Below are positions 1-64,000 of a stretch of DNA of 64,000 bases, one piece after another. Positions within the stretch are counted from its first letter, which is position 1; the number at the start of each line of letters is the position of its first letter. The translations under genes were made by a program, and so were the position numbers. The notes under the pieces are model-generated. The model ran no database searches, was not told the DNA's origin, and worked only from the letters and a program-made list of their open reading frames with translations. This stretch comes from Escherichia coli (GTDB lineage Bacteria > Pseudomonadota > Gammaproteobacteria > Enterobacterales > Enterobacteriaceae). Where the stretch lies: NCBI RefSeq assembly GCF_036507355.1, contig NZ_AP027877.1, one strand, 5' to 3'.

Positions 1-537
1 CCAGATATCGACCTTACATCCGGCTTCGCTCAAAATATCGTAGTAAGCATGAACGCCTGCCAGCGGCTCACGCCCGCGATCCGGGTAGTTTTGTTCCCAG
101 GCAACTTCGCGCATGAGCACATGGGTCGGCTCCAGCCAGTTATCTGGCATCTGTACTGCCAGCACGCCCTGCGGATTAAGTAAAGAAACCAAGTGAGGAA
201 ACAATTCGTAGTGGTCGGGCAGCCATTGCAGTGAGGCATTAGCAAAAATCAGATCGAGTGTCTGTTCCGGTTGCCAATTGCGGATATCTGCTTCCACAAA
301 CTGGCAGTCCGGCAAAGCACTGCGTGCTTCGGCAACCATCGCCGGAGATGAGTCGATGCCCGTTATCCTGGCAGCAGGCCAACGTTGTTGTAGAAGGGCG
401 GTGCTGTTACCTGGGCCACAGCCAAGATCGGCAACATATTCGACATTCTCCAGCGGCACTCTGGCAAGCAGCTCCACCGCCGGACGCGATCGTTCAGCGG
501 CAAAGTGCAGATATAAAGAGGGGTTCCAGTCAGACAT
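1..537 (-). CDS. tam: trans-aconitate 2-methyltransferase; start codon at 535-537, 3' end runs off the window edge
   Basis: Reverse-strand translation from 537 reads [27 protein letters not shown]..., matching Tam; methyltransferase LGCGPGN motif present. Confidence 0.85.
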
Positions 538-593
538 TTTTTTACTCCCGTCAGCGCGTTACCCCAATTGTAGATAAAATTGATAAATTCGCC

Positions 594-884
594 TCACGGC
601 ATCAACCCATTGAACAGACGTTTTTTACGCGGCCCGGTCATTAAAGATTCCAGTTTCGCGACACAGGTTTTGTAGTGGGGCGTGGTTTTATGGAACGCCA
701 CTGCGTCTTCATCTTTATAGGCTTCGTAGATATAAAAGCGCGAATTCACTTCCGGGTCCTGTAAGACATCGAAGCGCAAATTGCCTTCTTCCTGTACAGA
801 GCCCAGGTGGTTCTGGCGAAAAACTTCGATAAACTCGTCAACCTTGTCTTCATGAACGTTAATTTCAACCAGTGTGACGTGCAT
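594..884 (-). CDS. lsrG: autoinducer-2 degradation protein LsrG (96 aa)
   Basis: 96-aa [21 protein letters not shown]..., length and sequence match LsrG; sits directly downstream of lsrF. Confidence 0.9.
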
Positions 885-907
885 AATTCTTCTCCTTAAA
901 TCCGCAG

Positions 908-1783
908 TTACTGTTTTTCACTCAGATAGAGTTCATATGCCCGATCAGCCGTTTCGTTATGGTGAACCACCGCCTGTACGGCTTTCATCATCGCCACCGG
1001 ATGGTCAGACTGGAAAATATTACGCCCCATATCCACACCAGAAGCGCCCTGATCGATAGCCTGCCAGCACATTTCCAGCGCCTCGCGCTCCGGTAATTTC
1101 TTACCGCCAGCAATAACAATGGGTACCGGACATCCGGCAACAATCCGTTCAAAACCTTTTTCGACATAATAGGTTTTGATAATTTGCGCCCCCATTTCAG
1201 CGGCGATTCGAGTCGCGAGCGAGAAATAACGCTGATCGCGCACCATATCTTTGCCCACGCCAGTCACGGCCATGGTCGGCATTCCCACTTTCATTCCGGC
1301 ATCGACCAGCTGAATAATATTTTTGATCGACTGATGTTCATATTCGCTGCCGATATAAACCTGCGCCGCCACCGCGCAACTGTTCAGGCGCACGGCGTCA
1401 TCCATCGATAACGCCACGGCTTCATTACTTAATTCCGCCAGAATAGAGTTCGCACCTGACGCCCGCAGTACCACCGGCTTATTGGTCGCCGGGGGAACTA
1501 CGCTGCGCAAAATGCCGCGCGTACACATTAATACATCGGCATGTTCAAACAGCGGGGCGATATTTATATCAATGCGTTCAAGTCCGGTAGTCGGCCCCTG
1601 AAAATAACCATGGTCAAAGGCCAGCATCACGGTTTTACCCGTTTTCGGATTAAATATCCGCGATAAGCGTGACTGCATTCCCCAATCCAGTGCACCGCAA
1701 CCTTTCAGGGTAAAAGGGATATTTTGTTGCGATTGATCGGTACGAAAATCTTTACCATCTTTAATATCGTCTAAATCTGCCAT
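908..1783 (-). CDS. lsrF: LsrF, class I aldolase-family thiolase for phospho-AI-2 (291 aa)
   Basis: 291-aa [31 protein letters not shown]...; length and operon position match LsrF. Confidence 0.9.
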
Positions 1784-1809
1784 AACTTACTCCGGTTAAG
1801 TAATGCACA

Positions 1810-2832
1810 TCAGAAATCGTATTTGCCGATATTCTCTTTGTTGAATATCACGCGCTCCGGTAACAGTACGATGCCATTACCATCCGCTTCGTAGTCATAG
1901 CCCTGAACGCTGTTTGGCGAGACTTCCACCTGACCTACGCCCTGAATATCCAGCATGTCGCCCGTTTTCATTGATCCTTTTTTCAATAATGCATCCGCGA
2001 CATAAACTGATATTTTGCCTTGCTGAACCACATCCCACAGGCCAAATTCTTTCACCGTGCCGCGTTCCACATATGGACGCATCACGTTTGGCGTACTGAA
2101 TCCGACAATCGCAACTTTGTCATTTTTCAGGTTTTCTGCGGCTTGTGCGGCAGCGGGCAGGGCATTGGCATCGGGGGCGATAATGGCGTCGAGATCGCTA
2201 TACGCTTTTAATATTCCTTCTGCGGTTTGTAATGATTTAGTGGCATCGTTATAGCCAAACTGCGTAGTGACAATTTCCCAGCCAGGATGCTCTTTGGCGA
2301 TTTTCGCTTTCGCTTCTTTCACCCACTGGTTTTGGTCCGTAACGGTGGGGCTTGAGTAGAAAAACGCGACTTTGGCTTTGTCTTTATTCACCTGACGCGC
2401 CGCCATATCCACCAACATACCTCCCAACTGGGCGGGCGTTCCCTGATTAATGTAGTAAGAGCGGCACTCCGGTTTAGTATCAGAGTCCCAGGTCAGCACT
2501 CTCACACCACGTTGCATGGCGCGTTTCAGTGCCGGACACAAGCCATCAGGCGAAACCGCAGAAACGATAATGGCGTTATAACCTTGATTGACGAAGTTAT
2601 TAATCAACTGTACCTGACCAGAAACACTGGGTTCTGTCGGCCCGTCGTAGGTCACATCAACGCCCAGCTCTTTACCCGCTTGTTGTGCGCCGTTGCCACC
2701 GCTGGTAAAAAATCCCACGCCAACCAGTTTGGGAATAAATGCAATACGCTCTGCGGCCTGCACATTCATAGAGATTGCGGCAATGCCAAGAGCGCTAAGT
2801 AAGGCGATTTTCTTAAAGCGATGAAGTGTCAT
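1810..2832 (-). CDS. lsrB: periplasmic AI-2 binding protein LsrB (340 aa)
   Basis: 340-aa ORF with signal peptide ([26 protein letters not shown]), periplasmic sugar-binding fold; lsr operon context. Confidence 0.9.
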
Positions 2833-2843
2833 GAAGATATCCT

Positions 2844-3601
2844 TTATGGCAATGGGTTATTGGCCCGACGCGCCAGCCACTCTTTAATTTGCTGGCGATG
2901 CAGGCTAACGGAACGACCTACGACAACGACGATAAGTAGCGCACCGGAAAGGGCGCTGGACACCTGATTTGGCACTCCTGCCATTTGCAAACCTTGTTGC
3001 AAATATCCCACTAATAAAACCGCAATGGCGGTGCCGATAATGGAACCGGAACCACCATAAATATTGGCACCGCCAAGCACCACGGCGGTGATGGCGGGCA
3101 TCAGAAACGACGCACCGAGATCGGAACGTGCTGAACCAAAATACGACACCAGCAGCACAGCGGCGACCGCAGACGCCAGCCCCGTCATGGCATAGAGCGC
3201 ACATAAGGTACGGTTAACTGGAATCGCGCTATAAAGCGCCACGCGCGGGCTTTGCCCAATCAAAAACACGTTACGTCCGGCATGGGTTTTATGCAGCCAG
3301 AGCCAGAAAACGAGGAGACATATCAGGAAGATAATCAGCGGAACGGGGAGCCCCAACACATCCAGGTTAGCGAAATCTGTAAACGCCATCGGGAATCCAC
3401 CAATACCTTCGTACCCCGTCGCTCCGACCATCCCGGAAAGCAGCAGGGCGCTTCCGGCAAACAGATACAGCGTGCCAAGCGTAATCACCAGCGGGTTAAC
3501 TTTGGTATAGATAATTAATCCGGCGTTGATCAGCCCGCACAATGCGCCGAGCAGTAAGGTCAGGAGAATCGCCAGCGGCATCGGCACACCACTTTGAAAC
3601 A
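2844..3601 (-). pseudogene. lsrD: lsrD 3' fragment (C-terminal ~250 codons of the AI-2 ABC permease), cut off from its 5' end by the transposon
   Basis: ORF 2844..3587 is a polytopic permease C-terminus. Together with 9242..9481 it sums to 993 nt (330 codons plus stop) once the 5-bp duplication is counted once. Confidence 0.85.
3597..3601. repeat. 5-bp target-site duplication AAACA (left copy)
   Basis: Identical AAACA immediately outside both terminal inverted repeats (3597-3601 and 9242-9246). Confidence 0.8.
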
Positions 3602-3639
3602 GGGGGAACCGCAGAATTCGGAAAAAATCGTACGCTAAG
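3602..3639. repeat. left 38-bp terminal inverted repeat of the transposon
   Basis: GGGGGAACCGCAGAATTCGGAAAAAATCGTACGCTAAG; 35/38 match to the reverse complement of 9204-9241. Confidence 0.85.
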
Positions 3640-3790
3640 CTAACGGTGTTCTCGTGACAGCTCTTTGACTAGGCTTTCTAAGGCCATTCTGATAGCCCTG
3701 ACTTCCTGAAAAGCCATGGCTAAAATTTGTGCGGCTAAAAGGGATAACCGATGGTAAAGTAAGTTATCCCTGTCGAGATACTGAAAAGCG

Positions 3791-5368
3791 TTATCCTCGT
3801 TTTTCCCAAAACTGTTTTGCCAGTTCGCTCAGAGCGCTAGTTAACTGAGCGACAGATTTCGCACTTTGCAAATTATTCTGCCCGGTCTGTACATTGGTAT
3901 CAGCAGCATCGCGTATATTGATAATACTGCGGTTTATGTCTTCACTTACTGCTCCCTGCTGCTCGACCGCAGTCGCTATTTGCGCGTTCATGTCGGTAAT
4001 TTCGTTAACGCGTTGGCCAATTCCATCAAGAGCTGTAGCTGCTTCCTCTGCGTGAGCTACACTCGTGTGCGCTTGCCGACTACTTTGCTCCATGACTGTA
4101 ACAGCGGATTGCGCTCGCTCTTGTAGAGCGCTGATCATGCTTTGAATATCCGTTGTCGATTGCTGTGTGCGAGCAGCAAGACTGCGAACCTCATCGGCGA
4201 CAACAGCAAAACCACGCCCCTGCTCACCAGCACGCGCGGCCTCAATTGCTGCGTTGAGTGCCAACAAATTCGTTTGCTCGGCGATCCCTCGTATAACGTC
4301 AAGAACTTTTGATATCTCGTTACTTTGACCTTCAAGCTCATGAATAACCTGAGTGGCTTGCCTAATTTCACCTTCAAGGGCAGTGATTGACTGGCTTGTG
4401 TGGGCTACCAGACGCTGGCCAGATGCCGTCTCAGTGTCTGCTCTTCCGGCCGCATCTGCAGCATGCTGTGCATTGCTCGCAACCTCTTGAATGCTTGCCA
4501 CCATTTGGTTTACTGCCGTTGCTATTTGATCTGTCTCTGCCTGCTGCTCAACTGTAAGTACATTGCTTGACTCAATATCCTTTAGTAGGCCTCGGGTGTG
4601 TTCGCTAAGCCGATTTGATGCATCACCTATGCGACCTACTATGGCGCCTGTTTCAGCTTGCATCATTCGTAAAGCAAACTCTATTTGGCCAAACTCATCG
4701 GTGCGCCCAGTGTAGAGGGATTGACTTAATGGGTTATTGGAAATATTCTTGGCTCTTTCAACCAGTCTTCCAAGAGGAGAGAGAATAGCCAAAACACTAA
4801 CAGAGCTTAAGCTTCCTGACATTAAAGTGGCTAACAATAAGCTGCTTATTGATGTATCAGTAAGCATGCCGGCAGCCATTGCGCTTGATATAATACTACC
4901 CCATATGAGCAAGAGTATTTTCACGGAAAAGCTAGCAGCCAATTTCGGCCTCGCGGCCTTCCCGCTTCTCAATTGAGCATATAATTTTTCCGCAGCCAAA
5001 ACCTGCTCAGGTTCAGGCTTGGTCCTTACAGACTGGTATTCAACAATCGAACCATTCTTAGCTATTGGCGTTACATAAGCACTTACCCAATAGTGGTCGC
5101 CATTTTTACAGCGATTTTTTACTAGCCCCATCCATGAGCGGCCAGATTTTAATGTACTCCACATATGCTCAAATGCAGCAGGCGGCATATCTGGGTGTCT
5201 TACGATGTTGTGAGGCTGGCCTAATAGTTCTTCCTCAGTGAAACCACTGATTTTAATGAAGTCAGGATTAACGTACGTGATATGGCTTTGAGGGGAGGTA
5301 GTCGAAAGAATATTGGCATCTTTTGGGAGTTCTAAGTTTCGACCCGTCACTGGTAAATTCTGGCGCAT
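3791..5368 (-). CDS. methyl-accepting chemotaxis protein with N-terminal PAS domain (525 aa), transposon cargo
   Basis: PAS-like N-terminus ([10 protein letters not shown]...[12 protein letters not shown]), hydrophobic segment, conserved MCP signalling core ([38 protein letters not shown]). Confidence 0.8.
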
Positions 5369-5677
5369 AAGAACCTCAAGGGTTGGCTGTTTTATTTTAT
5401 TGTTTTCGGCATTAAGCCCAATTTCTTGAGCGTTACGATAAAGCTAGCATGGAAACGATAGGTGCAAGCAAGTTAAGGGTTGCATCGCGCATGTCAATCT
5501 AGGCTATACCCTAACTTGATGTCAGGCAGGGCCGCGCCGCTTCGTCAGAATAGAGTCTGCTTTCCCATTTTTTGACACATGCCCGCGAAGGTTATAGATT
5601 TCAGCCTGACAGAAATGGGCTTTGAGGCACAACGGAACAGAAAGTGCACTTAAGCCGCCTTCAACCAAGGAGACATC
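5369..5677. promoter_or_regulatory. putative res (resolution) site and divergent promoter region between chemoreceptor gene and tnpR
   Basis: Intergenic position typical of res in Tn21/Tn1721-type elements; inverted repeats TGTCAGGC / GCCTGACA near 5520 and 5605. Subsites not mapped. Confidence 0.4.
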
Positions 5678-6238
5678 GTGCAGGGGCACCGCATCGGCTA
5701 CGTCCGGGTCAGCAGCTTTGACCAGAACCCGGAACGCCAGCTGGAACAAACCCAGGTGAGCAAGGTGTTCACCGACAAGGCATCGGGCAAGGACACCCAG
5801 CGCCCCCAGCTCGAAGCGCTGCTGAGCTTCGTCCGCGAAGGCGATACAGTGGTGGTGCACAGCATGGATCGGCTGGCCCGCAACCTCGATGACCTGCGTC
5901 GCTTGGTACAGAAGCTGACTCAGCGCGGCGTGCGCATCGAGTTCCTGAAGGAGGGCCTGGTGTTCACTGGCGAGGACTCGCCGATGGCCAACCTGATGCT
6001 GTCGGTGATGGGGGCCTTCGCTGAGTTCGAGCGCGCCCTGATCCGCGAGCGGCAGCGTGAGGGCATCGCCTTGGCCAAGCAGCGTGGCGCGTACCGGGGC
6101 CGCAAGAAAGCCCTGTCCGATGAGCAGGCTGCTACCCTGCGGCAGCGAGCGACGGCCGGCGAGCCCAAGGCGCAGCTTGCCCGCGAGTTCAACATCAGCC
6201 GGGAAACCCTCTACCAGTACCTCCGCACGGACGACTGA
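5678..6238 (+). CDS. tnpR: serine recombinase, Tn3-family resolvase TnpR (186 aa)
   Basis: Resolvase N-terminal catalytic motif (GYVRVSSFDQNPERQ), C-terminal HTH; close to Tn21/Tn1721 TnpR. Confidence 0.9.
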   Translation: MQGHRIGYVRVSSFDQNPERQLEQTQVSKVFTDKASGKDTQRPQLEALLSFVREGDTVVVHSMDRLARNLDDLRRLVQKLTQRGVRIEFLKEGLVFTGEDSPMANLMLSVMGAFAEFERALIRERQREGIALAKQRGAYRGRKKALSDEQAATLRQRATAGEPKAQLAREFNISRETLYQYLRTDD

Positions 6239-6241
6239 CAC

Positions 6242-9208
6242 ATGCCGCGTCGCTTGATCCTCTCGGCCACGGAGCGGGACACCCTGCTTGCGCTGCCGGA
6301 AAGCCAGGATGACCTGATCCGCTACTACACCTTCAACGACTCCGACCTGTCGCTGATCCGCCAGCGACGCGGCGACGCCAACCGCCTCGGCTTCGCCGTG
6401 CAGCTCTGCCTGCTGCGCTACCCCGGTTACGCGCTGGGAACCGACAGCGAGCTGCCCGAGCCGGTCATCCTGTGGGTGGCGAAGCAAGTCCAGGCCGAGC
6501 CGGCGAGCTGGGCAAAGTACGGCGAGCGCGACGTGACCCGTCGCGAGCATGCCCAGGAACTGCGCACCTACCTGCAACTGGCCCCGTTCGGCCTGTCCGA
6601 CTTCCGCGCCCTGGTGCGCGAGCTAACCGAGCTGGCCCAGCAGACCGACAAAGGCTTGCTGCTGGCCGGTCAGGCCCTGGAGAGCCTACGGCAGAAACGA
6701 CGCATCCTGCCGGCGCTGAGCGTGATTGACCGGGCCTGCTCGGAAGCCATTGCGCGAGCCAATCGGCGGGTCTACCGCGCCCTGGTCGAACCACTCACGG
6801 ACTCGCATCGGGCCAAGCTGGACGAGCTGTTGAAGCTCAAGGCCGGCAGCAGCATCACCTGGTTGACCTGGCTGCGCCAGGCACCGCTGAAACCCAACTC
6901 TCGGCACATGCTGGAACACATCGAGCGGCTGAAGACATTTCAGTTGGTGGACTTGCCCGAAGGCCTGGGCCGGCACATCCACCAGAACCGCCTGCTCAAG
7001 CTGGCCCGCGAGGGTGGGCAGATGACGCCCAAAGACCTCGGTAAGTTCGAGCCGCAGCGCCGCTACGCGACCCTGGCCGCCGTGGTGCTGGAGAGCACCG
7101 CGACCGTGATCGATGAGCTGGTCGATCTGCATGACCGCATCCTGGTCAAGCTGTTCAGCGGCGCGAAGCACAAGCATCAGCAGCAGTTCCAGAAGCAGGG
7201 CAAGGCGATCAACGACAAGGTGCGCCTGTACTCCAGGATCGGCCAGGCGCTGCTGGAAGCGAAGGAAAGCGGCAGCGACCCCTATGCCGCCATCGAGGCG
7301 GTGATTCCCTGGGACGAGTTCACCGAGAGCGTCAGCGAGGCCGAGCTGCTGGCCCGGCCGGAAGGCTTCGACCACCTGCACCTGGTCGGCGAGAACTTCG
7401 CCACCCTGCGCCGTTACACGCCGGCCTTGCTGGAGGTGCTGGAACTGCGCGCCGCGCCGGCCGCGCAAGGCGTGCTGGCAGCCGTGCAGACCCTGCGTGA
7501 GATGAACGCCGACAACCTGCGCAAGGTGCCGGCCGATGCACCCACGGCCTTCATCAAGCCGCGCTGGAAGCCGCTGGTGATCACCCCGGAAGGCCTCGAC
7601 CGGAAATTCTACGAAATCTGCGCCCTGTCCGAGCTGAAGAACGCCCTGCGCTCCGGCGACATCTGGGTCAAGGGCTCGCGGCAGTTCCGCGACTTCGACG
7701 ACTACCTGCTGCCGGCCGAGAAGTTCGCCGCACTCAAGCGCGAGCAGGCCCTGCCCCTGGCGATCAACCCGAACAGCGACCAGTACCTGGAAGAGCGTTT
7801 GCAGCTGCTGGACGAGCAGTTGGCCACCGTCACCCGCCTGGCCAAGGACAACGAGCTGCCCGATGCCATCCTCACCGAGTCAGGGCTGAAAATCACCCCG
7901 CTGGATGCGGCGGTGCCGGATCGGGCGCAGGCGCTGATCGACCAAACCAGCCAGTTACTGCCGCGCATCAAGATCACCGAACTGCTGATGGACGTGGACG
8001 ACTGGACGGGCTTCAGCCGCCACTTCACCCACTTGAAGGACGGGGCCGAGGCCAAAGACAGGACGTTGCTGCTGTCCGCAATCCTCGGTGATGCGATCAA
8101 CCTCGGGCTGACCAAGATGGCCGAGTCGAGCCCCGGCCTGACCTACGCCAAGCTGTCCTGGCTGCAAGCCTGGCACATCCGCGACGAAACCTATTCGGCG
8201 GCCTTGGCCGAGCTGGTCAACCACCAGTATCGCCACGCCTTTGCCGCCCACTGGGGCGACGGCACGACCTCATCCTCCGATGGCCAGCGCTTCCGCGCGG
8301 GTGGCCGGGGCGAGAGCACCGGGCACGTCAACCCGAAGTACGGTAGCGAGCCGGGACGGCTGTTCTATACCCATATCTCCGACCAGTACGCGCCGTTCAG
8401 CACCCGCGTGGTGAATGTCGGCGTCCGCGATTCCACCTATGTGCTCGACGGCCTGCTGTACCACGAGTCCGACCTGCGGATCGAGGAGCACTACACCGAC
8501 ACGGCCGGCTTCACCGATCACGTCTTTGCCCTGATGCACCTGCTAGGCTTCCGCTTCGCGCCGCGCATCCGCGACCTCGGCGAAACCAAGCTGTACGTGC
8601 CGCAGGGCGTGCAAGCCTACCCGACGTTGCGCCCGCTGATCGGCGGCACCCTGAACATCAAGCACGTGCGTGCCCACTGGGACGACATCCTGCGCCTGGC
8701 CAGCTCGATCAAGCAGGGCACCGTCACCGCCTCGCTGATGCTGCGCAAGCTCGGCAGCTACCCGCGCCAGAACGGACTGGCCGTGGCCCTGCGCGAGCTG
8801 GGCCGGATCGAGCGCACGCTGTTCATCCTGGACTGGCTGCAAAGTGTTGAACTGCGCCGCCGCGTGCATGCCGGCCTGAACAAAGGTGAGGCGCGCAACT
8901 CGCTGGCCAGGGCGGTGTTCTTCAACCGCCTTGGGGAAATCAGGGATCGGAGCTTCGAGCAGCAGCGCTACCGGGCCAGCGGCCTCAACCTGGTGACGGC
9001 GGCTATCGTGCTGTGGAACACGGTGTACCTGGAACGCGCCACCCAGGGGTTGGTCGAGGCCGGCAAGCCGGTGGACGGCGAGCTGCTGCAATTCCTGTCG
9101 CCGCTGGGCTGGGAGCACATCAACCTAACCGGCGATTACGTCTGGCGGCAGAGCCGCAGACTGGAAGACGGGAAGTTTCGGCCCTTACGGATGCCCGGAA
9201 AACCTTAG
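6242..9208 (+). CDS. tnpA: Tn3-family transposase TnpA (988 aa)
   Basis: 988-aa ORF, typical Tn3/Tn21 transposase length; 3' end runs into the right inverted repeat, as is usual in this family. Confidence 0.9.
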
Positions 9209-9241
9209 CGTACGATTTTTTCCGAATTCTGCGGGCTCCCC
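9204..9241. repeat. right 38-bp terminal inverted repeat of the transposon
   Basis: CTTAGCGTACGATTTTTTCCGAATTCTGCGGGCTCCCC; reverse complement matches the Tn1721-type IR. Confidence 0.85.
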
Positions 9242-9246
9242 AAACA
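9242..9246. repeat. 5-bp target-site duplication AAACA (right copy)
   Basis: Same pentamer as 3597-3601, directly abutting the right IR. Confidence 0.8.
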
Positions 9247-9481
9247 GTACGCCCAATGCAATGGCGCAGAGGCCGATGGTCGAACCAAACGAAATATCGA
9301 TCCCGCCACTGACAATCACCATCGTCAGCGGTAGGGCGACAATGCCAATGCAGATAAAGTCACTGGTGCTGAACAGCAACATATTGAGATCTAACATCCG
9401 CGGGTTAATTGCACCAAATGCGACAATCTCAATAACGAGCAGTGCGGCAAGAGCCAGTTCCCAACCGTAGCGAATACGCAT
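9242..9481 (-). pseudogene. lsrD: lsrD 5' fragment (N-terminal ~80 codons)
   Basis: Reverse-strand ORF begins [30 protein letters not shown]..., then reads into the transposon IR. Confidence 0.85.
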
Positions 9482-10509
9482 TATGCGGCCTCCCGTTTTT
9501 TACCTGACGAAGCGGGTTTAACGGATGGCGGTGGCGTCATAAAGCGGGCATATTTTTGCCGCCGTAGATTACGTTCCAGCGCACAACGCAGGCGTCCATC
9601 AAACACCAGCACCACCAGTAGCACGAGGCCCGCGATAAAATCGTTCCACCATGCCGGAATGCGCAACAGCACCAGTACGCTATCGATCTGCGTCAGGAAC
9701 CATGCGCCGAGTACCGCACCGATGATCGCACCGGAACCGCTGAGCAAACTAATGCCGCCCAGCACGCAGGCTGCAATTGCTTTCATCTCCAGCCCGGTAC
9801 CGGTCTGGTTGGGGATAAAACCAATCTGCGAAGCAAACACAATTCCCGCCAGTGCCGCCATGCAGCCGTTCAACGAAAATGCCACAATGCGAATGGCTTC
9901 CGTACGAACGCCCAGTTGACGAGCGCCCTGTAAATTATCGCCCGTGGCATAAAAACTGCGTCCAAACGCCGTCTTCGCCAGCAGCCAGGCCATAAATGCC
10001 ACCAGAATTATTGTTAACCAACCAATTGCTGAAACGCCAAGCAGCAGCGGGGCGGAGAGCTGTTTCAGTTCGGCGGGTAACCCCTCAATCCATTTACCGC
10101 CAGTCCACAGCAACATGATGCCTCTGTACAACCCTAACGTGCCAAGGGTGGCAACAATGGCAGGGATTTTTAGCCACGCGACCAGGACACCGTTGAAAAA
10201 TCCTGCGAGCAAACCAAGCAGTAAAGTCGCGACACAAGCAACAGGTAGTGAATACCCCGCGTTCAGTAACATCCCCAACAGCACCGCGCACATTCCGGTA
10301 ATCGAACCCACTGAAACATCAATATTGCGCGTAAGCATTACCAGCGTCGCGCCCATTGCCAGCAGGATCAGGATTTGCGCGCTGCTATAAACCATGGTCA
10401 GCGTTTGCACACTTAAATACTGGCGGTCGAGAAAACCGGGTAATACAAACAGCAGCACCACCGCCAGCAGTGCCGTGATTTCACGGTTGTTCTGAATAAA
10501 CTTCAGCAT
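9481..10509 (-). CDS. lsrC: AI-2 ABC transporter permease LsrC (342 aa)
   Basis: 342-aa polytopic membrane ORF between lsrA and lsrD; length matches LsrC. Confidence 0.9.
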
Positions 10510-12038
10510 GACGCCTCCTGACGCTGACTATCGCCGAAGGCAACGCGCATAATAGTCTCGACATTAATATCGCGCCCGGTCAGTGCAGAGTGGGTAATTT
10601 CGCCCTGATGCATCACATACACACGATCTGCCATCAGTTCGATCTCTTCCAGGTCGGAGGAGATAAGCAGCACAGCCACATTTTGTGCGGCGATGCTGCG
10701 TAACAGCTGGTAGATATCATTACGGGCCGAGACATCCACGCCGCGCGTCGGCTCATCGACTATCAATACTTGCGGCGAGGCTTCCAGGCATTTGGCAATC
10801 AGGATTTTTTGCTGGTTGCCACCGGATAATGTCCGTGCAGCTTGTTCCGGTTGGTTAAATTTAATATTCAGCGCCCGACGATATCGTTCCAGGGTGGCAT
10901 TATCTTTCGCGGTTTTCGCCCAGAATCCACGAAGGTTATGAGTAAGGGCGCAGACGTTCCAGGCCAGCGAAGCATCGAGATTCAGTCCGGAGGACTGGCG
11001 ATCTTCCGGCAGATAAACGAGACCGCGCAGTAAACGTTCTCCAGTGGAGAATCTATTGATCTCTTTATCATTCAGCATAATGCGTCCGCCACGCAAAGTA
11101 CGTAGACCATAGAGCGTCTCGGCCAGTTCTGTGCGTCCGGCACCCACCAGCCCAGCCAGACCCAGAATTTCTCCGGCATTTAGCGTCAGGCTGACATTCC
11201 TGAAACCTTCGCCAGTCAGATTTTTCAGTGTCAGCACCGACGTTCCTGCGGCATGTTGTGGGCGGTTACCAGGTAACTCCAGCCATAATTTTTGGCTGGC
11301 AGAGAGCGATTTTTCCCGTACCACTGGCGTGATGGCCTGAATAATGTCGTCGGTAGACAGTTCGCTGGTTTTGCCGCTTAAGGCGATGGTTCCGTCGCGC
11401 ATCACGCTAATTCGATCGGCAATCTGGCGAATTTCCGGCAGCTTATGCGAGATAAAAACAATACCCACGCCAGTAGCAAGCAGCTCTTGCAAGCGACTAA
11501 ACAAGCGTTCGGTTTCCGCAGGGGTAAGCGAGGCGGTAGGTTCATCGAGGATCAGAATCCGCGAGTCGCGCATCAGCCCGCGGAGGATTTCCACCATTTG
11601 GCGATCGGCGACATCCAGCGATCCTGCCAGACTATGCAGATCAAACTGGCAGCCCAGCGCCGCCAGCAAGTTCTTCATTTTCTGCATGGAGAGCTGTTTT
11701 TTTGCCAGCCCAAACAGGATGTTTTCTTTTATCGACAGGCTTGGGAAAAGCAGCGGTTCCTGGGGAACGAGATAAATACCCAGCTGATGAGCATGAACTG
11801 GCGTTAATCTGGCGTAGTTGTTGCCCCCAATCTCCAGCGTACCGCTATCAGCAGGGGTAATACCGGCAATAATCTTCATTAACGTCGATTTACCGGCACC
11901 ATTGCCGCCGAGCAGGGCGTGGACCTCCCCCTGATGCAACGTAAAATCGATGCCTTTCAGGACATTGACCCCTGAATACTGTTTATAAACCGAGCGGGCG
12001 CAAAGTAGCGGTAACGCGCGGGTATCACTCGTTTGCAT
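10503..12038 (-). CDS. lsrA: AI-2 ABC transporter ATP-binding protein LsrA (511 aa, two nucleotide-binding domains)
   Basis: Two Walker A motifs ([18 protein letters not shown]) and ABC signature motifs; 7-bp overlap with lsrC. Confidence 0.9.
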
Positions 12039-12286
12039 ATTTCCCCCGTTCAGTTTTGCAGGTGAGTTTTGAACAAATGTATTTCTGCTTTTAATTTGTT
12101 CATAACCTTAGGTGGACATTGCACATATTTCCGACGAATAGATCACAATTTATGCTATTTTGATTTTCGCGGTTGCGTTTGTTCATGCTCGTAGAGTCAA
12201 ACTGTGGTTGCCATCACAGATATAAATGCGCAAGAACTGAACAATTGCATTAAAGATTTAAATATGTTCAAAGTGAAGAATGAATT
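12039..12286. promoter_or_regulatory. divergent lsrA / lsrR promoter region
   Basis: 248-bp AT-rich intergenic region between divergent lsrA and lsrR; inverted repeat TGAACAAAT-N15-ATTTGTTCA at 12070-12102 is a candidate operator. Confidence 0.55.
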
Positions 12287-13240
12287 ATGACAATCAACGA
12301 TTCGGTAATTTCAGAACAGGGAATGTGTGAAGAAGAACAGGTCGCGCGGATCGCGTGGTTTTACTACCACGACGGGCTGACCCAGAGTGAGATCAGCGAT
12401 CGTCTCGGCCTGACCCGTTTGAAAGTGTCGCGATTACTGGAGAAAGGGCATCAGTCCGGCATCATTCGCGTGCAGATTAATTCTCGCTTTGAAGGCTGTC
12501 TGGAATATGAAACACAATTACGTCGTCAGTTTTCGCTGCAACATGTCCGGGTGATCCCTGGGCTTGCGGATGCTGATGTCGGCGGGCGACTGGGGATAGG
12601 CGCGGCGCATATGTTGATGAGTTTACTTCAACCACAACAGATGCTGGCGATTGGTTTTGGCGAGGCAACCATGAATTCGCTGCAACGCTTAAGTGGTTTT
12701 ATTTCGTCACAGCAAATTCGCCTGGTCACGCTCTCCGGTGGCGTCGGTTCCTATATGACGGGTATCGGGCAGCTTAACGCGGCGTGCAGTGTGAATATTA
12801 TTCCGGCTCCGTTGCGGGCATCCTCCGCTGACATTGCCCGTACGCTAAAAAATGAAAATTGCGTCAAAGATGTTCTGTTAGCCGCGCAAGCAGCGGATGT
12901 GGCGATTGTCGGCATTGGGGCCGTGAGTCAACAAGACGACGCGACGATCATTCGCTCCGGTTATATCAGCCAGGGCGAACAGTTAATGATTGGCCGAAAA
13001 GGGGCGGTTGGCGACATTTTAGGCTACTTTTTTGATGCAAAAGGTGACGTTGTCACGGATATTAAAATACATAACGAACTGATTGGCTTACCTTTAAGCG
13101 CGCTGAAGACCATACCCGTCCGGGTTGGCGTGGCAGGGGGAGAAAATAAAGCCGAAGCAATTGCCGCTGCAATGAAAGGCGGTTATATCAACGCACTGGT
13201 TACCGATCAGGACACAGCAGCGGCGATTTTACGTAGTTAA
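12287..13240 (+). CDS. lsrR: lsr operon repressor LsrR (317 aa, SorC/DeoR-type)
   Basis: 317-aa [54 protein letters not shown]...; HTH followed by sugar-phosphate-binding domain. Confidence 0.9.
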
Positions 13241-13318
13241 ATTTGCATGACCTTATTACCGGGAATGATGGAGAACGTATAGAGGAACAGACAGAACGCA
13301 TAAGCCGAGGATAATCTA

Positions 13319-14848
13319 ATGGCTCGACTCTTTACCCCTTCAGAATCAAAGTATTACCTGATGGCGCTGGATGCAGGCACCGGAAGTATTCGGGCTGTGA
13401 TATTCGACCTGGAAGGCAATCAAATAGCAGTGGGACAGGCGGAGTGGCGGCATCTGGCAGTACCGGACGTTCCTGGTTCTATGGAATTTGATCTCAACAA
13501 AAACTGGCAACTGGCGTGTGAGTGTATGCGCCAGGCGCTGCACAACGCCGGCATAGCCCCGGAGTATATCGCTGCCGTTTCGGCATGTTCGATGCGTGAA
13601 GGCATTGTTTTATATAACAATGAAGGAACACCGATCTGGGCCTGCGCCAATGTGGATGCCAGAGCGGCGCGCGAAGTTAGCGAACTTAAAGAACTGCACA
13701 ACAATACCTTTGAAAACGAAGTTTATCGCGCGACCGGACAAACGCTGGCTTTAAGTGCCATCCCCAGATTACTTTGGCTGGCCTATATGCTCAGCGGCGA
13801 ACTTGCGGTGGATCCCTCTAACGCTGGCACCACGGGACTTCTTGATCTAACCATCCGTGACTGGAAACCTGCATTGCTGGATATGGCTGGCCTGCGTGCC
13901 GATATTCTTTCTCCTGTCAAAGAAACCGGCACATTGCTGGGCGTGGTAAGTTCACAAGCGGCGGAACTCTGCGGTCTGAAGGCGGGCACTCCGGTGGTCG
14001 TTGGAGGAGGCGACGTGCAGCTTGGTTGCCTGGGGTTAGGCGTTGTGCGTCCGGCACAAACCGCGGTTCTTGGCGGCACATTCTGGCAGCAAGTTGTAAA
14101 TTTAGCCGCGCCGGTGACAGACCCAGAAATGAACGTGCGCGTTAATCCTCATGTTATTCCTGGCATGGTACAAGCTGAATCTATAAGCTTTTTTACCGGA
14201 CTCACCATGCGCTGGTTCCGCGATGCTTTCTGTGCCGAAGAAAAACTGATTGCCGAACGTTTAGGCATCGACACCTATACGCTGCTGGAAGAGATGGCCA
14301 GTCGGGTGCCGCCTGGGTCGTGGGGCGTAATGCCGATCTTCTCCGACAGAATGCGCTTTAAAACCTGGTATCACGCTGCGCCTTCCTTTATTAACTTGTC
14401 CATTGACCCGGATAAATGTAACAAAGCGACATTGTTCCGTGCGCTGGAAGAAAATGCGGCGATTGTATCAGCGTGTAACTTGCAGCAAATTGCTGATTTC
14501 TCGAATATTCATCCTTCATCGTTAGTCTTTGCAGGCGGAGGTTCAAAAGGGAAATTATGGAGTCAAATTCTCGCTGATGTCTCGGGATTACCCGTCAATA
14601 TTCCGGTAGTCAAAGAAGCCACCGCATTAGGATGTGCCATTGCAGCTGGCGTCGGTGCCGGAATTTTTTCATCAATGGCAGAAAACGGAGAACGCCTGGT
14701 TCGCTGGGAACGGACGCACACACCAGACCCAGAAAAGCATGAACTTTATCAGGATTCACGCGATAAGTGGCAGGCAGTTTATCAGGATCAGCTGGGGCTG
14801 GTTGATCATGGACTGACGACGTCGTTATGGAAAGCGCCTGGGTTATAG
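13319..14848 (+). CDS. lsrK: autoinducer-2 kinase LsrK (FGGY carbohydrate kinase), 509 aa here
   Basis: FGGY-kinase N-terminus ([13 protein letters not shown]), lsrRK context; in-frame stop immediately upstream of the ATG at 13319. Shorter than the ~530 aa I recall for K-12. Confidence 0.85.
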
Positions 14849-15060
14849 TTTCATTGACAGCCACATCATGATGACCGTGGCTGTTAGTTTTTGAGTATAG
14901 TTATTCTTATTTCCCTTCTTTTAGAGCTGGCTTGTTAAATGCCAGCTTGCAGATTCATCGTTCCATCACCAGTACTATATTCAAGGGAAAATTGCTATTT
15001 TTCTTGGTGATGCTGCCAACTTACTGATTTAGTGTATGATGGTGTTTTTGAGGTGCTCCA

Positions 15061-15336
15061 GTGGCTTCTGTTTCTATCAGCTGTCCCTCCTGTTCAGCTA
15101 CTGACGGGGTGGTGCGTAACGGCAAAAGCACCGCCGGACATCAGCGCTATCTCTGCTCTCACTGCCGTAAAACATGGCAACTGCAGTTCACTTACACCGC
15201 TTCTCAACCCGGTACGCACCAGAAAATCATTGATATGGCCATGAATGGCGTTGGATGCCGGGCAACAGCCCGCATTATGGGCGTTGGCCTCAACACGATT
15301 TTACGTCACTTAAAAAACTCAGGCCGCAGTCGGTAA
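15061..15336 (+). CDS. insA: IS1 InsA (91 aa)
   Basis: [43 protein letters not shown]... zinc-finger/HTH InsA. Confidence 0.95.
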
Positions 15337-15758
15337 CCTCGCGCATACAGCCGGGCAGTGACGTCATCGTCTGCGCGGAAATGGACGAACAGTGGGGCTA
15401 TGTCGGGGCTAAATCGCGCCAGCGCTGGCTGTTTTACGCGTATGACAGGCTCCGGAAGACGGTTGTTGCGCACGTATTCGGTGAACGCACGATGGCGACG
15501 CTGGGGCGTCTTATGAGCCTGCTGTCACCCTTTGACGTGGTGATATGGATGACGGATGGCTGGCCGCTGTATGAATCCCGCCTGAAGGGAAAGCTGCACG
15601 TAATCAGCAAGCGATATACGCAGCGAATTGAGCGGCATAACCTGAATCTGAGGCAGCACCTGGCACGGCTGGGACGGAAGTCGCTGTCGTTCTCAAAATC
15701 GGTGGAGCTGCATGACAAAGTCATCGGGCATTATCTGAACATAAAACACTATCAATAA
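15255..15758 (+). CDS. insB: IS1 InsB reading frame (167 aa; the transposase InsAB' is made by -1 frameshift at the A-run near 15310)
   Basis: Canonical InsB sequence; TTAAAAAAC slippery run in the insA/insB overlap. Confidence 0.9.
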
Positions 15759-15773
15759 GTTGGAGTCATTACC

Positions 15774-17755
15774 GGAATTTCCTCGGAACGGGCGAAGCTT
15801 TCCGCTATATCTATATCGGTGATGCTGGCGATGGTGAACTTAATGTCTCGAGTGAAGGCAAAGTAGATTCGGGAATTATCACTGCGGGGATGAAAGAAAC
15901 AGGCACAGGCAACATTACTGTTAAGGATAAGAACTCCGTTATCACTAATCTCGGAACTAATCTTGGTTATGACGGCCACGGCAAAATGAATATCAGTAAT
16001 GAGGGGCTTGTTGTCAGCAACGGAGGAAGCTCTCTCGGTTATGGAGAAACCGGCGTCGGGAAGGTTAGCATCACCACGGGGGGGATATGGGAGGTCAATA
16101 AGAATGTCTATACCACCATTGGTGTTGCGGGCGTCGGAAACCTCAATATTAGCGATGGCGGTAAGTTCGTATCGCAAAATATTACTTTTTTGGGCGATAA
16201 AGCAAGCGGTATCGGCACTCTGAACCTGATGGATGCGACATCATCGTTCGATACTGTGGGTATCAATGTCGGTAATTTTGGTAGCGGTATCGTAAATGTC
16301 AGTAATGGTGCCACCCTTAATTCAACGGGCTATGGATTTATCGGAGGAAATACCTCCGGTAAGGGGATAGTTAATATTTCAACGGATAGTCTCTGGAATT
16401 TAAAGACATCATCTACTAACGCCCAATTGCTACAGGTCGGTGTATTAGGCACGGGTGAACTGAATATTACCACCGGAGGTATAGTTAAAGCGCGTGATAC
16501 ACAGATAGCTCTCAATGACAAAAGTAAGGGCGACGTGAGGGTGGATGGGCAGAACTCTCTTCTTGAAACATTCAATATGTACGTAGGGACATCTGGTACG
16601 GGTACGTTAACCCTGACGAATAGCGGCACGCTGAATGTCGAAGGTGGAGAAGTTTACTTAGGTGTTTTTGAACCTGCTGTAGGAACGCTAAACATTGGTG
16701 CAGCTCACGGTGAGGCGGCGGCAGATGCCGGGTATATAACCAACGCGACGAAAGTAGAGTTTGGTTCTGGCGAAGGTGTTTTTGTCTTTAATCATACTAA
16801 TAACAGTGATGCCGGCTACCAGGTCGATATGCTGATTACAGGTGACGATAAAGACGGAAAAGTGATCCATGATGCAGGCCATACGGTGTTCAATGCAGGG
16901 AATACTTATAGCGGTAAAACGCTGGTCAATGACGGCATCCTGACCATTGCGTCTCATACGGCAGATGGGGTAACGGGCATGGGTTCGAGTGAAGTAACCA
17001 TTGCAAGCCCCGGTACGCTCGACATTCTCGCATCAACGAACAGTGCAGGAGATTACACGCTGACCAATGCGCTCAAAGGCGATGGCTTGATGCGAGTGCA
17101 GCTGTCATCCTCCGACAAGATGTTTGGCTTTACCCATGCAACAGGGACTGAATTCGCCGGTGTTGCCCAAGTGAAAGACAGTACCTTCACTCTGGAACGC
17201 GACAACACCGCTGCGCTTACTCACGCGATGTTGCAGTCTGACAGTGAAAATACCACATCGGTAAAAGTTGGAGAGCAATCCATTGGTGGACTGGCCATGA
17301 ATGGAGGTACCCTCATTTTCGATATCCAGGTCTTTCAGTGGTTGATTGGCGCAACGGATGGCCATGCAAAAAACTTCTCCGTATTTATTCAGGCTGGCGG
17401 CAGTTATCGACTCACGCCATTTTACGACATCATTTCAGCATTTCCGGTATTGGGTGGCGCGGGAATACACATCAGCGATCTCAAACTGGCAATGGGGCTT
17501 AACGCATCCAAAGGCAAAAAAACGGCAATCGATAAAATTTATCCGCGACATTTTTTGGCGACAGCAAAGGTGCTGAGATTCCCGGAAGTGCAGATGCATG
17601 AAATCCTGAGTGACTTTGCCAGAATGATTCCGGCAGCACTGGATAACGTGAAGACTTCATTACCGACAGATTTTCCAGAGAACGTGGTGACGGCAGTTGA
17701 AACCAATGTGTTGAGGTTGCACGGTCGGTTAAGCCGAGAATACGGTATTAAGTAA
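15774..17755 (+). pseudogene. chimeric remnant: AIDA-like autotransporter passenger fragment (ydeK/yneO-like, 5' end removed by IS1, no beta-barrel domain) fused in frame to the 3' end of hipA
   Basis: N-terminal ~480 codons are Gly/Thr/Asn/Ser-rich beta-helix repeats; the last ~142 codons are the HipA C-terminus. Confidence 0.7.
17327..17755 (+). pseudogene. hipA: hipA 3' fragment (C-terminal ~142 codons of the HipA kinase toxin, including the catalytic loop); hipB and the hipA 5' part are absent
   Basis: QVFQWLIGATDGHAKNFSVFIQAGGSYRLTPFYDIISAFPVLGG...RLHGRLSREYGIK matches the HipA C-terminus; the N-terminal domain and ATP-binding region are not upstream. Confidence 0.75.
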
Positions 17756-18008
17756 GAGTAAGATATGGGGTTTGGTCGTTGTTAATGAGCAGGACAATCA
17801 TGACCGCCAACGACTAGATTCTTCCTTGGTTTATGTTGGTGCGCATAATGTATATTATGTTAAATCACCTACTGTGGTAAATAAGTTCATATGACACTCC
17901 CACTAACTGATAAATCAATACGTTAGGATTTCTGATCTCCCTCTCGTTTCTTGCATTAGGTACAGAGTACATTCTCTTCATATCCATGATAATTTTGAGG
18001 TAAATATT

Positions 18009-18720
18009 GTGTATTCACTAAAGCAGTTGGTTATCTCAGGCCGTAAAAGGCGATGGATCCTGATGGACTTGGAAACCTCTCTGCCGTTGCTGTATCCCCT
18101 TAGGTACCATATTGACCATTTGGCTTTCCGCTCATTGTCCACACAGTCAGCTTCACTTCAATCTGTGAAGTTTTTTTACGAATTCTGGAGGCAAAAGTAT
18201 GGTGTCTCGTTTTGCTACAGCTTCTATTCATCTGACCACAATCCAGACATTGCTGTCGGTGAAATGCCCGCATTTTGGATGTATCTAGAAAATGGCCACA
18301 ACGTCCAGTCAAATGTGTTGTCTTTAACGAGAGTCACAAAAGCCAATAGCTTAACTCATACAGTTAGAGTTCGTGCTGTGATCCATTTCATTTCTTTTTT
18401 GATTAACACCTACATATCACCTGCATACCGGGATGACTCTCCCAAAGCATTATCACTTTTGGCTTCGCGTTTACACACCCGTTTACAGCTTTGCCGGGAG
18501 AATTATCGAACGCTTACATCAAACAAATTTTCGCAACATAGTCACAGCAGCCAAGGATTTCAGAGTTTGTCTGGGGCAATGGTGCTCAGCCTGTATGGAA
18601 TAATAACCCCCTCTTCTGCCCAAAAGCATAACCCGCTAAATCCTTTCCCTTCCGGGCATCTTCAGTTCCGCAATTTTTTGATTATTCGTCTGTTGTTAAA
18701 TTATGGTTTACGAACAGGTG
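18009..18720 (+). pseudogene. tyrosine recombinase / phage-integrase-family gene, N-terminal fragment truncated by IS1
   Basis: AT-rich ORF with an integrase-like N-terminal motif (LQSVKFFYEFW) and the start of a box-I-like motif (LLLNYGLRTGG) just before the IS1 boundary. Weak assignment, no search run. Confidence 0.35.
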
Positions 18721-18775
18721 GGTGATGCTGCCAACTTACTGATTTAGTGTATGATGGTGTTTTTGAGGTGCTCCA

Positions 18776-19051
18776 GTGGCTTCTGTTTCTATCAGCTGTC
18801 CCTCCTGTTCAGCTACTGACGGGGTGGTGCGTAACGGCAAAAGCACCGCCGGACATCAGCGCTATCTCTGCTCTCACTGCCGTAAAACATGGCAACTGCA
18901 GTTCACTTACACCGCTTCTCAACCCGGTACGCACCAGAAAATCATTGATATGGTCATGAATGGCGTTGGATGCCGGGCAACAGCCCGCATTATGGGCGTT
19001 GGCCTCAACACGATTTTACGTCACTTAAAAAACTCAGGCCGCAGTCGGTAA
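18776..19051 (+). CDS. insA: IS1 InsA (91 aa)
   Basis: Identical to copy-1 InsA except one residue (MVMNG vs MAMNG). Confidence 0.95.
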
Positions 19052-19473
19052 CCTCGCGCATACAGCCGGGCAGTGACGTCATCGTCTGCGCGGAAATGGA
19101 CGAACAGTGGGGCTATGTCGGGGCTAAATCGCGCCAGCGCTGGCTGTTTTACGCGTATGACAGGCTCCGGAAGACGGTTGTTGCGCACGTATTCGGTGAA
19201 CGCACGATGGCGACGCTGGGGCATCTTATGAGCCTGCTGTCACCCTTTGACGTGGTGATATGGATGACGGATGGCTGGCCGCTGTATGAATCCCGCCTGA
19301 AGGGAAAGCTGCACGTAATCAGCAAGCGATATACGCAGCGAATTGAGCGGCATAACCTGAATCTGAGGCAGCACCTGGCACGGCTGGGACGGAAGTCGCT
19401 GTCGTTCTCAAAATCGGTGGAGCTGCATGACAAAGTCATCGGGCATTATCTGAACATAAAACACTATCAATAA
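18970..19473 (+). CDS. insB: IS1 InsB reading frame (167 aa)
   Basis: Identical to copy-1 InsB except one residue (LGHLMS vs LGRLMS). Confidence 0.9.
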
Positions 19474-19488
19474 GTTGGAGTCATTACC

Positions 19489-20134
19489 TGCTTGCCATAG
19501 CACCGTTGCCAACGCAGCTGTCGCACTGGGTGCGACTCGGGTAATTTATCCGGAAAACCAGAAACAGGTTTTATTGCCTGTCACGAATAATGATCCTGCC
19601 AGTGTCTATCTCATTCAGTCATGGATAGAAAATGCAGGTGACCAAAAAGACACCCAGTTTGTCATTACCCCACCGCTTTTTTCCATGCAAGGTAAAAAAG
19701 AGAATACGCTGCGGATAATCAACGCCACTAATCATCAGTTACCAGGCGACCGTGAAAGCCTGTTCTGGGTGAATGTTAAAGCTATTCCTGCTATGGAAAA
19801 AGACCAGAAGAATGAGAATACATTACAGCTGGCAATTATTAGCCGCATAAAAATGTTTTATCGCCCCACGAACCTGGCAATGGCACCTGAAGAAGCGCAT
19901 GCAATGCTTCGGTTTCGTCGCAGCGGTAGCAAACTCACTCTTATTAATCCAACGCCCTACTTCATTACCGTAACAAATATGAAAGCAGGAAATAGCAATC
20001 TCCCAAACACCATGGTGCCGCCAAAAGGTGAAGTGTCGGTGGATATCCCGCATGCTGCCACCGGGGATATCAGTTTTCAGACGATCAATGATTACGGCGC
20101 ATTAACTCCGCGTATTAAGGCAACCATGCAGTAA
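19489..20134 (+). pseudogene. periplasmic fimbrial chaperone (PapD/FimC family), 5' end and signal-peptide region removed by IS1
   Basis: Reading frame opens directly at the IS1 end with a mature chaperone N-terminus (..RVIYPENQKQ..) and immunoglobulin-like chaperone domains; no own start codon or promoter. Confidence 0.75.
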
Positions 20135-20175
20135 GCCAGTGACCTAATTAATAATAAACTCAATCGGAATTAATA

Positions 20176-30890: not shown

Positions 30891-32048
30891 ATGCACGTTA
30901 CAGCCAAGCCCTCCAGTTTTCAATGTAATCTCAAATGTGATTACTGTTTTTACCTTGAAAAAGAGTCGCAGTTTACTCATGAAAAATGGATGGATGACAG
31001 CACTCTGAAAGAGTTCATCAAACAATATATCGCAGCGTCTGGCAATCAGGTCTATTTTACCTGGCAAGGCGGTGAACCCACTCTGGCTGGCCTGGATTTT
31101 TTCCGTAAAGTTATTCACTATCAACAACGCTATGCAGGCCAAAAACGTATTTTTAATGCATTACAAACGAATGGCATTTTATTGAATAATGAATGGTGTG
31201 CCTTTCTCAAAGAACATGAGTTTCTGGTTGGTATCTCGATCGATGGACCCCAGGAGCTACATGACCGTTACAGACGCAGTAATTCAGGTAATGGTACTTT
31301 TGCAAAAGTGATAGCAGCCATCGAGCGTCTGAAATCATATCAAGTAGAGTTTAATACGTTAACCGTCATTAATAACGTTAATGTCCATTACCCTCTTGAG
31401 GTTTATCATTTTTTAAAATCTATCGGCAGTAAACATATGCAATTTATCGAATTGCTAGAAACCGGGACGCCGAATATTGATTTCAGTGGTCATAGTGAGA
31501 ACACATTCCGTATCATTGATTTTTCTGTGCCTCCCACGGCTTATGGCAATTTTATGTCAACCATTTTTATGCAATGGGTTAAAAACGATGTGGGTGAAGT
31601 TTTCATCCGTCAGTTTGAAAGCTTTGTCAGCCGTTTTTTGGGGAATGGGCATACCAGTTGTATTTTCCAGGAGTCCTGCAAGGATAATCTGGTTGTTGAA
31701 AGTAATGGAGACATTTACGAATGCGACCATTTTGTCTATCCACAGTACAAAATTGGAAACATTAATAAATCTGAACTCAAAACGATGAACAGTGTACAAC
31801 TGACAGCGCAAAAAAAACGGATTTCAGCGAAATGTCTGAAATGTGCATATAAACCTATCTGCAATGGCGGTTGTCCTAAGCATCGTATTACTAAAGTAAA
31901 CAATGAGACTGTTTCTTATTTTTGCGAAGGTTATAAAATCCTTTTTTCAACCATGGTACCTTATATGAACGCCATGGTAGAGTTAGCTAAGAACAGAGTA
32001 CCGCTTTACCACATTATGGATGTTGCAAAACAAATGGAGAATAATTAA
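30891..32048 (+). CDS. ydeM: radical-SAM anaerobic sulfatase-maturating enzyme homologue YdeM
   Basis: CxxxCxxC radical-SAM motif (CNLKCDYC) near the N-terminus, C-terminal Cys cluster; ATG at 30891 preferred over the upstream TTG. Confidence 0.85.
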
Positions 32049-32338
32049 TAACACGCCCTCTTAGCTCCAGTCTTAGCCTCCGTCTTATGACCTTAACAAA
32101 GCACCCGACATAAATTCCTGTCGGGTTTGTCGTCATCATCATCTTCCCTTGCGAAAATCCTGGCATACGTGGTATGCGTCAGGGCATTAGCAATACCCTT
32201 GATTATCAATAGCATAACCATAACCACTGAAAATTAAAAATTTCTATATATTTCATATTGTTAAATGATACTTAAATAAATTTCATCAGTAAATCATTGC
32301 CATAGATAATCATTGGATGGCACAATCAATTTTCGCTA

Positions 32339-34024
32339 ATGATAACCATTCCCATTACGTTTTGTATGTTGATAGCAAAGTATCTCTGTCTGCTGAAGCC
32401 CTTTTGGCTGCGTAAGAATAATAAAACTTCAGTGTTGTTAATCATTATTATCCTCGCCATGATCCTTGGCGTGGTTAAAATTCAGGTCTGGTTAAACGAC
32501 TGGAATAATGATTTTTTCAATGCGCTAAGCCAGAAAGAAACCGATAAGCTTTGGCAGCTTGTCCTTTGGTTCCCTGCCCTGCTGGGGATCTTTGTATTAA
32601 TATCCGTAAACAAAACATGGTTAATTAAACTGCTGACTATTCGCTGGCGCGAATGGTTAACAGATTACTACCTTAATCGCTGGTTTGCAGATAAAAACTA
32701 CTACTTCACGCAGATCTACGGCGAGCATAAAAATACAGATAACCCTGACCAACGTATCGCTGAAGACATTCTCTTACTGATCAGCAAAACGCTCAGTCTT
32801 TCATTTGGCTTCATCCAGTCACTTAGCATGCTGATCACCTTTACCGTTATTCTTTGGCAAAGCGCGGGTACGCTCTCATTCACTGTTGGTGGAACAGAAT
32901 GGAATATCCAGGGGTATATGGTCTATACCGTCGTGCTCATTGTGATCGGTGGAACTTTATTTACCCATAAGGTGGGTAAACGTATTCGTCCGCTTAATGT
33001 GGAAAAACAACGTAGCGAAGCGACATTTCGAACTAATCTTGTGCAGCATAATAAACAGGCAGAACTGATTGCGCTAAGCAATGCTGAGTCTCTACAACGC
33101 CAGGAGTTGAGCGACAATTTTCACACCATTAAAGAGAACTGGCATCGTTTAATGAATCGTCAGCGGTGGCTTGATTACTGGCAGAATATTTATTCGCGTT
33201 CGCTTAGCGTTCTTCCGTACTTTCTGTTATTGCCGCAGTTTATTAGCGGACAGATCAATCTGGGCGGACTTATGAAATCGCGCCAGGCATTTATGCTGGT
33301 ATCGAACAATTTAAGCTGGTTTATTTATAAATATGATGAAATTGCTGAACTGGCTGCGGTTATCGATCGCTTGTATGAGTTCCATCAACTCACCGAACAG
33401 CGCCCTACGAATAAGCCTAAAAATTGCCAACATGCGGTACAAGTGGCTGACGCGAGTATTCGTACCCCTGATAATAAGATCATATTAGAGAACCTGAACT
33501 TTCATGTTCCGCCAGGCAAATGGCTATTACTGAAAGGTTACTCTGGTGCGGGAAAAACCACACTGCTTAAAACATTATCCCACTGCTGGCCGTGGTTTAA
33601 AGGTGATATTTCTTCTCCTGCCGACAGTTGGTATGTGTCACAAACACCGTTAATCAAAACCGGCTTACTGAAAGAGATTATTTGTAAAGCACTTCCTCTG
33701 CCCGTAGACGATAAATCGTTGAGCGAAATACTGCATCAGGTTGGTCTGGGGAAATTGGCTGCGCGTATTCATGACCACGATCGCTGGGGAGATATTCTTT
33801 CCAGCGGCGAAAAACAACGTATCGCCCTGGCACGATTAATTTTACGACGTCCGAAATGGATATTTCTTGACGAAACTACCTCTCATCTTGAGGAACAAGA
33901 GGCTATCCGCTTACTGCGTTTAGTGCGTGAAAAACTACCCACAAGCGGCGTCATTATGGTTACACATCAACCCGGTGTCTGGAACCTGGCCGATGATATT
34001 TGTGACATTAGCGCGGTTTTATAA
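32339..34024 (+). CDS. yddA: fused ABC transporter permease/ATP-binding protein YddA (561 aa)
   Basis: N-terminal TM domain, C-terminal ABC ATPase (Walker A GYSGAGKTT, signature LSSGEKQR). Confidence 0.9.
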   Translation: MITIPITFCMLIAKYLCLLKPFWLRKNNKTSVLLIIIILAMILGVVKIQVWLNDWNNDFFNALSQKETDKLWQLVLWFPALLGIFVLISVNKTWLIKLLTIRWREWLTDYYLNRWFADKNYYFTQIYGEHKNTDNPDQRIAEDILLLISKTLSLSFGFIQSLSMLITFTVILWQSAGTLSFTVGGTEWNIQGYMVYTVVLIVIGGTLFTHKVGKRIRPLNVEKQRSEATFRTNLVQHNKQAELIALSNAESLQRQELSDNFHTIKENWHRLMNRQRWLDYWQNIYSRSLSVLPYFLLLPQFISGQINLGGLMKSRQAFMLVSNNLSWFIYKYDEIAELAAVIDRLYEFHQLTEQRPTNKPKNCQHAVQVADASIRTPDNKIILENLNFHVPPGKWLLLKGYSGAGKTTLLKTLSHCWPWFKGDISSPADSWYVSQTPLIKTGLLKEIICKALPLPVDDKSLSEILHQVGLGKLAARIHDHDRWGDILSSGEKQRIALARLILRRPKWIFLDETTSHLEEQEAIRLLRLVREKLPTSGVIMVTHQPGVWNLADDICDISAVL

Positions 34025-34061
34025 AAACAATAAAAGCCCTGCTGTACGGAGATATAAATAA

Positions 34062-36434
34062 ATGAAGCGAGTTCTTATTCCTGGCGTCATTTTATGTGGC
34101 GCTGATGTGGCGCAGGCCGTCGATGACAAAAACATGTACATGCATTTTTTTGAAGAGATGACGGTCTATGCTCCTGTCCCTGTACCCGTAAACGGCAACA
34201 CGCATTACACCAGTGAAAGCATCGAGCGTTTACCGACCGGGAATGGCAATATCAGCGATCTGCTGAGAACCAACCCTGCGGTACGCATGGATTCAACGCA
34301 AAGTACCTCGTTGAACCAGGGAGATATTCGCCCGGAGAAAATCTCTATTCACGGTGCGTCGCCCTACCAGAATGCCTATTTGATTGATGGTATTAGTGCC
34401 ACTAATAACCTGAACCCAGCGAATGAGTCCGATGCCAGTAGTGCAACCAATATTAGCGGGATGTCACAGGGGTATTATCTTGATGTCAGCTTACTGGACA
34501 ATGTGACGCTTTATGACAGTTTTGTGCCGGTTGAATTCGGTCGCTTCAATGGCGGGGTAATTGATGCAAAGATCAAACGCTTCAACGCTGATGATAGCAG
34601 CGTGAAACTGGGTTATCGCACTACGCGTTCGGACTGGTTAACATCGCATATCGATGAGAATAACAAGAGCGCATTTAATCAAGGTTCTTCAGGAAGTACT
34701 TATTACTCTCCAGATTTTAAAAAGAACTTTTATACCTTGTCGTTTAATCAGGAACTCGCTGATAACTTTGGCGTTACCGCCGGTTTATCGCGCCGCCAGT
34801 CTGATATCACCCGTGCGGATTATGTTTCGAATGACGGCATTGTCGCCGGTCGGGCACAGTATAAAAACGTTATCGATACTGCATTGAGCAAATTTACCTG
34901 GTTTGCCAGCGACCGCTTTACCCACGATTTAACCTTAAAATATACCGGCTCCAGCCGTGATTATAATACCAGCACCTTCCCGCAGTCTGATCGCGAAATG
35001 GGTAATAAATCCTATGGTCTGGCATGGGATATGGATACGCAGCTCGCATGGGCCAAACTACGTACCACCGTTGGTTGGGATCATATTAGTGATTATACCC
35101 GTCACGATCATGACATCTGGTACACCGAACTTTCATGTACATATGGTGATATTACAGGGCGTTGCACCCGTGGCGGATTAGGACACATTTCCCAGGCTGT
35201 AGATAATTACACCTTCAAAACACGCCTGGACTGGCAAAAATTCGCCGTGGGTAATGTTTCGCATCAACCCTACTTCGGCGCGGAATACATCTATTCCGAT
35301 GCATGGACTGAACGCCATAACCAGTCTGAATCCTATGTGATTAATGCTGCCGGAAAGAAAACTAACCATACCATTTACCATAAAGGTAAAGGCAGCCTGG
35401 GAATTGACAACTACACACTGTATATGGCGGATCGCATTAGCTGGCGTAATGTGTCATTAATGCCCGGCGTGCGGTATGACTATGACAACTATCTGTCAAA
35501 CCACAATATCTCCCCGCGCTTTATGACGGAATGGGATATTTTTGCTGATCAAACCTCAATGATTACCGCAGGTTATAACCGTTACTATGGTGGGAATATT
35601 CTTGATATGGGATTACGTGATATCCGCAATAGCTGGACGGAATCGGTATCAGGCAATAAAACCCTGACGCGTTATCAGGATTTGAAAACGCCTTATAACG
35701 ATGAACTGGCAATGGGATTGCAGCAAAAAATCGGTAAGAACGTTATTGCGCGCGCAAACTATGTTTACCGTGAAGCGCATGATCAAATCAGCAAAAGCAG
35801 TCGTACCGACAGCGCGACTAAAACCACCATTACTGAATATAACAACGATGGCAAAACCAAAACGCATTCGTTCAACCTCAGTTTTGAGCTGGCCGAACCC
35901 CTGCATATCCGCCAGGTAGATATTAACCCACAAATTGTCTTTAGCTATATCAAGAGCAAGGGCAACTTGTCGTTAAACAATGGTTATGAGGAGAGCAATA
36001 CCGGTGATAATCAGGTGGTTTATAACGGTAATCTTGTCTCTTACGATAGCGTTCCAGTGGCAGATTTTAATAACCCATTAAAGATCTCCTTAAACATGGA
36101 TTTCACGCATCAACCGAGCGGGTTGGTGTGGGCGAATACGCTGGCCTGGCAAGAAGCGCGTAAAGCTCGCATTATCCTTGGTAAGACAAATGCGCAATAC
36201 ATCAGCGAATATTCAGATTACAAGCAGTATGTTGACGAAAAACTGGATAGCAGCCTGACCTGGGACACCCGCTTGTCCTGGACGCCACAATTTCTGAAAC
36301 AACAAAACCTGACGATCAGTGCCGATATTCTCAATGTACTGGATAGCAAAACCGCTGTTGATACAACGAATACCGGTGTGGCGACCTACGCCAGTGGCCG
36401 TACTTTCTGGCTTGATGTCAGCATGAAATTTTAA
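34062..36434 (+). CDS. yddB: TonB-dependent-receptor-like outer-membrane protein YddB (790 aa)
   Basis: 790-aa beta-rich ORF with a C-terminal aromatic residue (..WLDVSMKF). Confidence 0.85.
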   Translation: MKRVLIPGVILCGADVAQAVDDKNMYMHFFEEMTVYAPVPVPVNGNTHYTSESIERLPTGNGNISDLLRTNPAVRMDSTQSTSLNQGDIRPEKISIHGASPYQNAYLIDGISATNNLNPANESDASSATNISGMSQGYYLDVSLLDNVTLYDSFVPVEFGRFNGGVIDAKIKRFNADDSSVKLGYRTTRSDWLTSHIDENNKSAFNQGSSGSTYYSPDFKKNFYTLSFNQELADNFGVTAGLSRRQSDITRADYVSNDGIVAGRAQYKNVIDTALSKFTWFASDRFTHDLTLKYTGSSRDYNTSTFPQSDREMGNKSYGLAWDMDTQLAWAKLRTTVGWDHISDYTRHDHDIWYTELSCTYGDITGRCTRGGLGHISQAVDNYTFKTRLDWQKFAVGNVSHQPYFGAEYIYSDAWTERHNQSESYVINAAGKKTNHTIYHKGKGSLGIDNYTLYMADRISWRNVSLMPGVRYDYDNYLSNHNISPRFMTEWDIFADQTSMITAGYNRYYGGNILDMGLRDIRNSWTESVSGNKTLTRYQDLKTPYNDELAMGLQQKIGKNVIARANYVYREAHDQISKSSRTDSATKTTITEYNNDGKTKTHSFNLSFELAEPLHIRQVDINPQIVFSYIKSKGNLSLNNGYEESNTGDNQVVYNGNLVSYDSVPVADFNNPLKISLNMDFTHQPSGLVWANTLAWQEARKARIILGKTNAQYISEYSDYKQYVDEKLDSSLTWDTRLSWTPQFLKQQNLTISADILNVLDSKTAVDTTNTGVATYASGRTFWLDVSMKF

Positions 36435-36478
36435 TAGTTCGGATTTTACTTAACCGGGTAAATTCGGCCGGTTTTCGC

Positions 36479-39274
36479 ATGGAGATAATTATGAGAAACC
36501 TCTGTTTCTTACTGACGTTAGTGGCAACTCTGTTGCTCCCCGGGCGGCTGATTGCCGCCGCCTTACCGCAGGATGAAAAGTTAATTACCGGGCAACTGGA
36601 CAATGGCTTGCGATATATGATTTATCCGCATGCTCATCCAAAGGATCAGGTAAATTTATGGCTGCAAATTCATACCGGTTCATTGCAGGAAGAAGACAAT
36701 GAGCGCGGCGTGGCTCATTTTGTAGAACATATGATGTTTAACGGCACAAAAACATGGCCGGGTAATAAAGTCATCGAAACATTTGAGTCAATGGGCCTGC
36801 GTTTTGGTCACGATGTTAATGCCTATACCAGCTATGACGAAACGGTGTATCAGGTGAGTTTGCCGACTACGCAGAAACAAAATCTGCAACAAGTGATGGC
36901 AATCTTCAGTGAATGGAGTAATGCCGCAACCTTTGAAAAACTCGAAGTAGACGCTGAACGCGGCGTAATTACTGAGGAATGGCGTGCCCATCAGGATGCG
37001 AAATGGCGCACCTCTCAGGCGCGCCGCCCTTTCCTGCTGGCAAATACCCGTAATTTAGACCGTGAACCTATCGGCCTGATGGATACTGTCGCCACGGTCA
37101 CACCGGCACAATTGCGCCAATTTTATCAACGCTGGTATCAACCAAATAATATGACCTTTATCGTGGTTGGCGATATCGACAGTAAAGAAGCGCTGGCGCT
37201 GATAAAGGATAATTTAAGTAAGCTTCCAGCTAACAAAGCAGCTGAAAATCGCGTCTGGCCGACAAAAGCCGAAAATCACCTGCGCTTTAATATCATTAAT
37301 GATAAAGAAAACCGGGTGAACGGCATCGCACTCTATTATCGCCTGCCAATGGTACAAGTGAACGATGAGCAAAGCTTTATCGAACAAGCTGAATGGAGCA
37401 TGTTAGTTCAGCTGTTCAATCAACGTCTGCAGGAACGCATACAGTCGGGCGAGTTGAAGACTATTTCTGGCGGCACTGCGCGCAGCGTTAAAATTGCACC
37501 CGATTATCAGTCGCTGTTTTTCCGTGTAAATGCACGAGACGATAATATGCAGGATGCTGCGAATGCATTAATGGCAGAGTTGGCAGCCATTGATCAGCAT
37601 GGTTTTTCTGCTGAAGAACTCGATGATGTCAAATCTACCCGCCTCACCTGGCTGAAAAATGCGGTTGATCAGCAAGCTGAACGTGATTTACGTATGCTGA
37701 CCAGTCGCCTGGCATCAAGCTCATTAAATAATACGCCGTTCTTGTCGCCGGAAGAGACATATCAACTTTCGAAACGTCTGTGGCAGCAAATTACCGTGCA
37801 AAGTCTGGCGGAAAAATGGCAGCAGTTAAGAAAGAACCAGGACGCATTTTGGGAGCAAATGGTAAACAATGAGCTTGCCGCCAAAAAAGCATTGTCTCCT
37901 GCGGCTATCCTGGCGCTGGAAAAAGAGTACGCCAACAAAAAGCTGGCGGCTTACATCTTCCCAGGCAGAAATTTATCGTTAACAGTAGACGCTGACCCAC
38001 AGGCGGAAATTAGCAGCAAAGAAACGCTGGCTGAGAATCTGACATCATTAACACTTTCCAATGGTGCCAAGGTTATTCTGGCAAAATCCGCGGGTGAAGA
38101 GCAAAAGCTACAAATTATTGCCGTATCGAATAAAGGCGATTTAAGTTTCCCTGCGCAGCAAAAATCACTTATCGCGCTGGCAAATAAAGCAGTTAGCGGA
38201 AGCGGCGTTGGCGAACTCTCCTCTTCCAGCCTGAAACGCTGGAGTGCGGAAAATTCGGTAACCATGAGCAGTAAAGTCAGTGGCATGAATACGTTGCTCT
38301 CCGTTAGCGCGCGGACTAATAACCCTGAACCTGGTTTTCAGTTGATTAACCAGCGAATCACCCACAGCACGATTAACGACAATATTTGGGCATCGCTACA
38401 AAATGCTCAAATTCAGGCGTTGAAAACGCTCGACCAGCGTCCAGCGGAGAAATTCGCCCAGCAGATGTATGAGACGCGCTATGCTGATGACCGCACGAAA
38501 TTACTGCAAGAAAATCAGATTGCACAGTTTACTGCCGCAGATGCGCTGGCTGCCGATCGCCAGTTGTTTTCATCTCCAGCGGATATCACGTTTGTCATTG
38601 TCGGTAATGTCGCAGAAGACAAACTCGTGGCGTTAATTACGCGTTACTTAGGCTCAATCAAACACTCTGATTCGCCATTAGCCGCAGGTAAACCATTAAC
38701 TCGCGCGACGGACAACGCATCGGTTACTGTAAAAGAACAAAATGAACCTGTGGCACAGGTTTCACAGTGGAAGCGTTATGATTCCCGGACACCTGTTAAT
38801 CTGGCGACGCGTATGGCGCTCGATGCTTTTAACGTCGCACTGGCAAAAGATCTACGCGTTAATATTCGTGAACAGGCATCTGGGGCATACAGCGTTTCTT
38901 CTCGCCTCTCGGTTGATCCTCAGGCTAAAGATATCAGTCATTTGCTGGCTTTTACTTGTCAACCAGAACGACATGATGAACTGTTAACGTTAGCGAATGA
39001 AGTGATGGTTAAGCGTCTGGCTAAAGGGATCAGTGAGCAAGAACTGAATGAATACCAGCAAAACGTTCAGCGCAGCCTCGATATCCAACAGCGTAGCGTT
39101 CAACAATTAGCGAACACTATTGTAAATAGTCTTATTCAATATGACGATCCTGCAGCATGGACTGAGCAGGAGCAATTGCTGAAACAAATGACGGTAGAGA
39201 ATGTTAACACTGCCGTTAAACAATATCTTTCTCATCCGGTAAATACTTATACCGGAGTATTATTGCCAAAATAA
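36479..39274 (+). CDS. pqqL: periplasmic M16-family zinc peptidase PqqL (931 aa)
   Basis: Signal peptide, inverzincin HxxEH motif (HFVEH); length matches PqqL. Confidence 0.9.
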   Translation: MEIIMRNLCFLLTLVATLLLPGRLIAAALPQDEKLITGQLDNGLRYMIYPHAHPKDQVNLWLQIHTGSLQEEDNERGVAHFVEHMMFNGTKTWPGNKVIETFESMGLRFGHDVNAYTSYDETVYQVSLPTTQKQNLQQVMAIFSEWSNAATFEKLEVDAERGVITEEWRAHQDAKWRTSQARRPFLLANTRNLDREPIGLMDTVATVTPAQLRQFYQRWYQPNNMTFIVVGDIDSKEALALIKDNLSKLPANKAAENRVWPTKAENHLRFNIINDKENRVNGIALYYRLPMVQVNDEQSFIEQAEWSMLVQLFNQRLQERIQSGELKTISGGTARSVKIAPDYQSLFFRVNARDDNMQDAANALMAELAAIDQHGFSAEELDDVKSTRLTWLKNAVDQQAERDLRMLTSRLASSSLNNTPFLSPEETYQLSKRLWQQITVQSLAEKWQQLRKNQDAFWEQMVNNELAAKKALSPAAILALEKEYANKKLAAYIFPGRNLSLTVDADPQAEISSKETLAENLTSLTLSNGAKVILAKSAGEEQKLQIIAVSNKGDLSFPAQQKSLIALANKAVSGSGVGELSSSSLKRWSAENSVTMSSKVSGMNTLLSVSARTNNPEPGFQLINQRITHSTINDNIWASLQNAQIQALKTLDQRPAEKFAQQMYETRYADDRTKLLQENQIAQFTAADALAADRQLFSSPADITFVIVGNVAEDKLVALITRYLGSIKHSDSPLAAGKPLTRATDNASVTVKEQNEPVAQVSQWKRYDSRTPVNLATRMALDAFNVALAKDLRVNIREQASGAYSVSSRLSVDPQAKDISHLLAFTCQPERHDELLTLANEVMVKRLAKGISEQELNEYQQNVQRSLDIQQRSVQQLANTIVNSLIQYDDPAAWTEQEQLLKQMTVENVNTAVKQYLSHPVNTYTGVLLPK

Positions 39275-39280
39275 TAACAG

Positions 39281-39310
39281 CCCCGTCAACACATCGTTGG
39301 CGGGGATTTT
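39281..39310 (+). terminator. rho-independent terminator after pqqL
   Basis: CCCCGTCAAC-acatc-GTTGGCGGGG (10-bp stem with one G-U) followed by ATTTTA. Confidence 0.6.
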
Positions 39311-39536
39311 AGCAATATTCGCTATTTTTATGTAATAATTTTATAAATGCGTTCAAAATAATAACCAAGTACTAATAGTGATATTTTAAGGTCTGATTTT
39401 TACGTGATAATTCAGGAGGCGCAGAAAGCGCATAAAAATAACAACATAAAACACCTTGCCACCACCCAAGAATTCTCTATTGCATTGTTTTTTAATGGAA
39501 AAATATTATTCCAACAACATCTCACGATAAATAACA

Positions 39537-39556
39537 TTAGGATTTTGTTATTTAAA
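39537..39556 (+). promoter_or_regulatory. GAD box (GadE/RcsB site) in the gadB promoter
   Basis: TTAGGATTTTGTTATTTAAA, ~80 bp upstream of the gadB start. Confidence 0.65.
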
Positions 39557-39635
39557 CCAGAGTCCTTTGCACTTGCTTACTTTATCGATAAATCCTACTT
39601 TTTTAATGCGATCCAATCATTTTAAGGAGTTTAAA

Positions 39636-41036
39636 ATGGATAAGAAGCAAGTAACGGATTTAAGGTCGGAACTACTCGATTCACGTTTTGGTGCGAAGTC
39701 TATTTCCACTATCGCAGAATCAAAACGTTTTCCGCTGCACGAAATGCGCGACGATGTCGCATTTCAGATTATCAATGATGAATTATATCTTGATGGCAAC
39801 GCTCGTCAGAACTTGGCCACTTTCTGCCAGACCTGGGACGACGAAAACGTCCACAAGTTGATGGATTTATCCATTAACAAAAACTGGATCGACAAAGAAG
39901 AATATCCGCAATCTGCAGCCATCGACCTGCGTTGCGTAAATATGGTTGCCGATCTGTGGCATGCGCCTGCGCCGAAAAATGGTCAGGCCGTTGGCACCAA
40001 CACCATTGGTTCTTCCGAGGCCTGTATGCTCGGCGGGATGGCGATGAAATGGCGTTGGCGCAAGCGTATGGAAGCTGCAGGCAAACCAACGAATAAACCA
40101 AACCTGGTGTGCGGTCCGGTGCAAATCTGCTGGCATAAATTCGCCCGCTACTGGGATGTGGAGCTGCGTGAGATCCCTATGCGCTCCGGTCAGTTGTTTA
40201 TGGATCCGAAACGCATGATTGAAGCCTGCGACGAAAATACCATCGGCGTGGTGCCGACTTTCGGCGTGACCTACACCGGTAACTATGAGTTCCCGCAACC
40301 GCTGCACGATGCGCTGGATAAATTCCAGGCCGACACCGGTATCGACATCGACATGCACATCGACGCCGCCAGCGGTGGCTTCCTGGCACCGTTCGTCGCC
40401 CCGGATATCGTCTGGGACTTCCGCCTGCCGCGTGTGAAATCGATCAGTGCTTCAGGCCATAAATTCGGTCTGGCTCCGCTGGGCTGCGGCTGGGTTATCT
40501 GGCGTGATGAAGAAGCGCTGCCGCAGGAACTGGTGTTCAACGTTGACTACCTCGGTGGTCAGATTGGTACTTTCGCCATCAACTTCTCCCGCCCGGCGGG
40601 TCAGGTAATTGCACAGTACTATGAATTCCTGCGCCTCGGTCGTGAAGGCTATACCAAAGTACAGAACGCCTCTTACCAGGTTGCCGCTTATCTGGCGGAT
40701 GAAATCGCCAAACTGGGGCCGTATGAGTTCATCTGTACCGGTCGCCCGGACGAAGGCATTCCGGCGGTTTGCTTCAAACTCAAAGATGGTGAAGATCCGG
40801 GATACACCCTGTATGACCTCTCTGAACGTCTGCGTCTGCGCGGCTGGCAGGTTCCGGCCTTCACTCTCGGCGGTGAAGCCACCGACATCGTGGTGATGCG
40901 CATTATGTGTCGTCGCGGCTTCGAAATGGACTTTGCTGAACTGTTGCTGGAAGACTACAAAGCCTCCCTGAAATATCTCAGCGATCACCCGAAACTGCAG
41001 GGTATTGCCCAACAGAACAGCTTTAAACATACCTGA
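39636..41036 (+). CDS. gadB: glutamate decarboxylase beta (466 aa)
   Basis: [37 protein letters not shown]...; PLP-lysine region [10 protein letters not shown]; followed by gadC. Confidence 0.95.
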
Positions 41037-41191
41037 TAACGTTTAACGGTAACGGTGTCCCGAAACGAACCCGTTTCGGGACAATTTCCAAAGTCTGTTC
41101 ACTGGCATTAGCAACGGAAAATATTGTTCTGAATACGCTTCAGAACAAAACAGGTGCGGTTCCGACAGGAATACCGTTTTAGGGGGATAAT

Positions 41192-42727
41192 ATGGCTACA
41201 TCAGTACAGACAGGTAAAGCTAAGCAGCTCACATTACTCGGCTTTTTTGCCATAACGGCATCGATGGTAATGGCTGTTTATGAATACCCTACCTTCGCAA
41301 CATCGGGCTTTTCATTAGTCTTCTTCCTGCTATTAGGCGGGATTTTATGGTTTATTCCCGTGGGACTTTGTGCTGCGGAAATGGCCACCGTCGACGGCTG
41401 GGAAGAAGGTGGTGTCTTCACCTGGGTATCAAATACTCTGGGACCGAGATGGGGATTTGCAGCGATCTCATTTGGCTATCTGCAAATCGCCATTGGTTTT
41501 ATTCCGATGCTCTATTTCGTGTTAGGGGCACTCTCCTACATCCTGAAATGGCCAGCGCTGAATGAAGACCCCATTACCAAAACTATTGCAGCACTCATCA
41601 TTCTTTGGGCGCTGGCATTAACGCAGTTTGGTGGCACGAAATACACGGCGCGAATTGCTAAAGTTGGCTTCTTCGCCGGTATCCTGTTACCTGCATTTAT
41701 TTTGATCGCATTAGCGGCTATTTATCTGCACTCCGGTGCCCCCGTTGCTATCGAAATGGATTCGAAGACCTTCTTCCCTGACTTCTCTAAAGTGGGCACC
41801 CTGGTTGTATTTGTTGCCTTCATTTTGAGTTATATGGGCGTAGAAGCTTCCGCAACTCACGTCAATGAAATGAGCAACCCCGGGCGCGACTATCCACTGG
41901 CTATGTTACTGCTGATGGTGGCGGCAATCTGCTTAAGCTCTGTTGGCGGTTTGTCTATTGCGATGGTCATTCCGGGTAATGAAATCAACCTCTCCGCAGG
42001 GGTAATGCAAACCTTTACCGTTCTGATGTCCCATGTGGCACCGGAAATTGAGTGGACGGTTCGCGTGATCTCCGCACTGCTGTTGCTGGGTGTTCTGGCG
42101 GAAATCGCCTCCTGGATTGTTGGTCCTTCTCGCGGGATGTATGTCACAGCGCAGAAAAACCTGCTGCCAGCGGCATTCGCTAAAATGAACAAAAATGGCG
42201 TACCGGTAACGCTGGTCATTTCGCAGCTGGTGATTACTTCTATCGCGTTGATCATCCTCACCAATACCGGTGGCGGTAACAACATGTCCTTCCTGATCGC
42301 ACTGGCGCTGACGGTGGTGATTTATCTGTGTGCTTATTTCATGCTGTTTATTGGCTACATTGTGTTGGTTCTTAAACATCCTGACTTAAAACGCACATTT
42401 AATATCCCTGGTGGTAAAGGGGTGAAACTGGTCGTGGCTATTGTCGGTCTGCTGACTTCAATTATGGCGTTTATTGTTTCCTTCCTGCCGCCGGATAATA
42501 TCCAGGGTGACTCTACCGATATGTATGTTGAATTACTGGTCGTTAGTTTCCTGGTGGTACTTGCCCTGCCCTTTATTCTCTATGCTGTTCATGATCGTAA
42601 AGGCAAAGCGAATACCGGCGTCACTCTGGAGCCAATCAACAGTAAGAACGCACCAAAAGGTCACTTCTTCCTGCACCCGCGTGCACGTTCACCACACTAT
42701 ATTGTGATGAATGACAAGAAACACTAA
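41192..42727 (+). CDS. gadC: glutamate/GABA antiporter GadC (511 aa)
   Basis: 511-aa APC-family transporter immediately downstream of gadB. Confidence 0.95.
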
Positions 42728-42752
42728 CTATGTCTGAATGGTTATAAGATAA

Positions 42753-42781
42753 GGGAGCGATAATTCATCGCTCCCTTTTTC
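42753..42781 (+). terminator. rho-independent terminator of gadBC
   Basis: GGGAGCGA-taattca-TCGCTCCC followed by TTTTT. Confidence 0.75.
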
Positions 42782-42857
42782 GTGCTTGCTGTCGTATTGA
42801 CTTAATCGGGATAAGTACGAGAATGAGCGCACATCTGTTTACCGGAAACCAGCACAT

Positions 42858-44177
42858 ATGGATATCTGCTCCCGAAACAAGAAATTAACGATTAGAAGAC
42901 CAGCGATACTGGTTGCACTGGCACTTTTACTGTGTAGTTGTAAAAGCACGCCTCCAGAGTCCATGGTGACACCACCAGCGGGTTCAAAGCCACCAGCCAC
43001 GACGCAACAATCGTCACAACCGATGCGTGGCATCTGGCTGGCCACGGTGTCTCGCCTCGACTGGCCACCGGTTTCCTCGGTTAACATTAGTAACCCCACC
43101 AGCCGGGCCCGTGTACAACAACAGGCGATGATCGACAAACTGGATCATCTGCAACGTCTCGGCATAAACACGGTCTTTTTCCAGGTCAAGCCGGACGGTA
43201 CCGCCCTGTGGCCATCGAAAATTTTGCCGTGGTCCGATCTTATGACCGGTAAGATTGGTGAAAATCCGGGTTACGATCCGCTGCAATTTATGCTCGACGA
43301 AGCCCACAAGCGTGGGATGAAAGTACACGCCTGGTTTAACCCCTATCGCGTATCGGTTAATACGAAGCCCGGTACTATCAGGGAACTGAATAGCACCCTG
43401 TCTCAACAACCGGCGAGCGTCTATGTGCAACACCGCGACTGGATCAGAACGTCCGGCGATCGCTTTGTCCTCGACCCGGGCATCCCTGAGGTTCAGGACT
43501 GGATCACATCAATAGTCGCAGAAGTGGTTTCCCGCTATCCGGTAGATGGCGTGCAGTTTGACGACTATTTCTATACTGAGTCACCGGGTTCACGGCTAAA
43601 TGATAACGAAACGTACCGCAAATACGGAGGCGCATTTGCGTCAAAAGCAGACTGGCGGCGCAACAATACTCAGCAGTTAATTGCAAAAGTATCGCACACC
43701 ATTAAAAGCATTAAGCCGGGAGTCGAATTTGGCGTTAGCCCGGCAGGCGTGTGGCGTAACCGATCACACGATCCGCTCGGCTCCGATACCCGAGGCGCGG
43801 CAGCCTATGACGAATCCTACGCTGACACTCGTCGATGGGTGGAACAAGGATTGCTGGATTACATTGCTCCCCAAATTTACTGGCCGTTCTCACGGAGTGC
43901 CGCGCGTTATGACGTGTTGGCAAAATGGTGGGCGGATGTCGTTAAACCGACCAGGACCCGCCTGTATATCGGTATCGCCTTCTATAAAGTGGGTGAACCT
44001 TCAAAGATAGAGCCAGACTGGATGATTAACGGCGGCGTACCGGAACTGAAAAAGCAGCTCGATCTTAACGATGCGGTACCAGAAATTAGCGGCACCATCT
44101 TGTTCCGTGAGGACTATCTGAATAAACCGCAGACTCAACAAGCGGTCAGCTATCTGCAAAGTCGTTGGGGCAGTTGA
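42858..44177 (+). CDS. yddW: lipoprotein YddW (439 aa), glycoside-hydrolase-like
   Basis: Lipobox (LLLCSC) and TIM-barrel-like domain; length matches YddW. Confidence 0.85.
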   Translation: MDICSRNKKLTIRRPAILVALALLLCSCKSTPPESMVTPPAGSKPPATTQQSSQPMRGIWLATVSRLDWPPVSSVNISNPTSRARVQQQAMIDKLDHLQRLGINTVFFQVKPDGTALWPSKILPWSDLMTGKIGENPGYDPLQFMLDEAHKRGMKVHAWFNPYRVSVNTKPGTIRELNSTLSQQPASVYVQHRDWIRTSGDRFVLDPGIPEVQDWITSIVAEVVSRYPVDGVQFDDYFYTESPGSRLNDNETYRKYGGAFASKADWRRNNTQQLIAKVSHTIKSIKPGVEFGVSPAGVWRNRSHDPLGSDTRGAAAYDESYADTRRWVEQGLLDYIAPQIYWPFSRSAARYDVLAKWWADVVKPTRTRLYIGIAFYKVGEPSKIEPDWMINGGVPELKKQLDLNDAVPEISGTILFREDYLNKPQTQQAVSYLQSRWGS

Positions 44178-44194
44178 ACTCCCATTTTTACTTT

Positions 44195-44229
44195 GTAACA
44201 AGCCAGTGCTTTACCCACTGGCTTGTTAC
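44195..44229 (+). terminator. hairpin after yddW (long perfect stem, no U-tract)
   Basis: GTAACAAGCCAGTG-ctttaccc-ACTGGCTTGTTAC. Confidence 0.4.
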
Positions 44230-44553
44230 CCTCTTGAAATATCCCACTAGTAATCATGCTTACATAAGTCAAATTAACCACGCAATTAACGACACTTAGT
44301 TAAACAGCCATAATCCCCCTAATAAAAATGTATGAATATGAAAAACCATACGATATTCGCAGTCACCGAAAAATAATTACGATGGGCTATACTCTTCTGA
44401 AGAACAGTAGCGTAGATTGAAACTGTCCTAAGTCGCTTATTTCTTTTTAGTATATCTTCATATTTCAGGAGAATATGGTGCAGTTAGTCGATCTCGCACG
44501 TTGCGTTTCGTTTTGATTCCGTCTGATTTCCCAGCCTTATAAGGGTGTGAATT

Positions 44554-45936
44554 ATGGAGATGTATTTTAAAAGAATGAAAGATGAGTGGACCGGACTTGT
44601 CGAACAGGCAGATCCGCCCATTCGAGCTAAAGCCGCGGAAATTGCCGTTGCGCATGCTCATTATCTGAGTATTGAGTTTTATCGAATTGTCCGCATCGAC
44701 CCGCATGCCGAAGAATTCTTGAGTAATGAACAAGTTGAGCGGCAGTTGAAAAGTGCGATGGAACGCTGGATTATTAACGTGCTTTCTGCCCAGGTTGACG
44801 ATGTCGAAAGGCTAATACAAATCCAGCATACCGTCGCGGAAGTGCATGCCCGCATAGGAATTCCGGTAGAAATTGTCGAGATGGGGTTTCGGGTGCTGAA
44901 AAAGATCCTCTATCCGGTAATCTTCTCTTCGGATTATTCTGCCGCAGAAAAACTTCAGGTCTACCATTTCTCGATTAACAGTATTGATATCGCTATGGAA
45001 GTGATGACCCGCGCGTTTACCTTTAGTGACAGTAGTGCCTCAAAAGAAGATGAAAACTATCGTATCTTCTCGTTACTGGAAAACGCCGAAGAAGAAAAAG
45101 AACGGCAAATAGCCTCAATACTTTCATGGGAAATAGATATCATCTATAAAATCCTGCTGGATTCTGATTTAGGCAGTAGTTTGCCTTTAAGCCAGGCTGA
45201 TTTTGGCCTGTGGTTTAACCATAAAGGTCGACATTATTTCAGCGGCATTGCTGAAGTGGGCCATATCTCTCGTCTGATTCAGGATTTCGACGGTATTTTC
45301 AATCAAACCATGCGTAACACCAGGAATTTGAATAACAGAAGTCTGCGGGTGAAATTTCTATTACAGATAAGAAATACTGTATCGCAAATTATTACCTTGC
45401 TGCGTGAATTGTTTGAAGAAGTATCGCGCCACGAAGTCGGTATGGATGTACTGACGAAATTACTTAACCGCCGTTTCCTGCCGACTATCTTCAAACGCGA
45501 AATTGCCCATGCCAACCGGACCGGTACACCGCTGTCAGTGCTGATTATTGACGTTGATAAATTCAAAGAGATCAACGATACGTGGGGCCATAACACTGGT
45601 GATGAAATTCTGCGTAAAGTCTCTCAGGCCTTTTATGACAACGTCCGCAGTAGTGATTATGTTTTCCGCTACGGGGGCGATGAATTTATCATTGTTTTGA
45701 CTGAAGCTTCTGAAAACGAAACGTTACGTACCGCAGAACGTATTCGCAGTCGGGTGGAGAAAACCAAACTGAAAGCCGCAAACGGCGAAGATATTGCCCT
45801 CTCACTTTCCATCGGTGCCGCCATGTTTAATGGTCATCCTGACTATGAGCGCCTCATTCAAATAGCCGATGAAGCTCTGTATATCGCCAAAAGACGAGGT
45901 AGAAACCGTGTTGAACTCTGGAAAGCCAGTCTTTAG
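44554..45936 (+). CDS. dosC: globin-coupled diguanylate cyclase DosC (460 aa)
   Basis: N-terminal globin sensor, C-terminal GGDEF domain (RYGGDEF); precedes dosP. Confidence 0.9.
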   Translation: MEMYFKRMKDEWTGLVEQADPPIRAKAAEIAVAHAHYLSIEFYRIVRIDPHAEEFLSNEQVERQLKSAMERWIINVLSAQVDDVERLIQIQHTVAEVHARIGIPVEIVEMGFRVLKKILYPVIFSSDYSAAEKLQVYHFSINSIDIAMEVMTRAFTFSDSSASKEDENYRIFSLLENAEEEKERQIASILSWEIDIIYKILLDSDLGSSLPLSQADFGLWFNHKGRHYFSGIAEVGHISRLIQDFDGIFNQTMRNTRNLNNRSLRVKFLLQIRNTVSQIITLLRELFEEVSRHEVGMDVLTKLLNRRFLPTIFKREIAHANRTGTPLSVLIIDVDKFKEINDTWGHNTGDEILRKVSQAFYDNVRSSDYVFRYGGDEFIIVLTEASENETLRTAERIRSRVEKTKLKAANGEDIALSLSIGAAMFNGHPDYERLIQIADEALYIAKRRGRNRVELWKASL

Positions 45937-45960
45937 ATGCGCCAGGATGCAGAGGTAATC

Positions 45961-48360
45961 ATGAAGCTAACCGATGCGGATAATGCCGCCGATGGCATTT
46001 TTTTCCCCGCCCTTGAGCAAAATATGATGGGTGCGGTGTTAATTAACGAAAATGATGAAGTGATGTTTTTCAACCCCGCCGCAGAGAAGCTCTGGGGGTA
46101 CAAACGTGAAGAAGTCATTGGCAATAACATTGATATGCTGATTCCGCGGGATTTGCGTCCTGCGCATCCTGAATACATTCGTCACAACCGTGAAGGCGGT
46201 AAAGCGCGCGTCGAGGGGATGAGTCGGGAGCTGCAGCTGGAGAAAAAAGACGGCAGTAAAATCTGGACCCGTTTTGCGCTATCGAAAGTGAGCGACGAGG
46301 GGAAAGTTTATTACCTGGCGCTGGTACGGGATGCCAGCGTAGAAATGGCGCAAAAAGAACAGACCAGACAATTGATTATTGCCGTTGACCATCTCGACCG
46401 ACCGGTGATTGTCCTCGATCCGGAACGCCATATTGTGCAGTGCAATCGCGCATTTACCGAAATGTTTGGTTACTGCATTAGCGAAGCCAGCGGTATGCAG
46501 CCCGATACACTCCTGAACATTCCTGAATTCCCTGCCGATAACCGCATTCGTTTACAACAGTTGCTATGGAAAACCGCCCGCGATCAGGACGAATTTCTGC
46601 TGTTGACGCGCACCGGTGAAAAAATCTGGATTAAAGCCTCTATCAGCCCGGTTTATGACGTGCTCGCGCATCTGCAGAACCTGGTAATGACTTTCTCGGA
46701 TATCACCGAAGAACGGCAGATCCGCCAGCTTGAAGGCAATATTCTCGCCGCCATGTGCAGCAGCCCGCCATTTCATGAAATGGGGGAAATCATTTGTCGT
46801 AACATCGAATCTGTTCTCAACGAATCGCATGTTTCGCTGTTCGCACTGCGCAACGGGATGCCGATACACTGGGCGTCATCTTCGCACGGTGCAGAAGTTC
46901 AAAATGCGCAAAGCTGGTCAGCGACCATTCGTCAGCGTGATGGCGCGCCTGCGGGGATCCTGCAAATTAAAACCTCGTCAGGAGCAGAAACCAGCGCCTT
47001 TATCGAACGCGTGGCAGATATCAGCCAGCATATGGCCGCGCTGGCGCTGGAACAGGAAAAAAGCCGTCAGCATATTGAACAACTCATCCAATTTGATCCG
47101 ATGACCGGTCTGCCAAATCGCAATAACCTGCACAATTACCTCGATGACCTGATCGACAAAGCCGTCTCTCCGGTGGTGTATCTCATCGGTGTTGACCATA
47201 TTCAGGATGTGATTGATAGCCTTGGCTATGCGTGGGCCGATCAGGCATTGCTGGAAGTGGTCAATCGCTTTCGTGAAAAACTCAAACCGGATCAGTATCT
47301 CTGTCGTATCGAAGGTACGCAGTTTGTCCTCGTGAGCCTGGAAAACGACGTCAGTAACATTACCCAAATCGCCGATGAGCTACGGAATGTGGTCAGCAAG
47401 CCGATAATGATTGACGATAAACCCTTCCCGCTTACCTTGAGTATTGGCATCAGCTACGACGTGGGTAAAAACCGCGATTACCTGCTCTCCACTGCTCACA
47501 ATGCAATGGATTATATTCGCAAGAATGGGGGTAACGGCTGGCAGTTCTTCAGCCCGGCGATGAACGAAATGGTAAAAGAGCGTTTGGTTTTAGGCGCAGC
47601 GCTGAAAGAAGCGATTAGCAATAACCAACTGAAACTGGTTTACCAGCCGCAAATCTTCGCAGAAACGGGTGAACTCTACGGCATCGAAGCCCTTGCTCGC
47701 TGGCACGATCCCCAGCATGGTCATGTGCCCCCTTCACGGTTTATTCCTCTCGCAGAAGAGATTGGTGAAATCGAAAATATTGGGCGCTGGGTCATCGCGG
47801 AAGCTTGCCGTCAGTTAGCAGAATGGCGTAGCCAGAATATTCATATCCCGGCGTTATCCGTGAACTTGTCGGCGCTGCACTTTCGCAGTAATCAACTGCC
47901 TAATCAGGTGTCTGATGCAATGCAAGCCTGGGGTATTGACGGCCACCAGCTGACGGTGGAAATCACAGAAAGCATGATGATGGAACACGATACCGAAATC
48001 TTTAAGCGCATTCAGATCCTGCGTGATATGGGCGTGGGTTTATCGGTAGATGATTTTGGCACGGGCTTTTCCGGATTATCCCGCTTAGTCAGTCTTCCGG
48101 TAACGGAAATCAAAATTGACAAAAGTTTTGTCGATCGTTGTCTGACGGAAAAACGCATCCTTGCCTTACTTGAAGCCATTACCAGCATTGGGCAAAGCCT
48201 CAATTTAACCGTCGTGGCGGAAGGCGTCGAAACCAAAGAGCAATTTGAGATGCTACGTAAGATCCACTGTCGCGTTATTCAGGGATATTTCTTTTCCCGC
48301 CCCCTACCCGCCGAAGAAATTCCATGCTGGATGAGCAGCGTGTTACCGCTGAAAACCTGA
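45961..48360 (+). CDS. dosP: haem-PAS c-di-GMP phosphodiesterase DosP (799 aa)
   Basis: PAS domains, degenerate GGDEF, EAL domain (EALAR); start taken at MKLTDADNAADG. Confidence 0.9.
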   Translation: MKLTDADNAADGIFFPALEQNMMGAVLINENDEVMFFNPAAEKLWGYKREEVIGNNIDMLIPRDLRPAHPEYIRHNREGGKARVEGMSRELQLEKKDGSKIWTRFALSKVSDEGKVYYLALVRDASVEMAQKEQTRQLIIAVDHLDRPVIVLDPERHIVQCNRAFTEMFGYCISEASGMQPDTLLNIPEFPADNRIRLQQLLWKTARDQDEFLLLTRTGEKIWIKASISPVYDVLAHLQNLVMTFSDITEERQIRQLEGNILAAMCSSPPFHEMGEIICRNIESVLNESHVSLFALRNGMPIHWASSSHGAEVQNAQSWSATIRQRDGAPAGILQIKTSSGAETSAFIERVADISQHMAALALEQEKSRQHIEQLIQFDPMTGLPNRNNLHNYLDDLIDKAVSPVVYLIGVDHIQDVIDSLGYAWADQALLEVVNRFREKLKPDQYLCRIEGTQFVLVSLENDVSNITQIADELRNVVSKPIMIDDKPFPLTLSIGISYDVGKNRDYLLSTAHNAMDYIRKNGGNGWQFFSPAMNEMVKERLVLGAALKEAISNNQLKLVYQPQIFAETGELYGIEALARWHDPQHGHVPPSRFIPLAEEIGEIENIGRWVIAEACRQLAEWRSQNIHIPALSVNLSALHFRSNQLPNQVSDAMQAWGIDGHQLTVEITESMMMEHDTEIFKRIQILRDMGVGLSVDDFGTGFSGLSRLVSLPVTEIKIDKSFVDRCLTEKRILALLEAITSIGQSLNLTVVAEGVETKEQFEMLRKIHCRVIQGYFFSRPLPAEEIPCWMSSVLPLKT

Positions 48361-48617
48361 CAAATTCCTCTCGCCCGCACTCGCGGGTTTTCATTTAACG
48401 TGACACTGTCACTTAAATACTGTGATTTCAGCTACGATTCCGGGAGATTCCTTCCTTAACTTCCCCTCTTGCACCAAAACTGCACTACGCTGCACAAATG
48501 TTGATCAAAAGTTAAAAAATATAACTTTAAGCCAGCATTCTGGCGCTTATCCCGGCATGGCATGAGATCTGCATAAGCGGAAAGCGCAGCAATTTTTGTC
48601 TTATACAGGAACCGTTT

Positions 48618-49199
48618 ATGTCGGATACCACCGAACTGGTTGATTTAGCCGTGATCTTCCCTGATCTGGAGATCGAATTGAAATACGCCTGCGCTGATAA
48701 CATCACAGGTAAAGCTATTTACCAGCAAGCGCGTTGTCTGTTACACAAGGATGCGATTACCGCGCTGGCGAAAAGTATCAGTATCGCCCAGCTATCAGGC
48801 TTACAACTGGTGATTTACGATGCGTATCGCCCACAACAAGCACAGGCGATGTTGTGGCAAGCCTGCCCAGACCCGCAATATGTTGTTGATGTGACGGTCG
48901 GTTCTAATCACAGCCGTGGCACGGCGATCGATCTGACGCTTCGTGATGAGCACGGGAACATCCTGGATATGGGCGCAGAGTTCGATGAAATGCACGAGCG
49001 CTCCCATGCCTATCACCCTTCCGTCCCGCCCGCCGCTCAGCGCAATCGGCTGTTGCTGAATGCGATTATGACTGGTGGCGGTTTTGTCGGTATCTCCAGC
49101 GAATGGTGGCACTTCGAATTACCCCAGGCAGCGAGTTACCCTCTGCTCGCTGATCAATTCACCTGTTTTATATCCCCTGGCACACAGCACGTCAGTTAA
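48618..49199 (+). CDS. ddpX: D-Ala-D-Ala dipeptidase DdpX (193 aa)
   Basis: VanX-like zinc dipeptidase motifs (SNHSRGTAIDL, WWHFE); first gene of the ddp operon. Confidence 0.9.
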   Translation: MSDTTELVDLAVIFPDLEIELKYACADNITGKAIYQQARCLLHKDAITALAKSISIAQLSGLQLVIYDAYRPQQAQAMLWQACPDPQYVVDVTVGSNHSRGTAIDLTLRDEHGNILDMGAEFDEMHERSHAYHPSVPPAAQRNRLLLNAIMTGGGFVGISSEWWHFELPQAASYPLLADQFTCFISPGTQHVS

Positions 49200-49212
49200 T
49201 CAGGAAACTGTC

Positions 49213-50763
49213 ATGAAGAGATCGATATCGTTTCGTCCCACATTGCTCGCGCTCGTCCTTGCCACAACTTTCCCGGTTGCGCACGCCGCCGTACCGAAAG
49301 ATATGCTGGTGATCGGTAAAGCTGCCGATCCACAAACCCTCGACCCGGCAGTGACAATTGATAATAACGACTGGACGGTGACCTACCCGTCTTATCAGCG
49401 ACTGGTTCAGTACATAACGGACGGTGATAAAGGCTCAACCGACGTTGAAGGCGATCTGGCAAGTAGCTGGAAAGCGTCTGACGATCAAAAAGAGTGGACG
49501 TTCACCCTGAAGGACAATGCTAAATTTGCCGATGGCACACCGGTCACTGCCGAAGCAGTAAAACTCTCTTTTGAGCGGCTACTAAAAATCGGCCAGGGGC
49601 CAGCAGAAGCATTTCCCAAAGATTTAAAGATTGATGCTCCCGACGAACATACGGTGAAGTTTACCCTTAGCCAACCATTCGCACCGTTCCTCTACACGCT
49701 GGCGAATGACGGTGCATCCATTATCAATCCGGCGGTCTTAAAGGAACATGCAGCGGATGATGCTCGCGGCTTCCTCGCGCAAAATACCGCCGGTTCCGGA
49801 CCATTTATGCTGAAAAGCTGGCAAAAAGGTCAGCAATTAGTTCTGGTGCCAAATCCGCATTACCCAGGCAATAAACCGAACTTCAAACGGGTATCGGTAA
49901 AAATTATTGGTGAAAGTGCCTCCCGTCGCCTGCAGCTCTCCCGTGGCGACATTGACATTGCCGATGCGCTGCCGGTGGATCAACTCAACGCCCTGAAGCA
50001 GGAAAATAAAGTCAATGTGGCAGAGTATCCGTCACTGCGCGTCACCTATCTGTATCTGAATAACAGCAAAGCGCCTCTTAATCAGGCGGATCTGCGTCGG
50101 GCCATTTCCTGGTCTACCGATTATCAGGGCATGGTTAACGGCATTCTGAGTGGTAACGGAAAACAGATGCGCGGCCCGATTCCGGAAGGCATGTGGGGCT
50201 ACGATGCGACGGCAATGCAATACAACCATGACGAAACGAAAGCCAAAGCCGAATGGGATAAAGTGAAGAGCAAACCCACCAGCCTGACGTTTCTCTACTC
50301 CGATAACGATCCGAACTGGGAGCCTATTGCTCTGGCGACACAATCCAGTCTCAACAAGCTGGGCATCAATGTGAAGCTGGAAAAGCTGGCGAACGCCACC
50401 ATGCGCGACAGAGTGGGTAAAGGTGATTACGACATTGCGATTGGCAACTGGAGTCCGGATTTTGCCGACCCGTATATGTTTATGAATTACTGGTTTGAGT
50501 CAGACAAAAAAGGTCTGCCGGGTAACCGCTCGTTCTATGAAAACAGTGAGGTCGATAAGTTACTGCGCAATGCGCTCGCGACCACCGACCAGACGCAGCG
50601 TACCCGAGACTACCAGCAGGCACAGAAAATCGTCATTGATGACGCTGCTTATGTGTACCTGTTCCAGAAAAACTACCAACTGGCGATGAACAAAGAGGTG
50701 AAAGGCTTTGTGTTCAATCCCATGCTGGAACAGGTCTTCAATATCAATACCATGAGTAAATAA
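49213..50763 (+). CDS. ddpA: D-Ala-D-Ala ABC transporter periplasmic binding protein DdpA (516 aa)
   Basis: Signal peptide, family-5 solute-binding protein; start at MKRSISFRPTLL. Confidence 0.9.
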   Translation: MKRSISFRPTLLALVLATTFPVAHAAVPKDMLVIGKAADPQTLDPAVTIDNNDWTVTYPSYQRLVQYITDGDKGSTDVEGDLASSWKASDDQKEWTFTLKDNAKFADGTPVTAEAVKLSFERLLKIGQGPAEAFPKDLKIDAPDEHTVKFTLSQPFAPFLYTLANDGASIINPAVLKEHAADDARGFLAQNTAGSGPFMLKSWQKGQQLVLVPNPHYPGNKPNFKRVSVKIIGESASRRLQLSRGDIDIADALPVDQLNALKQENKVNVAEYPSLRVTYLYLNNSKAPLNQADLRRAISWSTDYQGMVNGILSGNGKQMRGPIPEGMWGYDATAMQYNHDETKAKAEWDKVKSKPTSLTFLYSDNDPNWEPIALATQSSLNKLGINVKLEKLANATMRDRVGKGDYDIAIGNWSPDFADPYMFMNYWFESDKKGLPGNRSFYENSEVDKLLRNALATTDQTQRTRDYQQAQKIVIDDAAYVYLFQKNYQLAMNKEVKGFVFNPMLEQVFNINTMSK

Positions 50764-50764
50764 C

Positions 50765-51787
50765 GTGACCTTCTGGAGTATTTTACGCCAACGCTGCTGG
50801 GGGCTGGTGCTCGTGGTGGCGGGCGTCTGCGTGATTACGTTTATTATCTCGCACCTGATCCCTGGCGATCCGGCGCGGTTACTGGCGGGTGACCGCGCCA
50901 GCGATGCTATCGTGGATAATATTCGCCAGCAACTGGGACTGGACCAGCCACTGTACGTACAGTTTTACCGCTACGTCAGCGACCTGTTTCAGGGTGACCT
51001 GGGAACATCCATTCGTACCGGGCGTCCGGTGCTGGAAGAGTTGCGCATATTTTTCCCGGCGACGCTGGAACTGGCTTTTTGTGCCCTGCTGCTGGCACTC
51101 CTGATTGGCATCCCACTGGGCATACTCTCTGCAGTATGGCGAAATCGCTGGCTGGATCATCTGGTGCGAATAATGGCCATTACCGGAATCTCCACACCTG
51201 CGTTCTGGCTTGGGCTGGGCGTCATTGTGCTGTTTTATGGTCATCTGCAAATTCTTCCCGGCGGCGGAAGGCTTGATGACTGGCTGGATCCGCCAACGCA
51301 CGTTACCGGCTTTTATCTGCTCGATGCGTTGCTTGAAGGCAACGGTGAAGTCTTCTTCAATGCGTTGCAACATCTCATCTTACCGGCATTAACGCTGGCG
51401 TTTGTTCACCTGGGGATTGTCGCCCGCCAGATCCGCTCAGCGATGCTGGAACAATTGAATGAAGACTACATTCGTACCGCCCGGGCCAGCGGCTTGCCCG
51501 GCTGGTATATCGTTCTATGTTATGCGCTACCCAATGCGTTGATCCCATCGATTACCGTATTGGGGCTGGCGCTGGGCGATTTGTTGTATGGCGCAGTGCT
51601 CACCGAAACCGTTTTTGCCTGGCCCGGAATGGGGGCATGGGTAGTGACATCAATACAGGCGCTCGACTTCCCGGCAGTGATGGGATTTGCCGTCGTGGTT
51701 TCGTTTGCTTATGTGCTGGTCAACCTGGTGGTGGATTTGCTCTATTTGTGGATTGATCCGCGTATCGGACGTGGAGGTGGTGAATGA
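50765..51787 (+). CDS. ddpB: dipeptide ABC transporter permease DdpB (340 aa)
   Basis: DppB-type permease; GTG start one base after the ddpA stop. Confidence 0.85.
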   Translation: MTFWSILRQRCWGLVLVVAGVCVITFIISHLIPGDPARLLAGDRASDAIVDNIRQQLGLDQPLYVQFYRYVSDLFQGDLGTSIRTGRPVLEELRIFFPATLELAFCALLLALLIGIPLGILSAVWRNRWLDHLVRIMAITGISTPAFWLGLGVIVLFYGHLQILPGGGRLDDWLDPPTHVTGFYLLDALLEGNGEVFFNALQHLILPALTLAFVHLGIVARQIRSAMLEQLNEDYIRTARASGLPGWYIVLCYALPNALIPSITVLGLALGDLLYGAVLTETVFAWPGMGAWVVTSIQALDFPAVMGFAVVVSFAYVLVNLVVDLLYLWIDPRIGRGGGE

Positions 51788-52680
51788 TGCTAAGCGAGGA
51801 AACGTCCGCCGTACGCCCACAAAAACAAACGCGATTTAACGGTGCAAAACTGGTATGGATGCTGAAAGGCAGTCCGCTCACCGTGACCGGCGCAGTCATC
51901 ATTGTATTAATGCTATTGATGATGATTTTTTCACCGTGGCTTGCGACGCATGATCCCAACGCCATTGATTTAACCGCCCGCCTTTTGCCGCCTTCTGCGG
52001 CGCACTGGTTTGGCACCGATGAAGTGGGACGCGATCTGTTTAGCCGCGTACTGGTCGGCAGTCAGCAATCAATTCTCGCCGGATTAGTGGTGGTCGCCAT
52101 TGCGGGTATGATTGGTTCGCTACTCGGATGTCTATCCGGTGTGCTTGGCGGACGCGCAGACGCCATCATCATGCGCATCATGGACATTATGCTGTCGATT
52201 CCTTCGTTGGTACTGACAATGGCACTGGCTGCTGCTCTCGGGCCGAGTTTATTTAACGCCATGCTGGCGATTGCTATTGTGCGAATTCCCTTTTATGTGC
52301 GCCTGGCGCGGGGGCAAGCATTAGTTGTACGCCAGTATACCTATGTTCAGGCGGCGAAAACCTTTGGCGCGTCTCGTTGGCATCTGATCAGCTGGCATAT
52401 TTTACGTAACTCCCTGCCGCCGCTGATCGTGCAGGCATCGCTGGATATCGGTAGCGCGATTTTAATGGCCGCCACGTTGGGATTTATTGGCTTGGGTGCT
52501 CAACAACCGAGTGCTGAATGGGGCGCGATGGTAGCAAATGGTCGCAACTATGTACTCGATCAGTGGTGGTATTGCGCATTTCCGGGGGCAGCGATTTTGC
52601 TTACCGCCGTCGGGTTTAATCTCTTTGGTGATGGTATTCGCGATCTGCTTGACCCGAAAGCAGGAGGAAAGCAGTCATGA
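51784..52680 (+). CDS. ddpC: dipeptide ABC transporter permease DdpC (298 aa)
   Basis: DppC-type permease; 4-bp overlap with ddpB. Confidence 0.9.
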   Translation: MMLSEETSAVRPQKQTRFNGAKLVWMLKGSPLTVTGAVIIVLMLLMMIFSPWLATHDPNAIDLTARLLPPSAAHWFGTDEVGRDLFSRVLVGSQQSILAGLVVVAIAGMIGSLLGCLSGVLGGRADAIIMRIMDIMLSIPSLVLTMALAAALGPSLFNAMLAIAIVRIPFYVRLARGQALVVRQYTYVQAAKTFGASRWHLISWHILRNSLPPLIVQASLDIGSAILMAATLGFIGLGAQQPSAEWGAMVANGRNYVLDQWWYCAFPGAAILLTAVGFNLFGDGIRDLLDPKAGGKQS

Positions 52681-53663
52681 CCCAACCCGTTCTGGACATT
52701 CAACAACTGCATTTGAGTTTCCCCGGTTTTAACGGTGATGTTCACGCGCTCAACAATGTGTCCTTGCAGATTAACCGCGGTGAAATTGTCGGTCTGGTGG
52801 GAGAATCCGGCTCAGGTAAATCAGTCACCGCAATGCTGATTATGCGTCTGCTACCGACGGGCAGTTATTGCGTACATCGGGGGCAGATTTCCCTGCTGGG
52901 AGACGATGTTCTTAACGCGCGGGAAAAACAGCTTCGTCAGTGGCGCGGCGCACGAGTGGCGATGATCTTTCAGGAACCGATGACCGCCCTCAATCCGACA
53001 CGTCGAATAGGTCTTCAGATGATGGACGTGATCCGCCATCATCAACCAATAAGTCGTCGGGAAGCCAGAGCTAAAGCGATTACCCTGCTGGAAGAGATGC
53101 AAATCCCGGATGCCGTGGAAGTTATGTCGCGCTATCCGTTTGAGCTTTCAGGTGGTATGCGCCAGCGGGTAATGATTGCGCTGGCATTCTCCTGCGAGCC
53201 GCAATTGATTATTGCCGACGAACCGACTACGGCGCTGGACGTCACGGTACAGTTGCAGGTACTGCGTTTGCTTAAACATAAAGCCCGCGCCAGTGGAACT
53301 GCGGTACTGTTCATCAGCCATGATATGGCCGTGGTGTCGCAACTGTGCGATAGCGTTTACGTGATGTATGCCGGAAGCGTAATTGAAAGCGGCGTGACGG
53401 CAGACGTTATCCATCATCCCCGGCATCCGTATACCATTGGTTTGCTGCAATGCGCACCAGAACATGGAGTACCACGCCAGCCATTACCCGCCATTCCAGG
53501 GACGGTACCAAACCTCACCCATTTGCCTGACGGCTGCGCTTTTCGCGATCGTTGCTATGCGGCAGGTGCACAGTGTGAAAACGTCCCGGCGCTGACAGCG
53601 TGTGGTGACAACAACCAGCGCTGCGCCTGTTGGTATCCGCAGCAGGAGGTCATAAGTGTCTGA
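52677..53663 (+). CDS. ddpD: dipeptide ABC transporter ATPase DdpD (328 aa)
   Basis: Walker A GESGSGKS, ABC signature LSGGMRQR. Confidence 0.9.
   Translation: MTQPVLDIQQLHLSFPGFNGDVHALNNVSLQINRGEIVGLVGESGSGKSVTAMLIMRLLPTGSYCVHRGQISLLGDDVLNAREKQLRQWRGARVAMIFQEPMTALNPTRRIGLQMMDVIRHHQPISRREARAKAITLLEEMQIPDAVEVMSRYPFELSGGMRQRVMIALAFSCEPQLIIADEPTTALDVTVQLQVLRLLKHKARASGTAVLFISHDMAVVSQLCDSVYVMYAGSVIESGVTADVIHHPRHPYTIGLLQCAPEHGVPRQPLPAIPGTVPNLTHLPDGCAFRDRCYAAGAQCENVPALTACGDNNQRCACWYPQQEVISV

Positions 53664-64000: not shown

Follow-up and report, generated by a model that had tools for sequence, protein, structure and literature searches.

An IS1-truncated recombinase gene beside dif in Escherichia coli, a probable remnant of a GInt-type island

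A truncated recombinase gene between dif and IS1

In the 64-kb stretch of Escherichia coli DNA analysed here (the window), an open reading frame of 238 codons with a GTG start lies on the plus strand at 18009-18725, between dif and a copy of IS1 and upstream of the remains of a fimbrial operon. The gene-derived part of this frame (18009-18720, plus strand) comprises the 5' 712 nt, or 237 codons, of a recombinase gene that we call ginA-like, and covers the helical core-binding domain plus the catalytic domain from its start through box I (GLR-TG). The initial annotation, made from the letters of the sequence, had listed this frame with the same coordinates and had pointed to an AT-rich segment at 17756-18720. 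Both descriptions are correct: the GC content of the segment is 41.6%, compared with 49.3% for the whole window, and it is 37.9% in the 195 nt that precede the ATG at 18063.

The frame is not a chance one, because window positions 17700-18722 are 98.7% identical over their full length to a locus of E. coli WP5-S17-ESBL-11 (NZ_AP022107.1; L004), in which the same frame runs on into an intact 446-aa protein annotated as "site-specific integrase". By itself the 238-aa fragment matches no Pfam or NCBIfam model, even at E ≤ 10, since the Pfam domain starts only near residue 200 and IS1 interrupts the gene at 219. Its identification as a tyrosine recombinase consequently rests on the intact orthologue. 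The tyrosine-recombinase motifs noticed earlier in the N-terminal part thus led to the right gene, as the orthologue demonstrates, although no HMM recovers them from the fragment. The initial annotation had named a match to an AraC-type regulator as an outcome that would refute its reading. We rejected this identity: neither the fragment nor the intact orthologue matches any HTH family, and there is no homology to yneL. The suggested comparison with the K-12 yneL region proved to be misdirected, as yneL is unrelated, has no match in the window and maps to L004 31026-31228, which is outside the island, on its right side, and inside the interval that is deleted in the window.

The intact orthologue matches Pfam PF00589 (Phage_integrase) over residues 200-361 with 30.5 bits (cutoff 27.1; E = 3.7e-7). 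Across 24 homologues, with identities down to 22%, seven positions (R217, E220, K259, R346, H347, W396 and Y406) do not vary and conservation of H343 reaches at least 90%; the orthologue family thus keeps the R-K-H-R-W-Y set of tyrosine recombinases. A two-domain Cre/Xer-like fold, with a helical core-binding domain and a catalytic domain, is predicted for the intact protein by an AlphaFold2 model with a mean pLDDT of 82.6. The best Foldseek match to this model is Cre (1crx_A, E = 2.4e-6, about 410 alignment columns), and further matches are XerA, XerH and the Int protein of Tn1549. When the intact protein was searched against the PDB with phmmer there was no match; a family profile was needed, and it identified XerA (8.7e-5).

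Translation probably starts from the GTG at 18009, in which case the intact protein would have 464 aa rather than the 446 aa of the annotation. We favour this upstream codon because the 18-residue N-terminal extension that it adds (MYSLKQLVISGRKRRWILMD) is conserved among the aligned homologues, because many database members have 464 aa, and because a Shine-Dalgarno-like GAGG (17997-18000) is located 8 nt 5' of the GTG. Scans of 17700-18760 for promoters, terminators and repeats revealed nothing above chance.

At the other end, the last gene-derived codons in the window read ...LNYGLRTG, where the intact orthologue has ...LNYGLRTGELLLLE. The cut lies three codons past the box I arginine (R217 in RefSeq numbering) and IS1 follows directly from 18721, so the proposal that IS1 severs the gene at catalytic box I is accurate. 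Of the catalytic set only R217 is kept; the K, the H-x-x-R, the W and the catalytic Tyr are absent from the window fragment.

The intact island and its four-gene module

In WP5-S17-ESBL-11, the intact gene is the first of four same-strand genes, overlapping or abutting, that occupy the left end of an island. They encode proteins of 446, 521, 788 and 144 aa and are labelled here ginA-, ginB-, ginC- and ginD-like. Compared with the empty sites in O55:H7 and K-12, the island occupies L004 1469-30802 (29.3 kb). The GC content of L004 is 44% in the module, 48% in the island as a whole and 37% in its last 300 nt. The cargo of about 22 kb includes genes for an AlbA-domain protein, a 1375-aa ATPase, hydrolases, oxidoreductases and regulators, together with IS and Tn3 debris. 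To the right of the island are a yneL-like HTH fragment and then a complete F9 (yde) fimbrial operon. A second island (L058), whose module is about 85% identical to that of L004, has the same structure.

The window segment had been suspected of being the remains of an integrated element, and this is what the relatives indicate, since there the gene heads a 29.3-kb island with imperfect repeats for which K-12 and O55:H7 have the empty site. It had also been suggested that hipBA and the fimbrial cluster sit in or beside a former island; they sit beside it and not inside it. Two features went unseen at that stage, namely that the attachment site is dif and that the gene is part of a four-gene multi-recombinase module and not a lone phage-type integrase.

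The 521-aa second protein matches PF00589 at E = 1.1e-10 and has conserved candidate catalytic residues (R224, K258, R341, H364 and Y373). The match of the 788-aa third protein to PF00589 is weak and extends across the H-x-x-R...Y region; its family has an invariant R250 in a TGFRSxE box I-like context, as well as H506, R509 and Y541, again as candidate catalytic residues. The Arg, Arg and Tyr positions are thus kept in all three recombinase-like proteins. The 144-aa fourth protein had no family match, and curated NCBIfam models are lacking for it as well as for the first and third proteins.

The A-B-C-D gene order is kept in every complete locus among 39 loci from species-representative genomes, with protein identities down to about 30%. 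These loci derive from Pectobacterium, Escherichia whittamii, Enterobacter, Klebsiella, Citrobacter, Providencia, Acinetobacter, Psychrobacter, Moraxella, Aeromonas, Vibrio and Photobacterium, and the same order is present in P. aeruginosa. The contig scan with strict peptide patterns returned no Pseudomonas, and the Pseudomonas relatives came from the HMMER search. With HMMER, the third-protein profile matched 1,142 clusters (50% identity) at E ≤ 1e-3 among 1.84 billion representatives.

The genes that accompany ginA bear on two other accounts of the fragment. It could be what is left of the integrase of a prophage that once integrated downstream of hipA, as the name of the matched Pfam family (Phage_integrase) and the AT-rich region might suggest. 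No intact relative contains phage genes, however, the cargo being metabolic, defence-like and IS material, and the gene is always followed by two more recombinase-like genes and a small gene; we therefore consider a prophage origin highly improbable. The location upstream of a fimbrial operon, and the membership in the tyrosine recombinase family, are also what would be expected of a FimB/FimE-like switch recombinase that formerly controlled the adjacent F9 (yde) operon. FimB and FimE are proteins of about 200 aa. The protein considered here, at 446-464 aa, is more than twice as long as the 200 positions of PRK09870, the NCBIfam model for tyrosine-type DNA invertases, and in intact genomes 29 kb of island separate its gene from the fimbrial genes. 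Moreover, the module is found beside dif in genera without an F9 operon, as well as on plasmids, and island-free genomes still have a complete fimbrial operon region beside dif. A fimbrial switch is accordingly an explanation to which we assign almost no weight.

dif as the left border

Window positions 17838-17865 (plus strand) match GGTGCGCATAATGTATATTATGTTAAAT, the experimentally confirmed dif of E. coli (PMC3025954), at 28 of 28 positions. The XerC arm is at 17838-17848, the centre (TGTATA) at 17849-17854 and the XerD arm at 17855-17865. K-12 has GGTGCGCATAATGTATATTATGTTAAAT between hipA and yneL. In the window dif is intact and constitutes the outer part of the attL of the former island; exactly after it the DNA diverges from the empty site, with a non-coding, AT-rich left end of the island at 17866-18008 (plus strand). 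We recognised the border as dif because the first 24-27 nt of the left-end query are near-invariant in almost all loci from other genera, while the DNA further left is unrelated. The same near-invariance across genera ruled out a reading in which the DNA left of the junction is ordinary sequence downstream of hipA and 24 nt of it form an att core. Most differences between the dif-type sites of the loci affect the central 6 bp and the XerC arm, which has CGC in Enterobacterales and often CGT in Moraxellaceae.

The left end itself is also conserved. In the window the motif TAAGTTCAT is found 17 nt past dif, at 17882-17890, and all 29 dif-adjacent left ends compared, which come from many genera, have T.A.TTCAT at +16 to +18. 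An inverted ATGAAC(T) is located 18-19 nt inside the right ends (three right ends examined). Further inward, CG[CT]ATAA-N6-TTATGTTAAA[TC] occurs upstream of ginA in 23 of the 26 loci that have a complete first gene and enough upstream sequence, and 18 of those 23 have a dif-type site 185-216 nt before ginA. The distance from dif to the ATG in the window is 197 nt. This arrangement (dif, 17 nt, TTCAT, and a recombinase gene about 140-200 nt further) provides a rule for finding and delimiting islands of this type. GC skew at the 4-kb scale was uninformative.

Of 5,426 complete E. coli genomes, 5,266 have the hipA 3' end with dif and 3,504 have the contiguous, K-12-type empty arrangement. Approximately 1,900 genomes are without the K-12-type arrangement (about 1,600 match it partly and 324 not at all), which identifies a hot spot on the XerD side of dif.

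Position of the crossover

The empty site in K-12 is dif+CATGTCTGAG. For the first island (L004), attL is dif+CACCTACTG... and attR is ...ATTTGCGCACAACATAAGTTAAAT+CATGTCTGAG (in a shorter form, ...TTTGCGCACAACATAAGTTAAAT+CATGTCTGAG); for the second (L058), attL is dif+TTAGTCC... and attR is ...GTTTGCACTCAACATAAGTTAAAT+CATGTCTGAG. The only segment common to attL and attR in both islands is GTTAAAT (17859-17865), the outer 7 bp of the XerD arm. The similarity just before this segment is imperfect, and the ends form imperfect direct repeats, TATTATGTTAAAT in attL and ACATAAGTTAAAT in attR, that are identical at 11 of 13 positions. A search for att-like repeats had been recommended at the outset; it was productive in the relatives, but the 64-kb window contains no second att copy, no attR-like sequence and no other piece of the island.

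XerC and XerD cleave at the TGTATA centre of dif. In the islands, all 28 bp of dif are retained in attL, and attR has a degenerate partial copy in which the host sequence resumes only from GTTAAAT. These two features place the strand exchange outside the 6-bp centre, within the outer XerD arm. In addition, attR includes an XerC-arm-like sequence, TTTGCGCACAA (8/11), that is 1 nt from the XerD-arm remnant. As the two arms are separated by 1 nt instead of 6, attR is not a usable Xer site.

These junctions are also where a classical IMEX can be weighed. In that case, host XerC/XerD would have integrated the island at dif, and the recombinase-like genes would be cargo or would serve some other purpose. 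The location at dif fits such an element, and the XerC-arm-like TTTGCGCACAA of attR recalls an IMEX attP, which has a good XerC arm and a poor XerD arm. We regard this as unlikely, given that the exchange maps outside the Xer-cleaved centre with a full dif left in attL, that attR with its closely spaced arms could not serve as an Xer site, that module and dif-adjacent left end stay strictly co-conserved even at protein identities as low as 30-40%, and that the Arg, Arg and Tyr positions are kept in all three proteins.

The reading that we prefer, with a probability of roughly 80%, is that the window holds the inactivated first-gene fragment of a GInt-type island beside dif, that the recombinases of this island would have exchanged strands in GTTAAAT, and that the remainder was lost in a deletion associated with IS1. 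The intact element encodes three tyrosine-recombinase-type proteins and one small protein and sits immediately beside dif, on the side of the XerD arm. Both integration and excision would proceed by strand exchange within GTTAAAT, and an excised circle is predicted to have the junction ...CAACATAAGTTAAAT-CACCTACTG... We infer catalysis by the island's own enzymes solely from the position of the shared segment and the conserved catalytic residues. For such elements dif, or a plasmid Xer site, would offer a conserved, single-copy landing pad that insertion leaves undestroyed.

Relationship to known elements

GInts carry their ginABCD operon at the 5' end, followed by 2.5-70 kb of cargo and a short AT-rich 3' end; they are bordered by imperfect direct repeats of 10-17 nt, insert site-specifically and need all four genes (Bardaji et al., 2017, PMC5385486). 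Phyre2 models of GinABC had Cre, XerD or XerC as templates (PMC5385486). At their left end the islands described here likewise have four genes in an operon, for two clear recombinases, a larger and divergent third one and a small protein of about 130-145 aa. Cargo, an AT-rich right end, imperfect direct repeats and site-specific insertion are shared as well, and Cre is the best fold match here too. On the other hand, the published GInt insertions are in an ABC-transporter gene, at ssb or at an RNR gene, whereas the target here is dif or a plasmid Xer site, and neither GInt paper mentions dif or Xer sites. The third proteins also differ: here an invariant Arg is kept, together with the H-x-x-R and the Tyr, while the published GinC was described as being without the first Arg or a catalytic motif.

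The supplement of the GInt paper lists no E. coli GInt, and ginC-ginD blocks were reported in 7.5% of Escherichia replicons (Idola et al., 2023, PMC10214605). The ginC-ginD list of that study, as far as the part consulted extends, includes ECs_3509-3512 of strain Sakai, and the accessions of the subfamily described here are absent from the same part (PMC10214605). The Sakai block is collinear with our module. ECs_3512, ECs_3511 and ECs_3510 are at once the positional counterparts and, within this block, the best BLASTP matches of the first three proteins (1e-14, 7e-8 and 2e-8, respectively), and the small protein had no match. By anatomy the islands can be classed as GInt-type; the tie to the Pseudomonas GinA-D proteins is indirect, running through the Sakai block.

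Integration at dif or a dif-like site is well known from IMEX (CTXphi, VGJphi, TLCphi, the gonococcal genetic island and EludIMEX/EcloIMEX), which likewise have one functional and one degenerate flanking site and accumulate in tandem at the site. IMEX, however, use host XerCD and exchange strands at the dif centre, whereas the family described here has three recombinase genes of its own; the dif-adjacent left end is always accompanied by three recombinase-like genes with conserved catalytic residues. Because of these recombinases and the off-centre crossover, the family is not IMEX as defined. A link to the EcloIMEX site, which lies between setB and yeiP, was considered and rejected, as neither setB nor yeiP is found beside any locus.

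[quoted passage not shown] Their gene order is intA, tfp (the product of which is without RHRY), intB and srap, whereas the second protein of our module has an integrase domain. Since this protein is a bona fide recombinase (PF00589, conserved residues), the family is not SE. SE and GInt proteins also form separate clusters and are split by sequence and gene order (PMC10214605). Tn554 (tnpA, tnpB, tnpC), compared here by its description, resembles the module in having two tyrosine recombinases and a small protein and in its highly site-specific insertion; it differs in having three genes rather than four, Firmicutes hosts and no large cargo. Three adjacent tyrosine-recombinase genes are a feature shared with RIT (recombinase in trio) elements, which are described as transposable; their RitA protein contains two CB domains, and their RitC protein ends in an additional C-terminal helix. 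RIT elements are bounded by long inverted repeats and are not known to have a fourth small gene or cargo, whereas the islands here encode a third protein of 788 aa, possess a fourth gene and carry 22 kb of cargo.

Occurrence in other genera and on plasmids

The module adjoins a dif-type site in Enterobacterales, Moraxellaceae, Aeromonas and Pseudomonas; outside E. coli, the sites are dif-type by sequence. In a distant Pseudomonas branch the module encodes proteins of 417, 506, 702 and 131 aa, the third of which (702-704 aa in this branch) matches the family profile at E = 7e-55. The dif-type site of this branch, CGCATAAT..ATATTATGTTAAAC, is followed by ATGTTCAT at +17 and, after about another 130 nt, by the first gene. 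To the left of the site the branch has four different contexts: one is a filamentous prophage with Zot, and another is an oppositely oriented second three-recombinase module across the site.

Related modules are encoded on plasmids. Those on E. coli IncHI-type plasmids are 98.6-99.8% identical in DNA. On p65COLEC-1 (217 kb, mcr-1), an Xer-like junction, GGTACATATAA-CGAGGA-TTATGTTAAAT, is followed directly by the left end of the island, and a P. aeruginosa megaplasmid has a similar Xer-like junction. By tblastn, the third protein is encoded on 113 plasmids, 84 of them conjugative. GinC and GinD proteins on Klebsiella and Salmonella plasmids are 100% identical, and the third protein in Raoultella is 99.9% identical; the Salmonella plasmid is an IncHI1A plasmid with blaCMY-2. 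A Salmonella plasmid includes a junction of a right end to a left end that is compatible with tandem insertion or with a trapped circle junction.

These distributions lead us to suggest, tentatively and at somewhat less than even odds, that a GInt-like multi-recombinase clade, apparently undescribed as such, homes to Xer sites (dif in Enterobacterales, Moraxellaceae, Aeromonas and Pseudomonas, and sites of the dimer-resolution type on plasmids). Such a clade would rely on recombinases of its own, with the crossover in the outer XerD arm, would leave dif intact, and would make the XerD side a hot spot of accretion and decay. In searches of open-access literature we found no paper that links GInt-like modules with dif. 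The wider context of the fragment is that of widespread three-recombinase islands that seem to land at the XerD-arm edge of dif and at Xer-type sites on resistance plasmids. If confirmed, this would be a second way, independent of Xer catalysis, of exploiting the single-copy site that is most conserved in bacterial chromosomes, and it raises the question of whether island recombinases interfere with XerCD/FtsK at dif. IncHI-type plasmids, if this is true, would be vehicles for dif-homing islands.

IS1 and the decay of the island

The IS1 copy that ends the gene is 768 bp long (18721-19488, plus strand), and both of its inverted repeats were located; the left one (GGTGATGCTGCC... / GGTGATGCTGCCAACTTACTGAT) begins at 18721. 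There is no target-site duplication, as the flanking 9-mers, GAACAGGTG and TGCTTGCCA, differ. Window positions 17325-18720 align to L004 933-2322, and the window from 19489 onward aligns to L004 from 32651 onward, so that a single IS1 stands in place of about 30.3 kb. Deleted are ginA from codon 220 onward, ginBCD, all of the cargo, attR and the yneL-like fragment, and also the F9 major-subunit gene, the promoter region and about 21 codons at the start of the chaperone gene. On the right the deletion ends within this F9/yde fimbrial chaperone gene, whose 3' part (19489-20134, plus strand) is kept, with PapD_N and PapD_C domains; the intact coding sequence in L004 is at 32586-33296. The lack of a target-site duplication fits two origins, an adjacent deletion mediated by IS1 or a recombination event that joined two IS1 copies.

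An identical 238-aa product with an identical IS1 junction is found in five other public assemblies, all of them drafts, and because these share the junction we conclude that the lesion is inherited within a lineage. The exact junction is not contiguous in any of the 5,426 complete E. coli genomes. Taken alone, the fragment is an ordinary IS1-truncated recombinase pseudogene, a relic of a known kind of island, and itself documents only the decay of the terminus in one E. coli lineage. The window keeps dif and the left end, along with a gene whose product is catalytically dead and consists mainly of the core-binding domain. With attR and all catalytic residues but one gone, the remnant is inert and can neither excise nor integrate.

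Most likely, the remnant has no present function. A truncated core-binding product of 220-238 aa might still be made, and could bind the left end and block re-insertion of related islands, or perturb XerD at dif. Nothing is missing from the promoter-proximal region, the GAGG or the start codon, family members strongly conserve the N-terminal domain, and the same allele persists in several sequenced isolates. That persistence is equally explained by recent common descent, given the identical junction, and the related genomes exhibit many different decay states of the gene, so we judge a function of this kind to be quite improbable.

Among the complete genomes that carry the 5' part of the gene, 72 of 98 have a near-complete module. 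Independent IS1 insertions in the same gene occur in other strains, one of them 6 nt away and in the opposite orientation, and another near codon 370. In this region as a whole, two IS1-associated deletions and one deletion without an IS at its junction have inactivated the island, hipBA, an autotransporter and the F9 fimbriae.

The dif Site and Apparent Accretion of Islands

The remnant of the GInt-type island directly adjoins a 28-bp dif site, an exact match at 17838–17865 located 82 nt 3′ of the hipA stop codon, and the window thus spans the replication terminus. On the Salmonella IncHI1A plasmid pS153-CMY-227k (locus L060, ~19471), the right end of one island passes through GTTAAAT, the outer 7 bp of the dif XerD arm, directly into the left end of another. 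Some E. coli have extra elements between dif and the island (L003, 3494–7650; L013). The right-end/left-end junction and the extra elements at dif point to tandem accretion at this site.

In a P. aeruginosa contig from SRR7002832 (L061, 3730–5229), two multi-recombinase modules extend in opposite directions from a single dif-type site (5075–5098). The module on the XerC-arm side encodes proteins of 400, 514, and 758 aa, and that on the XerD-arm side encodes proteins of 417, 506, 702, and 131 aa. The other flank of dif may be targeted by a different family. In two Acinetobacter loci (L029, position 137; L037, position 602), the dif-type site at the island border is accompanied, ~2.3 kb to its left, by another dif-like site in inverted orientation, CG[CT]ATAATG...ATTGATGTTAAAT. 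These paired sites may represent a pdif-type module.

Conserved Features of the Second and Third Recombinase-Like Proteins

The third protein of the intact island (788 aa; 4541–6907 in L004, the locus of an E. coli relative) has a conserved C-terminal part of ~200 aa that includes a coiled-coil-like tail and is missing from shorter relatives (543–705 aa). In the alignment of its homologues, four cysteines within this part (C662, C671, C677, and C683) are nearly invariant, and a four-cysteine cluster is also conserved in the second protein of the module.

Rearrangements in the Neighboring Genes

On the hipA side of dif, an ORF (15890–17755) consists of an internal segment of an ECSE_1600-type autotransporter gene fused in frame with the final ~143 hipA codons. 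The junction (17324/17325) marks a 4.2-kb deletion that removed the 3′ part of the autotransporter gene, hipB, and the 5′ part of hipA; no IS is present there. The same fusion occurs in public assemblies, where it encodes a 1731-aa product and lacks the upstream IS1. In the window, that IS1 (15006–15773) replaces 1.38 kb; the autotransporter promoter and ~1 kb from the 5′ end of its gene are part of the sequence lost. This IS1 has the same orientation as the other copy in the window (18721–19488), from which it differs by 2 nt, and neither copy is flanked by a target-site duplication.

The F9/yde fimbrial operon (19489–24861) is without its major-subunit gene, promoter region, and chaperone signal peptide; the usher gene (20176–22827) and the downstream subunit genes appear intact.

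In the lsr region, lsrD is interrupted by a high-GC (58%) insertion (~3588–9480), leaving a truncated permease ORF (2844–3587). The insertion encodes a 988-aa Tn3-family transposase (6242–9208; DDE_Tnp_Tn3 match at 3e-155) and, on the minus strand, a protein with PAS, HAMP, and MCP-signal domains (3791–5368), and looks like a Tn1721/Tn5403-like transposon. The lsrK gene (13319–14848) encodes 509 aa, compared with 530 aa annotated in a reference relative (1593 nt), probably due to a short in-frame deletion; the 509-aa variant is recorded in ten contigs.

Follow-up and report, generated by a model that had tools for sequence, protein, structure and literature searches.

The 20-nt element TTAGGATTTTGTTATTTAAA, located at positions 39537-39556 on the plus strand of the window (by which we mean the whole 64-kb stretch of E. 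coli DNA analysed here), is very probably the GAD box of the gadBC operon and would work as its counterpart does in K-12; we put the probability of this reading at about 0.94. The assignment draws on the sequence match, the position, the neighbouring genes and the conservation of the element in surroundings that vary. The element is already known, and its arrangement upstream of gadB is the ordinary one, in the expected place.

Sequence, position and gene context of the GAD box

All 20 bases of the element equal those of the published E. coli GAD box, and exact comparison with the established site (Castanié-Cornet et al. 2010, PMC2887963; Seo et al.) gave no mismatches. The element is the single match in the 64 kb when both strands are searched and up to three mismatches are tolerated. 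The K-12 gadBC promoter (b1493-b1492) carries the same 20 bp at the same distance of 79 nt from the ATG. An earlier note on this DNA had described a canonical 20-bp GAD box at this site, about 80 bp upstream of gadB, and both statements hold, the distance being 79 nt when it is counted from the last base of the box to the start codon; counted from the first base to the A of the ATG, it is 99 nt.

The box is followed by full-length gadB, the glutamate decarboxylase gene of the gad system, and then by gadC (Table 1). The gadB start codon is the ATG at 39636-39638, and the protein has the N-terminus MDKKQV. Upstream lies pqqL (36479-39274), and the local gene order, yddA-yddB-pqqL-gadB-gadC-digH-dosC-dosP, is the same in K-12, with pqqL and gadC again as the immediate neighbours. 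Downstream of pqqL is a hairpin with a calculated energy of -18.6 kcal/mol (z = -4.9), which none of 200 shuffles matched in folding; its sequence is identical to that of K-12, and together with its U-run it probably ends pqqL transcription, as far as folding can indicate. More broadly, positions 30000-48000 are 95-99% identical to thousands of complete E. coli genomes (best 99.3%), and the window is ordinary E. coli chromosome.

Table 1. Features of the gadBC locus and its upstream region in the window
Feature	Position	Strand	Basis
Likely intrinsic terminator of pqqL (10-bp GC-rich stem, 5-nt loop, AUUUU)	39281..39310	+	Folding; putative terminator function
Match to published GadX/GadW motif, AGGTCTGATTTTTACGTGAT, ~220 bp upstream of predicted start	39389..39408	+	1 mismatch; weak evidence as a motif alone
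Hypervariable AT-rich spacer, GadX/GadW motif to GAD box	39419..39526	+	36/108 columns vary among 7 alleles
GAD box, 20-bp RcsB/GadE activator site of the gadBC promoter	39537..39556	+	Exact and unique match; K-12 identity; published site; invariance in 7 alleles
Putative -35 hexamer, TTGCTT	39573..39578	+	16 bp past the box, as published for gadA; predicted position
RcsB box, CGATAAATCCTAC, low-affinity repressing RcsB site just upstream of and overlapping the -10	~39586..39598	+	Literature and K-12 identity; predicted borders
Putative -10 hexamer, TACTTT	39597..39602	+	Predicted from box centre at -63 and -35 spacing; identical to K-12
Predicted gadBC transcription start, +/-1 nt	39609..39610	+	Box centre 39546.5 + 63 bp
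Shine-Dalgarno, AAGGAG	39624..39629	+	Read from sequence; invariant in 12 promoters
gadB, glutamate decarboxylase B, 466 aa, intact	39636..41036	+	Full-length tblastn match, 99.6% identical to K-12 GadB
gadC, glutamate:GABA antiporter, 511 aa, intact	41192..42727	+	Full-length match, 99.6% identical to K-12 GadC

Comparison with the K-12 gadB promoter was the check that the earlier note had proposed, and it gave base-for-base identity both in the box and from 39560 to the ATG. In the alignment of the whole pqqL-gadB intergenic region there are 19 substitutions, none of which falls in these two segments. Two are located directly 3' of the box, at 39558-39559, where the window has CCA and K-12 has CAC. 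The other 17 are upstream of the box, 16 of them inside the spacer at 39419-39526, and the nearest on the 5' side is a single base 19 bp from the box. The -35, the RcsB box, the -10, the 5' UTR and the Shine-Dalgarno sequence are all identical between K-12 and the window.

Published properties of the site and the core promoter

In the account of Castanié-Cornet et al. 2010 (PMC2887963), the GAD box is a consensus of 20 bp that has its centre 63 bp upstream of the transcription starts of gadA and gadBC and lies 16 bp upstream of the -35. In the same study, protection from DNase I between -50 and -76 needed RcsB and GadE together, GadE alone giving no binding, and the box was shown on K-12 gadA to be bound by an RcsB/GadE heterodimer. 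Changing a conserved G abolished both binding and GadE-dependent activation (PMC2887963); in the window, this G, which heterodimer binding requires (the M1 mutation), is present, and all G positions of the box are unchanged. The heterodimer biochemistry is that of gadA, gadB being covered through conservation of the box and through genetics (PMC2887963). The left half of the box (TTAGGA...) resembles a half-site of the canonical RcsB/RcsAB boxes; however, unlike these, the GAD box is asymmetric and requires both GadE and RcsB, low concentrations of RcsB by itself giving no binding (PMC2887963). The role named in the earlier note, that of a site for GadE/RcsB-dependent activation of gadBC, is the one that the literature assigns to the box.

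The promoter coordinates in Table 1 were derived from published distances and from identity to K-12, from which we infer the borders of the individual elements. The centre of the box (39546.5) is near -63 relative to the predicted transcription start, and the distance from the box to TTGCTT matches the published spacing. This -35 hexamer is identical to that of K-12 gadB, and its CTTGC is invariant in 12 Escherichia gadA and gadB promoters, as is the GAT.AATCCTAC of the RcsB-box region. The RcsB box has been placed immediately upstream of the -10, and in gadB it is conserved apart from its left end, where a C replaces the G (PMC2887963); the stretch at 39586-39598 is identical to K-12 gadB. 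A simple sigma-70 promoter scan did not call the gadB promoter, both hexamers being weak in relation to the consensus. Because the hexamers are weak and the promoter is activator-dependent, this miss is not evidence against the promoter, and a weak gadB core fits what is expected of a promoter that depends on an activator.

Protein binding, the transcription start and acid induction are carried over from the K-12 literature, and by homology to K-12 the following scheme may be proposed. The RcsB/GadE heterodimer would bind 39537-39556, about 63 bp upstream of the start and 16 bp before the weak -35. Binding would activate the poor core promoter, so that GadB and GadC would be made in stationary phase and under acid stress. 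The low-affinity RcsB box overlapping the -10 may lead to repression when RcsB is highly active, and the distal GadX/GadW site may give the gadBC promoter a further input.

Extent of the conserved regulatory system

The earlier note had also concluded that the regulatory architecture of the glutamate-dependent system is intact. For the gadBC locus this can be accepted, with respect to the cis elements as well as gadB and gadC: the GAD box, -35, RcsB box, -10, 5' UTR, Shine-Dalgarno sequence, GadX/GadW-motif match and full-length gadB and gadC are all K-12-like. As a statement about the whole system it goes too far, because a single cis element cannot show as much and because gadE, rcsB, gadX, gadW and gadA are outside the window. 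Searches of the 64 kb by tblastn gave no match to K-12 GadE or RcsB, matched only the AraC-family paralogue YdeO in the case of gadX and gadW, and with GadA returned only gadB. Full-length copies of ydeP, safA and ydeO are present in the window, and the literature places these three genes in an EvgAS-YdeO-GadE cascade.

It is conceivable that the box, though present, stands idle because gadE, rcsB or a regulator acting upstream of them has been lost or mutated elsewhere in the genome. The location of gadE, rcsB, gadX and gadW outside the window leaves room for such a loss, and the left part of the window shows active rearrangements involving IS1 and the Tn3 family, which means that genes do get disrupted in this genome. 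However, gadB, gadC, ydeO, safA and ydeP are all full length, the promoter is under evident purifying selection across E. coli (see below), and there is no positive sign of loss, so that we regard an idle box as quite improbable. If the box were idle, an intact cis site would say nothing of the acid-resistance phenotype. The preferred reading, that of a GAD box working as in K-12, implies that the strain probably has normal GadE/RcsB control of gadBC, provided that the regulators encoded elsewhere are intact.

Conservation of the box in E. coli and other species

Seven E. coli intergenic alleles were aligned (the window, K-12, A30, ST131, F765, O55:H7 and WEC), having been picked by similarity over the whole region and independently of the GAD box. 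Variation is found in 54 of the 370 columns, and 36 of these variable columns are concentrated in the 108 bp of 39419-39526; there are none in 39527-39556, three at 39557-39559 and none in 39560-39636. Among the seven alleles, then, the GAD box has the character of a phylogenetic footprint, invariant against a diverging background. At a larger scale, the 114-bp segment from the box to the ATG is present in 5,404 of the 5,426 complete E. coli genomes; these give 5,406 matching records, and in 5,402 of them the best match reaches an identity of 95% or more. Most often there are two mismatches (98.2%), in keeping with the two bases directly after the box at which the window differs from K-12. Judged by such sequence comparisons, purifying selection on the gadB promoter across E. 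coli is evident.

Two genomes with rearrangements at the locus may be mentioned. In E. coli AR_0085 (NZ_CP029741.1, 1500-1593), a natural deletion has fused a truncated sulfatase-family gene directly to the bases that otherwise follow immediately 3' of the GAD box, such that gadB has kept its -35, -10 and 5' UTR and the box is gone; yddA-pqqL are apparently absent from the locus. In E. coli MSI001 (NZ_CP076645.1, 874-2077), an IS5-like element of the ISKpn26 family is located between pqqL and gadB. Similarity to the window restarts there only at 39564, and the IS thus appears either to lie between the GAD box and the -35 or to have taken the place of the box.

A scan for the exact 20-mer in one genome per species (GTDB representatives, ~298 Gb) gave 11 matches, eight of them in Escherichia, namely in E. 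coli representatives, E. albertii, E. whittamii and Escherichia sp. E1V33. In all eight, the start codon of a gadA- or gadB-type gene follows downstream at an identical distance, and the flanks of the box have diverged strongly. Because an exact match was required, the scan shows conserved position and flank divergence and not an independent invariance of the box. The remaining three matches are in AT-rich or unrelated MAGs and are not accompanied by a gad gene.

Chance copies of the 20-mer evidently exist, as these last three illustrate, and one might suppose that the copy upstream of gadB is itself a chance AT-rich 20-mer in an AT-rich intergenic region, with no regulatory meaning. Yet no copy arose in 100 dinucleotide-preserving shuffles of the window, even with three mismatches allowed; the site is at exactly the K-12 position; and it does not vary, in contrast to a third of the columns in the adjacent spacer. 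The shuffles, the positional identity with K-12 and the invariance together rule the supposition out, and the probability left to it is negligible.

Assignment to gadB and comparison with gadA

The K-12 gadA promoter has the same 20-mer, with the same spacing to CTTGC (-35), to GATAAATCCTAC (RcsB box and -10), to AAGGAG and to the ATG. The rest of its upstream region barely aligns with the window, the flanks being unrelated in sequence, and upstream of the -35 the gadA and gadB promoters have no long identical block in common apart from the GAD box. A misassigned paralogue, in which the element would in fact be the gadA box, is the least credible reading of all: although the two promoters have an identical box and the GadA and GadB proteins are ~98.5% identical, pqqL is upstream, gadC is downstream, no gadX follows the gene, the N-terminus is MDKKQV and the flanks of the box match K-12 PgadB rather than PgadA, so that synteny, N-terminus and promoter flanks identify the gene as gadB, with synteny and the box flanks ruling gadA out.

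The distal GadX/GadW motif and a polymorphic spacer

At up to two mismatches, the published GadX/GadW motif has its sole match in the window at 39389-39408, a result to be weighed against the 22 of 100 shuffles that give at least one match. The stretch is identical to K-12. Work by Tramonti in 2006 reportedly put the upstream distance of the GadX/GadW site at ~110 bp in gadA and ~220 bp in gadBC, and the K-12 gadBC site is said to be centred at -220.5 in that work. The position of the match in the window, ~220 bp upstream, is presumably that of the K-12 gadBC site.

Between this motif and the GAD box is the spacer that carries 16 of the 19 differences from K-12. It is a diversity hotspot in E. 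coli, being unusually polymorphic in relation to the 18-kb surroundings, which are 95-99% identical to most genomes. Over the whole intergenic region, the best match to the window is 90-95% identical in 2,094 E. coli records and 95-99% identical in 3,296, and an identical region was found in none of the 5,426 complete E. coli genomes, the closest being 98.9% identical. Were the spacer to govern how the DNA bends or loops between the promoter and its distal activators, different alleles could adjust the output of gadBC. We consider it unlikely, though worth stating, that spacer alleles tune gadBC expression strain by strain around a fixed GAD box.

GadE-motif matches near ydeP

The published ChIP-exo GadE motif, TTARGAWWWWAAATA, was searched in the window at up to one mismatch. 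At this threshold the GAD box itself is not matched, owing to a difference in register, and the motif was for this reason set aside as evidence for the box. Near-matches are located at 25153-25167 and 24980-24994, both on the minus strand and just upstream of ydeP (ATG ~25195); two or more matches were obtained in 3 of 100 shuffles. In the first of these, TTAGGATTTTTAATA at 25153-25167, the first 10 bases are those of the GAD box, in the opposite orientation. Also upstream of ydeP, at 24931-24952, is ATCCTACACCTGTAAGAAAA, which resembles what we take to be the EvgA-binding inverted repeat of the ydeP-safA-ydeO operon.

Rearrangements elsewhere in the window

Several rearrangements are found at a distance from the gadBC locus. 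Two directly oriented IS1 copies are located at 15006-15773 and 18721-19488, each with the left end GGTGATGCTGCCAACTTACTG and a 167-aa InsB-like ORF. In comparison with other E. coli, this region is missing parts of an ECSE_1600-family autotransporter gene, hipB, the 5' two-thirds of hipA, a fimA-like gene and the start of a fimbrial chaperone gene; the HipA remnant consists of residues 299-440 only and is located at 17327-17752. A second rearrangement is a 5.64-kb block at 3601-9242 with genes for a methyl-accepting chemotaxis protein, a resolvase and a Tn3-family (TnAs1-like) transposase. The block is 100% identical to one in strain 23CRST010, where it is flanked by tam and lsrG. In the window it interrupts lsrD, of which a 247-aa ORF is left, and the insertion probably disrupts the AI-2 importer. 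Finally, ddpF (53656-54579) encodes a protein 94.8% identical to the copy of strain A30, its neighbours being 99-100% identical, which suggests a locally divergent and possibly recombined segment.

Implications

That this strain carries a gadBC promoter of the K-12 type, activator site included, is mainly of use for annotation and adds no new biology. It provides a small sanity check for the prediction of acid resistance.
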